Positions 1 to 64,000 of a DNA stretch of 64,000 nucleotides are shown here, piece after piece. Numbering within the stretch: the stretch's first letter is position 1; each line of letters opens with the position of its first letter. Source of the DNA: Thermodesulfobacteriota bacterium (lineage in GTDB: Bacteria > Desulfobacterota > Desulfobacteria > Desulfobacterales > JARGFK01). The stretch covers positions 7,865 to 71,864 of the forward strand of contig JBFLWU010000008.1 in NCBI GenBank assembly GCA_040757625.1, read 5' to 3'. The notes beneath the pieces are model-generated. The model saw nothing but the letters and a program-made list of their open reading frames with translations. It did not search any database and had not been told where the DNA came from. The position numbers were made by a program, and so were the translations under genes.

Positions 1-1
1 C

Positions 2-208
2 AAGCATTACTTCCGGGCCGCGGTCAGCTTCCAGTTCCCCCCGGGAAAAGTGGACCCGGCTCAAGAAGAAAGCCGGGCCAAGCTGGCGGAAGAAGCCCAA
101 AAGCTGAATGAGAAAATCAGCCCCTGGACCTTTGTCATCTCCAAGTGGGTCTACGAGAGCTTCATCACCGATCCCAAAACTTTCATTGAGAAAGCTGAAA
201 AAAAATAA
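2..208 (+). CDS. 3' end of an unidentified protein (last 68 aa; gene starts upstream of the window)
   Basis: Frame 2 is open from the window edge to TAA at 206-208 (...KISPWTFVISKWVYESFITDPKTFIEKAEKK*). It is absent from the ORF track because it has no start. No family recognised. Confidence 0.4.
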   Translation, partial: KHYFRAAVSFQFPPGKVDPAQEESRAKLAEEAQKLNEKISPWTFVISKWVYESFITDPKTFIEKAEKK

Positions 209-274
209 ATTCTGATCGGGGATTTATTTCCAAAATCGCTTAAAATTAAACGGGGCGTCGAAGCTACTGCGATT

Positions 275-1090
275 TTATACCGCCAGCGGTCCGTAATGCC
301 CCGGCTGCCGGTCCTTGATGAGATCATTGAGGGGGTTGATGGCCTTGTCCCTAGTCTTTGCCGGGATGACGGCGGCCTCCAGAATTTCGTCGCCTTCGGC
401 AGCGGCGGTTTTTAGCTCCCGGCCGTTGAATCCGAAGATTGCCGATCGTCCCGTAAACGCCAGTTCTTCGCCGCTTCTGTTTTCCCGTCCGGCCCGGTTG
501 GCCACGGCGATATATACCTTGTTTTCAACGGCCCGGGCCACCATCACCGGATGCCAGAGATCCGTCACCAGGTTCGACGGGCACACGATCACATCGGCGC
601 CCTGCAGGGCCAGGATGCGGGCGGCTTCCGGAAAGCGAAAGTCATAACAGATCATCGGCCCCAACCGCAGGTCCCGGGTTGTATCCTCAATTACAAAGAA
701 CCCCCGGTCCCCCGGGTCAAAGCAGAATTTTTCCTTATAAAACAGGTGTGTTTTCCGGTAAATCCGGGCAGGCGCCTGCGGCCGGGCTATCAGGCAGGCG
801 TTAAACAGCCTGTCGCCGTCGCGTTCGGCAAACCCGGCCGCCACAACGGCGTTGCGGCTTTCGGCCATATCCTGGAAGAACCGGGCGGTCGGGCCGTCCG
901 CCGGTTCGGCCGCCCGGGCCGCTTCCTCCCTGGAAAGAAAGAAATAGCCGGTGGTGCAAAGCTCCGGCAAGACAATGATGTCCGCCGCCAGCCCCTCGGT
1001 CAGACGCGCGATGCGGTCGAGGTTTTTTTGCTTCTGGTCGAATTCAGGACTGAACTGAACGACCGCCAGTTTAAGTTGTTTCTTTTCCAC
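275..1090 (-). CDS. carbon-nitrogen hydrolase (nitrilase/amidohydrolase superfamily)
   Basis: 271-aa ORF with Glu-Lys-Cys triad contexts: IVLPELCTTGY, YRKTHLF, GPMICYDFRFPE. Confidence 0.85.
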   Translation of the reverse strand: MEKKQLKLAVVQFSPEFDQKQKNLDRIARLTEGLAADIIVLPELCTTGYFFLSREEAARAAEPADGPTARFFQDMAESRNAVVAAGFAERDGDRLFNACLIARPQAPARIYRKTHLFYKEKFCFDPGDRGFFVIEDTTRDLRLGPMICYDFRFPEAARILALQGADVIVCPSNLVTDLWHPVMVARAVENKVYIAVANRAGRENRSGEELAFTGRSAIFGFNGRELKTAAAEGDEILEAAVIPAKTRDKAINPLNDLIKDRQPGHYGPLAV

Positions 1091-1189
1091 TTGGCGATAT
1101 CCAACGGTGCTTTAATAGGGCATCATTATATTTTTTACCGCCCATTCGCTTTGCTCATTCCAGACCCAGCGTTTGCAGAGAAGTATTTC

Positions 1190-1221
1190 TTTTGCCCATC
1201 GGGAGACGTCGATGGGCAAAA
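1190..1221. repeat. perfect hairpin palindrome (12-bp stem, 8-nt loop)
   Basis: ttttgcccatcg-ggagacgt-cgatgggcaaaa in the spacer between acnA and the CN-hydrolase gene. The A/T runs are part of the stem, so it is not a classical terminator on either strand. Confidence 0.6.
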
Positions 1222-1300
1222 AAGTTTCTCGTTTTGGAGCCCTCTTTTTTGTCACAGGCATTGACACTGCGTAAATTGATACTGCCTACAGGGCGAAAGT

Positions 1301-1334
1301 TTTATCAGAACCGGTATCTCCCGGTTCTGATAAA
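1301..1334. repeat. perfect hairpin palindrome (14-bp stem, 6-nt loop), possible acnA 3' stem-loop
   Basis: tttatcagaaccgg-tatctc-ccggttctgataaa, about 60 nt downstream of the acnA stop on the minus strand. No clean U-tract follows. Confidence 0.5.
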
Positions 1335-1393
1335 TCATTTTCCTCTCTGCGTTCTCCGCGTCCCTGCGGTGAATCTTTGAAATCCCGAACGAA

Positions 1394-4153
1394 TCAGGAA
1401 CGTCTCTTATTATTACTCATCAGCTTTCTCAACACATACGGCAGAATCCCGCCGTTCAAAAAATATTCGATGTCCACTTCGGTATCCAGCCTGGCAATCA
1501 CGTCGAATTTGGTTTCACTGCCGTCAGGTTTGACCGCCTTTACCTGCAGCACCTTGCGGGGGGTCATGTTGTTGACCCCGCTGATGGAATACGTTTCTGA
1601 CCCCTGCAGCCCCAGCTTTTCCCAGCTTTGGCCCGGTTTGAACTGCAGCGGCAGGAGACCCATGCCCAAGAGGTTGCTGCGGTGAATCCGCTCGAAAGAT
1701 TCGGCGATGATCGCCTTTACGCCCAGCAGGTTGGGGCCTTTGGCGGCCCAGTCCCTGGAAGATCCGCCGCCATATTCCCGGCCGCCCAGGACCACCAGCG
1801 GAATCCCCTCCTTCGCGTACTTCACGGCGGCATCGTAAACGAACATCTCTTCTTTTTCGGGAAACTTGAGGGTGTAGCCGCCTTCCGTGGGATGCACCAG
1901 TTTGTTTTTAATCCGGATATTGGCAAAGGCTCCCCGCATCATGACCTCGTGATTGCCCCGCCGGGAGCCGTAGGAATTGAAATCGGCCGGCGCCACCTTC
2001 TTTCCTTTAAGATAACTGCCGGCCGGATACTTTTCGGAAAACGCCCCGGCTGGGGAGATATGGTCCGTGGTGATGGAATCACCCAGCAGCAGCAGCGCCC
2101 GGGCCTTGCCGATATCGGCGGCCGCTGCGGGGTCCAGGCCGACGCCGTCAAAAAACGGAGGCCTTTTGATATAGGTTGATGCCGGGTCCCAGCTGTAAGT
2201 CGTGCTCTCCCTGACCGACAGCTTGTGCCAGAGATCGTCCCCGTCAAATATGCGGCCGTATTCGAGTTTAAAAAATTTCCGGCGGACATGCTGCCGGATC
2301 AGCTTTCTGATCTCTTCGGACTTGGGCCAGAGCTCCGCCAGATACACCGGGGTGCCGTTGGGGTCCAGGGCCACCGGCTCAACGGTCATATCCACATCGA
2401 TTCTGCCGGCCAACGCAAAGGCCACCACCAGCATCGGCGATGCCAGGAAATTGGCCTTGACGCTCTGGTGAATCCGGGCCTCAAAATTGCGGTTTCCCGA
2501 AAGAATCGCCGCCACGGTCAGATCGTTCTCCTTGACCACCCGTTCAATTTCCTGATGCAGGGGGCCGCTGTTGCCGATACAGGTGGTGCAGCCGAACCCG
2601 GCCGCATGAAATCCCAGCGCTTCCAGATACGGCATCAGCCCGGCGTCGGTCAGATACTGGATCACAACCTTTGAGCCGGGGGCCAGAGACGTTTTGACGC
2701 ACGGCGGCACCCGCAGGCCTCTTTCAACGGCATTTTTAGCGATCAGTCCGGCCCCGATCATGACATGGGGGTTTGATGTATTGGTGCAGGAGGTAATGGC
2801 GGCGATGACGATGCTGCCGTCCCCGATCTTTTCTTCGTTGCCGCTGATAGTGACTTCATAGAGCCGCGGATTGATGGGTTTGCAGGTGTCGGCCCGAACG
2901 GTCCGGCTGCCGGACTCGTGAATGAAAGTGGAAAGCTGCCCCACGCTGGTGTCGCGTTCATATTCGCATCCCAAAATATGGGCAAAGGTTCCCTTCAGAT
3001 CCTTCAGGGCGATCCGGTCCTGGGGCCGGGAGGGACCGGCCACGCAGGGCTCAACCGAGCCCAGATCGAGTTCCAGTACCTGGGTGTATTCCGGTTCGAC
3101 CGCATCGCTGTAGAAAAGCCCCTGGGCTTTTAAGTACCTTGCCGCAAGGGCCGCTCGATTTTCACGGTTGGTGAGTTTCAGGTAGTCGATGGTCTGTTCG
3201 TCCACCGGAAAAAATCCGAGCGTGGCGCCGTATTCCGGCGTCATGTTGGCCACCGTGGCCCGGTCCGGAACAGTCAGGTTTTTGATGCCCGGACCGAAAT
3301 ACTCCACATATTTTTCAACCACCTTGTGCTTTCGCAGCATCTGGGTAACCGTCAGGACCAGATCGGTGGCGGTGACGCCTTCTTTCAGGCTGCCTGTCAG
3401 CCGGACCCCGATCACTTCGGGAATCGCCATGTAATAGGGTTGGCCCAGCATCACCGCTTCGGCCTCGATGCCGCCGACCCCCACCCCGATGACGCCGATC
3501 CCGTTTATCATGGGGGTGTGGGAATCGCTGCAGATCATCGTATCCGGGTAGAGAACCGACTTTCTTTTAACCGTCTCGCTGATGACCACCCTGCCCAGAT
3601 ATTCCAGATTGACCTGATGGCAGATGCCCGCTTTGGGGGGTACGACCTTGAAATTGTTAAAGCTCTTCTGGGCCCATTTCAGGAGGGCATAGCGTTCGCC
3701 GTTGCGTTGATATTCTTTTTCGACATTTTTATCCAGCGCATCGACGGTGCCGTAGTGATCGATCTGAATGGAGTGGTCCACGATGAATTCAACCGGTATC
3801 AGCGGATTGACGATTTTGGGATCGCCGCCCAGCTCCTTGACGGCATCCCGCATGGCCGCCAGGTCCACGATGGCCGGTCCGCCGGTATAATCGTGCATCA
3901 TCACCCGGGCTGGGTGAAACGGAATTTCCACCGGTTCGCTATATGTCTTTTGCCAGCGGGCGATGTTGACCAGATCCTCCTCCCGGACGATCCGGCCGTC
4001 CAGCTTTCGCAGCAGGTTCTCCACCAGGATTTTTATGGTAAACGGCAGCCGGCTGACATCGGCGATCCCTTTCTTGCGAAGCGCCTTGATATCGAAGAAC
4101 TGGTGTTTTCTGGATTTTACCGTAATCTCTTTCACAAAGTCCTGCGCTTTCAT
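1394..4153 (-). CDS. acnA: aconitate hydratase (AcnA-type, about 919 aa)
   Basis: Long ORF with an aconitase/IRP-type N-terminus (LPFTIKILVENLLR), Fe-S ligand regions (CSDSHT, ITSCTNTSNP, CTTCIGNSG) and a swivel domain. Start set at MKAQDF (4153), which has the RBS aggggagg. The 13 extra codons in the ORF track (to 4192) lie inside a repeat element. Confidence 0.9.
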   Translation of the reverse strand: MKAQDFVKEITVKSRKHQFFDIKALRKKGIADVSRLPFTIKILVENLLRKLDGRIVREEDLVNIARWQKTYSEPVEIPFHPARVMMHDYTGGPAIVDLAAMRDAVKELGGDPKIVNPLIPVEFIVDHSIQIDHYGTVDALDKNVEKEYQRNGERYALLKWAQKSFNNFKVVPPKAGICHQVNLEYLGRVVISETVKRKSVLYPDTMICSDSHTPMINGIGVIGVGVGGIEAEAVMLGQPYYMAIPEVIGVRLTGSLKEGVTATDLVLTVTQMLRKHKVVEKYVEYFGPGIKNLTVPDRATVANMTPEYGATLGFFPVDEQTIDYLKLTNRENRAALAARYLKAQGLFYSDAVEPEYTQVLELDLGSVEPCVAGPSRPQDRIALKDLKGTFAHILGCEYERDTSVGQLSTFIHESGSRTVRADTCKPINPRLYEVTISGNEEKIGDGSIVIAAITSCTNTSNPHVMIGAGLIAKNAVERGLRVPPCVKTSLAPGSKVVIQYLTDAGLMPYLEALGFHAAGFGCTTCIGNSGPLHQEIERVVKENDLTVAAILSGNRNFEARIHQSVKANFLASPMLVVAFALAGRIDVDMTVEPVALDPNGTPVYLAELWPKSEEIRKLIRQHVRRKFFKLEYGRIFDGDDLWHKLSVRESTTYSWDPASTYIKRPPFFDGVGLDPAAAADIGKARALLLLGDSITTDHISPAGAFSEKYPAGSYLKGKKVAPADFNSYGSRRGNHEVMMRGAFANIRIKNKLVHPTEGGYTLKFPEKEEMFVYDAAVKYAKEGIPLVVLGGREYGGGSSRDWAAKGPNLLGVKAIIAESFERIHRSNLLGMGLLPLQFKPGQSWEKLGLQGSETYSISGVNNMTPRKVLQVKAVKPDGSETKFDVIARLDTEVDIEYFLNGGILPYVLRKLMSNNKRRS

Positions 4154-4172
4154 CCTGTTCCTCCCCTTGTTT

Positions 4173-4272
4173 TCCGATTCGAATCCAGGCACCTTGGCAC
4201 CATCAGGTTCATGCCGGCCGGACCCAAAATATGCCCGTCTCTGTTAGAGATTATTTTCGGGACGCGTTATTG
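4173..4272. repeat. half copy of palindromic repeat family C
   Basis: ccgattcgaatccaggcaccttggcaccatcaggttcatgccggccggacccaaaatatgcccg...ttattttcgggacgcg aligns by eye with the right arm of the 12725-12986 element (ccgattcgaatccggacaccggggtaccatagggttcataccggccgtatccaaaatgtggccg...ttatttccgggacgca). Confidence 0.7.
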
Positions 4273-4302
4273 GAAGTTATCTCAAAAAAAATATAAGATG
4301 CT

Positions 4303-4322
4303 TCTCCCAAGTAGTTGGGAGA
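4303..4322 (-). terminator. candidate hemY terminator hairpin
   Basis: tctcccaa-gtag-ttgggaga is a perfect 8-bp stem about 35 nt after the hemY stop on the minus strand. A T-run on that strand (plus-strand A8 at 4284-4291) follows after an 11-nt gap, so the geometry is imperfect. Confidence 0.35.
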
Positions 4323-4356
4323 TGATTCAATTTTTTTGAGACGACTTCAATGGTGT

Positions 4357-5751
4357 TTATCGCAATTCCGTTTCGATAAAATCTTTTATTTTCAAATAAA
4401 CTGCTTCAGAATTTTTAATGCAGTCCCCCACCGAAATGCCGCCGCGGTAGTTCCCGCTTAAAAAAATCCCGGGATGGTCCCCTTCAAATGTTTCAAAATA
4501 GCGCTCATGCGCCACATAACCGATGGTATATTGGGGGATCGCCCGCGGCCACATTTTCTCCTGTGTAAAGACCGGCTTTTCATTTATTCCCATGATTTCC
4601 TGAAATTCAGCGCTGACGGCCTGGTTCAGCAGCAGCGGATCGCCCTCAAAGCGTTCGGGGGATCTGGCCCCGCCGACAAACAGGGTAAATGCCGCCATGT
4701 CGTCCCGGCTCCTTTCCGGGAATATGGTCGAACTCCAGATTGCGCCTAAAAAGGTTTTCTTCTCCTTTTCCGGAATCAGGAATCCAAATCCGTCCAGGGG
4801 CTGCCGGATCGCCGCCTTGCGGTAGCCCAGGTACAACATTTTGACGGGGGGATAATAGACCTCCTTTAAATGACCGGCCAGCTGCGGGTCCATTTCGGCA
4901 AAAACAGCCGCCGCGCCATAGGCCGGGATCGCCGCCAGGACGATATCGGCCTCTATCTCCTCTGTTTTTCCCTGTCTGCTGTACTGAACCGCGAACCGGT
5001 CCCGGCGCCGGATGACTTTTTCCGCCTTGCACTCATACTGAAAGCGGATACCGGGCCTGGCCGCGATCGCCCTGGGAAATGCCTGCATGCCGTTTCTGAA
5101 GGAAAACATCCGGGCGCTCTGCTTGGACGTTTCGGCCCGTTTATTTCGTTCTTTGGCGCCTTTGATAAATCCTTTAATCAATCCGCCGTACACTTCTTCC
5201 AGGCGGTACAGTTTCGGAAAGGCCGATTTTACGCTCAGGTCTTCCGGTCTTCCGGCAAAAACCCCGGCCACAAAAGGATTAATGGCGTAATCCAGAAATT
5301 CGCGCCCCAGCCGTCTTTCGACAAATTGAGCAACGCTCTGATAGTAACCGTCAGGCGACTTCCCGACAAAGGGTTCAAAGAGGAGCCGCAGTTTTGCCCG
5401 GAAAGAAAACAGGTCCGTCATGATAAATGCCAGCGGGTTTGTCGGCAGCGCATGGAGGCGCTGGTTTTTTAGAATGTAACGCTTATTGCCGATTGCGCTG
5501 GCATAAACAATCTCCCCGGTCAGGCCCAATTCCGCCGCCATTTGGGCGATCAGGGGGGTCGTGTCCAGCCCGCTGTTGGGGCCGTAATCGATCAGAAATC
5601 CTTCCTCGCGCCGGCTGATCATTGAGCCGCCCGGTTCGCGCTCGGCCTCTAAAAGGGTTATATCCCAGCCATCTTTTTGCAGCCAGTATGCCGCCGCCAG
5701 CCCGGATATGCCGGCCCCCAGAATCGCGATTTTGATTTTACTTTTATTCAT
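4357..5751 (-). CDS. hemY: protoporphyrinogen/coproporphyrinogen oxidase, FAD-dependent (HemY type)
   Basis: N-terminal FAD fold KIAILGAGISGLAAAYWL, about 464 aa, amine-oxidase-like length, sits in the hem cluster. Start chosen at MNKSK. The longer track ORF (to 5829) runs into repeat element A. Confidence 0.75.
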   Translation of the reverse strand: MNKSKIKIAILGAGISGLAAAYWLQKDGWDITLLEAEREPGGSMISRREEGFLIDYGPNSGLDTTPLIAQMAAELGLTGEIVYASAIGNKRYILKNQRLHALPTNPLAFIMTDLFSFRAKLRLLFEPFVGKSPDGYYQSVAQFVERRLGREFLDYAINPFVAGVFAGRPEDLSVKSAFPKLYRLEEVYGGLIKGFIKGAKERNKRAETSKQSARMFSFRNGMQAFPRAIAARPGIRFQYECKAEKVIRRRDRFAVQYSRQGKTEEIEADIVLAAIPAYGAAAVFAEMDPQLAGHLKEVYYPPVKMLYLGYRKAAIRQPLDGFGFLIPEKEKKTFLGAIWSSTIFPERSRDDMAAFTLFVGGARSPERFEGDPLLLNQAVSAEFQEIMGINEKPVFTQEKMWPRAIPQYTIGYVAHERYFETFEGDHPGIFLSGNYRGGISVGDCIKNSEAVYLKIKDFIETELR

Positions 5752-5795
5752 TTGCCATATTTTTATGCAACTGCAGGGAGTACCCTGTTGTTGCA

Positions 5796-5894
5796 AAAGC
5801 CGAGGATACCCCAGGTCCAAGGCGTCCAAGGGCGAAGCCGTAATATTTTACTGCGAGCCCTTGGCAACGCAGGAGATGGGGTGTCCTCGGCTTT
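5796..5894. repeat. palindromic intergenic repeat, family A (short copy)
   Basis: Outer arms aaagccgaggatacccc / ggggtgtcctcggcttt, inner stem ccaagggc / gcccttgg. Shares the flanking motifs aaggcg ... caacgcag with the 7008-7143 copy. Confidence 0.65.
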
Positions 5895-6022
5895 CCCCCA
5901 GGGTAAAAAAACATGGCAAATTTTTTCTTTGTTTCAAATATCATCCCAAAACCAATTCGAATAACAGTTCCAACCGTTTTCAAATCCCTTGCTATTATTA
6001 TTTCCAGGCTTTGCCATGTTTT

Positions 6023-6991
6023 TTATGCAGCTGCAGGGTAAAGGGCCTGTAACGTTATATCCTTCAACGCCGAAACAAACAGCCCCGAATCGTTTAATCC
6101 CTGCATGACCACGTAGTTTTCAATGCCGGCGTTTACGGCGGTTTCTCGATATTCAATCCCCAGTTCAAATAAGGTCTCGATATGATCGCTGACAAAACTG
6201 ATGGGGACCACCAGTATCTGCTTTATATTTTTATCCGCCAGGTCGGCAAGGGTTTCCCGGGTCGAAGGCTTGAGCCATTGAAGCGGACCGACTTTGCTTT
6301 GAAAACAGAGATGATGGGGATGGTCGAACTCCCGCTTTGCCATGACCCGTTCAACCGTTTTCCTGATCTGGCCGCTGTAGGGATCGCCCTGATTCACCAG
6401 CCGCTGGGGGGTGCCGTGAGCGCTGAAAACGATCTGAATATCATCCCTGACCGGTTCCGGAAAACGCAACACGGCTTCATCGATCCGCTGATTGACCGCT
6501 GCAATATACATTTCATTATCGCAATAATGATCAATCTGTGCCAGCCGATCGGGGGGGCCGGTGTAAGCCCGTTGCCATTCCTTGAAAGCGGAGCCTGTCG
6601 TTGTGATCGAATACTGCGGATAAAGGGGCAGCAATACGATTTTCGAGGCATCGGCTTCCGAAAGTCTTGCAGCCGCGTCTTTGATGGCGGGCCGCCAGTA
6701 GCGCATGCCGACATGGACGTCGATCTCCCGGCCTTCGGCTACAAATGCGCGTTCGAGCTTTTTTGCCTGGAGTTCCGTCCACGCATTGATCGGAGATCTG
6801 CCTCCGATTCGGGCATATCGTTCCCTGACCTTGGGGGTGCGCAATTTCGCAATCAGCGCCGCAAAAATCTTTTGACCGAAAGGGATCCTGAAAATATCAT
6901 GGTCGCCGAATAAGTTTCTTAAAAAAGGTTCGACCGCATCCGGCGAATCAGGCCCTCCGAGGTTCAGCAAGACGACAGCGTGTCGTGACAT
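6023..6991 (-). CDS. hemH: ferrochelatase
   Basis: 322 aa. N-terminus VVLLNLGGPDSPDAVEPFLRNLF, plus LPLYPQYS and VFSAHGTP, all typical of ferrochelatase. Confidence 0.9.
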   Translation of the reverse strand: MSRHAVVLLNLGGPDSPDAVEPFLRNLFGDHDIFRIPFGQKIFAALIAKLRTPKVRERYARIGGRSPINAWTELQAKKLERAFVAEGREIDVHVGMRYWRPAIKDAAARLSEADASKIVLLPLYPQYSITTTGSAFKEWQRAYTGPPDRLAQIDHYCDNEMYIAAVNQRIDEAVLRFPEPVRDDIQIVFSAHGTPQRLVNQGDPYSGQIRKTVERVMAKREFDHPHHLCFQSKVGPLQWLKPSTRETLADLADKNIKQILVVPISFVSDHIETLFELGIEYRETAVNAGIENYVVMQGLNDSGLFVSALKDITLQALYPAAA

Positions 6992-7007
6992 CAGATCCTT
7001 TCAAGAA

Positions 7008-7143
7008 GTCGTTTCAAAACCCCGGATCAGGTCTGAGAGCAAGGCGCAAGCCGATGAAAAAGCCAGCATACACGGCAGCATGTGAGCATTTTGAAGAGGC
7101 TTGCAACGCAGCTATCAGGCCTCAGATGGGGTTTTGAAATGAC
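7008..7143. repeat. palindromic intergenic repeat, family A
   Basis: Fills the whole hemH-hemN spacer. About 33-bp terminal inverted arms (gtcgtttcaaaaccccggatcaggtctgagagc / gctatcaggcctcagatggggttttgaaatgac) and the core gcaaggcgcaagcc...catgtgagcatttt...ggcttgcaacgcagc. Confidence 0.75.
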
Positions 7144-7145
7144 TT

Positions 7146-8552
7146 CTACACTGTTCTGGAATAACGCGCCTGATCCTCCTGGCGTTCCAGGTATCCGTCA
7201 AAATTCATCGCAATATTTCGGATCAGCAACCGGCCCATTTCGGTAACCCGGAGCTTTTTGTCTTTAATGATTATCAGCCGGTCGTCGCGCATTTGTCTTA
7301 AATTCCCTAGCCCCCACCTGAAGTAGGATTCAAAGTCGATGTTAAATTCGTCCTCGACGGCCCTGAAATCCAGTTCGAAATCGCACATGAGCCGGGTGAT
7401 CACCTTGCGCCGCAGGATATCATCGGCATTGAGGCGGCAGCCCTTTGCCGTCGGCAGGGTCCCCTTGTCCAGGGCGGCGAAGTATGCCTTTTCGCCTTTT
7501 TCATTCTGGGCGTAAATTTGCCCGAATTGACTGATACTGGTAATGCCCATGGCATAAAGATCGGCGCCTGCATGGGTGCTGTATCCCTGAAAATTTCGAT
7601 AAAGCCTTTTCTCATTTTGCGCCGCCGCCAGTTCGTCATCCGGTTTGGCAAAATGATCCATCCCGATAAATACATAGCCGGCGCCGGTCAGTTTCTCCAC
7701 CGACATTTTCAGGATACGTAATTTCTCTTCGGGTGACGGCAGATCTTCCTGGTGAATCCGCTTCTGGTGTTTTTTCATCCACGGGACGTAAGCAAAATTA
7801 AACAATGCAATTCGATCCGGATGAATATCGATAATCGTATCAACGGTCTTTTCAAAGTTATCCGCCGTCTGAAATGGAAGTCCGTATATCAAATCGACAT
7901 TCAGGCTTTCAAACCCCGATTCACGGACCCAGGCCGCCACCTGCCGGGTCAGCGCTTCCGGCTGGATCCGGTTTACCGCTTTCTGGACTTTCGCATTGAC
8001 ATCCTGAACCCCCATGCTGATCCGGTTGAATCCGCCGGATCTTAGCGCTGCCAGGTGGTCTCTGGTCAACTCCCGGGGGTCGATTTCGCAGCTGATTTCG
8101 GCGCCAGGCGCGATTTCAAAACGTTTCGTAATATAGGCAATCAAATCCGCAATCTCATCGGGGCTCAGATGGGTGGGGGTGCCGCCCCCCCAGTGCAGCT
8201 GAATGGCTTTTCGATCTTCCGCGATCAGGCCGCGGAGGTGATCGAGCTCCTTTTTCAAGTATTTCAGATAACGGCGAATCCTGTCCCGGTTATGGGTGAC
8301 AATCATATTGCAGCCGCAGAAAAAACACAGGGTGTCGCAAAACGGCAGGTGAAAATATAATGACAGCTCCGCACGGTTTTTACCCCGATTGGTCCGGATG
8401 ATTTCACTTTTAAAATCCTCATGGGTAAACGCAGGGCTGAATTGCGGCGCAGTAGGATAGCTGGTATACCGCGGCCCCGGCTTGTCATATTTCCTGATTA
8501 AATCAACATCGATGCTGAGCAATTTTTTTACCCTTGTTTTAATCGAAGTCAT
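7146..8552 (-). CDS. hemN: oxygen-independent coproporphyrinogen III oxidase (radical SAM)
   Basis: 468 aa. PRYTSYPTA N-terminal motif, radical-SAM CxxxCxxC (CDTLCFFCGC), GGGTPT. Confidence 0.9.
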   Translation of the reverse strand: MTSIKTRVKKLLSIDVDLIRKYDKPGPRYTSYPTAPQFSPAFTHEDFKSEIIRTNRGKNRAELSLYFHLPFCDTLCFFCGCNMIVTHNRDRIRRYLKYLKKELDHLRGLIAEDRKAIQLHWGGGTPTHLSPDEIADLIAYITKRFEIAPGAEISCEIDPRELTRDHLAALRSGGFNRISMGVQDVNAKVQKAVNRIQPEALTRQVAAWVRESGFESLNVDLIYGLPFQTADNFEKTVDTIIDIHPDRIALFNFAYVPWMKKHQKRIHQEDLPSPEEKLRILKMSVEKLTGAGYVFIGMDHFAKPDDELAAAQNEKRLYRNFQGYSTHAGADLYAMGITSISQFGQIYAQNEKGEKAYFAALDKGTLPTAKGCRLNADDILRRKVITRLMCDFELDFRAVEDEFNIDFESYFRWGLGNLRQMRDDRLIIIKDKKLRVTEMGRLLIRNIAMNFDGYLERQEDQARYSRTV

Positions 8553-8580
8553 CCCAAAAAAAATTATACTCTAGCAGGCT

Positions 8581-8643
8581 GCTAAATGATTGAGCCGCCG
8601 TTTCTTCACCGTTTGCCAGCGGTCCGACCCGGGTTCACGCGCC
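8581..8643. repeat. intergenic repeat, family B
   Basis: gctaaatgattgagccgccgtttcttcaccgtttgccagcggtccgacccggg matches 13011-13068 (gctaaatgcatgagctgtcgccacttaaccgtttgccggcggtccgtccgggg) at roughly 80% by eye. Confidence 0.6.
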
Positions 8644-8694
8644 TTCAGGTGCCGCCTATCGGAATGGCGGCGGGCATGCGCCTGCCCGGCAGCC

Positions 8695-9780
8695 TCAGAT
8701 ATCCAATCGTTCGCCGGCCCGTTTTCTCTCCCGCCCGTGGAAAACAGCGCTTTTTTCTTTGACGAAGTCGACCAGAAATTTCAGGTTGTCGGGGGAGACG
8801 TCCGGCAGGATCCCGTGACCGAGATTAAAAATATGGCCGTCATGAGGACCGTATGATTCTAAAACCTTCCAGGCCTGTCGGGCGATATTTTCATGATGCA
8901 TATAGAGCACCGTGGGATCCAGGTTCCCCTGCAGCGCGACCTGGCGGCCGACCATTTTTCGGACCTCGCCGATGTCCATGGTCCAGTCAAGGCCCAATAC
9001 ATCCGCACCGCAGCCGGCCAGCCTGTTCAATCGGAAATGGACCCCCTTGGCAAATACGATAACCGGTTCATCCGCGCGCCTGATCTGAGAGATGGTCCTT
9101 TCAATGTATCTCAAGGAAAACGCTTCAAAATCATCCGGTGAAAGGATGCCCCCCCAGGTGTCGAAAATCTGAACCGCGTTGACGCCCGCCTCGATTTTTG
9201 CACTCAGGTACGCGGAAGCGGTATCGGCGATCATCTCCAACAGGCGATGGGCCGCCCGGGGATAATTGTAGACAAAATATTTAACTTTTGAAAAATTTTT
9301 TGAGCCCTGCCCCTCGACCATGTAGGTCAGCAGCGTCCAGGGAGAGCCGCTGAAACCGATCAGCGGAACCCTGCCGGCCAATTGCTTTTTAGCCAGCGTT
9401 ACCGCATCAAGCACGTATCTTAAATCTTCCGTGGGGTCAATGGTCCTGATCCGGCTGATATCATCTTCGCTTCGAATCGGATTCGGAAAGACCGGCCCTC
9501 TGCCTTCATACATCTCCAGTTGCATTCCCATCGCTTCTGGAATCACCAGAATATCGGAAAAAATTATGGCGGCATCTACACCGATGATATCAACCGGCTG
9601 AATGGTCACCTCGGCGGCCAGTTCCGGCGTTTTGCACATGGTCATGAAGTCAGCCTGTTCGCGAATGACCCGATACTCAGGCAAATACCGCCCGGCCTGG
9701 CGCATGACCCATATGGGGGTGCGTTCAACCGGCAGCCGCCTGCACGCGCGTAAGAACAGATCATTTTTCAGCAAAGCCAC
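8695..9780 (-). CDS. hemE: uroporphyrinogen decarboxylase
   Basis: 361 aa. TPIWVMRQAGRYLPEYR signature. GTG start. Confidence 0.92.
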   Translation of the reverse strand: MALLKNDLFLRACRRLPVERTPIWVMRQAGRYLPEYRVIREQADFMTMCKTPELAAEVTIQPVDIIGVDAAIIFSDILVIPEAMGMQLEMYEGRGPVFPNPIRSEDDISRIRTIDPTEDLRYVLDAVTLAKKQLAGRVPLIGFSGSPWTLLTYMVEGQGSKNFSKVKYFVYNYPRAAHRLLEMIADTASAYLSAKIEAGVNAVQIFDTWGGILSPDDFEAFSLRYIERTISQIRRADEPVIVFAKGVHFRLNRLAGCGADVLGLDWTMDIGEVRKMVGRQVALQGNLDPTVLYMHHENIARQAWKVLESYGPHDGHIFNLGHGILPDVSPDNLKFLVDFVKEKSAVFHGRERKRAGERLDI

Positions 9781-10044
9781 TGTTTTCTCCCGTAAAAATG
9801 GTCCCGGTACGGAGCGTGTTCTGTTCCGGCTGATATGTTATTGCCGCATGGATGCCCTATCTATAATGACAACTTGCAGAATCTTACTGATAATTTAAGA
9901 TATTAATCCGTTTTTGTAAATGGGAAACAGAAAGGTTATCACCAATTGAACATAAGGTAATCGAATCGACGGCGGATGATTTCCGCAAAAGGCATGAAAA
10001 ACGCTGATCAAACTGACCGTTGAGCCGAACAGAAACCCGACAGG

Positions 10045-10752
10045 TCAAAACCGTCTATATTTCCCCTTAATCCGTTTGATGGTTTTCGGAATAAAGAAAG
10101 AAAATATGAACAGCGCTACCGAAAAGAAAACTTTAAGCGACACCAGACGGCTCCAGTCGCCCGAGGCCCAGACGTCCACAGCCGTCCCGATAAAAAACGT
10201 AAAAATAAAAGTGCCGACAATAATCCCGAGGCCGGTGCCGAAAAAATAATCCCCGAATCCGACCCTGGTCAACCCCATGCCGAAATTCATGGGGGTAAAG
10301 GGAAAATAGACCAGCCGCAGATAGAGTACGGTCGCAAATCCGTTGCGCGCGACGGCATCGTCATATTTTTGCAACTTTTCACCGATCAGGGAGGCAGCGA
10401 ACTCTCTTCCCATGGTGCGACCGATATAAAAGGCCGCGCTGGCGCCCGCCATAGCGCCGATCCATACGTAAACAAAGCCCCGGTACGGTCCGAAAATGGC
10501 CGCACCCAATCCGGTCAGCAGCGTCCCCGGTATAAAGAGGCACACCCCTAGAGCATACACCAGTATAAAAATCAGCGGCGCCCACAGACCGGCCATGTCC
10601 AGAAAACGGCCCAGCGTATCTGCGGTCAGATAGCTCTTGACCGGCGTAAATCTCACCAGCAAAACGGCCGTCACTATAAAAATAAACAGCCCCGCAGCTT
10701 TTATGATACTTTTGGTGCGGTTCGGATTCGGCGGTTGCCGGACAGGCTCCAT
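10045..10752 (-). CDS. TVP38/TMEM64 (DedA-related, VTT domain) membrane protein
   Basis: 235 aa, multi-pass hydrophobic profile. Family-like motifs LGVCLFIPGTLLTGLGAAIFGP and AASLIGEKL. Confidence 0.7.
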   Translation of the reverse strand: MEPVRQPPNPNRTKSIIKAAGLFIFIVTAVLLVRFTPVKSYLTADTLGRFLDMAGLWAPLIFILVYALGVCLFIPGTLLTGLGAAIFGPYRGFVYVWIGAMAGASAAFYIGRTMGREFAASLIGEKLQKYDDAVARNGFATVLYLRLVYFPFTPMNFGMGLTRVGFGDYFFGTGLGIIVGTFIFTFFIGTAVDVWASGDWSRLVSLKVFFSVALFIFSFFIPKTIKRIKGKYRRF

Positions 10753-11121
10753 GCGCCATCTCCCCTCGAAGAGGTCAAGTCAAAGCCTTTATGTTTCGGG
10801 AACACATCCGTTGCCCGATAAATCTTCAAACAGAATGGATAGAACTTTTGCCAAACCTTTTATCCATTGTAATTTCTAAGCGTCTCTCTTGAACCCCTGG
10901 ACCCTTGGCCCCCCGGACCCTTTCCAGATTCAACGAATCTGGAGATGATCTTTACTTTATGCCATTTCTCATAATAATCAAGCCCATATTGCTCCCGGCA
11001 TTTCAGCTATCTTGTTTTTATTGCTATTGATACGGATTTAATTTAAGGTGGGCAAATTTAAAGAAATCCCTGTTGGGATTGCACTTTAAGAGAGGTTCCG
11101 TACATCGTTTTTTAAACTGAA

Positions 11122-11757
11122 ATGAATTCAGCTGAAAAATCAATTGATTATCTTATTTCGCGCAGCGGCTTCGTCGGCCGGCAGCTATTAAAACTGGCCC
11201 GCTGGTTGCTCATGAACAACGGCACTGCGGTAAAATCCTCCCACGGCCTGACCGGTTTCTGGCAGCAGCAGATCCGCCACAACCGCCTGCGGATCATTCG
11301 CGCCTTGAGCGGTTTCATGATCGTTTTCTATACCTATTACATCGGAGGATCATTGACCCGCAGCGACCAGCAGACCTTTGCCAAACTTAACGGCATGGAT
11401 GGAAATGCCTACCGGTTGACGCTCTATAACGCCTGCTTTTGCGGGATCCCCACCGCCATGGGTTACTTTTTGCTGGGCGAAGGTTTCAGCCTGCTGAAAG
11501 GCCTCCATTCCCTGGCGGAGCTCCCTTCTCTGATTGCCCAGCAAACCTCACTGGGCATGGGCATTCTGAGTCTGGCCGTTGATATATTTCGCATGATCGA
11601 TTCCGCCTGGCATCGCCGCTGCTGGGCCCCCCTGGGAATGTTCCCCCTTCTCATCAACCTGCCCACCTATCTGAAACTGATATGGACCCGGGTCGCCTCC
11701 TCGGCGAAAGCGTCGCCCCCCTGGTATCGGGAACGCAAGTCAAACGGCCAGGAATAA
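11122..11757 (+). CDS. hypothetical membrane protein
   Basis: 211-aa ORF with several hydrophobic segments. No family recognised. Confidence 0.5.
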   Translation: MNSAEKSIDYLISRSGFVGRQLLKLARWLLMNNGTAVKSSHGLTGFWQQQIRHNRLRIIRALSGFMIVFYTYYIGGSLTRSDQQTFAKLNGMDGNAYRLTLYNACFCGIPTAMGYFLLGEGFSLLKGLHSLAELPSLIAQQTSLGMGILSLAVDIFRMIDSAWHRRCWAPLGMFPLLINLPTYLKLIWTRVASSAKASPPWYRERKSNGQE

Positions 11758-11779
11758 AGGTCTCGTAAGGAGAACATTT

Positions 11780-12727
11780 ATGACTGCTTTATCCTTCCAT
11801 TTCATTTGTTCCAGACTTCGTCCGGCATTATCATTGGCAGCCGCTATGGGGCTGCTGATCGCCGTAATCTCATGCGCTGCATCGAACCAGATCAGCGAAC
11901 CTGAATTTACGCGCAAGTCCGGAGTTGAATTTGCCAAGGAGAGCCAGAAGCTCGATGTGCCCTATGTGGTGACCCATCAGGCCGTCGTCAGGGCCATGCT
12001 GGATCTGGCTGCCGTCCGGCCGGAAGACTATCTGATCGACCTCGGTTCCGGCGACGGCCGCATCAATATTATTGCTGCAAAAAGTTACGGCGCCCGGGGC
12101 TTTGGCGTTGACTTGAACGCCAAGCTGGTAGAATTAAGCCGGCAGTACGCTTTACAGGCCGGCATCGCCGACCGCGTCGCTTTTTATGTAAAAGACCTGT
12201 TTCTGACAGATATCGGCGCGGCCGATGTGGTAACGATGTATCTGCTGCCGGAAGTCAATTTAAAACTGCGGCCCAAACTGCTCAAAGAGCTCAAGCCGGG
12301 CGCCCGCGTGGTGTCTCAGGACTTTCACATGGAAGCCTGGCGCCCGGACGACATCCGCATCGTAAAAGATGAAAAGGGCGAAGACCGATTCCTTTACCTG
12401 TGGTTCGTTCCTGCCGCTGTCGGCGGCCGGTGGCAATGGCAAATCCCCATCTTGAGCGACGATCAGTCCTTTGTTTTAGAAATTAATCAGGATTTCCAGA
12501 ATATCGGAGGAACCGCACTGAATCAGAATATTCAATGGCGCATCTTTAACGCGTCCCTTACCGGCGATCAAATCCGGTTTTCCGTGATCAGTGAAGCGGA
12601 TGACCGCATGGTTCGACAGGACTACCAGGGACGCGTAAAGGGGAATATCATTGAAGGAACGGTTCGACTGGGCGGAACCATTGCCCCGGAAGTTCTGAAA
12701 TGGCAGGCGGAACGCTTGAACGGCTAG
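11780..12727 (+). CDS. class I SAM-dependent methyltransferase with lipoprotein signal peptide
   Basis: Signal peptide plus lipobox (LLIAVISC), SAM motif I YLIDLGSGDGRINIIAA, beta-rich C-terminal domain of unknown type. Confidence 0.75.
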   Translation: MTALSFHFICSRLRPALSLAAAMGLLIAVISCAASNQISEPEFTRKSGVEFAKESQKLDVPYVVTHQAVVRAMLDLAAVRPEDYLIDLGSGDGRINIIAAKSYGARGFGVDLNAKLVELSRQYALQAGIADRVAFYVKDLFLTDIGAADVVTMYLLPEVNLKLRPKLLKELKPGARVVSQDFHMEAWRPDDIRIVKDEKGEDRFLYLWFVPAAVGGRWQWQIPILSDDQSFVLEINQDFQNIGGTALNQNIQWRIFNASLTGDQIRFSVISEADDRMVRQDYQGRVKGNIIEGTVRLGGTIAPEVLKWQAERLNG

Positions 12728-12986
12728 TGTCGTGCCCCGGAAATAGATTCAATTTTTATTTGCCGCTCATAAAGGAAAGCGGGCATATTTTGGAGAAGGC
12801 CGGCATGCGTTTCAGTCAGCAAGATCTAGGCCGATGACCAGGATTCGAATCGGATAATGGCAAACAATCATTCAGCAAATTTTTTGTCATGCCGATTCGA
12901 ATCCGGACACCGGGGTACCATAGGGTTCATACCGGCCGTATCCAAAATGTGGCCGTTTTATAAGTTATTTCCGGGACGCAACACTA
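12725..12986. repeat. about 260-bp imperfect palindrome, repeat family C (full copy; MITE/REP-like)
   Basis: Left arm tagtgtcgtgccccggaaata...gggcatattttggagaaggccggcatg...ccaggattcgaatcgg mirrors right arm ccgattcgaatccgg...cataccggccgtatccaaaatgtggcc...tatttccgggacgcaacacta. Starts on the stop codon of the upstream gene. Confidence 0.75.
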
Positions 12987-13010
12987 GACGCCATCTCAAT
13001 CAAACGATTC

Positions 13011-13068
13011 GCTAAATGCATGAGCTGTCGCCACTTAACCGTTTGCCGGCGGTCCGTCCGGGGATAGC
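13011..13068. repeat. intergenic repeat, family B (second copy)
   Basis: See 8581-8643. Lies about 25 nt after the family C palindrome. Confidence 0.6.
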
Positions 13069-13176
13069 TTATAGTCAAAATGCATTCAGATCGATGCTGC
13101 ACAATCAGGTGTTTCAAAATTTCTTTTTTTGTGATATTCTTCAGCCATCAAAAACGCAGCTTAAAAGGAGGAAACG

Positions 13177-13473
13177 ATGGCGGTAAAAGTTCTCATCAAA
13201 CGAACAGTCCCCCAGGACAAGGCCAGAGAAATCATCCCCCTTTTCCGGCAGATGCGAAGCCAGGCAAACAATCAGCCGGGTTATATTTCCGGTGAAACTT
13301 TAAAAAGTCTGGACCGGCCCGATACCTTTCTGGTTATCAGCACCTGGCAGTCATCCAATGACTGGCACAAATGGCTGTCAAGCAGGGAAAGGCAGGAAGT
13401 TCAGAAAAAAATCGACGCCGTACTGGGTGGAAAAACCGAATACGAAATATTTCATTACGGCTTTTCGGAATAA
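13177..13473 (+). CDS. antibiotic-biosynthesis-monooxygenase (ABM) domain protein
   Basis: 98 aa with a ferredoxin-like ABM pattern (PGYISGETLKS...FLVISTWQSSNDWHKW). RBS aaaggagg. Confidence 0.75.
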   Translation: MAVKVLIKRTVPQDKAREIIPLFRQMRSQANNQPGYISGETLKSLDRPDTFLVISTWQSSNDWHKWLSSRERQEVQKKIDAVLGGKTEYEIFHYGFSE

Positions 13474-13609
13474 CCGGGATTTGATGCTTCCAGAACCCCA
13501 TCTGAAAAAAACATATGGCGCCCGGGGGCTGTGATATTTGCCGATACAAAATGCTCACGTCCTAGCGTGCATGCTCCGCTTTCTCATCGGCAGCTGTCTT
13601 GCCTGAAAC

Positions 13610-13639
13610 AAAAGGCCCCGCCATGTGGCGGGGCCTTTT
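13610..13639. terminator. bidirectional rho-independent terminator
   Basis: aaaaggccccgcc-atgt-ggcggggcctttt is a perfect 13-bp GC-rich stem flanked by A/T runs, between the convergent ABM and AOR genes. Confidence 0.8.
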
Positions 13640-13662
13640 GTTATCTCATCTATGGTATTATT

Positions 13663-15825
13663 TTACGCACTTAACACGCGCTTTCGCGCTGCCCGGACGA
13701 TATCAAAATATTCCTTTGCATCAAATCCCAGGCGAATCAGGGTTTCATCCAGGGGGATGCCGTTGAGATCGAACCCCTTTTCCAGATAAACCACATCAGC
13801 TAATTTTTCGTATTGATCATTCCGGTATTTCTGCAGCGCGCTCAGCATGTCCGCATCGTTCATGCCGCTCACATTGATCTCCGCCACGTCAATCAGATAT
13901 TGCTGATAATAGGTTTTGCGCGACAGAAATTCATTCATGTAAACCGGCGCTTTGGCCCGCAGGGGAATACCATCATACATGCGGGTCCCGAACCCCTGGC
14001 GCAGATTGATCAACTTGTGCAACAGATAGCTTCGCTCCGACTCCGTCAGAAGATCATCCAGGGTTTTTCGGGTCCCGAGGGTACCGTTTACCAGACCGAG
14101 ATAATACGCGATAGTCGGCAGGTTCTTGGCGGGATCGTCCGTGTTTTTTGCCTCGGGATGGCGCACGTCAATCCACGGCAGCTTGCACAGGCCGACAATG
14201 TTGAACCATGTGCGAAACAGTGGAAACCACCGTAACGCCGAAGCCTTTTTTTCAAAGGTGGGCAGCTCTTTTTTGATCTGATCCAGTGCGATGAGCCAGG
14301 CTTCATCGTGCTGCGGCCCTTTCAGGGCAAAGCCATAGCCGCCCTGCTGGGCCAGCGACTCCTTGGTGATATACATCGAAAATTCCAGGCCCTTGCTTTC
14401 CATGGCAAATTGCTCAAGTTCGGCCATGATCTCTTCCGGCGGTCGTCCGCTGCGCGAAGCCGCAAGGTTTGCAATATATCGCTTCATGTGGCGCACGCCT
14501 TTGCCGGCCTCCCCGACCAGCCCCTTTTCACCGGAAGCCATGCGATGCAGCAAATCTAAAACCGTATCGACTTTTCCCCATTCCAGTTTGAGACCGCCGG
14601 TGTCCTCCGGCGCCAGAAAATTGCGCTCAAAGGCTTCAAACAGGAACGACATCACCACGCCGGCGCTGATCGTATCCAGGCCGTACTCATCGCAGTACCA
14701 GGCATATTCGAGCATGCCGTCGACATCAAAAATTCCCAGGTTGGTGACCGCCGCCGCCGTCTCGTACTCCGGTCCGTCCACCGCAACGGTCCTGCCGGCG
14801 CAGGGTCCGGTCTTGAGGGTATATTCCTCGCAGCCCTTGGTACAGGCCAGGTTGCAGCCGGCAAAACAGCCGTCGGGTCTTCGCTGTGCAAAAATCCTGC
14901 TTTCAAATATCTTGCCGGACACGTTCCTGGCGCGTTCATCGCTGCCGTATTGATAATTATTTACCGGCAGCAGATGATTCGGGTTCATCATGTCTATCAG
15001 GGATGTCGTCCCCTGAGTGCCCAGACTCATGTAGCCCGGGTCCACTTCGCGGATGACGTTGCGGATGTTTTTGCCGGCTTCCCGCAACTGCTCGCGGTCG
15101 GCCGGATGATTTGAAATTCCGGTGGATATATCGCATTTTACAATAATGCCCCGCAGTCCCTTGGCGCGCATGATCGTGCCCAGGCCGCCGCGGCCGGCCT
15201 GTTTTGCCCGGCAGCGTTTTCGCCTGACATCGTAGTAGACGCTGTTGATACAGCCGAAAAACGTATGTCTGGCCCCCCGGCCGGCACACACGAAGGCCAC
15301 CCCGGCAGGACTCCCCTCGCCTTTGAACCGGTCAATCGTCTGTTCCGCTTCGAGGAGGGAAAATTCAGCTTCAGGCGCGTCGACGATACCGATCCTGCCG
15401 GCGTCGCCGTCAATAACCACCATGACGTCTTTGGCCGATTTTCCGGTGACCGCGATGGCGTCAAATCCCGCCTGTTTGACCAGGGGGAAAAAATAACCGC
15501 CGACATTGGAATCGCAAAAGGTCCGGGTCAGGGGTGAAATCGATCCCACGATAAATTTGCCGGTGCCGGCAAACCCGCTTTCCCCGCAAAACGGTCCCCC
15601 GGCAAGGGCCAGCACATTTTCCGGGCTGTCATAGGTCGTATCCTTATGGGTGCCGTCATAGACAAGTTTCAGGCAGTAGCCGCGGCCGCCCACAAACATG
15701 CTGCGCATTTTGTCCGGAATCTTTTCAACAATGATTTTGCCGCTGCTCAGATCAACCCGCAGCAGCCGGTCGGTGTACCCTCGTTCCACCGCTGCCCTGG
15801 AATATTCGATCGATTTGTTTGGCAT
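13663..15825 (-). CDS. aldehyde:ferredoxin oxidoreductase (AOR) family tungstopterin enzyme, long form (about 720 aa)
   Basis: AOR N-terminal domain (GYTDRLLRVDLSSGKI...GGRGY), central and C-terminal AOR domains, Cys-rich cluster region (DGCFAGCNLACTKGC). Start taken at MPNKS. Confidence 0.85.
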   Translation of the reverse strand: MPNKSIEYSRAAVERGYTDRLLRVDLSSGKIIVEKIPDKMRSMFVGGRGYCLKLVYDGTHKDTTYDSPENVLALAGGPFCGESGFAGTGKFIVGSISPLTRTFCDSNVGGYFFPLVKQAGFDAIAVTGKSAKDVMVVIDGDAGRIGIVDAPEAEFSLLEAEQTIDRFKGEGSPAGVAFVCAGRGARHTFFGCINSVYYDVRRKRCRAKQAGRGGLGTIMRAKGLRGIIVKCDISTGISNHPADREQLREAGKNIRNVIREVDPGYMSLGTQGTTSLIDMMNPNHLLPVNNYQYGSDERARNVSGKIFESRIFAQRRPDGCFAGCNLACTKGCEEYTLKTGPCAGRTVAVDGPEYETAAAVTNLGIFDVDGMLEYAWYCDEYGLDTISAGVVMSFLFEAFERNFLAPEDTGGLKLEWGKVDTVLDLLHRMASGEKGLVGEAGKGVRHMKRYIANLAASRSGRPPEEIMAELEQFAMESKGLEFSMYITKESLAQQGGYGFALKGPQHDEAWLIALDQIKKELPTFEKKASALRWFPLFRTWFNIVGLCKLPWIDVRHPEAKNTDDPAKNLPTIAYYLGLVNGTLGTRKTLDDLLTESERSYLLHKLINLRQGFGTRMYDGIPLRAKAPVYMNEFLSRKTYYQQYLIDVAEINVSGMNDADMLSALQKYRNDQYEKLADVVYLEKGFDLNGIPLDETLIRLGFDAKEYFDIVRAARKRVLSA

Positions 15826-15917
15826 ATTCCGCTCCTCTTGGAAAATCAACGTTAGAAGAAGCTATATAGTAAGATCGTGTTTAGCTGTCAAGTTAAAGAC
15901 TTACATTGCGCCTAATT

Positions 15918-15990
15918 CCCGGTGCACCCTGCCCGCAAAAGGCCGCCAAAGCGCTGGGGATGGCGGCCCGACACGTCTGGCGCAACCGGG
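15918..15990 (-). other. GC-rich nested-helix element in the putative AOR 5' leader
   Basis: cccggtgc (15918-15925) pairs with gcaaccggg (15982-15990), and ggccgcc (15941-15947) pairs with ggcggcc (15962-15968). It is an island of GC in an otherwise AT-rich divergent region. No known riboswitch consensus recognised. Confidence 0.3.
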
Positions 15991-16087
15991 TCGATTCATT
16001 TTTAAACCCTCAATCTAAATATATGTGGTTATTATTAGTTATTATAAGTAATATAAAGAAATTTATTACCATATTAAAAAAATTATA

Positions 16088-16116
16088 TTGACTTATAATA
16101 ACTTAGAAATTATGTA
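16088..16116 (+). promoter_or_regulatory. candidate sigma-70 promoter for tunR-like/tupABC
   Basis: TTGACT - 17 nt - TATGTA, about 100 nt upstream of the 16217 ATG, inside a very AT-rich divergent control region (16010-16130). Confidence 0.4.
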
Positions 16117-16216
16117 ATCGTGACTTTTAACCCTAAAAGCCCTGAGCGGGTGTTTACATCGCTCGTTCGGAAAATTTAAGCATAACGCAACCGGATCCAA
16201 CCGCCGGGAGAATCAA

Positions 16217-17152
16217 ATGAGAAACCTGATGACAACCAAGGAAGTCGCTCAATTTCTGGAAGTCAATGAAAAAATGGTTTACACTCTGGTGGCTGAAAAA
16301 GGCCTGCCGGCCACCAAGGTCACCGGCAAGTGGCTCTTTCCGCGCCATCTGGTGGAGCAGTGGATCGAAGTGCACACCAGCAATTACCCCCGGCAGACTG
16401 CCCACCTGCCACCTTATGAGGGGATTTTGATCATCACCGGCAGCAACGACCCCCTGCTGGACCGGTCGATTTCTCTTTTTAACACGCTATATCCCGATCA
16501 TATCGCCGTTTTCGGAAACCTGGGAAGCATGGGGGGGCTGAGGGCCCTGCGGCAGAACCGCTGCCATATCGCCTCCAGTCATCTGCTGCAGGAAGATGAA
16601 GCTGAATACAATTTTGCCTTTGCCGCCAGGGAACTGGGAGCCCTGCCGGCCGTCATCAACTTCTGCCGGCGCGAACAGGGCATTCTGGTTCAACGGGGAA
16701 ATCCTAAAAAGATTGCCGCCGTCGCCGACCTGGGAGCAGCCGGCATCCGGATCGTCAACCGCCCCCTGGGCACCGGCACCCGCCTGCTGCTGGACCGGGA
16801 ACTGGTCAAGGCTGGCGTGGACGGCAGCGCCGTGAAGGGCTATCAGCATGAAGTCGGCCGTCACCTGGATGTGGGCCTTGAGATTTTATCCGGCCGCGCC
16901 GATGCCGGACCGGGAATCCGCGCGGTGGCCGGATTGCTCGATCTTGATTTTATTCCGCTGCGCTGGGAACGCTTTGACCTGCTGGTTTCCAAGGACAGAT
17001 TCTTTGATGAGGGCGTCCAGCTGTTTTTAGGCCTGCTGGTGGAAAAGACCTTTAAAGAAACTGCAGCCCAGTACACCGGTTATGACGTGGAGTTCTCCGG
17101 AAAGATGGTTTACCCTAGGGGACCAGAAAAAAATAATGCGTATATCGGTTGA
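16217..17152 (+). CDS. HTH (excisionase/MerR-type) plus periplasmic-binding-protein-like domain regulator, TunR-like tungstate/molybdate-responsive candidate
   Basis: N-terminus TTKEVAQFLEVNEKMVYTLVAEKGLPATKVTGKWLFPRHLVEQWI is the excisionase-type HTH. The remaining roughly 250 aa look like a PBP-like oxyanion-binding fold. Sits directly upstream of tupABC and divergent from a W enzyme. Confidence 0.65.
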   Translation: MRNLMTTKEVAQFLEVNEKMVYTLVAEKGLPATKVTGKWLFPRHLVEQWIEVHTSNYPRQTAHLPPYEGILIITGSNDPLLDRSISLFNTLYPDHIAVFGNLGSMGGLRALRQNRCHIASSHLLQEDEAEYNFAFAARELGALPAVINFCRREQGILVQRGNPKKIAAVADLGAAGIRIVNRPLGTGTRLLLDRELVKAGVDGSAVKGYQHEVGRHLDVGLEILSGRADAGPGIRAVAGLLDLDFIPLRWERFDLLVSKDRFFDEGVQLFLGLLVEKTFKETAAQYTGYDVEFSGKMVYPRGPEKNNAYIG

Positions 17153-17194
17153 TGAAAACGCGGCCGCCATATTAATCGAAAAGGTGTAAAGGCA

Positions 17195-18091
17195 ATGAAA
17201 AAATGTTCGTTAGGTTTATTGGTGATCCTGTTGACTCTCTTTATCGCTGCTGCAACCGCAACTGCCCTGGACAAGACGCTTAAAATGTCCACCACCACCA
17301 GCACCGAGGCATCGGGGCTGCTGGATGTCCTTTTGCCGGCGCTGGAAAAGGGCACCGGCATTCAGGTGAAAGTCTTTGCCAAGGGAACCGGCGCCGCCAT
17401 CCGTGACGGCATGGACGGCAACGTGGACGTCATCTTTGTACATGACCGCGAAAGAGAAGACCAGTTTGTGGCTGAAGGTTATGGCACCAAACGCTATGCC
17501 GTTATGCACAACGATTTTGTCATCACCGGACCTCCCAAAGATCCGGCCGGCATCAAGGGGCTGAAAGACGCCGCCGCAGCCCTGAAAAAAATCGCCGCAG
17601 CCAAAGTGCTGTTTATCTCCCGCGGGGACGACAGCGGCACCCACGGCAAGGAGCAGGCCCTGTGGAAATCCAGCGGCGTTCCCACTAACACCCAGCGCGT
17701 TGAAGTGATCAGCGGCGGCAAGAAACAAACCATCAGCTTCATCGTCCCCCAGGGATCCGAAAAATGGTACCTTTCCATCGGGCAGGGGATGGGCAAGACC
17801 ATCACTTTCGCCGACGAAAAGCAGGCTTACACCCTGGCCGACCGGGGCACTTACATCAGCTCCAAATACGGCAAGGACGCCAAGCTCGAACTTGAAATCC
17901 TGTGCGAAGGCGGCGATGACCTGGCCAATCCCTATGGCGTTGTTCCGGTCAACCCCAAAAAGTTCCCCCATGTGAAATACGACCTGGCGGAACAATTCGC
18001 CCAGTGGCTTGTGTCCGCAAAGGGCCAGTCCGTGATAGCAGGTTACCAGGTGCTGGGAAAGCAGCTGTTTTTTCCGGACGCCGTAAAGTAA
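17195..18091 (+). CDS. tupA: tungstate ABC transporter substrate-binding protein
   Basis: Signal peptide, TTTS motif (LKMSTTTSTEASGLLDVLLP), SRGDDSGTH. Followed by permease and ATPase genes. Confidence 0.85.
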   Translation: MKKCSLGLLVILLTLFIAAATATALDKTLKMSTTTSTEASGLLDVLLPALEKGTGIQVKVFAKGTGAAIRDGMDGNVDVIFVHDREREDQFVAEGYGTKRYAVMHNDFVITGPPKDPAGIKGLKDAAAALKKIAAAKVLFISRGDDSGTHGKEQALWKSSGVPTNTQRVEVISGGKKQTISFIVPQGSEKWYLSIGQGMGKTITFADEKQAYTLADRGTYISSKYGKDAKLELEILCEGGDDLANPYGVVPVNPKKFPHVKYDLAEQFAQWLVSAKGQSVIAGYQVLGKQLFFPDAVK

Positions 18092-18093
18092 AT

Positions 18094-18789
18094 ATGAACC
18101 TTATCGTCGACAGCTTTCTTTCCGCAATCAACCTGATCCTGTCGCTGGATGCGGAAATGATCAAAATCGTTGAGGTTTCGCTGAGTGTCAGCGCGGCATC
18201 CACGCTGTTTGCAGGTGTGATCGGCATCCCCCTCGGCTTCTTCGTGGCGTTTGAGTCCTTTCCGGGGAAACGGCTCGTCATCACCCTGCTCAACACCCTG
18301 CTGGCGCTTCCAACCGTTGTCATCGGACTTTTTGTCTACGCCTTTATCTCCCGCAGGGGCATCTTTGGCGCTCTGGACCTGCTCTACACCCAGAAGGCCA
18401 TGGTCATCGGCCAAGTCATCCTGGTCCTGCCGATCGTGGCGACCTTTACCATCGCCGCCATCAGCAGGATCGACGAGCGCTACCGCAAGACCGCCATGAC
18501 CCTGGGCGCCGACCGCCTCCAGACCGCCAGTGTCATTTTCAGAGAAGCCCGCTTCGGGATTGTCGCCGCCCTGGTGGCGTCCTTCGGCAGGGTCATCGCC
18601 GAAGTGGGGATCAGCATGATGCTGGGGGGAAACGCCCGGGGTTTTACCCGCACCATGACCACCGCCATGGCGCTGGAATACGACAAGGGGCAGTTTGTTT
18701 TGGCAGTGGCGCTGGGAATCATTCTACTCGGCATCAGTTTTGGATTAAATCTGCTGTTTAATTTCTTTCAGGGGAGATACGACCGGTGA
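18094..18789 (+). CDS. tupB: tungstate ABC transporter permease
   Basis: About 231 aa, multi-pass. Start MNLIVDSF lies 3 nt after the tupA stop. The track ORF start (18004) overlaps tupA and is rejected. Confidence 0.85.
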   Translation: MNLIVDSFLSAINLILSLDAEMIKIVEVSLSVSAASTLFAGVIGIPLGFFVAFESFPGKRLVITLLNTLLALPTVVIGLFVYAFISRRGIFGALDLLYTQKAMVIGQVILVLPIVATFTIAAISRIDERYRKTAMTLGADRLQTASVIFREARFGIVAALVASFGRVIAEVGISMMLGGNARGFTRTMTTAMALEYDKGQFVLAVALGIILLGISFGLNLLFNFFQGRYDR

Positions 18790-19496
18790 CCCTGTATCGG
18801 CTCTCGCAGCTCACAAAAACATATAACGACCGGACGGTTCTCGACATTCCCTTTCTGGAAATCGAAGGGGGAAAGATTTATGCCCTCATGGGTCCCAACG
18901 GCGCCGGCAAGACCACCCTGCTCAACATTCTCGCTTTTCTGGACGTCCCCACCGGCGGCAGCCTTTATTTCAATTCACGGCCGGTTCAGTTTTCAGATGC
19001 CGCCCTTCAACCCCTTCGCAAGGAAGTGGCCATGGTGGATCAGCACCCCATTCTCTTCACCACAACGGTTTATAAAAATCTGGAGTTCGGATTAAAGGTC
19101 AGAAAAATTGCCAGGGGAGAGCGGGAACGCATGATCAATGAGGCGCTGGAAATGGTCGGGATGCAGGAGTTCGCCCAGGCCCCGGCCCACCGCCTCTCCG
19201 GGGGAGAGACCCAGCGGGTGGCCCTGGCACGCGCCTTTGCGGTGGCCCCCAAGGTCTTATTGTGCGACGAGCCCACCGCCAATGTCGATGAGGAAAATCA
19301 GGCCATCATCCTCCGCATCTTAAAGCAGATCAACGAACTTAAAGGGATCAGCATCCTGTTTACCACCCACGACCGCTCCCAGGCATTGTCCCTGGCGCAG
19401 GAAATCCTGCTGTTGAACCGCGGCCGGATCGTCACGGCAGCGAACCTGGACTGTGAAGCTCCCCGCCGCAAACTGGCGGGTAATCCGGCAGGCTGA
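18786..19496 (+). CDS. tupC: tungstate ABC transporter ATP-binding protein
   Basis: Walker A GPNGAGKTT, signature LSGGETQRV, Walker B LLCDEP. 4-nt overlap with tupB. Confidence 0.85.
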   Translation: MTLYRLSQLTKTYNDRTVLDIPFLEIEGGKIYALMGPNGAGKTTLLNILAFLDVPTGGSLYFNSRPVQFSDAALQPLRKEVAMVDQHPILFTTTVYKNLEFGLKVRKIARGERERMINEALEMVGMQEFAQAPAHRLSGGETQRVALARAFAVAPKVLLCDEPTANVDEENQAIILRILKQINELKGISILFTTHDRSQALSLAQEILLLNRGRIVTAANLDCEAPRRKLAGNPAG

Positions 19497-19618
19497 TCAC
19501 CTAAGCCTCATTGCGAGGATTTTTACCGTTTTTGCATGAAAGCGCTTCGGGGGAGTTTCCAGTTCAAAGGAATGAAAGTATTTTGCGGAATCTTTGCCGA
19601 TAAGCCGCCCGTTAGGTT

Positions 19619-20257
19619 CTAATCAGGCTTTTGTGACAAAACACAATAATGCTCGCTTTTCTTATCCGCCTTAACATCGACGATGTCAAAACCGGAGAAG
19701 ACATCCTTCAGCTCGTCTTCGGCAAAAAAGTAATGCACTATTCCTTTTTCAGTTCCTTCCGTCGGAGCATACAGGTGATGGTCCAGCCGGACAAATTTTC
19801 CTTTTTTCCAGTCTTTGGCCGGTGGAAATTTTTTGACCACGACGAAAAAATAGCCGGCGGGATGAACGACGCGGTTTACTTCCCTGATAATTTTTCGAAC
19901 AGGTTCCAGCCGATTGTGTTCAATAACCTGGACTGAAATCACGGCATCAAAATAATTATCCGGCCACGGCAGCCGCTCTATGTCTTTGCAGTGAAGCTCC
20001 GCCGCCAGTCCTTCTTCGGCCAGCCACTTTCGCGATAAACTGATCGCTTCCGGCGACACATCGATGCCGCAGACGTCATAGCCCTGCTTTGCGAAAAATA
20101 CCAGATGGCGGCCGCTGCCGCACCCCAGGTCCAGGATTTTTTTTACTTTTTCGTTTCGAAATAAATCATGCAGCGCAGCGACTTCTTCCTGGGGCGCCTT
20201 TTTTTCTGCCTGCCGTTCTTTTGTCACCGCGTTCCAGAGATCAACTTTGGATTTCAT
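19619..20257 (-). CDS. class I SAM-dependent methyltransferase
   Basis: Motif I ILDLGCGSGRH, 212 aa. Confidence 0.8.
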   Translation of the reverse strand: MKSKVDLWNAVTKERQAEKKAPQEEVAALHDLFRNEKVKKILDLGCGSGRHLVFFAKQGYDVCGIDVSPEAISLSRKWLAEEGLAAELHCKDIERLPWPDNYFDAVISVQVIEHNRLEPVRKIIREVNRVVHPAGYFFVVVKKFPPAKDWKKGKFVRLDHHLYAPTEGTEKGIVHYFFAEDELKDVFSGFDIVDVKADKKSEHYCVLSQKPD

Positions 20258-20403
20258 AAACCAACCTCCCTAAAAAAGGTTGCAACGGAAAATCCTTGGG
20301 ATCTGTCCGCAGTCGCGTTCACCGGAGGTACCCAGGCGAACAGGGGCGGCGCTGCACCGGCGGGGGGGTACGGGTCTGCTGCCGTTATAAGACGGCCGGG
20401 CGC

Positions 20404-20880
20404 TCAGATCCCTCCCGCCATCATCTTCTCCGGCACCTGCACCGCCACCACCTCTCCCCGGGCGCAGACCTCGCCGTTTGCCGACAGGGTGGATTCCACA
20501 ACCACCTTGCGGCCCTTGACCTCCTTTATGCGGCCCCGCAGTTTCAGCGGCACGCCCATGGGGGTCGGCCTCAGGTAATCCACCTTTAAGGATGCCGTTA
20601 CAAACCGGAAGGGGGGGGCCGATCCCAGTTCGCGGCCGGCGGCGCGATAGGAAGCCGCCGCCGCGCTGCCGGTGCTGTGGCAGTCGATCAGGGAAGCGAT
20701 CAGGCCGCCGTACACAAAACCGGGCATGGCCATGTGATAGGGGTGGGGGGTAAAATCCGCGACGGTCTCGTCGCCGTCCCAGTAGCTTTTAATCTGGTGC
20801 CCGCGGATGTTCAGGCGGCCGCAGCCGTAGCAGTGACTGTAGTCGTCCGGGTAGTAGTCCTGAAAAGCCTTTTTATCCAT
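20404..20880 (-). CDS. PaaI-family hotdog-fold thioesterase
   Basis: 158 aa. HCYGCG N-terminal motif, GFVYGGLIASLIDCHS core. Confidence 0.8.
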   Translation of the reverse strand: MDKKAFQDYYPDDYSHCYGCGRLNIRGHQIKSYWDGDETVADFTPHPYHMAMPGFVYGGLIASLIDCHSTGSAAAASYRAAGRELGSAPPFRFVTASLKVDYLRPTPMGVPLKLRGRIKEVKGRKVVVESTLSANGEVCARGEVVAVQVPEKMMAGGI

Positions 20881-20930
20881 AAAAACAAACTCCTCTCTTT
20901 AACGCCGCCAAATGATTGGTTTCCGCGATC

Positions 20931-21542
20931 TCAGGCCTGGGATTCGAGGCATCCGCGGCATACCCACTTGCCATCGACTTCAGTCATTCGGGTCGCCATG
21001 GCCGGCTCGCCGCACCGGTCGCAGATTTTGGACGCCATAATGCGGGCTTTTTCCGGCACGGGCACGTCCACTGCCTTGATGCTGAAAAGCTGTTCCAGGG
21101 GTTTGGTTAACACATCACAGGTCCGTTGAAAATGAAGTTTTTTAAATTCGGCCTGTTCCTTTTCGTCGGCACGGCCCTCCCTGACCCGCCGTGCCAGGGC
21201 CTGATGTTTTTCATCCGGCTCGAAAGCGCCGGCCTTTAAAACCACCCGAAAGCCTTTACCGGTATTTCGGCTGAAAAAGGTAAACGCATGTTTGCCGTAT
21301 TCCTTATAAATAAAATTGCCTTTGCCGAAGGTGCAGCCGGTAAGCACCTGGACGGCATCCGCATCGCAAGCGTCCGTCTCCACAATCGTCACGAGCTCTT
21401 CGTCCGGGGACCTGCTCTCCTTGAGAAGTTCCAGGCCGGCCTTGGCCGCCCGGTAGCCGAGAGCTACCCCCGGGCAGGTGTGTCCGTGAAACTCAATGCA
21501 TTTTTTCCAGTCCCGGCTTTTTAAAATTTTTTCAACGTTCAT
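20931..21542 (-). CDS. FmdE/FwdE-family protein with C-terminal zinc ribbon
   Basis: FHGHTCPGVALGYRAAKAGLE signature. C-terminus CDRCGEP...WVCRGC. 4-nt overlap with the upstream gene. Confidence 0.8.
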   Translation of the reverse strand: MNVEKILKSRDWKKCIEFHGHTCPGVALGYRAAKAGLELLKESRSPDEELVTIVETDACDADAVQVLTGCTFGKGNFIYKEYGKHAFTFFSRNTGKGFRVVLKAGAFEPDEKHQALARRVREGRADEKEQAEFKKLHFQRTCDVLTKPLEQLFSIKAVDVPVPEKARIMASKICDRCGEPAMATRMTEVDGKWVCRGCLESQA

Positions 21543-22105
21543 TTTTTCTCTCCTGAAAAATGGATCAAATCGAGCAGGGTAAACCGAAACCGGTCCGCCG
21601 CCTGGGCCGGCAAGACCGTAAAATGAAACAGGGTATACTCCTGCTCATAATCCGTTTTGGCGGTCATGCCGTCAATGGGAATAACGACGATGTAATCAAG
21701 CTCCCGGGTGGCCCTGGTGGCGGTGTTCAATACCGAGACGTTGGAGCGGTACCCGGTAATGATGAGCGTATCGACCGCAAAGAGATTCAGGTAAGACTGC
21801 AGCTCACCGCCGGTAAACTTGTCAAAACCGTCCGGATAGATGACGGGTTCGTTCGGCTTTCGGTTCAAACCGGTATAGACCGCTCCTTCCGGGGTGCCTT
21901 TGTTCCGGAATGAAACCGTATAAATGATCGGCAGGCCCGACTCCCGAGCCCGATCCAGAAATTTCGGTACGGCCGGTATGAGGCGGTTGCAAGGCAGCTC
22001 GGGATTGCCCCAGCGCTGGCTTCCGTCCAAAACCAGTACAGCGGTTTTGTTGACATCCACGGCGACAGGTTCCGGCTTCGGCAGGTGCGGTTTTTGCTGG
22101 TTCAT
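21539..22105 (-). CDS. isochorismatase-family (cysteine-hydrolase-like) protein
   Basis: 188 aa. AVLVLDGS, DKFTG, LIITGYRSNVSVLNTA. The usual nucleophile Cys position reads Ser. Confidence 0.7.
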   Translation of the reverse strand: MNQQKPHLPKPEPVAVDVNKTAVLVLDGSQRWGNPELPCNRLIPAVPKFLDRARESGLPIIYTVSFRNKGTPEGAVYTGLNRKPNEPVIYPDGFDKFTGGELQSYLNLFAVDTLIITGYRSNVSVLNTATRATRELDYIVVIPIDGMTAKTDYEQEYTLFHFTVLPAQAADRFRFTLLDLIHFSGEKK

Positions 22106-22244
22106 GCCTCCTCCATTATATCAGATAGGGTCAGAAGCTGTCTCAAAAAAATATAATTGTTTCAGGAGGCGGGGAGTATTGACATGGTCTCCGCTCCGAC
22201 CTCTCCATTTAACGTATCGTGTTTTTGATATGGCTTCTAGCTTC

Positions 22245-23096
22245 TTAAAAATTGATACTCAAACCGACATGGGAAAACTGGAAAATATCATTAAATTCCT
22301 GTTTGATGCGGGTGATCGCCGCCAGGCCGGTGCAATGGGACGGCACCAGGTGCTGAATGTCATAGGCCTTAAGGGCCTTGATGCTTTCGCTGAGCTGGAC
22401 TTCGCCGGAAAAACCGATGTGCGTTCCCCCGACAATTCCGTAAATCCTGTCGACGCCCGAATTTTCGATAATATGATCAAGGGTATTGATGATGCCCGCA
22501 TGGGCGCATCCCAGGACGATCATCAACCCTTTTTCGGTATGAATGGCCATGGATTGATCATCCTGGATGATGTCCGGAACAACTTTGCCTCCGTCCAGTC
22601 TTACAAAACGACCGGCCATGTCCCCCCCTTCAAAAGGGGTCATCCGCGGCACTTCTCCTGTCAGAAAGATACCGTCTTCGATTTCCAAATACTTTTCATT
22701 AATAATAAAATGAGCGCCCATTTTCTCCAGGTAGCCCCGGGTGAATGGAATACCGCCGTAGCTTTCTTTCCCGTTTTTTTCACGATACTTATACGCAAAG
22801 ACATGCGGATGGGCATAAACATCGATCTTTTTTTTGCCCTGGAGGCGAAGCACATCCGGCAGGCCGCCGGTATGGTCACCGTGGCCGTGACTGAGTACGA
22901 CCTTGTTGATGGCAGCCAATTCCTTATTCAAGACCAGGGCATTATGAATGATTGTCTTCCCTTTGCCGGTGTCAAAAAGAAAATTCCCTTTCCCCGTTTC
23001 GATATACGCGCTGAATCCATGCTCACCGATCGCTTCGCTGCGTCCCGGAACCACATTGTCCGTAAGAATTGTTACCCGGCCATTGACTGTTTTCAT
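22245..23096 (-). CDS. MBL-fold metallo-hydrolase (COG1237/MptB-like family)
   Basis: 283 aa. HGFSAYIE, VVLSHGHGDHTGGL, GCAHAG. Confidence 0.8.
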   Translation of the reverse strand: MKTVNGRVTILTDNVVPGRSEAIGEHGFSAYIETGKGNFLFDTGKGKTIIHNALVLNKELAAINKVVLSHGHGDHTGGLPDVLRLQGKKKIDVYAHPHVFAYKYREKNGKESYGGIPFTRGYLEKMGAHFIINEKYLEIEDGIFLTGEVPRMTPFEGGDMAGRFVRLDGGKVVPDIIQDDQSMAIHTEKGLMIVLGCAHAGIINTLDHIIENSGVDRIYGIVGGTHIGFSGEVQLSESIKALKAYDIQHLVPSHCTGLAAITRIKQEFNDIFQFSHVGLSINF

Positions 23097-23205
23097 GTTC
23101 GCTTTCTCCTTTACTTGGTCGGATCGAGCCTCTGACAGCTTTTATTTTATCTGAATCCGAAAATCTGACTCCCTTGTGTGAAATGATTCCTGCTTAATCA
23201 AGCTT

Positions 23206-23538
23206 TTAATGATCGCAGACATTGGCTCCGATTTCAAGGGTATTGTCAAGATAACTTTTCACAAGAGTTTCCGGTTCCAGGGCCGGCGCGCCGACAACCA
23301 CCTTGATGCCGTTCTGGGCGAACAGACTGACGGCGCGCTGTCCCATTCCTCCGGCGATTATGATATCGGCACCCAGGTTATGAAGCCATTTGGGCAAGAC
23401 GCCGGGTTCATGGGGTGGCGGCACCAGCAGTTGTTTGTTTTTAATCTCTGCATCCTGCACCTCGATCAGCGCAAATTCCTGGCTGTGACCGAAATGGGCG
23501 GTCAGTTTGCCCTCGGCTAGCGGTATCGCAATCTTCAT
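23206..23538 (-). CDS. NifX/NifB-C-terminal-like (COG1433) cluster-binding protein, HFGH subtype, copy 1
   Basis: 110 aa from MKIAIPLAEGKLTAHFGHSQEF...PPPHEPGVLPKWL...CDH. The longer track ORF (to 23694) overlaps cooS and is rejected. Confidence 0.8.
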   Translation of the reverse strand: MKIAIPLAEGKLTAHFGHSQEFALIEVQDAEIKNKQLLVPPPHEPGVLPKWLHNLGADIIIAGGMGQRAVSLFAQNGIKVVVGAPALEPETLVKSYLDNTLEIGANVCDH

Positions 23539-23641
23539 TTTCTTCCTCCTGTCTGTCATGCAAAAATTATTAACTGTAAACTTCAATTCCAAGAAACCCG
23601 AATGAATCAGGTTCAATCCGTATGAATTCAAAATAAAACGA

Positions 23642-25672
23642 CTAGGCACTTTCAAGTTCGCGGCGTGTCGCCATATCCACCAGTATCCTCTCACGGGTTC
23701 TATCGATGCCCAGATCTTGCCGTTTCTTGTCGATATGGGCGATCATTTTTCTGGCGTGTTTGACAGGATCGGCTTCCAAATCCCACATCCCACCGTACAT
23801 CTTCTCCAGTTCCTCAAATAGATATTTCTGAAATACCGGTGCCCCGGATATCGGCAACGTCACTCCGAACACGGTATAAACGCCCGAAACGACAAAATAT
23901 TGTCCGATGCTGATGGCTTTTTCGCTCATCCATTCCGGTGCGCTTCCGGCGACCGGCAGATCACTGATGTCGTTGCCCAGTCCCCCGGCCTCAACTACTT
24001 TTGTGGCAGCAAGCAGTATGCGGCTGTTATCGACACACGAACCCATATGTAATACTGGCGGGATGCCGACGGTTTCACAAACCTCGGCCAAGCCCGGACC
24101 GCAGAAGACCGCTGCAGTTTCCGGGGTCAAAAGCCCTTCCATGGCGCAGGCAATACCGTTGCACCCGGTGGTCAGGACAATCACGTCGTTTTTAATCAGT
24201 TCCTTGACTACGGCGATATGGCCTTCGTTGTGACGGGTTCTGGCGTTGTTGCACCCGACCACGCCGGCAATGCCCCGAATACGGCCGTTGATGATGTTGT
24301 CATTGAGGGTATAATAAGAACCGCGAAAGATCCCGCCCAGATGGTATTCGATCGACTCTACCCCAAACCCGGCAACCTGAACGTGCTTGTGTTTGGGGAT
24401 CATCACTTCAGCACCCCGGTTTTTGAAATTATCGATGGCCATTTTAACGATGCGTTTGGCATCTTCAATGGCATGATGTTCGTCAAATTCGATGTGAATG
24501 ACATTTTCCTGTTCCATTTTTGCGATCGGATGGGTGGTAATGAGTTTGGTGTGGAAGCAGGCCGCCACGTTGGCGATATTTTGCATGATACACTGAATAT
24601 CCACCACCATTGCATCGCAGGCGCCGGTGATAATCGCCAGTTCCTGCTGCAAAAACGTTCCGCACAGCGGCACCCCGTGGCGCTGCAGTATTTCATTGGC
24701 CGTACAGCAGATCCCTGAAAGCTGAATGCCTTTAGCCCCCTTTGAATTCGCATATGCGATCATCTCAGGGGTTTGAACGGCGGCAACGATCATCTCGGAA
24801 AGGACCGGTTCGTGACCGTGGATGACGATGTTGACATGATCTTCCTTCAGAACACCGAGGTTTGCCTCGGATTGGAGGGGGTAAGGAGTTCCAAAGAGCA
24901 CATCCTGAAGATCGGTCGCCAGCATGGAACCACCCCATCCGTCTGCAATGGCCGCCCGGGTGCCTTGTTTAACCAAATTTTTATAATTTTGATCGACACC
25001 CATGTGGGTCCGGTGCATGATCTCGACGATTTCCCGATCGATATTTCGGGGAAGTACACTGTTTTTTTTCCATTTTTCATACAAAGGGGCCGGGGCGCGC
25101 TTCAAATACGCAAGTTCTCCCTCGGATTTTCCCCATTCATTGAGGGCTTTTTCTGCAACCTCAATCGCGATTTCATTAATATCCCGGTCCAGTTGCTTTC
25201 CATCAACTTCGACCGTAGTAACCACGTCAAAATAGGGCGCAATGGATAAAAGTTTTTCGACATCCTTTATCCGGTAGGCCTCGCTCTCCTTTCTGGCAGC
25301 CGTCATGAAGACTTCAGCCACACATCGGCCGTGATCGGAATGGGCGGCAGCGCCGCCGGCAATCATGCGGATAAAATTACGCGCCGCAATGGTATTGGGG
25401 GCCGCACCGCAAAGACCCCTGCGGTCGTCTTTGCCCTCGATCCCAGATTTGGGAAGCGGCAGGCGGCACGGCCCCATAGCGCAGTTCTTACAACAGGTTC
25501 CCTGGATACCGATATTGCAGGCTTTCATCGTGACCGCCCGGTCAAACACCGTCTCGATACCTAGCGCATGGGCGCGTTGAATCATCAGTTGGCTGGCTTC
25601 GTCAATTGTTGCTTCCACGGGATTCGCTAATTTCTTTGCCTCCAGCACTCTGGTTTCTTTTTTGTCCCCCAT
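23642..25672 (-). CDS. cooS: anaerobic Ni,Fe carbon monoxide dehydrogenase catalytic subunit
   Basis: 676 aa. D/B-cluster cysteines (KACNIGIQGTCCKNCAMGPCR, GLCGA). C-cluster ligand contexts VIHGHEP, GICCTANE, VVGCNNAR, HMGSCVDNSR. Confidence 0.93.
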   Translation of the reverse strand: MGDKKETRVLEAKKLANPVEATIDEASQLMIQRAHALGIETVFDRAVTMKACNIGIQGTCCKNCAMGPCRLPLPKSGIEGKDDRRGLCGAAPNTIAARNFIRMIAGGAAAHSDHGRCVAEVFMTAARKESEAYRIKDVEKLLSIAPYFDVVTTVEVDGKQLDRDINEIAIEVAEKALNEWGKSEGELAYLKRAPAPLYEKWKKNSVLPRNIDREIVEIMHRTHMGVDQNYKNLVKQGTRAAIADGWGGSMLATDLQDVLFGTPYPLQSEANLGVLKEDHVNIVIHGHEPVLSEMIVAAVQTPEMIAYANSKGAKGIQLSGICCTANEILQRHGVPLCGTFLQQELAIITGACDAMVVDIQCIMQNIANVAACFHTKLITTHPIAKMEQENVIHIEFDEHHAIEDAKRIVKMAIDNFKNRGAEVMIPKHKHVQVAGFGVESIEYHLGGIFRGSYYTLNDNIINGRIRGIAGVVGCNNARTRHNEGHIAVVKELIKNDVIVLTTGCNGIACAMEGLLTPETAAVFCGPGLAEVCETVGIPPVLHMGSCVDNSRILLAATKVVEAGGLGNDISDLPVAGSAPEWMSEKAISIGQYFVVSGVYTVFGVTLPISGAPVFQKYLFEELEKMYGGMWDLEADPVKHARKMIAHIDKKRQDLGIDRTRERILVDMATRRELESA

Positions 25673-25822
25673 CTAATAGCCCCCCCTTCACTTATCATTC
25701 AAGATTAGCGTTTAATTATGACTTGAAACGAAATTAACGTCGGGCAGCGTGCCCTTTAAGGTGACAAATGCAAAAAGGTTTCCTGTCCTTTCCATTAATG
25801 CTTTAAGTACGTTGCAAAAAAT

Positions 25823-26155
25823 TTAATGATCACAAAGATTGGCGCCGGTTTCGAGCGTATTTTCAAGATATCCCTTTATGAGCAATTCCGGTTCCAGCGA
25901 GGGGGCACCGGTAACAACTTTAATCCCGTTCTGGACAAACAGGCCTACGGCACGCTGACCCATTCCCCCTGCGATAATAACATCGGCACCCAGCTCATGC
26001 AGCCATTTCGGAAGCACACCGGGTTCATGGGGCGGGGGTATCAGCAGTTGTTTGCTTTTAATTTCTGTGCCCTGCACTTCGACCAGCGCGAATTCTTGGC
26101 AGTGCCCGAAATGAGCGGTTAATTTTCCCTCGACTAACGGTATTGCAAATTTCAT
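25823..26155 (-). CDS. NifX/NifB-C-terminal-like protein, HFGH subtype, copy 2
   Basis: 110 aa, about 90 of 110 residues identical to the 23206-23538 product by eye (MKFAIPLVEGKLTAHFGHCQEF...). Confidence 0.8.
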   Translation of the reverse strand: MKFAIPLVEGKLTAHFGHCQEFALVEVQGTEIKSKQLLIPPPHEPGVLPKWLHELGADVIIAGGMGQRAVGLFVQNGIKVVTGAPSLEPELLIKGYLENTLETGANLCDH

Positions 26156-26235
26156 CTTCTTCCTCCTGGCTGCTAAATTTTAAATATTTCTTATATCGGC
26201 ATGACCTTACAGCCATACCCCCGCCCATATGCGGT

Positions 26236-27111
26236 CTATACGGTTGTTGATTTAAGTCCCGCCGACACTTTACTCCAGATATCCTTTACTGCCTGTCCTG
26301 TTTTTGAGTCTGAACTGTATTCAAATATGGTTTGGCCCTGAACCATGGATTTAATAAATATGGGGTCAAAGGGAATGCGCCCCACTATCGGGAGGCCCTT
26401 ATCACGAGAAAACCTTTCAATATCCCGGGTAGCGTCTAAATTGATATCGAACTTGTTAACGCAAACCATTGCCGGGACTTTAAAATGCGCGGCCAAATCG
26501 ACCACGCGCATCATGTCGTGTTTTCCGGACACGCTGGGCTCGGTCACGATGAGAACCCCGTCGGCCCCACCGATGGAGGCAATGACCGGACAGCCGATTC
26601 CAGGCGGTCCGTCGGTTAAAATAAGATCCGGTCCGTTTTCTTGCGCAAGCTTTTGGGCTTGTCTCCGCACCAAGGAAACCAGCTTGCCGGAATTCTCCTC
26701 GGCAATGCCGAGCCGGGCATGCACCATGGGGCCGAAGCGGGTATCGGAAATAAACCAGTTGCCGCATGACTTTATCGGAAAGCCGATGGCTTTTTCAGGG
26801 CAGAAATAGACACAAACACCACAACCTTCGCACGCCACCGGATCCACAATGAATTCTTCGGATATGGCCCCCCAGCGGCACATTTCGCGGCAAAGCCCGC
26901 ATTCGGTGCATGTTTCCTTGCGGATCATCGCTTCATTTCCCGATAGAAATTCATGATGCTCCCGGATTTCGGGATTCATGATCAAGTGTAGGTCGGCGGC
27001 ATCCACGTCCGCATCACACAAGACCAAATTTTTTGCGAGGGCTGCAAAGGCCGCCAGCAGGCTGGTCTTACCGGTGCCGCCTTTACCGCTGATAACGATC
27101 AATTCTTTCAT
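26236..27111 (-). CDS. MinD/ParA-type P-loop ATPase with inserted 2x[4Fe-4S] ferredoxin domain (COG1149 type)
   Basis: ISGKGGTGKTS P-loop. CTECGLCREMC and CEGCGVCVYFCP motifs inserted after the P-loop. Confidence 0.85.
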   Translation of the reverse strand: MKELIVISGKGGTGKTSLLAAFAALAKNLVLCDADVDAADLHLIMNPEIREHHEFLSGNEAMIRKETCTECGLCREMCRWGAISEEFIVDPVACEGCGVCVYFCPEKAIGFPIKSCGNWFISDTRFGPMVHARLGIAEENSGKLVSLVRRQAQKLAQENGPDLILTDGPPGIGCPVIASIGGADGVLIVTEPSVSGKHDMMRVVDLAAHFKVPAMVCVNKFDINLDATRDIERFSRDKGLPIVGRIPFDPIFIKSMVQGQTIFEYSSDSKTGQAVKDIWSKVSAGLKSTTV

Positions 27112-27962
27112 TTAATTCGCTCCGACCCAATGACCATCGCTTGAATATCGTCGAATAATCGGATAAATTCTTCTTTCCATGCGGGCATTGCGTCGATCAT
27201 CATCTTTCCCCGGGAATAGGTTTCGGCAATGCTCCGATCAAACGGTATCTCCATCAAAACGGGCAGTTTTTCTTTTTGTGCATATTCCCTTACACGAGTG
27301 TCGCCCATATCGCTGCGGTTGATCACCAAACCGCAGGGAATATCAAGGATTTTCACCGCGCCCACCGCAAGTTCCAAATCATGCAGGCCAAATGGCGTGG
27401 GTTCGGCTACCAGCAGGATGAAATCCGCCCCTTTCATGGAAGCGATCACCGGACAGGAGGTCCCCGGAGGGGCATCGATAATGGTTACCTGCTGCGGATC
27501 GGTAACACTGCGGACCTTTCGGATCAAGGGAGGCGACATGGCTTCGCCTACCCTCAATATTCCATGGGTGAAATCGATCCCATTGCAGACCCCCTTCTGA
27601 ACAATACCCAACTCCCGTCCTTTTTCCGTAATGGCGTTCTCCGGACATACCGCTATGCAACCGCCACAGCTGTGGCACAATTCCGGAAAGGTCAATACGA
27701 TATCCCTGACCACTATAATGGCCTTGTACCGACAGATTTCGTCGCATTTGCCGCAATGGTTACACATTTCCTTGTCAACCTCAGGCACCGGGGTAAAGAC
27801 CGTTTCGGTTTCTTTGAATGACGGATGCATAAAAAGATGCGCGTTGGGCGCTTCAACATCACAATCCAGCAATTGAACATTTCGGCCGACGGCCTTAGCC
27901 AGGTTGGTGGCGACGGTTGTTTTGCCGGTACCGCCCTTACCGCTGGCAACACTGATAATCAA
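27108..27962 (-). CDS. MinD/ParA-type P-loop ATPase with inserted ferredoxin domain (second paralogue)
   Basis: ASGKGGTGKTT, CNHCGKCDEIC, CHSCGGCIAVCP. 4-nt overlap with the downstream paralogue. Confidence 0.85.
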   Translation of the reverse strand: MIISVASGKGGTGKTTVATNLAKAVGRNVQLLDCDVEAPNAHLFMHPSFKETETVFTPVPEVDKEMCNHCGKCDEICRYKAIIVVRDIVLTFPELCHSCGGCIAVCPENAITEKGRELGIVQKGVCNGIDFTHGILRVGEAMSPPLIRKVRSVTDPQQVTIIDAPPGTSCPVIASMKGADFILLVAEPTPFGLHDLELAVGAVKILDIPCGLVINRSDMGDTRVREYAQKEKLPVLMEIPFDRSIAETYSRGKMMIDAMPAWKEEFIRLFDDIQAMVIGSERIK

Positions 27963-27964
27963 TT

Positions 27965-28525
27965 TTAAACTCCTTTTTCTGCATTCCGACCATTACGAAT
28001 TGTTTCGGGTTTACGGCTGCCGCCCTGAACAGAGACGTCCTTCTGATTGAGTGCCTTCTTCTCATCTTCTTCGGCTACGGTGTCTTTATCTTTACGAATC
28101 TGCCTGATCATGTATTTATCAACGGCACTGTGAACGGTTGCCGCCGCAAGAAAAGCGCAATGCTCTACTTCCTGGGGCAGCCTGCCGATTGCATTAACAA
28201 TCGTTTCGGCGCTGATTTCTAAAAGTTCTTCGGGACTCTTTCCGATAGACAGTTCGGCCGCATATGACCCGCAGACAATACTGGGGGCGCAACCGTCCGT
28301 TTGAAAAGAGGCTTTTTCGACTGAGCCTTTCCTAAACTTTAATGAAATACAAATCGTGTCGCCGCAGGCCCCTTTCATGGATGTAGAGACGTCCGCACCC
28401 TCCAATACCCCCATGTACAGGGGGTGTTGCCATCGCTGCAAAAATGCGTCCCCATAATTTTCGCGCGCCTGTTTGAGCATCTCTTCTTGAAATTTCTGGA
28501 TAAAGACATCTATATCGCCGCTCAT
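27965..28525 (-). CDS. NifU/IscU-N-terminal-like Fe-S scaffold protein
   Basis: Three scaffold Cys contexts (GACGD, DGCAPSI, EHCAFLAA). Charged low-complexity C-terminal tail. Confidence 0.78.
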   Translation of the reverse strand: MSGDIDVFIQKFQEEMLKQARENYGDAFLQRWQHPLYMGVLEGADVSTSMKGACGDTICISLKFRKGSVEKASFQTDGCAPSIVCGSYAAELSIGKSPEELLEISAETIVNAIGRLPQEVEHCAFLAAATVHSAVDKYMIRQIRKDKDTVAEEDEKKALNQKDVSVQGGSRKPETIRNGRNAEKGV

Positions 28526-28580
28526 GCCAACCGTGTCTCACTTTCATTTAAAATAAGTTTGCTTGCCGTAATGAACACAG

Positions 28581-28934
28581 TCAGTGTGCTGTGTCGGTTT
28601 TTTTACATCCCGGCATTAAAAATTTTGATTGATTGAGCGCACCCTTAAAATACGCCCCTAATATTTCTTCCACCGGTCCGGCTATTCCCGGAATAATATG
28701 AATACCCGACACCGCCAGCATATCTGAAAAAGTCCGCGAAACAGCCCCGCAAATGAGAACATCAATATTCAGCCGGCTGATCCGAAAACATCTTCGAGAT
28801 ATTTCAAGTTCGTCTAAAATGGCCTCCATTCGTTTGATTTCATTCTGGTTATGCGTTTCAACAATCAACAGTTTTGCGGCAGTATCCAGTACCGGGGAAA
28901 CTTTATCCTCCCAGATCGGAACAGCGATTTTCAT
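28581..28934 (-). CDS. NifX/NifB-like (COG1433) protein, third subtype
   Basis: MKIAVPIWEDKVSPVLDTA...VLICGAVS...GIHIIPGIAG. Start moved to MKIAVP. Confidence 0.68.
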   Translation of the reverse strand: MKIAVPIWEDKVSPVLDTAAKLLIVETHNQNEIKRMEAILDELEISRRCFRISRLNIDVLICGAVSRTFSDMLAVSGIHIIPGIAGPVEEILGAYFKGALNQSKFLMPGCKKTDTAH

Positions 28935-28987
28935 GGCCGATTTCCTTCCAACCAAATTTGTTCCATATGTTTAGAATGTCTTTAGGC

Positions 28988-29515
28988 CTATGATTTGCCT
29001 CTTCCAAAACCCTTGTTGCTGCCGCCACCCATGCCTCTGCCGCCACCCATGCCTCTGCCGCCGCCCATGCCTCTGCCGACGCCCATGCCGCGACCCATCC
29101 CCATGCCCCCACCGCCGGCCTGCGATCGAACACTCCCATTAGACCCGACACTGCCAATTCCATAAAACTCAGAGACGGGGGCCGTCTTTGTTTCCTCTAG
29201 TTCTCCTTGCTTAAACCGTGTGACGGCATGGTTAATGGTCCCGTCTTGACCGGTAATTAATTTAATTCCGGCAGCCGAAAGCGTATTAATCGCATTGGGT
29301 CCACAGTTTCCGGTGATCACAACCTTGGCCCCTTTTGCGGCCACAAACTGGGCCGATTGGATCCCGGCTCCACCGCCCAAGCCGGCGCTTTCATTTTCAA
29401 AGGCCTCAATACTCATATCGTCCGTCTCTACGATGGCAAAATAAGCGCACCTGCCGAAGCGTTGATCGATCAGTGAATCCAAATTTTTCCCGGTGGAGCT
29501 GACAGCAATTTTCAT
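28988..29515 (-). CDS. NifX/NifB-like (COG1433) protein with C-terminal Gly-Arg-Gly-Met repeat tail
   Basis: N-terminal 115 aa are paralogous to the 33070-33432 product (MKIAVSSTG...FGRCAYFAIVE...ITGNCGPNA). The tail reads GGGGMGMGRGMGVGRGMGGGRGMGGGRGMGGG. Confidence 0.8.
   Translation of the reverse strand: MKIAVSSTGKNLDSLIDQRFGRCAYFAIVETDDMSIEAFENESAGLGGGAGIQSAQFVAAKGAKVVITGNCGPNAINTLSAAGIKLITGQDGTINHAVTRFKQGELEETKTAPVSEFYGIGSVGSNGSVRSQAGGGGMGMGRGMGVGRGMGGGRGMGGGRGMGGGSNKGFGRGKS
29024..29113. repeat. 18-bp tandem coding repeat (about 5 units) encoding the (GRGMGG)n tail
   Basis: gccacccatgcctctgcc x2, then gccgcccatgcctctgcc, then two degenerate units. Lies in frame within the 28988-29515 CDS. 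Confidence 0.8.
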
Positions 29516-29530
29516 TATGAATCCCCTTTA

Positions 29531-29773
29531 TTATTTACGCAGACATCCGGCTTGCGTTGAACAGGGAGCTGTTTCGCAGCGTTCCTCCCGGCCGCAACAC
29601 GTATGCCCCCGAGTTGGTTTCCACTCCGAGCGCAAAACAGTTGCAGCCGACAAAATCCGTACCACACCCGGACTGCCGCAATGCCTGCATGTAATTGTTT
29701 CGCCTTGCTCCGGGCCCAACAAGTACTCTGATATCGTCCCGCAATGTCTGCATCTAAATTCGTAAATCGGCAT
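29531..29773 (-). CDS. FmdB-family zinc-ribbon protein
   Basis: MPIYEFRCRHCG...TCRHCGS (CxxC...CxxC) is the hallmark N-terminus. Cys-rich tail. Confidence 0.75.
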   Translation of the reverse strand: MPIYEFRCRHCGTISEYLLGPEQGETITCRHCGSPGVVRILSAATVLRSEWKPTRGHTCCGREERCETAPCSTQAGCLRK

Positions 29774-29830
29774 TTAAAACCGCCTATCACATTTTTTAAT
29801 GAAATAACCGTCTATGATATTTCCTTTCTT

Positions 29831-29850
29831 CCCTCCCCCCGGGGGGAGGG
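29831..29850. other. perfect 20-bp GC palindrome in the predicted 5' leader of the minus-strand operon
   Basis: ccctccccccggggggaggg, located between the sigma-54 promoter candidate (29916-29930) and the first start codon (29773). Confidence 0.7.
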
Positions 29851-29915
29851 AAGCGGCAAAGGAGGTATCAGGGATCTGGCGAACCAAAACCCCAGCCAGT
29901 CATTTACACAGAGAA

Positions 29916-29930
29916 GCATTTTCCATGCCA
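29916..29930 (-). promoter_or_regulatory. sigma-54 (-24/-12) promoter candidate for the zinc-ribbon to NifX-like/cooS operon
   Basis: The minus strand reads TGGCATGGAAAATGC (GG-N10-GC spacing correct), about 143 nt upstream of the 29773 start. A sigma-54 activator gene is adjacent. Confidence 0.55.
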
Positions 29931-30272
29931 GCCATTCTCGGGTAAAGTCTACCGCTGCGAGGTCTGCTGATAGGGTTCAAGACGGTGCAAACATAACTGG
30001 ACGGGCGCTGTAATACCGGCGAGAAATAAAAGGGGCAACAGGCGGAACGCCCCTCGCCAGCACGTCGAGGGGTGTTCAACTTTAAAAGGAGTTAAATCTG
30101 AGCGGCTGCGGTCGTCAGCCGGACTGAATCCGAAATCCAGAAGTCCAAGAAAAGAATTAAACACCCGGATTCCGGCTCTGTGGCCGGAAAGACATGTTAC
30201 TAAGCGACACCATAAAATTGCTTTGTTTAGAGGCGGGCGGTTTTCATCATCTTCCGCCAGGCCGCGGCATTA

Positions 30273-30317
30273 TTGCAAAAATGCAACTATCTGCAAAATA
30301 ATTTTGCAATCGTGCAA
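30273..30317. promoter_or_regulatory. array of TGCA-based palindromes (candidate enhancer/UAS for the adjacent sigma-54 activator)
   Basis: TTGCAaaaaTGCAA (30273-30286), TGCAAAATaATTTTGCA (30292-30308, perfect 17-bp palindrome), TTGCAatcgTGCAA (30304-30317). The outer sites are 31 bp apart. Confidence 0.45.
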
Positions 30318-30363
30318 TCATTTCAGCCTGACGGGCTGATGAAAAACAAGAATCGGGCGTCAG

Positions 30364-30437
30364 TCAAGGCGCGCGCTGATTCGACAGGCGCAGCCTGTTG
30401 GGCATATGTGAGCATTGGCGAGAACCGCGCCGCTGCA
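30364..30437. repeat. intergenic repeat, family A (divergent copy)
   Basis: tcaaggcgcgcgc...catatgtgagcattgg...gaaccgcgccgctgca. Same order of conserved blocks as the 7037-7112 core, with a compensatory GC stem. Confidence 0.5.
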
Positions 30438-30470
30438 TGACGGCCTTAAACGCAGTTTTTAAAAAGCCTG

Positions 30471-31859
30471 CTAAAAATTTTTTCCCAGCATGGCGCCTTG
30501 TCGGGGCGTTTCAATGTTCAACCGTTTGATTTTTCGCCAGAGTGTCGAGGCATGGACACCCATCTGCTTTGCGGTAGCGGCTTTATTCCAGTTGTTTTGC
30601 CGTAAAGATTCATAGATAAATCTTCGTTCAATTTCATTCCATGAATTGACCGCACCCTTCAGGCCTTCCGTTTCATTTTTCACCTTCATGCTCTCCGCCT
30701 TATGGATTACTTCCGGCAGGTGTTCAATTCCGATCAGACCATTTTTACACACCACGGTGCTGTATTCGATAATATTTTCCAATTCTCGAACATTGCCGGG
30801 GTAATCATACATCATCAAGACGGTTATGGCTTCCGGGGATATCCCTTGGATTTCCCTCCCGTTTAAGCGGTTGAACTTGCGGATAAAATGATCCGTCAGC
30901 AGCGGAATATCCTCCTTGCGTTCTCTTAATGGCGGCAGACAAAGTCTCACCACGTTGATTCGGTAATACAGGTCGTCGCGAAACACTCCCGTTTTTACCA
31001 GCAAATCCAAATTCTTGTTTGTGGCGGTCACGATGCGGACATTTGCTTTTTCCGTGCGGGTCCCCCCGAGCGGTTCATATGATTTTTCCTGCAAAACGCG
31101 CAGCAGCCTGACCTGCAGCATCGGCGAGATGTCGCCGATTTCATCTAGGAACAGGGTGCCGCCTTCGGCAAGGGCCAGACGTCCGGGTTTGTCTCTTTTG
31201 GCATCGGTAAAAGCGCCGGCTTTATATCCGAACAGCTCCGATTCAAGCAGGGTGTCAGGCAAAGAGACGCAATTAACGGTGATTAACGGACCCTTCTTAC
31301 GATGGCTGAGAGAATGGATGGCTTTGGCAAAAAGTTCTTTTCCGGTTCCGCTCTCTCCTTCCAGTAGAACAGTGGTGTCATTTTCGGATATCAATTCCAG
31401 CATTCCGAACAAATCGAGCATTTCTTTATTTTTACTGATGATATCCAGAAACGAATGCTGACCGGTTAACTCTTTACGCAATGCCTCCACCACGCTTAAA
31501 TCCCGAAAGGTTTCCACCCCCCCGATAACAGCGTCATTTTCGGCTTTTAAGATGGCGGTTGAAATGCTCACCGGCAGACGATTTCCCTCGGAATTTAAAA
31601 TATATATGGATTGATTCACAATGGGCCGGCGGGTTTCAATCGTCTGACGCAGGGCGCATCGCTGCTCACAGATGCTGGCTTTAAAAACCTCCCAGCAGTG
31701 TCGTTTCAGGGCTTCCTTTTTGCTGATTCCGGTTATTTTTTCAGCGGCCCTGTTAAAAGAGGTAATCCGCCAGTCCGCATCCACGGTAAATACCCCGTCG
31801 GCAATACTGTCCAGAATGACCTGGGTGGGCGTTTCAACCAGATGATGCATCTTTTCCAT
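30471..31859 (-). CDS. sigma-54-dependent transcriptional activator (PAS - AAA+ - Fis HTH)
   Basis: Cys-containing PAS (HCWEVFKASICEQRCAL), GESGTGKE Walker A, GAFTDA (GAFTGA variant), ELENII, C-terminal HTH AAKQMGVHASTLWRKIKRL. Confidence 0.9.
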   Translation of the reverse strand: MEKMHHLVETPTQVILDSIADGVFTVDADWRITSFNRAAEKITGISKKEALKRHCWEVFKASICEQRCALRQTIETRRPIVNQSIYILNSEGNRLPVSISTAILKAENDAVIGGVETFRDLSVVEALRKELTGQHSFLDIISKNKEMLDLFGMLELISENDTTVLLEGESGTGKELFAKAIHSLSHRKKGPLITVNCVSLPDTLLESELFGYKAGAFTDAKRDKPGRLALAEGGTLFLDEIGDISPMLQVRLLRVLQEKSYEPLGGTRTEKANVRIVTATNKNLDLLVKTGVFRDDLYYRINVVRLCLPPLRERKEDIPLLTDHFIRKFNRLNGREIQGISPEAITVLMMYDYPGNVRELENIIEYSTVVCKNGLIGIEHLPEVIHKAESMKVKNETEGLKGAVNSWNEIERRFIYESLRQNNWNKAATAKQMGVHASTLWRKIKRLNIETPRQGAMLGKNF

Positions 31860-31924
31860 TTTTAATGTTATATTTAAAAAATATTACGCCGGTGAACAGA
31901 TCATTATATGGCCGGCCGGCCCGA

Positions 31925-32827
31925 TCAGAAAGCCGACGTATTCATCGCGTCTTTAGGTGATGTGGCCGCTTCATTCCCTTTGGCTATTTTTCCGGCTATA
32001 TCGGTAAAGGCCACCGAGGTCGGGGAGTTCCCGTACTTTTCCTGAAATGATTCACCACTATCGCCGCAGGATACCAACTTTGGGTCAAAGGGGATTTTCC
32101 CGATAAAATTTATTCCGGCCGCCCGGGCGGTCCTTTCCCCTCCACCCGAACCGAACAGGTCGACCTCTTTACCGCAGTGGGGACAAATAAAACCGCTCAT
32201 ATTTTCAATGAGTCCCAGAATTTTCATTTTTACCGCCCGGCAAAAATTAATCGACTTTCTGACGTCGGCCAGGGAAACCTCCTGGGGCGTCGTCACGATA
32301 ATGGCCTTGGCGTCGGGAATCGTCTGGGCAACGGTCAGGGGTTCGTCGCCGGTCCCCGGCGGAGAATCGATAATCAGATAATCAAGTTCGCCCCAGTCCA
32401 CTTCGCCGACAAACTGCTTGATAGCCGAATATTTCAAGGGCCCCCGCCAGATGATGGCATCGTCCTTGTTGACGATCAAGGATTCGATGGAAACCGCCCG
32501 CAGATTTTCCGAATAGTGCATCGGGCTCAACTTGTTGTTTTTCCCGACATCCAACATGCCGCTTAACCCGAGCATCCTCGGTACATCCGGTCCGTGAATA
32601 TCCACATCCATCAGCCCCACCCGGTATCCCTTGTTGGCAAGCGCGATGGATAAATTGACGGACACGCTGGTTTTGCCGACCCCTCCTTTACCGCTCATTA
32701 CCAGAAATTTGTTTTTTATTTTTTCCAGTGATTTTTTGACGGATTTGTCCATCTCGGCTTGAGCGACGGATCTTTCCATCTCAGATTTGGATTGAATCTG
32801 AACCGTTCCTTTCCCACGAGCTTCCAT
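31925..32827 (-). CDS. Mrp/NBP35/ApbC-family Fe-S cluster carrier ATPase
   Basis: MSGKGGVGKTSVS P-loop, DSPPGTGDE, CPHCG motif. The exact start is uncertain because there are several in-frame Met codons. Confidence 0.87.
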   Translation of the reverse strand: MEARGKGTVQIQSKSEMERSVAQAEMDKSVKKSLEKIKNKFLVMSGKGGVGKTSVSVNLSIALANKGYRVGLMDVDIHGPDVPRMLGLSGMLDVGKNNKLSPMHYSENLRAVSIESLIVNKDDAIIWRGPLKYSAIKQFVGEVDWGELDYLIIDSPPGTGDEPLTVAQTIPDAKAIIVTTPQEVSLADVRKSINFCRAVKMKILGLIENMSGFICPHCGKEVDLFGSGGGERTARAAGINFIGKIPFDPKLVSCGDSGESFQEKYGNSPTSVAFTDIAGKIAKGNEAATSPKDAMNTSAF

Positions 32828-33069
32828 ATGAACCCTCTCCTCCTTATGTGAAAAATAATCTCAACAAATTAGTTCCAACCGGTCAATTCAAACCGTTTTC
32901 CCGTCCCGCCGGGATAAAGTGCCGGGACTCAGAGTAAATGTTGAAAATCGGATTCCCGCCGCAGTTTATCACCCCTTTTTAAACGGGTCGAGACCGAAAA
33001 AATCTAAACGCCGACTATATAGAACAAAGATCGTTCATGCAAGCAGGTAAAATATTCCCGGTTTCCTTC

Positions 33070-33432
33070 CTAAATCCAGTGCCCTTCCACATTGGGGTTT
33101 TCCGCCGGTTTTAACTTCCCGTCTTTATATTGCATAACAGCATCTTTCACACTGCCGCTGGCACCGGTGACTATTTCTACGCCGGCGTTCTGCAATAACT
33201 GAAACGCCTTGGGGCCGCAATTTCCGGTTATCAATACATCCACCTTGTTCTTGACGATGGTTTGTCCCGCCTGAATGCCCGCACCCTGGGGCAGGTTTAA
33301 GCTCTGGCTATTGTTCACAATGCTATACGCCATTGTTTCCGAATCCACCACAATAAAATATGGCGCCCGTCCGAAGCGCGGATCAATTTTTGCCCCCAAA
33401 TCATTACCTGTTGATGTTACCGCCAGTTTCAT
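33070..33432 (-). CDS. NifX/NifB-like (COG1433) protein, orange-protein-like size and type
   Basis: 120 aa. MKLAVTSTG...FGRAPYFIVVD...ITGNCGPKAFQLL. RBS gggag. Confidence 0.78.
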   Translation of the reverse strand: MKLAVTSTGNDLGAKIDPRFGRAPYFIVVDSETMAYSIVNNSQSLNLPQGAGIQAGQTIVKNKVDVLITGNCGPKAFQLLQNAGVEIVTGASGSVKDAVMQYKDGKLKPAENPNVEGHWI

Positions 33433-33469
33433 TGATCATCTCCCTGTTTGTTTTTCAAACAATTGTTCA

Positions 33470-33484
33470 GCAAAATTCATGCCA
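33470..33484 (-). promoter_or_regulatory. sigma-54 promoter candidate for the NifX-like/Mrp unit
   Basis: The minus strand reads TGGCATGAATTTTGC (GG-N10-GC), with the -12 element about 38 nt upstream of the 33432 ATG. Confidence 0.6.
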
Positions 33485-33535
33485 TTGACACTTGATAGAA
33501 TTATAAAGTATGTAGCACCCTAAGGGGATGTTCCT

Positions 33536-34702
33536 ATGACCGCTCTATCTGAATGGAAAATCGTGTTGGTGGATGATGAAGCGGATATCCGTGAAGTCAT
33601 GGCCATCGCTCTGGCTGATGCCGGATATGATGTCCACACGGCCTCCGATGGAAATGCCGGTATCCGTCTGTGCAAAACGGTTGCCCCCCAGATCGTCATC
33701 ACGGATATCCGCATGCCCGGGATGAACGGCATCCAGGTCCTGGAAACGATCAAAAAACAACATCCGGATATTGAGGTGATCGTTTTTACCGCTTTTGGTG
33801 AAATGGACCTGGCCATCCGGGCGCTTCAGCTGGATGCCTCTGATTTCATCACCAAGCCGGTCAACGACGACGCACTGCACATGGCATTGAAGCGTGCCCG
33901 GGACCGTTACAGCGCCCGCAAACAGCTCAAGGATTATACGGCCCTGCTTGAAAGAGAATATGCCGACCAAGCCCGCATCCTGCATCAGGACAAAATGATC
34001 TCCCTGGGAAGGCTGGCAGCCAGCGTGGTCCACGAGATCAACAACCCGCTTTCCGGGATCCTGAATTATGTCCGTCTGATGATTCGCATTCTCAACCGGG
34101 GACCGCTGAACCAAGAGCATCGGCAAAAATTCGGGCAGTACCTGAAGCTGGTTGAAACCGAAACGGGTCGTTGCTCCCAAATCGTTTCAAGTCTTCTGAC
34201 ATTTTCCCGCAAATCACCCCTGACCTTTGAGAGCGTATCCGTCCCCGATCTGATTGAACGCTGCATCCTTCTAAGCCAGCATAAACTTCAATTGCAGCAC
34301 ATCAGCCTGGAAACGCGGATCGATTCGAACATTCCGCCGGTTGAAGGGGACTTTAACCAGCTGCAGCAGTGTGTCATCAATCTGATTTTTAACGCCATCG
34401 ATGCCATGCCGGAAGGGGGAACCTTGACAATTGCGGGACACCATGAACCTGCCTCTTCACACGTCATCATTACAGTCACGGATACCGGGACCGGTATTTC
34501 CGAGGCGGATCTCCCGCATATTTTTGAACCGTTCTTCACCACTAAAAAGGAAGGCTACGGCGTGGGCCTGGGGCTTTCGACGGTCTACGGCATCATGGAG
34601 CGGCATAAGGGGACCGTTTCCGTGGAAAGCCAGCCGGGTAAAGGCAGCACGTTCAAACTTGAGCTGCCGGAAAAAATCAAGGATGTCGAAAAAGCGGGGT
34701 AG
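33536..34702 (+). CDS. hybrid receiver-histidine kinase (REC - HisKA - HATPase)
   Basis: REC (VLVDDEADIRE, VITDIRMPGMNG, DFITKP). H-box VVHEINNPLS. N/G boxes NLIFNAIDAM, DTGTGIS, GVGLGLS. Confidence 0.88.
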   Translation: MTALSEWKIVLVDDEADIREVMAIALADAGYDVHTASDGNAGIRLCKTVAPQIVITDIRMPGMNGIQVLETIKKQHPDIEVIVFTAFGEMDLAIRALQLDASDFITKPVNDDALHMALKRARDRYSARKQLKDYTALLEREYADQARILHQDKMISLGRLAASVVHEINNPLSGILNYVRLMIRILNRGPLNQEHRQKFGQYLKLVETETGRCSQIVSSLLTFSRKSPLTFESVSVPDLIERCILLSQHKLQLQHISLETRIDSNIPPVEGDFNQLQQCVINLIFNAIDAMPEGGTLTIAGHHEPASSHVIITVTDTGTGISEADLPHIFEPFFTTKKEGYGVGLGLSTVYGIMERHKGTVSVESQPGKGSTFKLELPEKIKDVEKAG

Positions 34703-34721
34703 AAATTCATTGCGGGATGAC

Positions 34722-36107
34722 TTAATACGTCAATTTCCCCTGGGCCAATTCCACCTTAAATCGTTTCATCTGGTTCCATACGGTCACACGGGAGACCCCC
34801 AAAAGCTCTGCTGCCAGGGATTGATTGCCGTTGGATTTCTCAAGCGCTTCTATCAGACGACGTTTTTTCATTTCACCCCTGTTCAGGGGGATTTTCTTGT
34901 CCTTTTTCTCCGATTTATTCTCCCCATAAATATTGGGCGGCAGGTGATACGGTTGAATGACCGAATCCTGACAGGTAACAAAGGCGTATTCAAAGGTGCT
35001 TCTTAACTCCCGCACGTTTCCCGGCCAGGAATATGCCATCAATATCCGCATGGCATCATTGCTGATCCCGTTGATTTTTTTATCGGTTTTAAGGCGGATT
35101 CTTCTGAAAAACGCCTCGGCCAAGATGGGGATATCTTCAATCCTCGCCCGCAAGGGGGGAACATGGATCGGTATCACATTGATCCGGTAAAAGAGATCTT
35201 CCCTGAAAAGTCCTTGCTCTACCTGCTCCTTCAGGTCTTTGTTGGTGGCGGATATAATCCGGACATTAACATGAATGGGTTGATTATCCCCCACGCGCTC
35301 GACAACTTTTTCTTCCAGAACCCGCAGCAGTTTCACCTGGGTTAAAACAGGCAAATCGCCGATCTCATCAAGAAAAATGCTCCCTTTCTGAGCAGCCTCA
35401 AATCTTCCGGCACGATTGCGAATGGCACCGGTATAGGCACCTTTGACATGCCCGAAGAGTTCGCTCTCGAGCAGCGCTTCATTTAATGACGCACAATTGA
35501 CTTTCACGTATGGATTGGAGTGGCGCTGACTGTTATCATGAATCGCTTTGGCCACCAGTTCCTTGCCGGTGCCGCTTTCACCAAAAATAATCACGGGCGC
35601 ATCCGATTGAGCCGCGTTGGCTATCAAATCAAACACCTGTTGCATGGGCCCGGAAACCCCCAGGATACCGTGAAAGCCGTTTTCCGATTGAAGTTCGCGG
35701 CGAAACGCCGCAATCTGATTGTCCTTTTCGACGATTTCGGTGATGTCCGTAACCGTTTCCACTGCGCCCATCACTTCGCCGGCGGAATCATACAAAAGAG
35801 AGGCATTCTTTAAAACGTGAATCAACCGGCCGCTTTTTTGAACAAACGTGCATCTGCGCATGTCCATGGAACCGGTCTTAAATAAAACACACCAGTGCTC
35901 CCCCTTATCGCGACGGGCAAATTCGAATATATTACAATTCAATATGGAGCAGGGCTTTCCCAGCATCTCATCTTTTGAATAACCGGTTATTCTTTCAATG
36001 GCCTTATTGACCGAGACAATGCATCCGCCCTTATCAACGATCATGACTCCGTCCTGGATCGTATCCACCACTTTCTTCCAATAGAGGTTCAACTCCTGTT
36101 CAAACAT
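34722..36107 (-). CDS. sigma-54-dependent transcriptional activator (PAS - AAA+ - Fis HTH)
   Basis: Cys-containing PAS, GESGTGKE, GAYTGA, C-terminal HTH AAELLGVSRVTVWNQMKRF. Divergent from the Hdr-like operon. Confidence 0.9.
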   Translation of the reverse strand: MFEQELNLYWKKVVDTIQDGVMIVDKGGCIVSVNKAIERITGYSKDEMLGKPCSILNCNIFEFARRDKGEHWCVLFKTGSMDMRRCTFVQKSGRLIHVLKNASLLYDSAGEVMGAVETVTDITEIVEKDNQIAAFRRELQSENGFHGILGVSGPMQQVFDLIANAAQSDAPVIIFGESGTGKELVAKAIHDNSQRHSNPYVKVNCASLNEALLESELFGHVKGAYTGAIRNRAGRFEAAQKGSIFLDEIGDLPVLTQVKLLRVLEEKVVERVGDNQPIHVNVRIISATNKDLKEQVEQGLFREDLFYRINVIPIHVPPLRARIEDIPILAEAFFRRIRLKTDKKINGISNDAMRILMAYSWPGNVRELRSTFEYAFVTCQDSVIQPYHLPPNIYGENKSEKKDKKIPLNRGEMKKRRLIEALEKSNGNQSLAAELLGVSRVTVWNQMKRFKVELAQGKLTY

Positions 36108-36118
36108 TAAATTTCTCC

Positions 36119-36135
36119 TGTTAAAAAATTTAACA
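36119..36135. promoter_or_regulatory. 17-bp perfect palindrome TGTTAAA-N3-TTTAACA
   Basis: Lies 12 nt upstream of the activator start codon, at the edge of an AT-rich tract with four TTAACA copies (36119-36200). It is about 250 bp from the sigma-54 promoter at 36383. Confidence 0.35.
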
Positions 36136-36382
36136 ATAATTAAATTTTATTTTTTAACATCTTAACATAAAAATGCAACAAAAAAATTAACACCCAGAAA
36201 AATGAGATCCTCCGGACAGACGCATTGAACACCGATGACGATGATTGTTTTTTTTCAAACCTGATTTTGCAACCGGCCTTATTAGAGCTGATTTGCCCAT
36301 GCCTAGGGTTTGATCCCGACTTCCGCGGCCAGACATCCCTGAATACCTGGAAAACTGCCCTCCCGCCGCTTCCTGTTTGAGC

Positions 36383-36398
36383 TGGCATCCGCTTTGCA
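36383..36398 (+). promoter_or_regulatory. sigma-54 promoter for the Hdr-like operon
   Basis: TGGCATCCGCTTTGCA is a near-consensus TGGCAC-N5-TTGCA. It sits about 47 nt upstream of the first start codon and has a divergent sigma-54 activator gene. Confidence 0.7.
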
Positions 36399-36444
36399 GT
36401 AACCGGGTCGGTAAAGTATCTAAAACCTATTGATGGAATGACCC

Positions 36445-36696
36445 GTGTTGAAAAATAAACCGGATCATATTCTCGATTTAAGAGGGGCGATTCCTCCCAT
36501 TACCTTGCTGAAAGTAAGCCAGGTTTTCAGAGAAATGAAGCCGCATGAAATTTTGGAAATTCTTTTCCGGGATCCCGATACGCGAACCGACCTCTTCAAG
36601 GTTCTGCCGCCTTTTTCCTACGAACTGATGATGATGGAAGAGCTTGAGGAGGAATCTTCATTTCGGGTTCGGATGAAAAAAAGCCGGAATTTCTAA
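36445..36696 (+). CDS. TusA/SirA-fold small protein lacking the CPxP cysteine
   Basis: 83 aa. LDLRGAIPPITLLK aligns to the TusA LDxRGLxCPxPxLK motif, but no Cys is present anywhere in the protein. GTG start with a weak RBS. Confidence 0.55.
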   Translation: MLKNKPDHILDLRGAIPPITLLKVSQVFREMKPHEILEILFRDPDTRTDLFKVLPPFSYELMMMEELEEESSFRVRMKKSRNF

Positions 36697-36804
36697 ACCT
36701 TGCTCTAAACGAGAGGGTACCCCGGCCATGAATAAAACAAGTAAGCAACAGACAGCAAAAGGGCTCATCGCGTTCTTTTTCATGCAGAAATCAGGAGGGT
36801 GTTC

Positions 36805-39800
36805 ATGTCCATAAAAATTGGGTTCTTTATTTGTCACTGCGGCATCAACATCGCTTATAGAGTACGGGTGGAGGAGGTGGCGGCCTTCGCCCGCAAACTC
36901 CCCAACGTGGTGGTTGCCAGGGACTACAAGTTCATGTGTTCGGACCCCGGCCAGGAACTGATCGAAAAAGATATTCGGGAATACGGTCTGAACCGGGTCG
37001 TGGTGGCCTCCTGCTCACCCCGACTCCATGAGAAAACCTTTCGCGGGGCCTGCGAACGCGCCGGTCTCAACCCCTATATGTTCCAGATGGCCTCTGTTCG
37101 CGAGCAAGTCTCCTGGGTCACGCCGGATGAAGAGGAGGCCACCCGTAAGGCAAAAACCCTTGCGGCCGCCGCCATTAACCGGGTCAACTACCATCACAGC
37201 CTCGAAACCCGTGAAGTCGATGTGCATCCGGACGTCTTGGTGGTGGGGGGCGGCATCGCCGGCATGCAGGCGGCCCTGGACGTCGGCAATTCCGGTCACA
37301 AGGTTTACCTGGTTGAAAAACAGACAACCATCGGCGGTCATATGCTGCAGTTCGACAAAACCTTCCCGACCCTTGACTGCGCTGCCTGTATCGGCACGCC
37401 CAAAATGGTCGAAGTGGCCCAAAATTCTAATATTGAACTCTTCTCCTACAGTGAGGTCAAGGAGGTGTCCGGGTACATCGGCAATTATACGGTAAAGATT
37501 CACCGCAAACCTCGGTACGTCAAGGAGAGCGTCTGTACGGGCTGCGGAGAATGCGCCGGTGTCTGCCCGGTATCTCTCCCCAGTGAATGGGATGAAGCAC
37601 TGGGAAACCGAAAGGCCGTTTACCGCTCTTTTCCCCAGGCCGTCCCCATCACCTTCTGCATCGACAAAAAGGACCGGGCCCCCTGTGTGACGACCTGCCC
37701 GGCGGGAATCAACGTTCAGGGGTATGTCCAGCTGATCGGTCAGGGTAAATACAAGGAGGCTGTCGCGCTGATCATGGAAAAGCTTCCTCTGCCGGGGGTG
37801 TTGGGACGCGTGTGTCCGCACCCCTGTGAAAAACAGTGTCGCCGCCAGGAAGCCGATGAAGCCGTCGCCATCCGGGAATTAAAGCGTTTCGCCGCCGACC
37901 AGGTTGGCCCGGCGGATTTACCGCCGCCTGAAATCGAGGACCGCAGCGAAAAAGTGGCAGTGGTGGGCTCCGGGCCGGCCGGCTTGACGGCCGCCTATTA
38001 CCTGCGGTTGAAAGGTTATGCGGTAACGATTTTCGAGGCCCTTCCAAAGCCGGGCGGCATGCTCCGCGTCGGTATTCCCGATTACCGCCTGCCCCCGGAA
38101 GTACTCGACAAGGAGATTGGCTATATTCTCCGGCTGGGGATTTCCATTGAAACGAACAAACGTTTGGGGCGGGATTTTACCCTGGAAAGTCTCAAATCCG
38201 AGGGGTTCAGCGCCATATTTCTGGCAATCGGTGCCCACAAGAGTCTGAATATCAATATTCCGGGTGAAAACGACTTCAAGGGCGTTTTCAATGCCGTGGA
38301 CTTCTTGAGGGAAATTAACCTGGGAGGCCGTAACCGTCCAGGCAAGGATGTTGCCGTTATCGGCGGCGGCAACGTCGCCATTGACGCCGCTCGCATCGCC
38401 AAGCGCCTGGGCTGCGATTCCGTGACGGTGGTTTACCGTCGCACCCGCAATGAAATGCCGGCCTATCCCGAGGAAATTAGAGACGCCCTGGCGGAAGGAA
38501 TCCAAATTCACTACCTGACAGCGCCGGTGGGGATCGTTGGTGATAACGGCGTCGTCTCCGGCCTGAAATGCATCAAAACCGAACTGGGGGCGCCCGACGC
38601 CAGTGGACGCCGCCGTCCGGTGCCGGTGGAAGGTTCGGAGTTCTTGATCGAATGTGACGCGATTATCGGCGCCACCGGGCAGCGGATTGACGGTGACTGG
38701 ATCGCGGCGGAGAAAGGTCCGGATTTAACCCGGCGGGGCACGATTGCGGTAGATCCGCACACCATGCAAACATCCCTTGCGCACATATTTGCTGCCGGCG
38801 ATGCGGTCACCGGTCCGGCATCGGTGGTTGAAGCCGTTGCCGCCGGGCGCAAAGCGGTGGAAGCCATTGATCGGTATCTCAATGATGAAAATCTGGAGGA
38901 ATACGCTCAAATATTGGCGGCCGAGGAGGCTCCGGGTCAGGACTGGCAGGAAATACCCGAAAACACATACAGACGCAAACGGTCACAGCCCGCCCACCTG
39001 GCGGCGGCACATAGATCCACCAGTTTTGACGAGGTAAACGGCGGCTTTTCGGAAGAGCAGGCCCGCCAGGAGGCCGATCGGTGCCTGAATTGCGGCATCT
39101 GTTCCGAATGCATGGAATGTGTCAGGGTCTGCGAAGCCAATGCCATTGACCACAGCATGAAAGCCGAAGAAATCGAAGTCAAAGTGGGCAGCATCATTGT
39201 CGCAACAGGGTATGACCTCATGGACCCCACCCCCCTGAAACAATTCGGGTATGGCTCCTATCCCAACGTGTTTACCAGCCTTGAGTTCGAACGCCTCAGC
39301 AATGCCACCGGACCGACCGGGGGCAAAATTCTGATCCGGGATGAAAACGGCGAATTTACCAAGTCCCCTGCCAGCGTGGCGATTCTGCACTGCATCGGCA
39401 GCCGCGATGTGAATTATCACGAATACTGCTCCCGTGTCTGCTGCATGTATGCATTGAAATATTCCCATCTGATCAAGGAAAAGGTGGGTCACGATACGGC
39501 CGTCTACGATTTCTATATCGATCAGCGCTGTTACGGCAAAGGCTATGAAGAGTTTTATAAAAGATGCCAGGAGGAAGGCACCACCTTCATCAGGGGGAAG
39601 GTCGCTGAAATTACAGACCGCGCCGTCAAACCCGAAGAAGCGGGCAAGCTCATCGCCGTTGCCGAAGACACCCTTCTGGGGAGTGTTCTGCGCGTGCCGG
39701 TGGACATGGTGGTCCTGTGTTCCGCCATCGAAGCACGCCGGGATGCCAATGAGGTCGGTCGCATATTCGGAGTCAACCTGGGTGCGGACGGATTTTTTCT

Positions 39801-40215
39801 GGAGGAGCACCCCAAGCTGGGCCCGTTGAACACCGCCACGGACGGCGTGTTTCTAGCGGGCGCCTGCCAGTCTCCCAAAGACATTCCGGATACCGTCGCC
39901 CAGGCCTCGGGGGCTGCTGCCAAGGCCCTTTCCCTGGCAACCCGAGGGGTCGTGCAGATACCGTCGACCATCTCCTGGATCGATCCGGATGTCTGCGCCG
40001 GCTGTCAGACCTGTATCGGTTTGTGTCCGTATACGGCGATTGAGTTTGATGAGCGCCGGAGGATTTCGGTGGTCAATGAAGCGCTGTGCAAAGGCTGCGG
40101 CAGTTGCGCCGGATTTTGTCCCAGCGGCGCCGCCCAGGTAAAGCATTTCAACAAGCGCCAGATATTTGCGGAGTTTGACGGCATTATCGATGCCTTACAC
40201 TCGGTGGGAATGTAG
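36805..40215 (+). CDS. HdrA-like flavoprotein with inserted GltD/NfnB-like NAD(P)H module (HdrL-type fusion, about 1136 aa)
   Basis: HdrA N-domain (FFICHCGINIA...ASCSPRLHE), FAD fold VVGGGIAGMQAALD, CTGCGECAGVCP. GltD-type CPAGINVQGY / VCPHPCEKQCRR, VAVVGSGPAGLTAA, VAVIGGGNVAIDAAR. The HdrA fold then resumes (TSLEFERL, HCIGSRD, CSRVCCMYALK) and ends with 2x CxxCxxCxxxCP. Start at ATG 36805 behind aggaggg. Confidence 0.87.
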   Translation: MSIKIGFFICHCGINIAYRVRVEEVAAFARKLPNVVVARDYKFMCSDPGQELIEKDIREYGLNRVVVASCSPRLHEKTFRGACERAGLNPYMFQMASVREQVSWVTPDEEEATRKAKTLAAAAINRVNYHHSLETREVDVHPDVLVVGGGIAGMQAALDVGNSGHKVYLVEKQTTIGGHMLQFDKTFPTLDCAACIGTPKMVEVAQNSNIELFSYSEVKEVSGYIGNYTVKIHRKPRYVKESVCTGCGECAGVCPVSLPSEWDEALGNRKAVYRSFPQAVPITFCIDKKDRAPCVTTCPAGINVQGYVQLIGQGKYKEAVALIMEKLPLPGVLGRVCPHPCEKQCRRQEADEAVAIRELKRFAADQVGPADLPPPEIEDRSEKVAVVGSGPAGLTAAYYLRLKGYAVTIFEALPKPGGMLRVGIPDYRLPPEVLDKEIGYILRLGISIETNKRLGRDFTLESLKSEGFSAIFLAIGAHKSLNINIPGENDFKGVFNAVDFLREINLGGRNRPGKDVAVIGGGNVAIDAARIAKRLGCDSVTVVYRRTRNEMPAYPEEIRDALAEGIQIHYLTAPVGIVGDNGVVSGLKCIKTELGAPDASGRRRPVPVEGSEFLIECDAIIGATGQRIDGDWIAAEKGPDLTRRGTIAVDPHTMQTSLAHIFAAGDAVTGPASVVEAVAAGRKAVEAIDRYLNDENLEEYAQILAAEEAPGQDWQEIPENTYRRKRSQPAHLAAAHRSTSFDEVNGGFSEEQARQEADRCLNCGICSECMECVRVCEANAIDHSMKAEEIEVKVGSIIVATGYDLMDPTPLKQFGYGSYPNVFTSLEFERLSNATGPTGGKILIRDENGEFTKSPASVAILHCIGSRDVNYHEYCSRVCCMYALKYSHLIKEKVGHDTAVYDFYIDQRCYGKGYEEFYKRCQEEGTTFIRGKVAEITDRAVKPEEAGKLIAVAEDTLLGSVLRVPVDMVVLCSAIEARRDANEVGRIFGVNLGADGFFLEEHPKLGPLNTATDGVFLAGACQSPKDIPDTVAQASGAAAKALSLATRGVVQIPSTISWIDPDVCAGCQTCIGLCPYTAIEFDERRRISVVNEALCKGCGSCAGFCPSGAAQVKHFNKRQIFAEFDGIIDALHSVGM

Positions 40216-40393
40216 CCGGGCCAGGGGCCGGCATTCAGGGTCGGGTGCCAGGCAAAACAGATCTTGAAAACTAAAAGTCCTCATAATTTTGAAATTCGCT
40301 GAAACGATTATGACTCAAAAAGGAACGACATGAAAGCGTTTGCCCCTGAATACCAATTACCGGAAACGAGTTTAAAATATTTTGGAGGCAACG

Positions 40394-40816
40394 ATGGAAG
40401 ATTTTGAACCGAGTATCATCGCCTTTGTCTGTAACTGGTGCACCTACACTGCAGCCGACCTGGCCGGAACGTCGCGCTTGACATATCCCAAAAACGTCCG
40501 GTTGATTCGGGTCATGTGCACGGGGATGGTCGATCCCCAATATGTCATCAAAGCCTTTCTGGAAGGCGCCGACGGCGTGCTTGTCAGCGGCTGCCATCCG
40601 GGCGATTGCCATTATATCAATGGAAACTTTAAAGCCCGGCGGCGGATCAAACTGTTAAAGGAAATCCTGCCGCAATTCGGATTTGAACCCGAAAGACTCC
40701 GGTTGACCTGGATCGGCGCCAGTGACGGCATCCAGTTCGCCGAAATCATGCAGCAACTGGTATCGCAAATCAAAAACCTGGGACCGAACCAGGCCAAACT
40801 GAAAATGGTGATTTAA
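40394..40816 (+). CDS. MvhD-like (methyl-viologen-reducing hydrogenase delta subunit family) [2Fe-2S] protein
   Basis: IIAFVCNWCTYTAADLAG...VMCTGMVDP...VSGCHPGDCHY hallmark. Start ATG 40394 behind ggagg. Confidence 0.87.
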   Translation: MEDFEPSIIAFVCNWCTYTAADLAGTSRLTYPKNVRLIRVMCTGMVDPQYVIKAFLEGADGVLVSGCHPGDCHYINGNFKARRRIKLLKEILPQFGFEPERLRLTWIGASDGIQFAEIMQQLVSQIKNLGPNQAKLKMVI

Positions 40817-40885
40817 ACGCTGAGAACCGGTGTCGGCGCGACATTACCTTGAATATCGGTTGACACGCTATTTTGGAGGAAAGAG

Positions 40886-42031
40886 ATGGCTACAACGTGG
40901 AAGTTTGAAACTAAAGATCAGGCGCTTTTGGAATCGCTGCAGGAACTGTTACGGTCCGTTCTGGAAATGGAAGATATCAGCGCCGTTCTAGTCCCCCGGC
41001 GTCTTCCCATGAAAAATATGGTGATGCCGACGCTGGTGAGCGACCCGGAAAAGCTCGACGGGATCGATCCGCTCTCCCCGGCATTTCCCATGAACGCAGC
41101 CAAGATCGTATCCAGGCTCACCCGCAAATCCATGGGGGGCAAAGTGGTGGCGGTTTTGCGTCCCTGTGAAATCCGGGCATTCATCGAATTGGTCAAACTC
41201 AAGCAGGGGCAAACGGATGAACTCGTCATCATGGCCATCGACTGCCTGGGCGCCTACCGGAATTCGGATTATTTTAAATTTGTCGAAAAAGATTTCGAAG
41301 CAGCAGCCCGGCGCTTTTATCAGAGCGTGCTTTCCGGCCGCGGCGCCGCCGTGGACAACGTCGATCTGGCAGAGGCCTGCAAGGTCTGTGAATATCCGGT
41401 TGCAACCCATGCCGATATTCTGATCGGCCTTTACGGCGTTCCCACCGATGACCACTTCATCGTTCAGGGGCTGACCCCTGCGGGTGAAGCGGTTTTGAAT
41501 CCGCTCAGCCTTGCCAAGGCACAGGAGCCGCCGGAGCGCCAAAAAACAGTTGACGAGCTGATCGCCGCCAGAACGGCCTATCGCGATCAAATGTTTGCGC
41601 GTACCGCCGAAGCCACCGCCAGCCTGGAAAAATTGACGACCTATCTGGCCAATTGCGTCAACTGTTACAACTGCCGGGTCGCCTGTCCGGTCTGCTACTG
41701 CAAGGAATGCGTATTCGTCACGGATGTGTTCAACCATGAACCGGCTCAATATCTGAGGTGGGCGGCCCGCAAGGGCGTCATCAAAATGCCCACTGATACC
41801 GTTTTTTATCATATTACCCGGCTGGCCCATATGAGTACGGCCTGCGTCGGTTGCGGCCAGTGCTCCAACGCCTGTCCCAACGACATCCCGGTAATGGAGC
41901 TCTTTCGCACCGTGGCGGCGCACACGCAGAGGGGATTCAACTACGAGGCCGGACGCAGCCTGGAAGAAAAACCGCCCCTGTCTGAATTTCGTGAAAATGA
42001 ATTCAACGAGGTGGTAGGGATGTCCGCATAA
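40886..42031 (+). CDS. FrhB/FdhB-like iron-sulfur protein (2x[4Fe-4S] plus FrhB-type domains)
   Basis: 381 aa. VLRPCEIRAF...AIDCLG, CVNCYNCRVACPVCYC, CVGCGQCSNACP. The family call is from the overall pattern only. Confidence 0.6.
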   Translation: MATTWKFETKDQALLESLQELLRSVLEMEDISAVLVPRRLPMKNMVMPTLVSDPEKLDGIDPLSPAFPMNAAKIVSRLTRKSMGGKVVAVLRPCEIRAFIELVKLKQGQTDELVIMAIDCLGAYRNSDYFKFVEKDFEAAARRFYQSVLSGRGAAVDNVDLAEACKVCEYPVATHADILIGLYGVPTDDHFIVQGLTPAGEAVLNPLSLAKAQEPPERQKTVDELIAARTAYRDQMFARTAEATASLEKLTTYLANCVNCYNCRVACPVCYCKECVFVTDVFNHEPAQYLRWAARKGVIKMPTDTVFYHITRLAHMSTACVGCGQCSNACPNDIPVMELFRTVAAHTQRGFNYEAGRSLEEKPPLSEFRENEFNEVVGMSA

Positions 42032-42051
42032 AAACTGGAGAGGTGTTAACG

Positions 42052-43359
42052 ATGACAACTGCAGCAGTCAAACTCGGAAAGAAGAAAGCGAGCCTATTTA
42101 TCGATAAAGTCAAAGAGCTTCTGCCGGAAGGCGGAAATTTGAACCTGTGCCTCACCTGCGGCGCGTGCACTTCCGGCTGCCCGGCGTCGGGACTGGAGGA
42201 GATGGATCCACGCAAGTTTCTGCGCATGGCGGCGCTGGGATTGGACGAAGAGATCACTGCAACGCCCTGGGTCTGGATGTGTACCATGTGTAAGCGCTGT
42301 ATTTACGTTTGCCCGATGCAGATCGATATCCCCCAGTTGGTGTATCACGCCCGCAACGCCTGGCCGCGTGAAACCCGACCCAAGGGTATCCTGGGCTCCT
42401 GTGATATGGCCCTGCGCAATGACAGCTGCAGCGCCATGGGGGCTTCCCCCGAGGATTTCCAGTTCGTGGTGGAAGACGTACTGGAGGAATACCGCGAAGC
42501 CCAGCCTGAATTTAAAGACATGCAGGCGCCCATCGACAAGCAGGGGGCCTATTTCTTTGTGAATCAAAACTCCCGCGAGCCGGTAACCGAACCGGACGAG
42601 ATGGTGCCCCTCTGGAAAATCCTGCATCTGGCGGGCGCCGACTGGACTTACGGCAGCAAGGGCTGGGGGGGAGAAAATTACTGCATGTTCCTTGCTGATG
42701 ACCAGGCCTGGGAGCACATCGCCCGGACCGCCGCCAAGCAGGCCGATGTACTCGGCTGCAAGGTCTTTCTCAACACCGAGTGAGGGCACATTACCTTTGC
42801 AGTCCGGGCCGGACTGAAAAAATTCAATATCGAACATAAGTTTGAGGTTGCCAGCATCTACCAATACTACGCCAAATGGGTCCGGGAGGGAAAATTGAAA
42901 ATCAACGCCGACTGGAACAAGGATTTGAAGATCAAGTTTACCGTTCAGGATCCCTGCCAGATCGTGCGCAAAAGCTTCGGAGATCCGGTGGCGGATGATT
43001 TGCGTTTTGTGGTCAAAACGTTGGTGGGCGAAGAAAATTTCATCGAGATGCATCCCAACAAAAGCAACAATTACTGCTGCGGCGGCGGCGGCGGCTTTCT
43101 GCAGTCCGGTTATGTCGAGGCCCGCCGTAAATACGGCGAGCTGAAACTCAACCAGATCTTGGCCACCCGGGCGGATTACTGCATTACGGCCTGCCACAAC
43201 TGTCACGCCCAGATTCACGATTTGGCCGAACACACGAACGCAAAGTATCATACGGTTCACTTGTGGACCCTGATCTGCCTGTCCCTGGGAATTCTGGGGG
43301 AAAACGAACGCGAATATCTGGGGCCGGATTTGAAAGAGGTGGCCGTTTATGGCGCTTAA
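42052..43359 (+). CDS. HdrD/DsrK/GlpC-like CCG-domain Fe-S oxidoreductase, predicted selenoprotein (UGA at 42781-42783 read as Sec)
   Basis: Track ORFs 42043-42783 and 42895-43359 are in the same frame, and the 111 nt between them contain no stop. Joined product: CLTCGACTSGCP, CTMCKRCIYVCP, then KVFLNTE-U-GH...FTVQDPC...YCCGGGGG...CHNCHAQ, which is one intact CCG domain. Confidence 0.75.
42800..42816 (+). promoter_or_regulatory. candidate bacterial SECIS hairpin
   Basis: cagtcc-gggcc-ggactg stem-loop starting 17 nt after the in-frame UGA. Confidence 0.5.
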
Positions 43360-43360
43360 T

Positions 43361-43444
43361 GGGGTCAGGGGTCGGGTTTCAGAGGTCAGGAGTCATAGGT
43401 TCTTTTCCTTGCTCCCGACACCTGAGCCCTGATACCTGAAACCC
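43361..43444. repeat. imperfect inverted repeat in the hdrD-like/hdrA intercistronic spacer
   Basis: gggtttcagaggtcaggagtca... mirrors ...tgagccctgatacctgaaaccc. It is preceded by direct ggtcagg-like repeats. Confidence 0.45.
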
Positions 43445-43496
43445 ATAAATCGGAATACGAGGTTAATACACGACAGATTATCAAAGAGGCTTTATC

Positions 43497-46400
43497 ATGA
43501 AAAAAAAGGTGGGCACGGCTTTGGTGGTGGGTGCAGGAATCAGCGGGATCCGGGCGGCTCTGGATTTGGCTGAAAATGGATACGGGGTGAAACTGATCGA
43601 CCGATCCCCCCATCTGGGCGGAATTCTGACCCAGCTCGACTACCAGTTTCCCACGAACCGCTGCGGGATGTGCAAAATGCTGCCGCTGGTGGACCGGGAT
43701 GCGTCCTCGCAATACTGCCTGCGCAAGGGGCTCTTCCATGAAAACATTGAAATTTTAACGTCCACCGAACTTGTCTCGGTGGCGGGCGAATCGGGGAATT
43801 ACCGCGTAAAACTCCGTCAGAAGCCCAGCTGGGTGGACCCGGAACTGTGCGTCGGCTGCGGCGCCTGCGTACCGGTCTGTCCGGTGGAAGTTCCGGATGC
43901 GTTTAATGCCGCCTTGGCACGGCGCAAGGCCATCTACTTGCCGGTACCCCACGCCATCCCCAATCCTTTCGCCATCGACGTGACGGCCTGTACGCGGTGC
44001 GGCGCCTGTGAAGCGGTCTGCCCCACCGGCGCCATTCGACTGTCCGACCAGGAAAGAAAAATGTTTCGCATTCTCGTGGTGGACGATGAACTGATTGTGC
44101 GCGATTCGCTCAAGGCCTGGCTGGATGATGAAGAAGGGTTTATGGTGGATACGGCCGAATCCGGACCGGACGCCTTGGACAAGTTAACCAAGAACTCGTA
44201 TCAATTAATGCTGCTGGATATCAAGATGCCGGAAATGGACGGCGTGGAGGTTCTCCGAAAAACCAAAGATATCCTGCCCGATATCCAAGTGGTGATGATG
44301 ACCGCCTACGCTACCGTCGAGACGTCCGTCGAAGCCATGAAGATCGGTGCGCTGGATTACCTGATTAAACCCTTCGACCCGGAAACACTCGTACCTAAAA
44401 TTCTGCAGCTTTATGAAGATCTTGAGACTTCCCGGGCCAGGGAGGTGGAAGTGGGGGCGCTGGTCCTCTGCGGCGGCAGCAGCTATTATAATCCGGCGGA
44501 TGGAAAAAACACCTTCGGCTATAAGAACCTTCCCGGGGTTATCACCAGCCTGGAGTTTGAACGCCTCATCAGCGGCACCGGCCCATGTCAGGGCCGCCTG
44601 ACGCGTCCCGAAGACGGCAAACCCATCCGTAAAATCGCCTGGATTCAGTGTGTCGGATCCCGGGACCTGCAAAGCAGCGCCGATTTTTGTTCAAATGTCT
44701 GCTGCATGATCGCCGTCAAAGAGGCCCTGCTGGCCAGGGAAAAATTCGGCGAAGCAGTGGAAACCACCGTCTTTTATATGGACATGCGCACCTTCGGCAA
44801 ATCGTATCAGCGCTATCGCAACGCGGCTGAAAAGACTCACGGCGTTCACTTCGAACGGGGCCGGGTGCACTCGGTCATCAGGGACGGCACCACCGATCAA
44901 AACGGGGAAGATCTGTCCGTCCGCTACGCGGACGCCGGCGGTGCCATCCGGGATGAACGTTTTGATATGGTGGTCCTGGCCGTCGGCCAGCGTCCGGTGG
45001 CGGGGACGATTGAATTGTCGAAACAGCTGGATATTCCCCTGAATCCCTGGGGATATTGTCAGACCGAACCATTTTCCATGACAAAAACCGGAAAAGACGG
45101 AATCGTCGTCGGCGGCGCTTATTCCGGCCTCAAAGACATCAGCGAATCCGTGATTCAGGCATCGGCCGCGGCCTTATCCGCATCCCGGGCGATTCACAGT
45201 GTCGGCGGCAGTCTGGCATTGGAAACCGAGCCCGCCCCTGAACAGGCCGGTCTGGCGAGGGAATTACCCCGGACACTGGTAGCTATCTGTACCTGCGGCG
45301 ATGCGCTTTCGGAATTTGCCAGATCTCTGGAATTGTCGGCACGACTTCAAAGCGATCCGGCCGTAAGCGCAGTGGAATTTGTTGATCGAATCTGTACCGC
45401 CGCCGGGTGGGAAACCTTGCTGCAGGTTGTGGAAAAGCATCGGCCCAACCGGATTCTGATCGGCGCCTGCCTGCCCTGCGTCTATGCACCGAAAATCAAG
45501 GCGCTCGCCGGCCGCGCCGGCCTGAACCCGTCGCTGACGGACGTGGTGGATATCCGCTCCCCGGCATTTGAAACCCTCGATCCTGAAAAACCGGCCGACA
45601 CGAAGCATATTATCGCCATGATGGCAAGCGCCCTCTTGACCGGTTTGGCCAGGCTGAAACGGGTGGACCCCTCACCCGTAGCCACCATCAAGGTCCAGCA
45701 GCAGGCCCTGATTGTCGGCGGAGGCATTGCCGGAATGACGGCGGCGCTGGCAATTGCTGATCATGGATTTCATGTCGACCTGATCGAAAAGGAAGACCGG
45801 CCGGGCGGAAATCTGACCTGGCTCCGGGGCACCCTGGAGGGTCAGGCTGTCAAACCCTTATTGGATGGGACCCTTGCGAAGGTTGAAAAACACCCGCTGA
45901 TCGAAGTTCGCACCCAAACCCATGTGGTAGGCGCTTATGGTCAAGTGGGTAATTTTTTCACAACCATCGAAAACCAGGACGGTCGGACCGATACTCTCCG
46001 GCACGGCGTCATTATTCTGGCCACCGGCGGCGCCGAAGCGATCCCCAGCGCCTATCATTACGGGGAGAGCGACGTGATTATCACCCAGAAGGAACTTGAA
46101 CAAAAACTGGACCGAAACGAAATCGATCCTTTGAAGCTGGAATCGGTGGTCATGATCCAGTGTGTCGAATCGCGCGAAGAACCGCGCAACTATTGCAGCC
46201 GAATCTGCTGTTCATCAGCCTTGAAACACGCCCTGGCGTTAAAGCAGATAAACCCTGAAATCGAAATATTCATCTATTATCGCGACATGATGTCCTATGG
46301 ATTCATGGAGACCTATTTTACCCGCGCCCGACAGGCGGGGGTAATCTTCATCCAGTATGATCCCATGCAAAAACCGGAGGTCATCCCGGCAACCGAGGCT

Positions 46401-46970
46401 GCCGGCGGCAGCCCTGTCAGCGTCAAAGGCTATGATCCCATCCTGGGGCGTCCCGTGGAAATCGAGGCCGATCTGGTGGTCCTTTCCATGGGGGTGGTGC
46501 CCGGCCTGCCGGCGGACTTGGCGGCGTCCCTGGGAACTTGTCTGGATCAAGACGGTTTTTTTCAGGAGGCTGAGGCCAAATGGCGACCGGTCGACGCCAT
46601 CAAGGAAGGCATATTCGCCTGCGGGCTGGCGCACTCGCCCCGTTCCATCGCCGAGGCGGTTACCACCGCTGAAGCGGCGGCCCAGCGCACCCTTCGGATT
46701 CTGTCGCAAAAATTTCTACCGGCCGGAAAAATTGTGGCCGGGGTCCATCATGCCCTGTGCAGCCTGTGCCAACGCTGTATCGATGCCTGCCCCTACGGCG
46801 CTCGCACCCTGGATGAGGACGTGGAAAAAGTCTTGGTAAACCCCGTGATGTGCCAGGGCTGCGGTTCCTGCGCCGCTGTTTGTCCCAACAGCGCATCGTT
46901 TTTGGAGGGATTTCATGAAGAACAGATGTTTGAGACGATCGACGCCGCCTTGGAGGGAACTTTCGGATAG
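43497..46970 (+). CDS. tandem HdrA-like flavoprotein with embedded response-regulator receiver domain (1157 aa)
   Basis: FAD fold VVGAGISGIRAALD, 2x CxxCxxCxxxCP, REC at aa about 189-306 (RILVVDDE, LMLLDIKMPEMDG, VVMMTAY, DYLIKPF), then TSLEFERL / IQCVGSRD / CSNVCCM. A second HdrA module follows (ICTCG, GACLPC, IVGGGIAGMTAALA, QCVESRE, CSRICCSSALK, terminal 2x[4Fe-4S]). Confidence 0.87.
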   Translation: MKKKVGTALVVGAGISGIRAALDLAENGYGVKLIDRSPHLGGILTQLDYQFPTNRCGMCKMLPLVDRDASSQYCLRKGLFHENIEILTSTELVSVAGESGNYRVKLRQKPSWVDPELCVGCGACVPVCPVEVPDAFNAALARRKAIYLPVPHAIPNPFAIDVTACTRCGACEAVCPTGAIRLSDQERKMFRILVVDDELIVRDSLKAWLDDEEGFMVDTAESGPDALDKLTKNSYQLMLLDIKMPEMDGVEVLRKTKDILPDIQVVMMTAYATVETSVEAMKIGALDYLIKPFDPETLVPKILQLYEDLETSRAREVEVGALVLCGGSSYYNPADGKNTFGYKNLPGVITSLEFERLISGTGPCQGRLTRPEDGKPIRKIAWIQCVGSRDLQSSADFCSNVCCMIAVKEALLAREKFGEAVETTVFYMDMRTFGKSYQRYRNAAEKTHGVHFERGRVHSVIRDGTTDQNGEDLSVRYADAGGAIRDERFDMVVLAVGQRPVAGTIELSKQLDIPLNPWGYCQTEPFSMTKTGKDGIVVGGAYSGLKDISESVIQASAAALSASRAIHSVGGSLALETEPAPEQAGLARELPRTLVAICTCGDALSEFARSLELSARLQSDPAVSAVEFVDRICTAAGWETLLQVVEKHRPNRILIGACLPCVYAPKIKALAGRAGLNPSLTDVVDIRSPAFETLDPEKPADTKHIIAMMASALLTGLARLKRVDPSPVATIKVQQQALIVGGGIAGMTAALAIADHGFHVDLIEKEDRPGGNLTWLRGTLEGQAVKPLLDGTLAKVEKHPLIEVRTQTHVVGAYGQVGNFFTTIENQDGRTDTLRHGVIILATGGAEAIPSAYHYGESDVIITQKELEQKLDRNEIDPLKLESVVMIQCVESREEPRNYCSRICCSSALKHALALKQINPEIEIFIYYRDMMSYGFMETYFTRARQAGVIFIQYDPMQKPEVIPATEAAGGSPVSVKGYDPILGRPVEIEADLVVLSMGVVPGLPADLAASLGTCLDQDGFFQEAEAKWRPVDAIKEGIFACGLAHSPRSIAEAVTTAEAAAQRTLRILSQKFLPAGKIVAGVHHALCSLCQRCIDACPYGARTLDEDVEKVLVNPVMCQGCGSCAAVCPNSASFLEGFHEEQMFETIDAALEGTFG

Positions 46971-47002
46971 AAGCCATCCTAAAAATAGCCGATGACGTTT
47001 AA

Positions 47003-47102
47003 GGGCAAGGCGCAAGCGGCTCAACCGAGCTTATCGCAGGCCGACGAAAAAGCGCAGCATACCCGAAAATATGGGAGCATTTCCAGGAGGTTTGCAGCGC
47101 AG
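47003..47102. repeat. intergenic repeat, family A, inside the Hdr operon
   Basis: gggcaaggcgcaagcgg...gacgaaaaagcgcagcatac...atatgggagcatttcc...gtttgcagcgcag is collinear with the 7037-7112 core. Lies in the hdrA-REC/hdrC spacer. Confidence 0.65.
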
Positions 47103-47167
47103 ATATGGAGCGTTGAAATAGCTTCCAATAAAAATTGCGACATTTTATTCATCACTGAGGATTGACC

Positions 47168-47740
47168 ATGAATCAACCGGAGCTTAAGCAAAAAGAAAAC
47201 ACACCGAATTCTCTGCCGGATCCGCTGGTATCGGTCCAGAATATGATCAAAGCCTGTATCCAGTGCGGTACCTGTACGGGTTCCTGTCCCAATGCCTTTG
47301 CCATGGATCCGACCCCGCGCCAGTTGTGGCGCAGGGTCCTGCTGGGGCAAACGGACGAAATATTCAGGAGCCAGACATTCACGCTGTGTTCAGCCTGTTA
47401 TTATTGCACCCTGCGGTGCCCCCGGGGCCTGCCGTTGACCGAGGCCATGGGTGCGCTCAAGCAGATCGCCGTCCGCGATGACCTGAAACGATACAAAAAG
47501 AGTATTCGGTTCTACAAAAGCTTTCTCAGCAGCGTTCGCCGCCATGGTCGCGTGCATGAGATGGAGTTTATGACTCTTTATTTCCTGTCCATGAAAAGTC
47601 CGTTTCTGCCGCTTAAGTTTACCCCCCTTGGACTGCGCCTGATGGGTAAAAGAAAAGTCGGCGTCGAAATCCCGTCCCGGAAACCGAATCCTTTGGACGC
47701 CATTTTCCGCAAGGTCGAAGAGATGGAGGAGCGCTCATGA
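47168..47740 (+). CDS. hdrC: heterodisulfide reductase subunit C-like (2x[4Fe-4S])
   Basis: CIQCGTCTGSCP and CSACYYCTLRCP with HdrC-type spacing. ATG 47168 behind gagga. Confidence 0.85.
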   Translation: MNQPELKQKENTPNSLPDPLVSVQNMIKACIQCGTCTGSCPNAFAMDPTPRQLWRRVLLGQTDEIFRSQTFTLCSACYYCTLRCPRGLPLTEAMGALKQIAVRDDLKRYKKSIRFYKSFLSSVRRHGRVHEMEFMTLYFLSMKSPFLPLKFTPLGLRLMGKRKVGVEIPSRKPNPLDAIFRKVEEMEERS

Positions 47741-48666
47741 AATATCTCTACTATCCTGGTTGTTCACTGGAAGGAACCGCCCTGGAGTACAATGAATCCA
47801 CCAAGGCATTCATGCGGGCCGTGGGCGCGGAACTGATCGAACTGGATGACTGGACCTGCTGCGGCGCCACCGCCGTCGAATCGGTCAGCCGCCTGTTGGC
47901 CCTGGCGCTGCCCGCCAGAAATATCGCGTTGGCGGAAAAAATGGATGATTCCAAAGATATCCTCGTCCCGTGCAGCGCCTGCTACCTGAACCTGAAAAAA
48001 GTAGAAGAAAAAACCCGCAAGGAACCCGAACTTCAAAAAAAACTGAACGAAATTTTAAGCATAGAACAACTGCGACTGCAAGGCAAAGTCCGGGTCCGGC
48101 ATCTTCTGGACGTGGTTGCCAATGACCTGGATCCCACGGTCCTTCGGAGCCGGGTTCAACAATCCTTTTCCGGATTTAAGATTGCGCCGTATTACGGCTG
48201 TCAGTGCCTTCGCCCTTACCGGGTTTTTGACGATCCGGAAGACCCGCGTTCCATGGAACCGCTGATTGAAGCAACCGGGGCGGAAGTATTTTCCTGGGAC
48301 ATGGGAGGCAGGTGCTGCGGCGCCTCCCATATGAATACCAAAATGGAGGTGGGGCTCAGCCTGGTAGCCGCCATATTGAAACAGGCCAAAGGGGCTGATG
48401 CCGTCATTACGGTCTGTCCCATGTGCCAGATGAACCTGGAGGCATATCAGCGCAGGGCTGCAAAACAATTAAATGAAGATCTGGACATCACCATACTCTA
48501 TCTGCCGCAGCTCTTGGGACTGGCCATTGGCTTGTCGGAAAAGGACCTGCGCCTCGACTTGAACCTGTCACTAAAAAAGCAGTTTCGTGAAAAGCTGAAC
48601 GATAGACCTGTTCTTCCGGAAAACGCAGCCGAAAGCAGCCGGCAGACCGTTTTAACCAACGCCTGA
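47737..48666 (+). CDS. hdrB: heterodisulfide reductase subunit B-like (two CCG domains)
   Basis: YYPGCSLEG...WTCCGAT...PCSACYLN and YYGCQCLRP...RCCGASH...VCPMCQMN. ATGA overlap with hdrC. Confidence 0.88.
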   Translation: MKYLYYPGCSLEGTALEYNESTKAFMRAVGAELIELDDWTCCGATAVESVSRLLALALPARNIALAEKMDDSKDILVPCSACYLNLKKVEEKTRKEPELQKKLNEILSIEQLRLQGKVRVRHLLDVVANDLDPTVLRSRVQQSFSGFKIAPYYGCQCLRPYRVFDDPEDPRSMEPLIEATGAEVFSWDMGGRCCGASHMNTKMEVGLSLVAAILKQAKGADAVITVCPMCQMNLEAYQRRAAKQLNEDLDITILYLPQLLGLAIGLSEKDLRLDLNLSLKKQFREKLNDRPVLPENAAESSRQTVLTNA

Positions 48667-48693
48667 AAAAGAGGTTATGTCGGGGACCCTCTA

Positions 48694-50982
48694 ATGAAAG
48701 GTGCTTTCACGTCGTTTAATAATTTGCGCCACAGCCTGGGATTTAAGCTGATTTTAACCGTCGGCGTCACCCTGCTGCTGTCCATCGGGATCTGGGCTTT
48801 CTTTAACATCAAGTACCAGCAGGCGAAGCTCATATATCATATCGTTGCCGATGCCGACCGGTTGAGCCACACCATCATCCTTGGCACGCACGATGCCATG
48901 CTGCACGACTCAAGAGGCGATATCGCCCGGATCATCGAAAACATCGGTCGGCAAAAAGAACTTCGCGCCTTACGAATCTACAATAAAGACGGGGTGGTAA
49001 AGTATTCGAGCCGGCCGGCCGAGATTGACCAAGCCGTTGATATCCAGGCAAGAGTCTGTTCGGTATGTCATCTCTCGAGTCCGCCGCTGTCTCAGGTTGA
49101 TTTGGCAAAACGGGCCTGGTTTACCACCACGCCGAAAGGGTCGCGCCAGATGGAGATCGTTACGCCGATCCGGAACGAACCCCGGTGCACCTCCGGTCCT
49201 TGCCATATCCATTCGGGTGAAAAAAAATTTTTAGGCGCATTGAACTTAATTTTTTCCCTTGAGCAGACTGAAAAAGAGATCCTCCATCTTGAAAAAGGAA
49301 TCATTGCGCTGGCGGGTTTCGTTTTTCTGGTAACCTCCACGATTATTTTTGTTTTCGTGATGAGATTCGTCAATCTCCCCATCAAGAAGCTGATCATCGG
49401 CACCCACCGGATTGCCAAAGGAAATTATCTCGGCCAGGTGGACATTTCCGGGCCAGACGAAATGGGGCAATTGGCAGCCGCCATAAACAAAATGGGTCAA
49501 GAAATCTGGGAAAATCAGGCGGAGCTCAACCGTCAACGAAACGAATACCAATCGCTCTTTGACCATGTCCCCTGCCTGATTACCGTGCAGGACAAAGACT
49601 ACCGTCTGATCGGGGTTAACCGCGAATTTTCTGAAAAGTTCAGGCCGACCCTGGGCGAATACTGCTACCAGGTCTACAAGGGACGCAGCAGTAAGTGCAG
49701 TGAGTGTCCGGTCGAACAGACCTTTAAAGACGGAATGTCACATTATGCGGAAGAAACCGGTTCAGATAAGGATGGAACGGTGACCCACTGGATCGTAAAA
49801 ACAGCGCCCATTCGCAATATCAACGGAGAGATTGTCGCCGCCATGGAAATGAGCGTGGACATCACACACAGCCGGATGCTTGAAGAAAAACTGGAAGAGT
49901 CGGAAAGGAAATATCATGAAATTTTCAATAATATGCCCAATCCAGCCTTTGTTCTGGATGGGCATAAGCTGCAAATTTTAGACTGCAACCAGCGTGTAAA
50001 AAATATTTACGGCTTCAGCAGGGAAGAGTTGATTCAAACCTCATTTCTCGATCTCTTTAAGGATAAAGAAATGGGAGCGAATACCTTAAAAATCAGAAAC
50101 TCCAGCGTACTGCATCAGGCGACGCACCTGAGAAAGACCGGTGAGACCATTTATGTGGATATCTGGATCTCGCCGCTGATATACGAAGGACAATTGGTAT
50201 TTCTGGTGACCACCAGCGATATCACCCAGCGGCTTGAAACCGAACAGCAGCTCATCCAGGCCGGTAAAATGGCCACCCTTGGCGAAATGGCCACCGGTGT
50301 GGCCCATGAGCTGAACCAGCCCCTTTCGGTTATCAAAACCGCCAGCAGCTTTTGCATCAAAAAGATTCAAAAAAACGAAGAAATAGCCGATAAAACCCTC
50401 TTCACCATGCTGAATAAAATAGACGGCAATGTCGACCGGGCTACCAAAATTATCACGCATATGCGACAATTCGCCAGAAAGACTGATATGAACCTGGTGA
50501 AAGTGCAGATCAACGACATCCTGCAGCGGGCCTTCGAGATTTTCAGCCAGCAGTTGAAGCTGAGAGGAATTGAAGTCGCCTGGCATTTGGCGCCGGATCT
50601 ACCGCTCGTCACAGGTGACCCCGACCGGCTGGAGCAGGTATTTATCAACCTGATCTTAAACGCCAGAGAGGCCATGGAGGAAAAATCAGCCTCCATGGCC
50701 GCAGAAAGCATTGAGAAAAGAATAACGCTTAAAACAGCCGCAAATGGGGAAAAGGTTACCGCTGAAGTCTGTGACACGGGAATCGGAATCCCCAAGGCGG
50801 TTGCGGACAAAATTTTCGAACCGTTCTTCACCACCAAAGAAGTGGGGAAAGGGACCGGGCTGGGGCTCTCTATTAGTTATGGTATCGTTAAAGACTGCGG
50901 CGGAACCATTCGGGTCAAATCAGAAAGCGGCCAGGGAGCGTGTTTTATCATAACGTTTCCTCTGCCAAACAAGGCGCAATGA
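48694..50982 (+). CDS. sensor histidine kinase: TM - periplasmic heme-c-type domain - TM - HAMP - PAS(Cys4) - PAS - HisKA - HATPase
   Basis: Two TM helices flank about 165 aa carrying CSVCH (CxxCH) and CTSGPCH (CX4CH). HAMP follows, then PAS with VPCLITVQD...CYQVY...CSECP. H-box VAHELNQPLS, then NLILNAREAM, DTGIGIP, GTGLGLS. Confidence 0.88.
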   Translation: MKGAFTSFNNLRHSLGFKLILTVGVTLLLSIGIWAFFNIKYQQAKLIYHIVADADRLSHTIILGTHDAMLHDSRGDIARIIENIGRQKELRALRIYNKDGVVKYSSRPAEIDQAVDIQARVCSVCHLSSPPLSQVDLAKRAWFTTTPKGSRQMEIVTPIRNEPRCTSGPCHIHSGEKKFLGALNLIFSLEQTEKEILHLEKGIIALAGFVFLVTSTIIFVFVMRFVNLPIKKLIIGTHRIAKGNYLGQVDISGPDEMGQLAAAINKMGQEIWENQAELNRQRNEYQSLFDHVPCLITVQDKDYRLIGVNREFSEKFRPTLGEYCYQVYKGRSSKCSECPVEQTFKDGMSHYAEETGSDKDGTVTHWIVKTAPIRNINGEIVAAMEMSVDITHSRMLEEKLEESERKYHEIFNNMPNPAFVLDGHKLQILDCNQRVKNIYGFSREELIQTSFLDLFKDKEMGANTLKIRNSSVLHQATHLRKTGETIYVDIWISPLIYEGQLVFLVTTSDITQRLETEQQLIQAGKMATLGEMATGVAHELNQPLSVIKTASSFCIKKIQKNEEIADKTLFTMLNKIDGNVDRATKIITHMRQFARKTDMNLVKVQINDILQRAFEIFSQQLKLRGIEVAWHLAPDLPLVTGDPDRLEQVFINLILNAREAMEEKSASMAAESIEKRITLKTAANGEKVTAEVCDTGIGIPKAVADKIFEPFFTTKEVGKGTGLGLSISYGIVKDCGGTIRVKSESGQGACFIITFPLPNKAQ

Positions 50983-52148
50983 ACCAAAATCAAAAAAAAG
51001 CTCCGGTTTTACTGGTAGATGATGAAGAAGATATCCGTGACGTTTTGGGGATATCCTTATCAGATTGCGGCTATGATATCATCATGGCTGAAAATGGCGA
51101 AACAGGCTTGCGCCTGTTCCGGGAAATTAATCCGCAGATTGTCCTGACAGACATTAAAATGCCCGGCATGGACGGAATTGAGCTGCTGCGAAGGATCAAA
51201 TTCGAAAATCAGGACACGGAAGTCATCATGATCACTGGTCATGGAGACATGGATCTGGCCATTGAAAGCCTTAAACATGAAGCCACCGATTTTATCACCA
51301 AACCGATCAATGTGAATGCCCTAGAAATTTCGCTGAAACGGGCCCACGACAAGATTCGTATGCGGGAGCAATTGCGAGAATATACCCAAAACCTTGAACA
51401 GCTGGTGCGCGAAAAGACCGAGTTGCAGGATCACCTGTCATCTCTGGGTCTGATGATCAGCTCCATTTCGCACGGCATCAAGGGGCTCTTAACCGGCCTG
51501 GACGGCGGGATGTATCTGCTCGATTCGGGTTTCGCCAAGCAAAAACAGGATCAAATCCAGGAAGGCCTCGATGTTGTTAAGATCATGGCTGAACGCATCC
51601 GCAAGATGGTCATGGATATTCTCTATTACGCCAAGGAGCGCAACCTGTCCTGGGAGCGCGTCAACGTCTTAAGCTTTGCAAATGAGGTCACCCAGACGGT
51701 GGCACCGAAATTCAAGAAGCAGGGTATCAAACTGGTCTGTGAATTCGATCCTTCGTTGGATGAGTTTGAGATCGATCCCGGTTCGGTCCATGCGGCCCTG
51801 ATCAACATCCTGGACAACGCTGTGGATGCCTGTGTCAACGACAAATCCAAAGAGGCTCACCAAGTCCGCTTTAACGTCAAAGATGATAAAGATCACATTG
51901 TATTCTTCATATCCGACAACGGTATCGGTATGGATGCCGAGACCCGTGAAAAAATCTTTACGCTTTTTTTCTCGTCCAAAGGGAAGAAGGGAACGGGATT
52001 GGGCTTGTTTATTTCCGATCGGATCATCAAGCAGCACGGCGGAACAATTGAGGTCAGTTCGACTCCCGGAAAAGGATCCAAATTCAGTATTAATATTCCA
52101 AAAATAATCCCCAAGGCCGTGAGGCGACCCCATAATTCAGGCGCTTAA
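50979..52148 (+). CDS. hybrid receiver-histidine kinase (REC - HisKA-like - HATPase)
   Basis: Start MNQNQKK with ATGA overlap onto the upstream kinase. REC (LLVDDEEDIRD, VLTDIKMPGMDG, DFITKP). H-region SISHGIKGLLTG, then NILDNAVDAC, DNGIGMD, GTGLGLF. Confidence 0.88.
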   Translation: MNQNQKKAPVLLVDDEEDIRDVLGISLSDCGYDIIMAENGETGLRLFREINPQIVLTDIKMPGMDGIELLRRIKFENQDTEVIMITGHGDMDLAIESLKHEATDFITKPINVNALEISLKRAHDKIRMREQLREYTQNLEQLVREKTELQDHLSSLGLMISSISHGIKGLLTGLDGGMYLLDSGFAKQKQDQIQEGLDVVKIMAERIRKMVMDILYYAKERNLSWERVNVLSFANEVTQTVAPKFKKQGIKLVCEFDPSLDEFEIDPGSVHAALINILDNAVDACVNDKSKEAHQVRFNVKDDKDHIVFFISDNGIGMDAETREKIFTLFFSSKGKKGTGLGLFISDRIIKQHGGTIEVSSTPGKGSKFSINIPKIIPKAVRRPHNSGA

Positions 52149-52159
52149 AAATGAACTCT

Positions 52160-52179
52160 CCCCGCAGCAAGTTGCGGGG
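52160..52179 (+). terminator. stem-loop after the operon end (terminator-like, no U-tract)
   Basis: ccccgcag-caag-ttgcgggg begins 12 nt after the stop at 52148. A related ccccgc.gcaag motif recurs at about 52235 and about 55902. Confidence 0.4.
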
Positions 52180-52317
52180 TACCACGTCGGTTCAAAATAG
52201 TTTAGCCGATAGTAAGGAAATTTTTCTTTGTTTTATCCATCCCCGCTGCAAGCAATAAGGAATTCCAAGTTAAACAGAAATAGCCGCCTTTTTTCATTCC
52301 GATTTCCAATTTCGTTA

Positions 52318-52390
52318 TTATGATCATATGAGCATATTATCTCTTGACAGTTTGATTCATAATATTTATATTATGCTCAAATGATCATAA
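52318..52390 (+). promoter_or_regulatory. sigma-70-type promoter bracketed by a 19-bp inverted repeat (operator candidate)
   Basis: ttatgatcatatgagcata (52318-52336) and tatgctcaaatgatcataa (52372-52390) match 18/19 as an inverted repeat. Between them lies TTGACA (52344-52349) - 17 nt - TATATT (52367-52372). Confidence 0.55.
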
Positions 52391-52405
52391 CAAAGGAATT
52401 CGCTT

Positions 52406-52732
52406 GTGCCCAGACCCAAAAAAACCAGATTTGTATCAGCCTATCCGGTCATTGCGGCCTTTGTCCCCCACGGCATGCCCATCACCGGTGAAGTTTCCAT
52501 GTCCATCGAGGAGCTAGAAGCTGTCCGGCTCAGTGATTTTGAGAACCTGGACCAAGAAACCGCTGCCGGCATGATGGAGGTCTCCCGCCATACCTTCGGC
52601 CGAATTCTATCAGATGCACGCAAAACCATCGCCGAAGCCCTGGTTACCGGAAAGGCACTGAAAATAGCGGGGGGTGTCTATGAACTCCGGGGTATGGGAA
52701 GGCGCCGCCGCAGAAGGGGGCGAGGATGGTAG
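52406..52732 (+). CDS. DUF134 (UPF0251) family HTH protein
   Basis: MPRPKKTRFV N-terminus, EELEAVRLSDFENLDQETAAGMMEVSRHTFGRIL (sigma-70 region-4-like HTH). GTG start. Confidence 0.8.
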   Translation: MPRPKKTRFVSAYPVIAAFVPHGMPITGEVSMSIEELEAVRLSDFENLDQETAAGMMEVSRHTFGRILSDARKTIAEALVTGKALKIAGGVYELRGMGRRRRRRGRGW

Positions 52733-52827
52733 CGTATAGAGGCTAAATAAGATTAAAATTTTTAAGCGGACGCCATGTTTCTCTATTCCAACCCGGACAA
52801 TAAACAAAAAACAAGGAGGTGGAAGAG

Positions 52828-53112
52828 ATGCCCAAAAAAGACGGAACCGGACCCCAGGGCCGGTGTTCCAAGACAGGAAGAGGCCTGGGTCGATGCAATT
52901 CAACAGGCCAGGCATCCGTCCGGCCGGGACAAGGCGGCATGGGGCCTGGTCGAGGAGCCGGCCGGGGTCGGGGACAAGCAACCGGGCAGGGCGCCGGTCG
53001 CGGCCAAGGAAAAGGCTGTGGCAGGCAGCAATACACACTTAACCAAAGGATAGAGGAGGTGATACAATGCCAGGATTTAACAGAACAGGACCTGTGGGGG
53101 CCGGCCCTATGA
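52828..53112 (+). CDS. DUF5320-like Gly/Arg-rich small protein (short form)
   Basis: MPKKDGTGPQGR..TGRGLGRC matches the DUF5320 N-terminal pattern. Strong RBS aaggagg. The G/R-rich tail is low complexity, so the 3' end is uncertain. It overlaps the next gene by 46 nt. Confidence 0.55.
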   Translation: MPKKDGTGPQGRCSKTGRGLGRCNSTGQASVRPGQGGMGPGRGAGRGRGQATGQGAGRGQGKGCGRQQYTLNQRIEEVIQCQDLTEQDLWGPAL

Positions 53113-53429
53113 CCGGTGGACGTAGAGGCTTTTGTAATCCTGCAACAGTCGGATTTTTACCGTTTTACGGCGGCTATGGCTATGGTCGCGGTCTTGCGAT
53201 GAGAAGAGGCTTCAGGGGCGGTTACGGAACCGGCCCGGGGCGTGGGTTTGGCCGTGGATATGGGTGGTATCCTCCCACTGCCGCTCCGTTTTATCCACCG
53301 GTTTATCCGATGGGCGCAACCAGCGAAATCGACAGGCTCAAGGAGCAGGCCAACTATATGAAAGACTCGCTAGATGAGATCAATCGCCGGATTGACGCAC
53401 TGGAAAAAGGTTCGGCTGCGCCATCTTAG
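53067..53429 (+). CDS. DUF5320 family protein
   Basis: MPGFNRTGPVGAGPMTGGRRGFC, a G/R/Y-rich middle, and a C-terminal coiled coil (IDRLKEQANYMKDSLDEINRRIDALEK). RBS agaggagg. Confidence 0.78.
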   Translation: MPGFNRTGPVGAGPMTGGRRGFCNPATVGFLPFYGGYGYGRGLAMRRGFRGGYGTGPGRGFGRGYGWYPPTAAPFYPPVYPMGATSEIDRLKEQANYMKDSLDEINRRIDALEKGSAAPS

Positions 53430-53501
53430 CATATCGATTGTGGGGCAGGGGCAGATAACTTTCGGGGTGGTCAAATCGCCACTTCCCATTTATATAAAAG
53501 G

Positions 53502-53753
53502 ATGAACAGCATGAAAAACCAGGACAAGGCCCTGACGGATATTGAAAAATTATCGATTTTACTGCCGCACTGGCTTCACCATAATAATGACCATATCCGC
53601 GACCAGGAAAAATGGGTCAAGGCGGCCGAAGATGCCGGGTTTACTAAAGTGGCCGATGAACTGCGCCGGGCGATCGGGTTTTTCAAAAGGGCAAACCGGC
53701 ACCTTGAGAAGGCCGATTTGTGCTTGAAAGTCAAAATCGCTGACGCCCCATAG
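53502..53753 (+). CDS. hypothetical small helical His-rich protein
   Basis: 83-aa ORF containing LPHWLHHNNDHIRD. No family recognised. Confidence 0.45.
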   Translation: MNSMKNQDKALTDIEKLSILLPHWLHHNNDHIRDQEKWVKAAEDAGFTKVADELRRAIGFFKRANRHLEKADLCLKVKIADAP

Positions 53754-53932
53754 TGCAAACCGAAAAGGGCTACATTGCAAATAAAGCGGCGGGTATCTTT
53801 GCAACTTGATGAATCTAGTCCCTTTTGGCTCCATTCTTACCACATTGTGTGACATCCGATTGACCTGCATTTATATTTAAGGTATTTTAATAGACGGTTG
53901 CCGGATTCCGGCGGCAACTTATTCTCTTAAAA

Positions 53933-55813
53933 ATGCAAACAGACGGTGAACCGATGTCAACCACGTTTCAAGCAATTCGACAAAGCCTCGTTTCCAAATT
54001 TGTCATCTCGATGGGGCTCACCCTGATTGTCAGTATTTCCGCGTGGACCTACCTGAATTATGTCTACATGGAAAAAATCGCCGGCCAGGTCGGTCTTCTT
54101 CGTGAAGTGCTTCTGTTCGAAAAATGGCTGCTGGCGCTGGCCATTCTTATTTTCGTTTTAACCGCCGCCGTTATCTTATTCTTTGTATACCGGTTTGTTT
54201 ACCGCCCCATCAAACTTCTGATCAGAGGCACCCGGCTCATTGCCAAGGGGGATTATTCGAACCGGATTCAAATCAATCAAAAGGATGAAATGGGTCAGCT
54301 GGCGGCGGCCATCAATCAGATGGGCAAAGAAATCCGTGAAAAGCAGACGGAACTCAACAAACAGCGGGCGGAATATCAAACCCTGTTTGAACTGGTTCCC
54401 TGCATTATCACCGTACAGGACCGAAGCTACAAGCTGGTTCGCTACAACCGGGAATTTGCCGAAAAATTTGACCCCAAACCCGGCGATTACTGCTATTACG
54501 CCTACAAGGGCCGCAGCGAAAAATGCCCGGTCTGCCCGGTGGAAAAAACTTTTGAAGACGGCAAGTCCCATTACAGCGAGGAAACCGGTTTTAATAAAGA
54601 CGGCAGCGCGGCGCACTGGATCGTCAATACATCGCCCATCAAAAACGATAAAGGTGAAATTGTTGCCGTCATTGAAATGAACCTTGACATCACCCATCGC
54701 AAGCTGCTGGAGGAAAAACTGGAAAAATCCGAAAAAAAATACTACGCGATTTTCAACAACATCCCCAATCCGGTCTTTGTCCTGGATGTTGACACCCTGG
54801 AGATACTGGACTGCAACGAAAGCGTCAAGTTCGTTTACGGTTATCCAAAATCCGAAATCATCAGAAAATCCTTTCTGGAGCTCTTTTCGGAAGAAGAAAA
54901 AGAGACGTATGCCGAAAAGATCAAGACATCTGCCTTCATCAACCGGGTCAAGCATCTGGATAACAAGGGCCGGACGTTGTATGTGCATATCCGCGTGTCG
55001 CCTTCGGAATATCCGGGCCAAAAGGTGCTCCTGGTTACCACCAGCGATATTACCAAGATTTTTGAAGCGGAGCGGCAACTGATTCATGCCAGTAAAATGG
55101 CAACCCTGGGAGAAATGTCAACCGGTGTGGCCCATGAACTCAATCAGCCCCTGTCAGTCATTAAAACCGCCAGCAATTATTTTATGCGAAAAATAGGCAA
55201 AAATGAAAAAATTGATGACGAAACCCTTTTTACCATGGCAAAGGAAATCGACGGCTACGTTGATCGCGCGACAAACATTATCAATCATATGCGACAGTTC
55301 GGCCGCAAGTCGGATTTGACCATGGAGCCGGTTCAGGTTAATGACCTGCTGAAAAACGCCTTTCAGATTTTCAGCCAGCAGTTGAAACTGAGGGAAATCG
55401 AAGTGGTCTGGACGATTGAAAAGGACCTGCCGGAAATAATGGCGGACCCGGGCCGCCTGGAACAGGTGTTTATCAACTTGTTGATCAATGCCCGGGATGC
55501 CATTGAGGATCGATGGCAAAATCAAAAAGCCGGCCAAGATGACAAACGCATCACCCTCAAAACAGTGTCTGAGGGCAAGACCGTAATCATAGAGGTTCGT
55601 GATACCGGCACGGGAATTCCCGAAGCCATTTCCGACAAAATATTTGAGCCTTTTTTCACTACCAAAAAGGTAGGCCAGGGTACCGGATTGGGCCTTTCCA
55701 TCAGCTACGGAATTATCAAGGATTGCGGCGGCACCATTCAGGCCCTGTCCGGCAAGGAAGGCGGGGCTCGCTTTATCATCAAGTTCCCGATACCCGACCC
55801 GTTAACCCGTTGA
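53933..55813 (+). CDS. sensor histidine kinase, paralogue of 48694-50982 without the periplasmic heme domain
   Basis: Two TM helices with only a short loop between them, HAMP, PAS(Cys4: VPCIITVQD...CYYAY...CPVCP), PAS, VAHELNQPLS, HATPase boxes. Roughly 60% identical to the first kinase over the cytoplasmic part, by eye. Confidence 0.88.
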   Translation: MQTDGEPMSTTFQAIRQSLVSKFVISMGLTLIVSISAWTYLNYVYMEKIAGQVGLLREVLLFEKWLLALAILIFVLTAAVILFFVYRFVYRPIKLLIRGTRLIAKGDYSNRIQINQKDEMGQLAAAINQMGKEIREKQTELNKQRAEYQTLFELVPCIITVQDRSYKLVRYNREFAEKFDPKPGDYCYYAYKGRSEKCPVCPVEKTFEDGKSHYSEETGFNKDGSAAHWIVNTSPIKNDKGEIVAVIEMNLDITHRKLLEEKLEKSEKKYYAIFNNIPNPVFVLDVDTLEILDCNESVKFVYGYPKSEIIRKSFLELFSEEEKETYAEKIKTSAFINRVKHLDNKGRTLYVHIRVSPSEYPGQKVLLVTTSDITKIFEAERQLIHASKMATLGEMSTGVAHELNQPLSVIKTASNYFMRKIGKNEKIDDETLFTMAKEIDGYVDRATNIINHMRQFGRKSDLTMEPVQVNDLLKNAFQIFSQQLKLREIEVVWTIEKDLPEIMADPGRLEQVFINLLINARDAIEDRWQNQKAGQDDKRITLKTVSEGKTVIIEVRDTGTGIPEAISDKIFEPFFTTKKVGQGTGLGLSISYGIIKDCGGTIQALSGKEGGARFIIKFPIPDPLTR

Positions 55814-55989
55814 CCCCAACTTCCCGCTGAAAATATAAACCCCTTCAGCCGGAAACGGATTTATCCGCCGGTTGTAGCGGAACCTAAGTTTTAATGATGC
55901 TCCCCGCCGCAAGCGGCCGGTGTATAAAAATCAAAACAACTAGAACCCGCCTTCTTTGGAATTGATTTCCACCTAAACATAAATTTCCC

Positions 55990-56018
55990 TTGACAGGCCT
56001 TTTTTCTTTCTGCATAAT
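55990..56018 (+). promoter_or_regulatory. sigma-70-type promoter for the Rrf2 gene
   Basis: TTGACA - 17 nt - CATAAT, about 60 nt upstream of the 56077 ATG. Confidence 0.5.
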
Positions 56019-56035
56019 TCATACTAAAATGATAT

Positions 56036-56050
56036 AGATTAAAATAATCT
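56036..56050. promoter_or_regulatory. 15-bp palindrome between the -10 element and the start codon (possible Rrf2 autoregulatory operator)
   Basis: AGATTAaaaTAATCT is a perfect inverted repeat. Confidence 0.3.
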
Positions 56051-56076
56051 GATAAAAATGCTTTAACGAGGATATT

Positions 56077-56538
56077 ATGAAGCTATCGACCCGGAGCCGT
56101 TACGGCGCCAGAATTTTGGTGGACTTGGCAAACCACCAGAACCAGGGGCCGGTGCAAATCGGCGAAATTTCCAAGCGCCAAGGTATTTCCGTAAAGTACC
56201 TGGAGCAGCTCATTCGTCCTTTGAAGGAAGCCAAGCTGGTCACCAGTGTCAGGGGGCCCAAAGGCGGCCATATCATGGCCAGGAAACCGAAAGACGTCAC
56301 CCTGGGGCAAATCGTACGCCTGTTCGAAGGTCAGGCCGAACTGGTGGAATGTATCAGCTGCCCTGAAAAATGTCCCATGTCCGATGATTGCCGGGTTCGC
56401 CTAGCCTGGATGGATGCGACCCAGGCCCTTTATAACAGGCTGGACGCAACCACTATTGCGGATCTGTTAAAAGCCGATACCCATACAAACGGCGGCAATG
56501 AGGCATGCCGCCCGGGCCGCAAACCCAAAACGTCATAA
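56077..56538 (+). CDS. Rrf2-family transcriptional regulator with Cys cluster
   Basis: MKLSTRSRYGARILVDLA, wHTH ISKRQGISVKYLEQL, Cys motif CISCPEKCPMSDDC. Confidence 0.88.
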   Translation: MKLSTRSRYGARILVDLANHQNQGPVQIGEISKRQGISVKYLEQLIRPLKEAKLVTSVRGPKGGHIMARKPKDVTLGQIVRLFEGQAELVECISCPEKCPMSDDCRVRLAWMDATQALYNRLDATTIADLLKADTHTNGGNEACRPGRKPKTS

Positions 56539-56709
56539 CCGCATTTTTCAAATTGAAATGAGCGGCACTACCATTAAAAATAAAAGTTTTCCCGGCTGGG
56601 AGGGCGACCATCCACCATCACAGCTATCGGAACATTTGAAAAAAGTTTCGGGGCAGCGCCCCTAAACCCTTTTGCCTAAGTGGCTCAAAAAAACATACAG
56701 GAGGTATTC

Positions 56710-57951
56710 ATGAAAAAAGTAGTAATTTTAGGTTCAGGCGCCGGCGGCACCATTGTTGCCAGCAAACTGCGTAAGGAATTGAGCGAGGCTGAATGGCAGA
56801 TCACCATCATCGACAACGATGAAATCCATCACTACCAGCCGGGATGGCTGTTCATCCCCTTCGGCATTTACACTGCCCGGGATTGCCAGAAGCCTAAAAG
56901 AGATTTCATCCCCAAGGGGGTTAATTTCGTGTTCGATGAAATCGTCGGCGTCAACCCGGACAAGCGCCAGGTGTCGGGGAAAAAGGCAACCTATAACTAC
57001 GACTGGCTCGTCATAGCCACGGGCTGCCGGATTGCTCCGGAGGAAGTCGACGGGATGATGGATGACTGGCACGGCAATATTCACGATTTTTATACCCTTG
57101 AAGGCGCACTCGCGCTTCGTAAGAAAATGAAATATTTCAATTCCGGGCGTGTCGTCCTGAACATTGCGGAACTCCCCTATAAATGCCCCGTCGCCCCCCT
57201 TGAATTCATTTTTATGGCCGACTGGTTCTTCAAGCAAAACGGTTGTCGCGACAAAATTGAAATCGAGCTGGCGACGCCGCTTGCCGGGGCTTTTTCCAAA
57301 CCGATTGCATCTAAAATTCTGGGCGAAACAGCCGTTCTGAAAAACATTATCGTCACTCCCAACTTTGATCTTGCCCAGGTCAATGCCGAGGAAAAAACGA
57401 TTGAATCCCACAAAGGGAAAAAAATTCCTTATGACCTGCTGATATCCATACCGCCCAATTTCGGCGCTAAATATATTGAAGATTCCGGTATGGGCGATCC
57501 CATGTGCTATGTGGATACCGATCACAACACTCTTAAGGCCAAAAACTATGATCACATTTATGTTGTCGGCGATGCCACCAACGTTCCGGCTTCAAAAGCC
57601 GGCGCCGTCGCCCACTATGAGTCCGAAACCGTAGTGGAGAACCTTGTGCGCGAAATCGAGGGCCAGGAGCCCAAACCGACTTTTGACGGACATGCCACCT
57701 GCTTTATCTGTTCGGGGTACGAAAAAGCGATTCTGATCGATTTCAACTACAAGGTCGAACCGCTTCCCGGCAAATTCCCCTTCCCCGGCCTTGGTCCCTT
57801 CTCACTGCTGGGAGACAGCAATTTCAACTACTGGGGGAAAATGATGTTCAAGTGGGTCTACTGGAACATGATGCTCAAGGGCATTGACCTGCCCCTGGAA
57901 GAGCAGATGATGATGGCCGGCAAGATGCGGCCCAGTCTGGCAACACAATAA
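56710..57951 (+). CDS. FAD-dependent pyridine nucleotide-disulfide oxidoreductase, sulfide:quinone oxidoreductase-like
   Basis: MKKVVILGSGAGGT, YQPGW, KCPVAPLEF, GDATNVPASKAG, ATCFICSG. Start moved to MKKVV. Confidence 0.78.
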   Translation: MKKVVILGSGAGGTIVASKLRKELSEAEWQITIIDNDEIHHYQPGWLFIPFGIYTARDCQKPKRDFIPKGVNFVFDEIVGVNPDKRQVSGKKATYNYDWLVIATGCRIAPEEVDGMMDDWHGNIHDFYTLEGALALRKKMKYFNSGRVVLNIAELPYKCPVAPLEFIFMADWFFKQNGCRDKIEIELATPLAGAFSKPIASKILGETAVLKNIIVTPNFDLAQVNAEEKTIESHKGKKIPYDLLISIPPNFGAKYIEDSGMGDPMCYVDTDHNTLKAKNYDHIYVVGDATNVPASKAGAVAHYESETVVENLVREIEGQEPKPTFDGHATCFICSGYEKAILIDFNYKVEPLPGKFPFPGLGPFSLLGDSNFNYWGKMMFKWVYWNMMLKGIDLPLEEQMMMAGKMRPSLATQ

Positions 57952-57963
57952 GGAGGCGCCGCC

Positions 57964-58662
57964 ATGACAAACGAAGAATTGATTTTAGAGCGACTGGATC
58001 GAATTGAAAACCAGATCGCTCCGCTGGCCCAAACGGCACGGGGAGTGGCCGAACTTAAGGATGACTTGATGCCGTTGGGCCATCAGGCCGTCAAAATGTT
58101 GATTAGCGAGCTGCAGGATGTCGAATCCAGTTTCCAGATGGAAGACCTGCTGGAACTGTTCAAACGGATGCTTCGCAGCGTCAAGGATATCACCTATGCG
58201 CTGAATCAGCTGCAAAGTATTATCGATTTTATCACCACCCTGGAACCGCTGCTGAAATCATCTGTACCCAAACTGATTCATTACCTGGACGATCTCGAAC
58301 AAAAAGGCGTTCTGCGCGTCATCCAGGCCATGCTGGATGTGCGCGCCAAAGTCGCGGATGCCTACTCGCCCGAAGATATCGACCAGATCGGGGATGTCTT
58401 TGTTGCCCTGCTCGGTTTGGCCAAGAAGCTTTCCGATCCTCAAGCAATGGCCTTCCTGGAAAGGGCGGCTGAAATTCCCTCCCGGCTGGACCTGGTCAAT
58501 TGCAAGGATGTCGGCCCCTTTGGTCTGATTTCGGCGAGCGCCACCACGGAAGTCAAACAGGGGCTGGGGGTATTGATGGAGCTGACCCGCGCACTGGGCA
58601 GGCTGAAAATGCCCAGCGAAGCCGACACGCCCCGACATGAGGCCTCCGGCGTCGCCGCATAA
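57964..58662 (+). CDS. DUF1641-like helical protein
   Basis: 232 aa, helical. Its position immediately after an SQR-like flavoprotein is typical for DUF1641. The assignment is from pattern and context only. Confidence 0.45.
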   Translation: MTNEELILERLDRIENQIAPLAQTARGVAELKDDLMPLGHQAVKMLISELQDVESSFQMEDLLELFKRMLRSVKDITYALNQLQSIIDFITTLEPLLKSSVPKLIHYLDDLEQKGVLRVIQAMLDVRAKVADAYSPEDIDQIGDVFVALLGLAKKLSDPQAMAFLERAAEIPSRLDLVNCKDVGPFGLISASATTEVKQGLGVLMELTRALGRLKMPSEADTPRHEASGVAA

Positions 58663-58806
58663 CGAGCATCCGTTAGGACTTAAACAGCTCCGGAAATAAA
58701 ATATTCCCGGCGGTTTTTCAAGGCGGCTTCGTCTTTGAGAATCCGATCTGAATGCCGCCGGGGACAAACTTTTAACCCGGTTTTTAAAGATGCTTTCGGA
58801 CAGTTT

Positions 58807-60759
58807 ATGACGGCAGAAAAAATTTTACTGGTAGATGACGAAGAGGGCATCCGCAAGGTTTTAGGAATTTCGCTGGCTGATATCGGATATGATGTCCGCA
58901 CGGCCGAAAACGGCGAAAACGCCTTGCGCATTTTTAAAGAGTTTCAGCCCCCGGTGGTCTTAACCGACATCAAAATGCCCGGAATGGACGGAATCGAACT
59001 GCTGCGCAAAATCAAGACGGAGAACCCGGAAGCGGAAGTCATCATGATAACCGGCCATGGCGACATGAACCTGGCCATCAAGAGCTTGAAATATGAAGCA
59101 ACCGATTTCATCACCAAACCCATCAACCAGGATGTGCTGGAAATCGCACTGAAGCGGGCGCACGAAAAGATATCCATGCGCCGCCAGATCAAGGATTATA
59201 CCGAAAACCTTGAACAGCTGGTTCGTGAAAAGTCAGCTAAAATCGTCGAGCTGGAAAGACAAACGGCTGTCGGGCAAACCGTGGAAGGCCTGACATCCGC
59301 CATCCGCAACATTGCCGGCGACCTTGAAGACGGCATCACCTATTCCCACGAGATGCCGTGCTTTGTTTCGATTCATGACCGTGATCTCAAAGTTGTGGCA
59401 ACCAACCAGCTTTATACCCAGCGCCTGGGAAATTTTGTGGGCGATGGCTGCTGGAAAATCTATTGCGGGGAAACTGCCCGCCCGGACACATGCCCGACAG
59501 CCGAAACCATCCGGTCCGGAACCGGTCTGCGCCGCAAAGAAACTATCCGTTATTTAAACGGTACGGAAGCGCCGGTTATCGTCCATACCGCACCCATTAA
59601 AAACAGAGACGGAAAACTGGATCTCGTTGTGGAAATATCCGTGGATATTACCGAGGTCAGGCGTCTGCAGGAGGAGTTGCGCACCACTCAGCAACGCTAT
59701 CAGGAGCTTTTTGACGAAGTCCCCTGCTATATTTCAGTACAGGACAAAGCTCTAAAAATCACGGCGGCAAACCGGCGTTTCAAGGAGGACTTCGGTCATG
59801 ATATCGGCAGGTTCTGTTTCGAAATTTATCAGCACCAGGATCAGGCCTGCCTTAATTGTCCGGTCCAGAAAACTTTTGAGGATGGAAACTCCCACCAGGC
59901 TGAAATGATGGTAACGTCCCAAACCGGTGAAAAATACAATGTGCTTGTCTGGACCGCCCCTATCCGAAACGCCAGGGGCGAAATCACCCAGGTGATGGAG
60001 ATGTCCACCAACATCACCCAGATTCGGCAGCTCCAGGACCATCTGTCGTCATTGGGCCTACTGATCGGTTCCATCTCCCACGGCATAAAAGGCCTGCTGA
60101 CCGGCCTTGACGGCGGCATGTATCTGCTGAACACCGGTTTTGCCAAGGCGAATCAAGTCCAGGTTGCCGAGGGCTGGGAAATCGTCAAGCTGATGATCGG
60201 GCGCATCCGCTCCATGGTTCTGGATATCCTCTATTACGCCAAAGAAAGAGAATTGAAATGGGAACTGATCGATGTCTTAAGCTTTGTAAAAGATATCGCC
60301 TTTACCTTCGGCCCCAAGATTCAAAGCCAGCGCATCGATTTCGCCTGCGATTTTGACGAGACTGTCGGCAGGTTCGAGGTGGACCCGGGCATTGTCCGCT
60401 CGGCCCTGATCAACCTTCTGGAAAACGCCCTGGAAGCCTGCCTGGCCGACCCGTCCAAGCCCATACACCGGATTGCATTCGGCGTCAGACAGGATTCGAC
60501 CCATATCATCTTCGATGTGATCGACAATGGAATCGGCATGGATGAAGCGACTAGAAAAAACATATTTACACTGTTCTTTTCTTCCAAGGGCGACCGGGGA
60601 ACCGGGCTGGGGCTGTTTATTTCCAACAAAATCATCCGGCAGCACGGCGGCACCATTGAAGTGGATTCAAAACCGGGAGAAGGAACCCGCATGGGCATCA
60701 AAATTCCCAAAATGATCCCGGATTCCCTGAAAAAGCCTGCGGATCAGGCGGCGGTCTGA
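58807..60759 (+). CDS. receiver - PAS(Cys) - PAS(Cys4) - histidine kinase
   Basis: Start MTAEKILLVDDEEGIRK. The REC and kinase core are paralogous to 50979-52148 (SISHGIKGLLTG, NLLENALEAC, DNGIGMD, GTGLGLF). Two Cys-bearing PAS domains are inserted between them. Confidence 0.88.
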   Translation: MTAEKILLVDDEEGIRKVLGISLADIGYDVRTAENGENALRIFKEFQPPVVLTDIKMPGMDGIELLRKIKTENPEAEVIMITGHGDMNLAIKSLKYEATDFITKPINQDVLEIALKRAHEKISMRRQIKDYTENLEQLVREKSAKIVELERQTAVGQTVEGLTSAIRNIAGDLEDGITYSHEMPCFVSIHDRDLKVVATNQLYTQRLGNFVGDGCWKIYCGETARPDTCPTAETIRSGTGLRRKETIRYLNGTEAPVIVHTAPIKNRDGKLDLVVEISVDITEVRRLQEELRTTQQRYQELFDEVPCYISVQDKALKITAANRRFKEDFGHDIGRFCFEIYQHQDQACLNCPVQKTFEDGNSHQAEMMVTSQTGEKYNVLVWTAPIRNARGEITQVMEMSTNITQIRQLQDHLSSLGLLIGSISHGIKGLLTGLDGGMYLLNTGFAKANQVQVAEGWEIVKLMIGRIRSMVLDILYYAKERELKWELIDVLSFVKDIAFTFGPKIQSQRIDFACDFDETVGRFEVDPGIVRSALINLLENALEACLADPSKPIHRIAFGVRQDSTHIIFDVIDNGIGMDEATRKNIFTLFFSSKGDRGTGLGLFISNKIIRQHGGTIEVDSKPGEGTRMGIKIPKMIPDSLKKPADQAAV

Positions 60760-60790
60760 GAAGACACCTTTGATAACCTTTTTGCCCGCG

Positions 60791-61285
60791 TCAGGACTGA
60801 ATAAGTGAAAACGGGTTGCCGCAAACCTTCCAGCGACCGTCTTCCTTTACCACGGTCATCCGTTCATCGACAGGATACGTTTCCCCGATCAGAAACAATT
60901 TAGCAACCAGGGCATACAGCGGGTTTATGGAAACCCTTCTTTTAGCGGTTAATTTAACCTCTGCGGTGGTGTCGTCGATCCGGTGGGTTTCGGTTTCAAT
61001 GTGGTAAAGCATGTATTTCATATTATTCAGGCCGATCCCACGGCTCCCGGCTTCGCGGGTCATGCCCTGGATATGTTTTTCAACGACCTTGCCCTCATCT
61101 GTTTCCATAACTTTATTGCACAGAAAAGACGACATCGCGGGATCGATCCGGTAAAACGCCTTGGCGAATTCAACCGCCGCCCCGCCCGGGGTCTGGGTAC
61201 GGTCAGCCAGAATCAATACTCCCTGCAACAAAACGCCGATCAGAATCGCCACTACAATGGGTAAGTAAGATTTGACCTGCTCCAC
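60791..61285 (-). CDS. hypothetical N-terminally anchored protein
   Basis: 164 aa with a single N-terminal TM helix (LPIVVAILIGVLLQGVLIL). GTG start behind aaaggagg. Confidence 0.55.
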   Translation of the reverse strand: MEQVKSYLPIVVAILIGVLLQGVLILADRTQTPGGAAVEFAKAFYRIDPAMSSFLCNKVMETDEGKVVEKHIQGMTREAGSRGIGLNNMKYMLYHIETETHRIDDTTAEVKLTAKRRVSINPLYALVAKLFLIGETYPVDERMTVVKEDGRWKVCGNPFSLIQS

Positions 61286-61328
61286 TTATCGTACCTCCTT
61301 TAGAATGCACACGCTGTTATCGATACTC

Positions 61329-61344
61329 TGCATTTTTCTTGCCT
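61329..61344 (-). promoter_or_regulatory. sigma-54 promoter candidate
   Basis: The minus strand reads AGGCAAGAAAAATGCA (GG-N10-GC spacing correct, -12 TGCA), about 44 nt upstream of the GTG at 61285. It is less consensus-like than the other three. Confidence 0.4.
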
Positions 61345-61615
61345 GGCACTGGTCTATACAAAACAGCGCCGTGCCAGCACATTTGCCCTGTTTTGCTAAC
61401 ATGGAACGGTATATAAGACAATATTTTTTCGAAAAAATCTTAACCCGTTAAAATTGCATCCAAAATCACAAAAACAGCGCCGCTTCTCCGCCAATAATAC
61501 AAATTCCCCTTGAATTTAATTTATAATATGTAATAGATTTCGTTTAATTTTTCAAAAAGTCGGGTTTTTGCGATCAATAAGCTTTTCAGCATGAGCGACA
61601 AGAGGAGAGAATACC

Positions 61616-62893
61616 ATGCCTAATTCGAACAGCTGGGATTGGAATATCGGCAAACGGGTGATTGCCGATATCAGCGAGTGGAAAAAAAATTACGAATACA
61701 TGGAAGAGCTGCAGGTCAGCCCGGATGGCGAAAAGGTTGCGGCCATCATTAAAAACGAATCGGCTGAATTCAGTATTTGTGAAAACGGCACGCTCTGGGA
61801 AAACACCTTTGACAAGATCTGGCAGGCGCGCTTTACACCGGACTGTCGCCTAACCGCCCTGGTTTCCGATACGGGGGAGTGGACGGTTGCCGTGGACGGC
61901 GAGCCTTGGGAAAATCGGTTTGAATTCGTATGGGACACCCAGTTCGGGCCTGACGGCAACGATATCATTGTATCGTGCCAGAAAGAAAGAAGATATTTTG
62001 CAGCCGCCAACGACATGCCCTGGAAAGAGAACTTCCTTTCCATGACCAACCTGACGGTCAGTCAGGACGGCAAGGGGCTAGCGGCCGTGGTCCAGACGGT
62101 TCCCTTCAGTGAAGCCGACATTTCCAAATATCAGGAGGGGTGTTATTCGGTGGCGGTTGACGGAAAAGCCTGGAACAGGAATTTTGTAAACGTCTGGGAA
62201 CTTTCCTTCAGCAAAGACCGCCGGAAGGTTGCCGCCGAAGTCCGCACGTCGCTTTATGACTATACCATTGCCGTTGACGGCGTCTGCTGGAATCAGAGTT
62301 ATCCCACCGTCTGGAAGCCCGTGTTCAGCCCGGCCGACGGCAGCGTCACCGCCCCGGTAAAAACACCGGGGGGATGGGCCCTGGCCAGAGACGCAAAGCC
62401 CCTGTGGAGTCGGAGCTTTGTTCAATTGTGGCATCACATGTACAGCGCGGACGGGAAAAACATTGCTGCGGTAGTAGCGCCCAAATTCGGACGCTGGACC
62501 GTTGCGGTCAACGAAAATCCGTGGACCCTGACCTTCGGCGATCTTGCCACCGACGCAGTTTTCAGCCCGGACGGCAGCCGGGTCGCCTCTCTGGGCAAAG
62601 AAAACGGACACTGGGCGGTGGTCGTTGACGGCAACGCCTGGAACGAAAAATTTGATATGGCCTGGCAGCCGGTTTTCAGTCCCGACGGCCGCCATGTGGC
62701 TGCAAAAGTTGAAAAAAACGGCCGCCATCTTATTCTGGTCGACGGACGTGCCCTTAAATCCCAATTCAGCCAGGTCTGGGACCCCTTCTTCAGCCCGGAC
62801 GGAAGCAAACTGCTGGTGCGGGGTATCGGCGGCGATGAAGAGCAAGGGAAATATTACCGGCAGGTATTGCCGCTAACGGATATAATCGGCTAA
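61616..62893 (+). CDS. PD40/TolB-like beta-propeller repeat protein (about 10 repeats), no signal peptide
   Basis: Period of about 42-47 aa: W.N.F..VW.P.FSPDG..VAA.V......WT.AVDG. Ten FSPDG-like units counted. Confidence 0.65.
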   Translation: MPNSNSWDWNIGKRVIADISEWKKNYEYMEELQVSPDGEKVAAIIKNESAEFSICENGTLWENTFDKIWQARFTPDCRLTALVSDTGEWTVAVDGEPWENRFEFVWDTQFGPDGNDIIVSCQKERRYFAAANDMPWKENFLSMTNLTVSQDGKGLAAVVQTVPFSEADISKYQEGCYSVAVDGKAWNRNFVNVWELSFSKDRRKVAAEVRTSLYDYTIAVDGVCWNQSYPTVWKPVFSPADGSVTAPVKTPGGWALARDAKPLWSRSFVQLWHHMYSADGKNIAAVVAPKFGRWTVAVNENPWTLTFGDLATDAVFSPDGSRVASLGKENGHWAVVVDGNAWNEKFDMAWQPVFSPDGRHVAAKVEKNGRHLILVDGRALKSQFSQVWDPFFSPDGSKLLVRGIGGDEEQGKYYRQVLPLTDIIG

Positions 62894-62907
62894 AAGGAGA
62901 AGAATCC

Positions 62908-63567
62908 ATGCACACAATATACAATATTGTCAGCGGCCCGCTGGTCTGGGTTGCCTTCCTTGTTTTTATCGTCGGAAGTATTTACCGATTGGTCTCCATG
63001 GCGCTGCTGGCTAAGAAAAAAGATCCGATGGTGTATGCCTACATGCATCCAAAATACGCCCTGCGATCGATCTTTCACTGGATTATCCCGTTTGCCAGTG
63101 TCAATTCCCGGAAAAACCCGATTTTAACGATTGTAACCTTTTTATTTCATATCGGCCTTATCTTTATGCCGATTTTTCTGTTTGCACATATCATTCTTTT
63201 TAAAGAATCGTGGAACATCGGCTGGTGGTTTATGCCCGACGGCGCCGCCGACTTCATGACGCTGATTGTTATCGCGGCGTGCATTTTTTTCACGGTTCGC
63301 CGCCTAACGCAGCCGGAAGTCAAGTTTCTGACGTCGCCATCCGACTTTGTCATCCTGATCGTTATTGCCTCCCCGTTTGTTACCGGCTTCTGGGCCCATC
63401 ATCAGTGGGCCGGGCATCAATGGATGGCGGTGCTTCACATGCTTTCCGGCGAGATCATGCTGGCGACCATCCCCTTTACCCGTTTGAGCCACATGTTGTT
63501 CTTTCCGTTCACGCGCGGGTACATGGGTTCTGAATTCGGCGCCATCAGAAACGTCAAGGACTGGTGA
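62908..63567 (+). CDS. NarI/DsrM/HdrE-like membrane cytochrome b
   Basis: 219 aa, 5-6 TM helices with conserved His in the helices (FHWIIPF, LFHIGLIF, HMLSGEIM, LSHMLFFP). Immediately followed by a DsrK-like gene. Confidence 0.68.
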   Translation: MHTIYNIVSGPLVWVAFLVFIVGSIYRLVSMALLAKKKDPMVYAYMHPKYALRSIFHWIIPFASVNSRKNPILTIVTFLFHIGLIFMPIFLFAHIILFKESWNIGWWFMPDGAADFMTLIVIAACIFFTVRRLTQPEVKFLTSPSDFVILIVIASPFVTGFWAHHQWAGHQWMAVLHMLSGEIMLATIPFTRLSHMLFFPFTRGYMGSEFGAIRNVKDW

Positions 63568-63602
63568 TAAAGATTTATTCTTCTATATAAGGAGTGACAA
63601 TT

Positions 63603-64000
63603 ATGGGTGAACCTGCGATTAAAACCGAAACCAAGACGTTTGACAAAGGCATCGAACAGGGCGCGGCCAAGCTGACCCCTGAAAAAATTGAACAGGTTAT
63701 CAACAAGGTTTTAAGCGGGGAGACCGGTGCGCGCCTTAAAACCTATGTGGATACTTGCGTGCATTGCGGCCTGTGTTCCGAAGCCTGTCATTTTTATCTT
63801 TCCCATGACAATGACCCCAGATTTTCACCTGCGGGCAAGGTCAAGCAGACCATTTGGGAAGTATTGAAAAAAAAGGGGAAAGTCTCGCCCGAATTTATTA
63901 AACGCGCCTGTGAAATCGCCTCGACCGAATGCAACCTATGCCGTCGCTGCGCCATGTACTGTCCCTTTGGAATCGATGTGGCCTACCTGATGCTGGTCAT
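63603..64000 (+). CDS. DsrK/HmeD/HdrD-like Fe-S oxidoreductase, N-terminal part (runs off the window)
   Basis: ATG 63603 behind aaggag. CVHCGLCSEACHF and CNLCRRCAMYCPFGIDV ferredoxin-like motifs. Not in the ORF track because it is truncated by the window end. Confidence 0.72.
   Translation, partial: MGEPAIKTETKTFDKGIEQGAAKLTPEKIEQVINKVLSGETGARLKTYVDTCVHCGLCSEACHFYLSHDNDPRFSPAGKVKQTIWEVLKKKGKVSPEFIKRACEIASTECNLCRRCAMYCPFGIDVAYLMLV

Follow-up and report, generated by a model that had tools for sequence, protein, structure and literature searches.

The 1157-aa protein encoded at 43497..46970 on the forward strand of the 64,000-nucleotide stretch analysed here (the window) is a single-chain HdrA-like flavoprotein with a receiver (REC, CheY-like) domain inserted into its flavin fold, as revealed by the ORF, its translation and searches with Pfam, NCBIfam, PDB phmmer and Foldseek. 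Comparative sequence data favour, with a probability slightly on the positive side of even, the interpretation that this enzyme is under direct phospho-control by the adjacent histidine kinases. As part of this explanation, the gene product would serve as flavoprotein core in a soluble, heterodisulfide-reductase-like complex.

Identity and integrity of the gene

The first-pass annotation described one uninterrupted ORF, and the translation gave indeed one protein, for which an exact sequence match in NCBI (GenBank MEW6671203.1) is annotated as 'response regulator'. Its matches in structure databases include HdrA proteins (8rvu, 8rvy, 5odc and 7bkb in PDB phmmer and Foldseek), with E values to methanogen HdrA of about 1e-42 in Foldseek (3e-42 to 8rvy_A) and about 1e-114 in phmmer. 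The NCBIfam equivalog cut-offs were not reached for HdrA2 (NF040770, 663.7 bits vs 1100) or for HdrA (NF041778 and NF041891; 534.8 vs 1400 and 530.9 vs 1300 bits). By sequence, the protein is a homologue of methanogen HdrA and not an equivalog.

No point was found in support of a chimera, in which misassembly or a frameshift would have joined an hdrA gene to a separate response-regulator gene. All of the best 120 database clusters carry PF00072 in a full-length protein with 63-83% identity. They come from assemblies made independently (NCBI, JGI, ENA and Logan), some of which are complete or nearly so, among them Desulfonema magnum with 8.0 Mb and contigs of 4.6 and 2.8 Mb. Furthermore, 68 species-level genome loci of equal architecture from Desulfobacterales and Syntrophobacterales span the ferredoxin-REC-flavin junction, and both junctions of the insert are free of indels in 58 aligned sequences. 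The comparative data thus refute the chimera, the chance of which we regard as practically nil, and the ORF is genuine. Database searches, which had been suggested to establish the spread of the architecture, place it in at least 120 clusters and these 68 species genomes of the two orders.

Two complementary HdrA modules

The first module begins with the N-terminal part of a thioredoxin-reductase-like FAD domain (aa 1-104, 43497..43808), which aligns to HdrA 153-321 of 8rvu and 145-314 of 5odc. It contains the previously noted HdrA FAD-fold motifs VVGAGISGIRAALD and NRCGMCKM; GAGISG, C56 and C59 are invariant in the family, and C59 corresponds by alignment to Cys197 of Methanothermococcus thermolithotrophicus HdrA. 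An inserted ferredoxin domain (aa 105-186, 43809..44054) follows, as supported by Pfam Fer4 matches at 113-132 and 159-180 and by the HdrA alignment. The two CxxCxxCxxxCP [4Fe-4S] motifs reported for this region were located at C118/121/124/128 and C165/168/171/175, and the domain is present in one copy per protein, in module 1. After REC, the C-terminal part of the FAD domain (aa 315-575, 44439..45221) resumes the fold as described, with TSLEFERL, IQCVGSRD and CSNVCCM all present, and aa 315-463 align to HdrA 325-471 (8rvu). C385, C398, C402 and C403 of its cluster motif CVGSRD...CSNVCC are invariant.

A region resembling the HdrA N-terminal domain (aa 588-730, 45258..45686) contains four invariant Cys residues (C598, C600, C633 and C658), and phmmer aligns aa 588-766 to HdrA 9-183. 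It leads into the FAD domain of module 2 (aa 731-1075, 45687..46721), which is matched by Pfam Pyr_redox_2, NAD_binding_8 and FAD_oxidored from aa 737, aligns to HdrA from 476 onward, and displays GGGIAG and CVESRE...CSRICC without an inserted ferredoxin domain or a Cys197 equivalent. The C-terminal ferredoxin domain (aa 1076-1157, 46722..46967) has two [4Fe-4S] motifs, with Pfam Fer4_7 and Fer4_10 matches at 1086-1132 and alignment to HdrA 476-654.

The hallmarks of the HdrA fold (GxGxxG plus CxGxRD...CSxxCC) therefore occur twice, as G12-G17 with C385/C398/C402/C403 and as G741-G746 with C889/C900/C904/C905, all of which are invariant. Module 1 carries the Cys197 equivalent and the inserted ferredoxin domain but has neither the N-terminal domain nor the C-terminal ferredoxin domain. 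In the phmmer alignment no single module holds all four HdrA parts; all four exist, divided between the two. The claim of a second full HdrA module was thus not borne out, the halves being complementary, and the designation 'double HdrA' holds for two modules but not for two complete HdrAs. By sequence comparison, the single chain amounts rather to an asymmetric heterodimer of HdrA halves fused to each other, with one inserted ferredoxin domain. In methanogen HdrA this domain is the low-potential exit from FAD, and electron transfer in methanogen Hdr is gated by conformational change (PMC9012536, PMC13518236). Homology to methanogen HdrA suggests that the predicted complex may bifurcate electrons.

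A conserved receiver domain at the ferredoxin hinge

The first-pass annotation proposed a complete receiver at about aa 189-306. Profile search, fold prediction and key residues agree on this, with domain borders of aa 187-314 (44055..44438). Pfam Response_reg PF00072 matches aa 192-301 over profile positions 1-109 of 111 (E=1.6e-29, 102.7 bits vs a cut-off of 30.2), and the reported motifs RILVVDDE, LMLLDIKMPEMDG, VVMMTAY and DYLIKPF were all found. In CheY the phospho-chemistry is carried out by D12 and D13 (the acidic pair), D57 (the phospho-Asp), T87 (Thr/Ser) and K109. The key residues here are D196, D197, D241, T269, Y288 and K291, with D241 (codon 44217-44219) as the predicted phospho-acceptor. 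When the conserved Asp/Thr/Lys positions were examined as proposed, D196, D197, D241, T269 and K291 proved invariant in 58 aligned homologues, in which A270, Y288 and P292 are kept as well, and the complete D-D-D-T-K set is present in 211/214 family sequences, including relatives at 45-56% overall identity. Column conservation is 0.83 for REC vs 0.74-0.77 for the flavin domains. These alignments support strong purifying selection on REC, the conservation of which equals or exceeds that of the flavin domains.

In the AF2 model, a prediction with pLDDT of 82-89, aa 191-311 form a canonical (beta-alpha)5 fold with five strands and five helices in order, and helix alpha5 (295-311) continues straight into a strand of the flavin domain (313-319). 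PDB phmmer defined the insertion point, with aa 7-186 aligning to HdrA (8rvu) 153-321 and aa 315-463 resuming at HdrA 325; REC takes the place of a linker of ~8 residues where the inserted ferredoxin domain rejoins the flavin fold. The insert has a constant length of 127-129 aa in 76 ORFs. REC is located at the hinge of the inserted ferredoxin domain, the sole such domain in the protein. Its closest receivers belong to the NtrC family (AtoC, ZraR and NtrC in NCBIfam), with NtrC1 among the PDB matches, and it is 54-56% identical to the REC domains directly upstream of sigma-54-activator-like sequence in loci L080-L082.

The genes around the flavoprotein

Directly downstream, on the same strand, are genes for an HdrC-like 4Fe-4S dicluster subunit (HdrC2, 47162..47740) and an HdrB-like subunit with two CCG domains (HdrB2, 47737..48666; two Pfam CCG stretches), assigned by Pfam and with orthologues downstream in 38/50 and 39/50 related loci, respectively. 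Upstream, Pfam and insert mapping identified an HdrL-type protein (36799..40215, +; present in 39/43 loci), named after PMC2702500, which is an HdrA whose insert, at the site that REC occupies in the flavoprotein, is a GltD/NfnB-like NAD(P)H module (~480 aa) and which belongs to the same conserved operon. Between HdrL and the flavoprotein, Pfam assigned MvhD/FlpD (40382-40816, +; upstream in 38/43 related loci), an FrhB-like Fe-S protein (40886-42031, +; 37/43), an HdrC-like protein (HdrC1, 42043-42783, +) and a single-CCG protein (42895-43359, +), a four-gene block (40382..43359) with identical gene order in loci L002 and L003. From this gene context, the adjacent HdrC2 and HdrB2 are likely partners of the flavoprotein, and the upstream HdrL, MvhD, FrhB-like, HdrC1 and CCG proteins are probably further partners.

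A candidate sigma-54-type -24/-12 promoter element, TGGCATccgctTTGC (36383..36397, +; pattern match with one mismatch), precedes the first gene of the operon by ~50 nt; the pattern has 64 matches in the window vs 70 expected by chance, so its position is the sole argument for this element. An enhancer-binding protein with PAS, sigma-54 activator and HTH_8 domains is encoded divergently (34722..36107, -; Pfam) and is also found in L002 and L003. This transcriptional activator of the operon has PAS in place of REC.

Histidine kinases accompany the receiver-bearing gene

The two kinases that the first-pass annotation had placed at 48694 and 50979 were both recovered. HK1 (48694..50982, +; Pfam and sequence) is a sensor histidine kinase with the order TM1, extracytoplasmic domain, TM2, HAMP, two PAS, HisKA (H-box HELNQP) and HATPase, of which the extracytoplasmic domain contains CSVCH (CxxCH) and CTSGPCH motifs. 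The CxxCH, a predicted periplasmic haem-c motif, is kept in 56/59 homologous sensor regions. HK2 (50979..52148, +) is a hybrid kinase with REC, DHp (SHGIKG) and HATPase (REC-HisKA-HATPase in Pfam), and its own REC has D, D, D, T and K all in place; its ATG at 50979 overlaps the HK1 stop codon, with GTG 50940 as an alternative start. Given this start/stop overlap and the gap of 27 nt between HdrB2 and HK1, both kinases are probably co-transcribed with HdrB2. Orthologues are located downstream in 41/50 loci for HK1, 35/50 for HK2 and 34/50 for both.

A kinase is encoded within 9 kb in 54/57 REC-bearing loci vs 5/30 REC-less loci (Fisher p=8e-14, kinship ignored). The latter encode double HdrAs of ~1000-1030 aa (e.g. 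P0134, P0137 and P0140) with the same two-module architecture and operon type (HdrL, MvhD, FrhB-like, double HdrA, HdrC, HdrB), differing in the ~8-residue linker at the REC site and in the scarcity of nearby kinases. The REC-bearing genes group in what is essentially a single clade, in which they account for 80 of 84 tips. Their association with kinases therefore lacks phylogenetic independence and may stem from a single ancestral event. The REC-less P0136 is nested in this clade and still has an HK2 orthologue as its neighbour.

Between 33.5 and 60.8 kb the window encodes five kinases, and the only non-kinase REC domain there is that of HdrA. Because it is the only such domain in the operon and kinase orthologues accompany REC-bearing genes, direct phospho-control emerges as the best reading. 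It was also considered whether REC works in reverse or as a side branch of the signalling network, either as a phosphate sink or as a receiver whose (de)phosphorylation follows the redox state or conformation of the flavoprotein. The kinases would then be informed by the Hdr complex about the redox state of the cell, with stand-alone REC proteins or NtrC-type regulators as the true outputs. A small stand-alone REC protein is encoded in 29/57 REC-bearing loci and a larger one, often ~440-470 aa and NtrC-like in size, in 13/57, so such proteins could be real or additional kinase targets; many loci also encode several hybrid kinases, and where REC-less relatives do have kinases, their operon includes stand-alone REC proteins as well. 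The REC of HK2, together with the lack of an HPt domain among the Pfam matches of the operon proteins, points to a network with branches and not to a linear relay. However, no DNA-binding or other effector REC protein is encoded near the operon in the window, and a conserved insert of constant length built into a catalytic fold seems costly for a sink alone. We regard this explanation as distinctly unlikely.

Slighter still is the probability that REC is a structural pseudo-receiver, never phosphorylated, which provides a spacer or docking surface at a permissive site. It would accommodate the P0133 lineage, whose degenerate REC (D-P-D-G-H) has lost T, K and one acidic residue while the domain is kept, as well as Desulfonema magnum, in which no kinase adjoins the REC-bearing gene. 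Stand-alone REC proteins of sister loci are often Asp-to-Asn or Asp-to-Glu pseudo-receivers, and the site accepts unrelated inserts. These points are set against the retention of the five phospho-chemistry residues throughout nearly the whole family, along with A270, Y288 and P292, and the adjacent, conserved kinase orthologues in most genomes.

Relation to known systems

A literature search for the REC-in-HdrA architecture found no publication, in line with the initial statement that no characterised enzyme of this kind was known. HdrA of methanogen HdrABC (5ODC, 7BKB, 8RVU/8RVY) shares the thioredoxin-reductase-like FAD fold with the CxGxRD...CSxxCC motif, the inserted ferredoxin domain with two [4Fe-4S] motifs, the N-terminal cluster domain, the C-terminal ferredoxin domain, the Cys197 equivalent and adjacent HdrB and HdrC, which are represented here by their genes; the present protein differs in dividing these parts over two fused complementary modules and in bearing REC after the ferredoxin domain. 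CoM-S-S-CoB is unlikely as a substrate because the host is bacterial. The REC-less double HdrAs, taken together with HdrL of Desulfobacterium autotrophicum (PMC2702500), have in common the two-module architecture and the operon type. ANME HdrA3/4 and HdrA5/6 likewise consist of two halves with complementary N-terminal domain and Cys197, and the fused or tandem ANME HdrAs imply a self-contained asymmetric heterodimer (Chadwick et al. 2022, PMC9012536). Here the order of the halves is reversed, with the Cys197-bearing half first. Some ANME-1 HdrAs carry a foreign NfnB-like domain in or beside the inserted ferredoxin domain (PMC9012536), whereas the insert described here is a signalling receiver rather than a redox module, in a bacterial lineage (Desulfobacterales, Syntrophobacterales).

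Response regulators with enzymatic outputs, such as CheB, PleD/WspR and RpfG, and an uncharacterised 'TrxB' class (REC plus thioredoxin reductase) in Galperin's census, are outlined in PMC5847659 and PMC9953108. As described there, they share a canonical receiver joined to an enzyme and presumed two-component control of catalysis, and the TrxB class also shares a thioredoxin-reductase-type flavin fold as output. Their REC is terminal, usually N-terminal, whereas the REC of the present protein lies within the catalytic fold, behind another inserted domain; the end-to-end REC-oxidoreductase joining given in the brief descriptions of the TrxB class is not found in this protein, the REC of which is internal (aa 187-314), and the output is a multi-cluster Hdr-type flavoprotein predicted to be part of a multisubunit complex. 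The literature, in which the class is only briefly described, yielded no characterised member of the TrxB class or of the REC-bearing HdrA family. As far as these descriptions go, the concept is a variant and not a new category, since REC-enzyme fusions including thioredoxin-reductase-type flavoproteins are already recognised (PMC5847659).

Proposed mechanism of direct phospho-control

In the proposed mechanism, membrane-bound HK1 would use a c-type haem to sense a ligand or the redox state of the periplasm and would phosphorylate D241, alone or via the hybrid kinase HK2. The alpha4-beta5-alpha5 face would then rearrange as usual, and alpha5 would transmit the change to the ferredoxin-domain hinge. 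This would alter either how the complex is assembled or the geometry, and with it the flow of electrons, between FAD and the low-potential branch, and the signalling chain would end in the enzyme itself as response regulator. Separately from this, the sigma-54 promoter and the PAS-type activator would handle transcription of the operon. The comparisons show the architecture, the site of insertion, phospho-acceptor residues that are intact and conserved, and kinases as conserved neighbours; from these we infer that REC receives phosphate, that this affects catalysis and in which direction, and that the complex bifurcates electrons. The control reading is also supported by the tolerance of the REC site for insertions, as seen in the GltD-like module of HdrL and the NfnB-like domain of ANME-1 HdrA (PMC9012536).

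The output of a phosphorylated REC could be assembly rather than gating of the internal electron path, which we consider rather unlikely but the strongest of the alternatives. Phospho-dimerisation through alpha4-beta5-alpha5, as in NtrC-class receivers, might join two Hdr complexes, or an input module of HdrL, MvhD and FrhB-like protein might be recruited or released. The NtrC-like character of REC is consistent with this, and so is an operon with two sets of HdrC/CCG proteins and with HdrL as another flavoprotein. Methanogen HdrABC functions as a dimer (PMC9012536), and the fused protein, already its own heterodimer, would have a free interface. On the other hand, there is one REC per chain, and the direct fusion of alpha5 to a beta-strand in the predicted model suggests intramolecular coupling; the present data do not separate assembly from gating. 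If direct phospho-control of the HdrA-like enzyme is correct, a redox flavoprotein in sulfate-reducing bacteria would be switched directly by phosphorylation.

A receiver domain nested in a double HdrA-like flavoprotein

Translation of the ORF at 43497-46970 (+) gave a protein of 1157 amino acid (aa) residues without interruption, and the motifs listed in the first-pass annotation were all found in it. The receiver (REC) domain placed inside this ORF was recovered by Pfam as Response_reg (aa 192-301, E = 1.6e-29, 102.7 bits against a cut-off of 30.2); Pfam also detected Fer4 motifs at four places, and FAD/NAD(P)-binding Rossmann matches in two sets. The top NCBIfam matches, HdrA2 and HdrA, fell in four separate stretches below the equivalog cut-offs, and were followed in rank by NtrC-family receivers (AtoC, ZraR and NtrC) at aa 190-300. 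GenBank holds an identical protein, MEW6671203.1, as 'MAG: response regulator [Thermodesulfobacteriota bacterium]', and the family is currently labelled only as 'response regulator' or 'FAD-dependent oxidoreductase'.

A PDB sequence search aligned residues 7-186 and 315-463 with HdrA 153-321 and 325-471, respectively, of the Methanothermobacter marburgensis complex 8rvu, which fixes the REC insertion point within a few residues, and residues 588-766 and 974-1153 with HdrA 9-183 (N-terminal domain and start of the flavin domain) and 476-654 (end of the flavin domain and C-terminal ferredoxin domain). The first half of the protein, module 1, contains the sole inserted ferredoxin domain and C59, the equivalent of Cys197 in M. 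thermolithotrophicus HdrA, a ligand to a cluster of the partner module, and has neither the N-terminal domain nor the C-terminal ferredoxin domain. Module 2 has both of these and lacks the Cys197 equivalent and an inserted ferredoxin domain. The second full HdrA module proposed at first pass was therefore not borne out by the PDB alignment, as the two halves complement each other and are not a duplication. The same complementary pattern in fused or tandem HdrA proteins of ANME archaea was read as a single-chain asymmetric heterodimer (Chadwick et al., PMC9012536), but the order of the halves is reversed in the present protein.

An AlphaFold2 model built on a 58-sequence alignment (mean pLDDT 75.9, pTM 0.76) was read as secondary structure, pLDDT and Foldseek matches, of which those to the HdrA structures 8rvy, 5odc and 7bkd had E values of 1e-42 to 1e-39. 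Residues 191-311 are predicted to form a canonical (beta-alpha)5 receiver (pLDDT 82-89), the last helix of which, alpha5 (295-311), would lead into a flavin-domain strand (313-319) with a one-residue break between them. The model is unreliable at residues 41-78 (43617-43730; C56, C59 and C74), where the pLDDT is only 32-43; low values are to be expected there in a model without cofactors. Given the NtrC-family matches, phosphorylation might drive assembly or dimerisation, as in NtrC-class receivers; we regard this as rather unlikely, the fused alpha5 being among the features that favour a switch of electron flow, as discussed below.

Distribution of the REC-HdrA family

The architecture recurs at full length: in a collection of 5.8 billion proteins, the best 120 matches were all 1130-1169 aa long with 99-100% query cover and 63-83% identity, and every one carried PF00072. 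They stem from independent NCBI, JGI, ENA and Logan assemblies, among them the genome of Desulfonema magnum (8.0 Mb) and contigs 4.6 and 2.8 Mb in length. Scanning the junction region in one genome per GTDB species returned 79 loci; when three earlier loci were added, 68 showed a match across the ferredoxin domain, REC and flavin domain. Named carriers belong to the Desulfobacterales (Desulfobacteraceae, Desulfosarcina, Desulfococcaceae, Desulfonema, Desulfobacula, Desulfobacter, Desulfotignum, Desulfatibacillaceae and Desulfosudaceae) and, outside this order, to the Syntrophobacterales. No indels were present at either REC junction in the 58 aligned sequences, and the insert measured 127-129 aa in 76/76 ORFs examined. 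An assembly or frameshift chimera, a concern raised at first pass, is refuted by the shared architecture in independent assemblies, the 68 loci and the indel-free junctions.

A search of 1.84 billion representative proteins placed the REC-bearing proteins as one subgroup within a broader family, that of REC-less double-HdrA proteins about 1000-1030 aa long. The REC-less proteins have a linker of about 8 residues at the REC insertion site, and their operons are of the same type. A rough neighbour-joining tree (Kimura distances, without support values) united the REC-bearing genes in essentially one clade, 80 of its 84 tips being REC-bearing; with the constant insert length, this does not support several independent origins of the insert. 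Two REC-less members inside the clade look like secondary losses.

Conservation and origin of the receiver

The residues D196, D197, D241, T269 and K291 (the D-D-D-T-K set, in which D241 is the predicted phospho-acceptor) show no variation across the 58 aligned sequences, and the same holds for A270, Y288 and P292. Of 214 REC-bearing members of the family, some of them no more than 45-56% identical overall, 211 keep the set, so that the Asp, Thr and Lys positions, the possible absence of which had been considered at first pass, are in place. With a column conservation of 0.83 vs 0.74-0.77, REC is at least as conserved as the flavin domains. Degenerate receivers were found in the protein P0133 (1155 aa, 42% identical to the present one; D-P-D-G-H) and in the 503-aa fragment P0141 (D-P-D-A-K), and REC can therefore persist without full phospho-acceptor chemistry in at least one lineage. 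That the domain is likewise a structural pseudo-receiver here, never phosphorylated, is improbable in our judgement, its own D-D-D-T-K set being complete.

A 'Rosetta stone' fusion, in which the insert would derive from stand-alone REC genes of REC-less sister operons, was not supported by BLASTP identities. Stand-alone REC proteins shared 28-44% identity with the inserted REC, the value of 44% covering just 84 residues, and so were not clearly closer to it than the REC of HK2, a sensor kinase of the same operon (37%). The closest non-Hdr REC domains found (54-56% identity, loci L080-L082) lie directly upstream of a sigma-54-activator-like sequence.

Operon organisation

The first gene of the operon (36445-36696) encodes a TusA-like protein reading LDLRGAIPPITLL in place of the canonical TusA motif, D.RG..CP.P, with the catalytic Cys missing; the canonical motif is likewise absent from the five closest homologues (window, L002, L003, L012 and L067). 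It is followed by genes for HdrL, an HdrA-type protein with a GltD-like module (36799-40215), MvhD (40382-40816), an FrhB-like Fe-S protein (40886-42031), an HdrC-like protein (42043-42783), a single-CCG protein (42895-43359), the REC-HdrA protein, the Hdr-like subunits HdrC2 (47162-47740) and HdrB2 (47737-48666), and two sensor kinases, HK1 (48694-50982) and HK2 (50979-52148). About 50 nt upstream lies a sigma-54-type -24/-12 element, TGGCATccgctTTGC (36383-36397); as the pattern count across the window is at chance level, this match is backed by its position and the adjoining activator gene only. The latter is divergent (34722-36107, minus strand) and encodes a PAS/sigma-54 activator/HTH protein without REC.

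Orthologues of HdrL, MvhD and the FrhB-like protein were present in 39, 38 and 37, respectively, of 43 loci with upstream sequence. Downstream, among 50 genome loci with at least 6 kb of sequence, 38 had HdrC2 and 39 HdrB2; at a threshold of at least 45% identity for HK1, the same loci contained orthologues of HK1 in 41 cases, of HK2 in 35 and of both in 34. At the P0025 locus (L003:1925-6988), HdrL is replaced by a short HdrA-like FAD/Fer4 protein and NuoE-, NuoF- and NuoG-like genes, which together give this operon an alternative module for NADH input.

In HdrL, the position of the HdrA fold that the 127-aa REC takes up in the present protein is filled by a GltD/NfnB-like NAD(P)H module about 480 aa long, an insert also seen in L002, in L004 and at about 55 further loci. 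The site where the inserted ferredoxin domain exits therefore seems to be an insertion hot spot. NfnB/GltD-like modules at or near this site have been described in ANME-1 HdrA (PMC9012536) and in HdrL of Desulfobacterium autotrophicum (PMC2702500), and the genome paper of D. autotrophicum names, in the legend to its Fig. 4, a histidine kinase along with a response regulator and a CheY-like regulator as genes shown in hdr loci (PMC2702500).

Genes for DUF134 and DUF5320 proteins lie 3' of HK2 (52406-53429), and in a REC-less locus (L085:19040-23054) DUF5320 stands alongside Nitro_FeMo-Co-like and CbiA/ParA-like genes, so this accessory cluster recurs. Further downstream, the genes at 56077-58662 encode an Rrf2-family regulator and then a sulfide-dehydrogenase-like flavoprotein (Pyr_redox_2/FCSD-central) and a DUF1641 protein; they may form a redox module related to sulfur, downstream of the clustered kinases.

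Sensor kinases and stand-alone receivers

Pfam and sequence analysis located both kinases at the 3' end of the operon, as first noted. HK1 consists of two hydrophobic segments around a domain of about 165 aa, then HAMP, two PAS, HisKA and HATPase domains. Its N-terminal sensor region (48694-49368), which has a weak Pfam match to Mcp40H-20_sensor, contains CSVCH (CxxCH) and CTSGPCH between the hydrophobic segments; among 59 homologous sensor regions, CxxCH was found in 56 and Cx4CH in 46, and these sequence motifs therefore suggest that HK1 is a periplasmic c-type haem sensor kinase. HK2, the ATG of which overlaps the HK1 stop codon, is a REC-DHp-HATPase hybrid. With a REC-HisKA-HATPase kinase (33536-34702), a HAMP-PAS-HisKA-HATPase kinase (53933-55813) and a REC-PAS-HATPase kinase (58735-60759), about 27 kb of the window (33.5-60.8 kb) encodes five kinases, three of them hybrids. 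A branched kinase network could use the inserted REC as a phosphate sink or redox reporter, to which we give a low probability; within the same 27 kb, the inserted domain is the only REC found outside a kinase, and no DNA-binding response regulator was detected.

To compare neighbourhoods, metagenome contigs were scanned with the REC-less alignment and all loci were classed with home-made REC and kinase HMMs. Among loci with at least 5 kb downstream, a kinase lay within 9 kb in 54/57 REC-bearing vs 5/30 REC-less loci (Fisher's exact p = 8e-14, without phylogenetic correction); because the REC-bearing genes form essentially one clade, this association could stem from one ancestral event. Kinases are not strictly exclusive to REC-bearing genes, as shown by the five REC-less loci and by the REC-less protein P0136, which is nested in the REC-bearing clade and whose gene adjoins an HK2 orthologue (62% identity in REC).

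The REC-less loci with kinases (L085, L087, L110, L161 and L167) each have a stand-alone REC gene of about 130 aa. A small REC gene also occurs in 29/57 REC-bearing loci, usually just upstream of HdrL, and the distribution is therefore not cleanly complementary; strict complementarity between stand-alone and inserted REC was rejected. The small receivers of REC-bearing loci are often Asp-to-Asn or Asp-to-Glu pseudo-receivers. Those upstream of HdrL at L027:552-995, L036:1118-1558, L039:3836-4375, L052:4016-4435 and L078:4160-4591 belong to this type because Asn or Glu occupies the phospho-Asp position, and all except that of L036 directly adjoin HdrL; the stand-alone receivers of L004, L010 and L042 retain the phospho-Asp. 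A larger REC protein, often of NtrC-like size, is encoded in 13/57 REC-bearing loci.

Proposed control of electron flow by phosphorylation

After bifurcation at the FAD of HdrA in methanogens, electrons exit on the low-potential side via the inserted ferredoxin domain, and recent structural work concludes that electron transfer is gated by the conformational flexibility of HdrABC (PMC9012536; PMC13518236). The present protein has one inserted ferredoxin domain per chain, with REC in the return hinge and alpha5 fused directly to a flavin-domain strand. From the hinge position, the alpha5 fusion and the gating in methanogens, we consider a switch of electron flow by D241 phosphorylation the most likely reading, with somewhat better than even confidence. 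The operon kinases would phosphorylate D241, the modified receiver would alter how the ferredoxin domain is placed, or how freely it moves, relative to FAD, and electron flow would in turn be switched or re-routed. Sigma-54 and the PAS activator would control transcription of the operon separately. Architecture, residue conservation and gene neighbourhood are observed, and we infer every step of this mechanism that goes further. What was noted at first pass is confirmed apart from the second full HdrA module, and its interpretation stands in part, with an intact, conserved REC and conserved kinase neighbours.

Response regulators with REC on a metabolic enzyme are a recognised class, and published censuses list REC with thioredoxin reductase ('TrxB' type; PMC5847659; PMC9953108), for which no experimental characterisation was found in the literature. 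No report of a receiver nested in HdrA, or of a phospho-regulated Hdr or bifurcating enzyme, was found in full-text literature covering few subscription journals, in agreement with the earlier remark that no characterised enzyme of this kind is known, and a 2024 preprint that covers the domain architectures of HdrA makes no mention of REC in HdrA.

Hdr-type flavoproteins occupy a central place in the energy conservation of methanogens, methanotrophs and sulfate reducers. Tentatively, and at less than even confidence, the REC-HdrA protein may be the first Hdr-type, probably electron-bifurcating, flavoenzyme with its low-potential (ferredoxin) branch gated directly by two-component phosphorylation, whereby a periplasmic haem-c sensor kinase would couple extracytoplasmic redox to the cytoplasmic electron split. 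This would take place in marine sulfate reducers that are abundant, at the speed of post-translational control, and would not depend on the sigma-54 control of the operon. If the receiver does switch or re-route electron flow, D241, BeF3- and phosphomimetics would offer a natural handle for trapping conformational states of Hdr complexes, and both the kinase pair and the protein family, which are widespread in Desulfobacterales and Syntrophobacterales, would gain a function. Such a receiver would also show how anaerobes near the thermodynamic limit adjust the partitioning among ferredoxin, NAD(P)H and disulfide within seconds.

Follow-up and report, generated by a model that had tools for sequence, protein, structure and literature searches.

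The window, that is, the whole stretch of 64,000 nucleotides from Thermodesulfobacteriota contig JBFLWU010000008.1 that was analyzed, comes from a bacterium of the sulfate-reducer type and encodes three kinases with cysteine-containing PAS modules, denoted K1, K2 and K3, and two sigma-54 activators whose PAS domains also carry several cysteines. The features are as follows:

48694..50982, + strand: K1, membrane histidine kinase with a periplasmic sensor, HAMP, four-Cys PAS, second PAS, HisKA and HATPase (Pfam scan, ORF list)
49519..49893, + strand: four-Cys PAS module of K1, residues 276-400 (translation; AlphaFold2 model; conservation in 123/123)
53933..55813, + strand: K2, paralogous kinase with HAMP, four-Cys PAS, second PAS, HisKA and HATPase (ORF list, Pfam scan)
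54347..54721, + strand: four-Cys PAS module of K2, residues 139-263 (translation, conservation)
58807..60759, + strand: K3, with REC, PAS-a, PAS-b and the kinase core (ORF list, Pfam scan)
59305..59682, + strand: PAS-a (first PAS) of K3, variant module (translation; orthologue Cys counts)
59671..60042, + strand: PAS-b (second PAS) of K3, canonical four-Cys module (translation; four Cys in 120/120 orthologues)
30471..31859, - strand: OrpR-like sigma-54 activator, N-terminal PAS with C55, E57, C64 and C68, C-x8-C-x3-C (Pfam; OrpR spacing; orp neighbours)
34722..36107, - strand: second sigma-54 activator, PAS with C53-x4-C58-x14-C73-x12-C86 (absent from the list in a preliminary description of this DNA)

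Translation of the three kinases reveals a common motif, C-x29-C-x10-C-x2-C-P, in the PAS modules of K1 (C294, C324, C335 and C338; codon starts 49573, 49663, 49696 and 49705) and K2 (C157, C187, C198 and C201; codon starts 54401, 54491, 54524 and 54533), and in the second PAS of K3 (codon starts 59725, 59815, 59848 and 59857). Each kinase module contains exactly four cysteines, all within the motif, and in the four-Cys modules, Cys2 is flanked by the pattern G-[DE]-Y-C-Y-x-x-Y-K-G. The recurring four-Cys PAS motif claimed in the preliminary description is therefore real in these three modules, with the same spacing in each; of the coordinates given for it, two in K3 need a small correction: in the second PAS the motif starts at 59806 (not 59809) and in the first PAS it ends at 59496 (not 59520). 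In K2, the loop between the membrane helices is short. The ATG of K3 at 58807 yields a 650-aa product that matches the database entry; a TTG upstream, at 58735, also lies in the open frame.

Loss of the cysteines from orthologues of these three modules, which had been named as grounds for abandoning the claim, was not observed: all four are retained in 123/123 close K1/K2-type modules and in 120/120 second-PAS modules of K3 orthologues. Of 118 modules that score at least 100 bits, taken from a set of representatives after clustering at 50% identity, 94 contain all four cysteines, and the median pairwise identity among 108 four-Cys modules is 39%. When 315 related modules, drawn from 149 representative proteins, are aligned, five columns contain 87% of all cysteines, compared with the 4% expected for a uniform spread, so that the cysteine pattern of the modules exceeds chance. 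In the module numbering, Cys2, Cys3 and Cys4 correspond to C49, C60 and C63; in an alignment of 50 sequences with 29-66% identity, only four columns are invariant, those of C49 and C63 included, and C60 is conserved in at least 90% of the sequences. The last cysteine is directly followed by a proline in 122 of the 123 close modules, and a Cys-Pro ending is also found in ferredoxin-type motifs. As judged from these alignments, the core of the family is the triad C-x10-C-x2-C. Cys1 is far less fixed than the triad, with about 24 state changes on a tree constructed with the cysteine columns masked. Of the 147 triad-only modules, 50 have a cysteine on strand I-beta (column 108), whereas no such cysteine occurs in the 108 modules that contain Cys1. 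Strands A-beta and I-beta lie side by side in PAS folds, and these alternative positions of the fourth cysteine would be explained by a four-ligand site.

The first PAS of K3 had been counted as a fourth copy of the motif. It is indeed a variant, C-x29-C-x4-C-x8-C, with the third cysteine displaced (codon starts 59359, 59449, 59464 and 59491), but only two of its cysteines are conserved: among 120 orthologues, 109 have just Cys1 and Cys4, and the four-Cys pattern found in the window recurs in 5 close relatives only. A cluster ligated by four cysteines leaves unexplained why this domain retains Cys1 and Cys4 yet loses Cys2 and Cys3.

The AlphaFold2 model of the K1 module (pLDDT 92.2) adopts the PAS fold with A-B-(helices)-G-H-I topology, and the Pfam matches to the kinase modules are PAS_4 and PAS_9. 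In the model, Cys1 is located directly before strand A-beta, Cys2 at the start of E-alpha, Cys3 in the loop between E-alpha and F-alpha, and Cys4 at the N-terminus of F-alpha. In a profile alignment, Cys2 is matched to the column of the flavin-adduct cysteine in phototropin LOV domains, which places it in the cofactor pocket, and according to the model and the alignment, the triad as a whole sits in the usual PAS cofactor pocket. If A-beta follows the simple LOV register, in which D25 is paired with the LOV Asp, the first pocket-facing position is the residue after Cys1, whose side chain may then point elsewhere. The closest solved structures, by both sequence and fold, are the flavin-binding LOV and NifL PAS domains (TM about 0.7-0.78, 13-26% identity). 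When the module profile was searched against solved structures, LOV and KCNH PAS domains alone were retrieved, with no Cys-metal PAS, and Foldseek against the PDB returned generic PAS matches, with no Fe-S PAS among the best 50. Two candidate assignments were considered and rejected. Membership in the LOV family is indicated by the cysteine column alone, whereas GxNCRFLQ, with its flavin-binding Arg, Gln and Asn, is absent, and the modules contain four cysteines compared with one in LOV. For c-type heme attachment in the cytoplasmic module, the sequence is CxxCP, not CxxCH; CxxCH is limited to the separate periplasmic domain of K1.

NreB is likewise a histidine kinase, and its cytoplasmic PAS domain binds an Fe-S cluster, which makes it comparable to the kinase modules here with their putative cluster; the likeness extends to cysteines between B-beta and G-beta. 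The NreB of Staphylococcus carnosus holds [4Fe-4S] with C-x2-C-x11-C-x2-C, and that of Bacillus licheniformis holds [2Fe-2S] with C63/C66/C78 (PMC13478379). The B. licheniformis type adjoins sqr genes, as K3 adjoins an SQR-like gene. The preliminary description was right, however, that the spacing differs from that in NreB: the kinase modules, with C-x29-C-x10-C-x2-C, lack the NreB motif and differ in the order as well as the spacing of the cysteines, and the kinase core is HisKA here compared with HisKA_3 in NreB. NreB chains were absent both from the solved structures matched by sequence at E <= 0.01 and from the best 50 fold matches.

A closer relative is OrpR (DVU2106), a sigma-54 activator of Desulfovibrio vulgaris Hildenborough, in which sensing requires all three PAS cysteines; the purified protein contains a [4Fe-4S]2+ cluster that is converted to [3Fe-4S]1+ on mild oxidation, and a carboxylate, Asp or Glu two residues past the first Cys, has been proposed as the fourth ligand, giving the pattern C52, D/E54, C61, C65 (Fievet et al. 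2021, PMC8359166). The activator at 30471-31859 has a PAS / sigma-54 AAA+ / HTH architecture (Pfam) and orp-type neighbours, namely, Nitro_FeMo-Co and NUBPL/ParA-type genes. In 409 related activator-type PAS modules, C55 is present in 403, C64 in 315 and C68 in 402, and the patterns CECC and CDCC combined account for 250. On these features, the activator is an OrpR orthologue, and its PAS domain contains three cysteines (C55, C64 and C68) rather than the four that had been attributed to it. The second activator, at 34722-36107, retains its own four cysteines in five orthologues with 67-94% identity.

Comparison of the kinase-module profile with the OrpR-type PAS profile using hhalign yields a probability of 98.3% (E = 1.4e-14), a score to be read with the caveat that PAS profiles align with one another at high probability in any case; kinase C49/C60/C63 fall on OrpR-type C50/C59/C63, and the alignment has a single gap before the middle cysteine and another after it. 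The kinase modules and the OrpR PAS thus share the PAS fold and a cysteine triad between E-alpha and F-alpha that aligns column for column in the profile-profile comparison; the hosts are anaerobic Desulfobacterota, and the window itself encodes an orthologue of OrpR that matches the published pattern exactly. They differ in spacing (C-x10-C-x2-C-P in the kinases versus C-x8-C-x3-C in OrpR), in the invariant cysteine that the kinase modules add ahead of A-beta, and in output, histidine kinase versus AAA+ activator. The acidic residue at +2 of OrpR is not conserved in the kinase modules, where Q, Y, E or K stands at this place; the four-Cys modules have E in 36, Q in 17 and R in 14 cases. The Asp at column 19, which is frequent in triad-only modules, was considered as evidence of a Cys-to-Asp ligand swap and rejected as such given that Asp-Gly is also frequent in OrpR-type modules; at this position, Asp-Gly is generic in PAS S-boxes. 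The proposal of a distinct sensor class therefore requires qualification: the modules are not wholly separate but belong to an OrpR-related family, to which a fourth cysteine is added.

Our favored reading, to which we assign a probability of about 0.58, is that the module is a PAS domain related to that of OrpR, senses redox state by means of an Fe-S cluster, has a fourth cysteine and has been redeployed in histidine kinases that adjoin Hdr-like genes. Given the kinship with the Fe-S redox sensor of OrpR, the kinase modules probably read the redox state of the cell. In the cytoplasmic PAS module, the usual cofactor pocket would most likely be occupied by an iron-sulfur cluster, probably of the [4Fe-4S] type, with Cys2, Cys3 and Cys4 as ligands and Cys1 as the fourth. 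If the oxidation state or the integrity of the cluster changed, the PAS domain and its N-terminal cap helix would be altered, and this effect, relayed by the second PAS and by the DHp helices, would set the level of kinase autophosphorylation; the phosphoryl group would then be transferred to adjacent receivers, those of the REC-kinase hybrids and the one within the HdrA-like flavoprotein (43497-46970). A more elaborate scheme, which we deem distinctly unlikely, is that an all-Cys-ligated cluster reports the cytoplasmic redox state reversibly (2+/1+) and, together with a putative periplasmic heme-c sensor of K1, feeds a phosphorelay to the HdrA-like receiver, such that a bifurcating-type enzyme would be switched post-translationally; unlike this reversible mode, sensing by OrpR has been proposed to involve cluster breakdown.

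Several other cofactor assignments have to be weighed against an Fe-S cluster. The cysteines could instead coordinate just one metal ion, either Zn2+ or Fe2+ in a rubredoxin-like site, which would stabilize the helical half of the domain or sense metal or oxidant. A set of four cysteines, with a CxxC where a helix begins, is likewise typical of Zn(Cys)4 sites, and a His that is conserved at the beginning of G-beta (column 75; found in 84 of 108 four-Cys modules and 77 of 147 triad modules) could provide a Cys3His site; zinc-binding PAS domains exist, for example, in WalK, but the metal site of WalK consists of His, Asp and Glu, not Cys. Considering that the ligands here come from four separate elements around a large pocket rather than from two knuckles, and that the characterized relative OrpR carries an Fe-S cluster, we regard a single metal as unlikely; some lineages, moreover, lack the cysteines yet keep the fold, which argues against a purely structural metal. 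The improbability is greatest for an organic cofactor (flavin, heme or another chromophore) attached to or contacted by the cysteines, as in LOV, PYP and c-type heme PAS domains. No flavin or heme PAS family is known to feature four invariant cysteines, the LOV signature is missing, CxxCP stands in place of CxxCH, and the LOV matches are only 13-26% identical, so that we consider this assignment extremely improbable even though the nearest solved structures are flavin-binding and Cys2 occupies the adduct-cysteine column.

A cofactor-free thiol switch, in which the CxxC at the N-terminus of F-alpha or a Cys1-Cys4 bridge would form a disulfide, persulfide or polysulfide that alters the kinase, with oxidants or sulfane sulfur as the trigger, fits the first PAS of K3 better than a cluster does, as 109/120 orthologues have Cys1 and Cys4 alone there. 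The CxxC (C60, C63) right before helix H64-71 is a thioredoxin-like arrangement, and K3 adjoins an SQR-like flavoprotein and an Rrf2 regulator. Nevertheless, two thiols suffice for such a switch, which does not need four invariant cysteines, the triad is homologous to the cluster ligands of OrpR, and the hosts here are strict anaerobes, whereas disulfide control of the ArcB type is found in quinone-exposed kinases of facultative aerobes; hence, as an account of the four-Cys modules, we rate it very unlikely.

In a search for related loci that was based on a four-sequence alignment, the pair of kinase and REC-kinase recurs in 68 of the best 80 loci, and HdrA-REC homologues are located upstream in 23 of them, in 19 of the 23 along with HdrC and HdrB. 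The hosts of the best 80 genome loci are Desulfobacterales throughout; one module-bearing protein comes from Dehalococcoidia, and the named hosts are anaerobes. The suggestion that a Cys-PAS input feeds all surrounding signalling proteins is too wide because the REC-kinases at 33536 and 50940 have no PAS domain in the Pfam scan. Of 301 genomes sampled from the phylum, 66 carry a high-scoring module, and 585 clusters (formed at 50% identity) reach E <= 1e-30. No Pfam or NCBIfam subfamily model captures the four-Cys module: with the isolated module as the query, the generic 'sensory_box' model alone exceeds the NCBIfam cut-off, and the kinase equivalogs fall far below it. The searchable literature yielded no description of a four-Cys kinase module.

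To our knowledge, the Fe-S PAS sensors recognized so far amount to very few proteins, NreB and OrpR, and the kinase-borne four-Cys relative of OrpR described here is common. Because the module is found repeatedly beside Hdr-like genes of energy conservation, confirmation of the cofactor would open a direct experimental route to the way in which strict anaerobes link their redox state to the control of energy metabolism.

Translation of the three sensor histidine kinase genes, K1, K2 and K3, bears out the four-cysteine PAS motif reported in the preliminary description, with two boundaries of its nucleotide ranges shifted slightly, from 59809 to 59806 and from 59520 to 59496.

48694-50982: K1, motif cysteines C294, C324, C335 and C338
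53933-55813: K2, motif cysteines C157, C187, C198 and C201
K3, second PAS: Cys codons at 59725, 59815, 59848 and 59857
59305-59682: K3, first PAS (variant copy), Cys codons at 59359, 59449, 59464 and 59491

The pattern C-x29-C-x10-C-x2-C followed by Pro is common to K1, K2 and the second PAS of K3. Four cysteines also occur in the first K3 PAS, where the third is displaced, yielding C-x4-C-x8-C. Each kinase module has exactly four cysteines, none outside the motif (hereafter Cys1 to Cys4 in module order, with Cys2-Cys3-Cys4 denoted the triad). According to Pfam, the motif of K1 and K2 (HAMP, PAS, PAS, HisKA, HATPase) sits in the first cytoplasmic PAS domain, and K3 (REC, PAS, PAS, kinase core) carries cysteines in both PAS domains; the 650-aa database version of K3 uses the ATG at 58807 as its start.

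Modelled with AlphaFold2 from a 50-sequence alignment, the K1 module confidently adopts the canonical PAS topology (pLDDT 92.2, pTM 0.82), with Cys1 (column 19 of the module) immediately N-terminal to strand A-beta, Cys2 (column 49) at the start of helix E-alpha, Cys3 (column 60) within the E/F loop, and Cys4 (column 63) at the N-terminal end of helix F-alpha. In a profile alignment with phototropin LOV domains, Cys2 falls on the flavin-adduct cysteine column and Cys4 adjoins the F-alpha arginine column; given this alignment and the established knowledge of LOV structures, the predicted cysteine site is located in the classical PAS cofactor pocket. The closest solved structures are LOV and NifL PAS domains (13-26% identity), and neither sequence nor fold searches found a cysteine-metal PAS near the module among solved structures.

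The cysteines are strongly conserved. A search with the K2 module matched 1429 proteins; the top 120, sharing 53% or more identity across the module, comprise 123 modules, every one of which retains the four cysteines. The same holds for the second PAS of K3 orthologues (120/120), as the preliminary description had demanded of orthologues in general. Searching 1.84 billion representative sequences (50% identity clusters) with a profile retrieved 585 proteins at E <= 1e-30, and the best 150 of these contain 108 four-Cys modules (median pairwise identity 39%) and 147 triad-only modules. Five columns hold 87% of all cysteines in 315 modules (4% expected if uniform), and C49 and C63 belong to just four invariant columns of the 50-sequence alignment (29-66% identity). 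From these counts and the column conservation it follows that, at the sequence level, the conserved core of the family is the triad C-x10-C-x2-C, the fourth cysteine being variable. A cysteine in strand I-beta (column 108) is present in 50 of the 147 triad-only modules and in none of the 108 modules carrying Cys1; one protein with this form comes from a Dehalococcoidia genome. A-beta and I-beta are neighbouring strands of the PAS sheet. When the Cys columns were masked for tree building, about 4 state changes were counted for the I-beta cysteine, about 24 for Cys1 and about 10 for the full triad, all far below the shuffled expectation.

Two sigma-54 activators, the second absent from the preliminary description, are encoded in the window.

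30471-31859, minus strand: OrpR-like activator with three cysteines (C55, C64, C68) plus E57
34722-36107, minus strand: second activator, divergent from the Hdr-like cluster

In OrpR, a sigma-54 activator of Desulfovibrio vulgaris, sensing by the PAS domain requires C52, C61 and C65, and the domain binds a [4Fe-4S]2+ cluster that becomes [3Fe-4S]1+ upon mild oxidation, the conserved Asp/Glu54 being the proposed fourth ligand (PMC8359166). The OrpR-like activator (PAS, sigma-54, HTH) has C55, E57, C64 and C68 in the same spacing as these residues, and its neighbours are orp-type, namely, Nitro_FeMo-Co proteins and NUBPL/ParA-type ATPases with ferredoxin inserts. Of 409 related modules, 403 share C55, 315 share C64 and 402 share C68. 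We read it as an OrpR orthologue. Its PAS domain has three cysteines rather than the four initially assigned. Many of its relatives (P0274-P0393), from Desulfobulbales-type genomes, are 700-800 aa long with 3-4 tandem OrpR-type PAS copies, most with the triad, the first often with Arg for the middle Cys. The PAS domain of the second activator has its own pattern, C53-x4-C58-x14-C73-x12-C86, which is kept in five orthologues (67-94% identity), where C29 is not conserved, and is absent from three remoter relatives (30-37% identity; tblastn).

Aligned profile to profile, the kinase module (50 sequences) and the OrpR-type module (20 sequences) matched with a probability of 98.3% (E = 1.4e-14), and the kinase triad fell on all three OrpR cysteines, with one gap on either side of the middle one. 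The acidic residue conserved at +2 in OrpR is not a conserved feature of the kinase modules, which possess Cys1 instead. The spacing also differs, as suspected, from the NreB motif of S. carnosus, C-x2-C-x11-C-x2-C; in the NreB-type protein of B. licheniformis, a [2Fe-2S] cluster is bound by C63, C66 and C78 (PMC13478379). The NreB cysteines lie in a similar broad region, B-beta to G-beta, but their order and spacing are unlike those of the module, and searches of solved structures yielded no NreB match by sequence or fold. Literature searches turned up OrpR and NreB and no further Fe-S PAS sensor, and neither Pfam nor NCBIfam contains a subfamily-specific model for the module.

The best-supported reading is that the four-Cys PAS pocket holds an Fe-S cluster, probably [4Fe-4S], that would be ligated by the triad and Cys1 and would read the redox state, with the kinase and its presumed phosphotransfer partners as the output. 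The rivals are a mononuclear Zn or Fe site, and a thiol or persulfide switch operating via the helix-N-terminal CxxC or the Cys1-Cys4 pair; an organic cofactor is the least likely. The two-thiol alternative draws on the first PAS of K3, where, among 120 orthologues (P0394-P0513), the pre-A-beta Cys1 is kept in 120 and the F-alpha N-terminal Cys4 in 118. Because 109 of the 120 have Cys1 and Cys4 alone, the supposed fourth copy is conserved for this pair and, against the demand of the preliminary description, not for its other two cysteines; the pattern in the window (Cys at columns 49 and 54) recurs in five close relatives, and three further orthologues have the column-49 Cys without that at column 54. 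A four-Cys cluster site leaves this co-retention unexplained, and the first PAS of K3 may work through a pair of thiols or through a site bridged across a dimer.

Genes adjoining the kinases include the following.

43497-46970, plus strand: HdrA-like flavoprotein (1157 aa), directly 5' of the genes for the HdrC-like and HdrB-like proteins and K1
56077-58662, plus strand: Rrf2 regulator, SQR-like flavoprotein and DUF1641 protein, flanked by K2 and K3

Between its ferredoxin and flavin modules, the HdrA-like flavoprotein carries an inserted, complete response-regulator receiver (residues 192-301, Pfam E = 1.6e-29), and a REC-kinase hybrid gene lies 3' of K1. The best 80 loci (L001-L080) all come from Desulfobacterales-type genomes; 68 pair a K1-type kinase with a REC-kinase hybrid, mostly downstream, and 23 have an upstream HdrA-REC homologue, 19 of these with HdrC and HdrB as well. 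The flanks vary (about 10-12 loci have a PD40-repeat protein together with a NarI-like membrane protein, and 9 have an Rrf2 regulator), and the Rrf2/SQR-like/DUF1641 trio adjoins a four-Cys-module kinase in two related loci (L048, L078). The trio between K2 and K3 recalls the NreB-sqr link of Bacillus licheniformis. The proposal that all signalling proteins here share one input is too broad, because two neighbouring REC-kinases (33536 and 50940) have no PAS domain according to Pfam. The periplasmic part of K1, with CSVCH and CTSGPCH at 49057-49071 and 49186-49206, matches Pfam Mcp40H-20_sensor (E = 1e-7), which suggests a c-type heme sensor besides the cytoplasmic Cys-PAS; K2 has no periplasmic domain of this type.

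Within this genome, 13 of 47 profile-matching PAS domains have at least two motif cysteines, and the full four-Cys form is confined to the window. Other contigs (C39, C62, C6, C81, C94, C54) encode at least seven PAS domains with the triad or a C-x4-C-x8-C-P variant resembling the first PAS of K3, all without the pre-A-beta Cys. Across the phylum, the module is found at E <= 1e-25 in 66/301 sampled genomes and 44/201 genera. Being widespread, linked to Hdr-like energy genes and equipped with a still putative cofactor, the module is a putative sensor of moderate interest.
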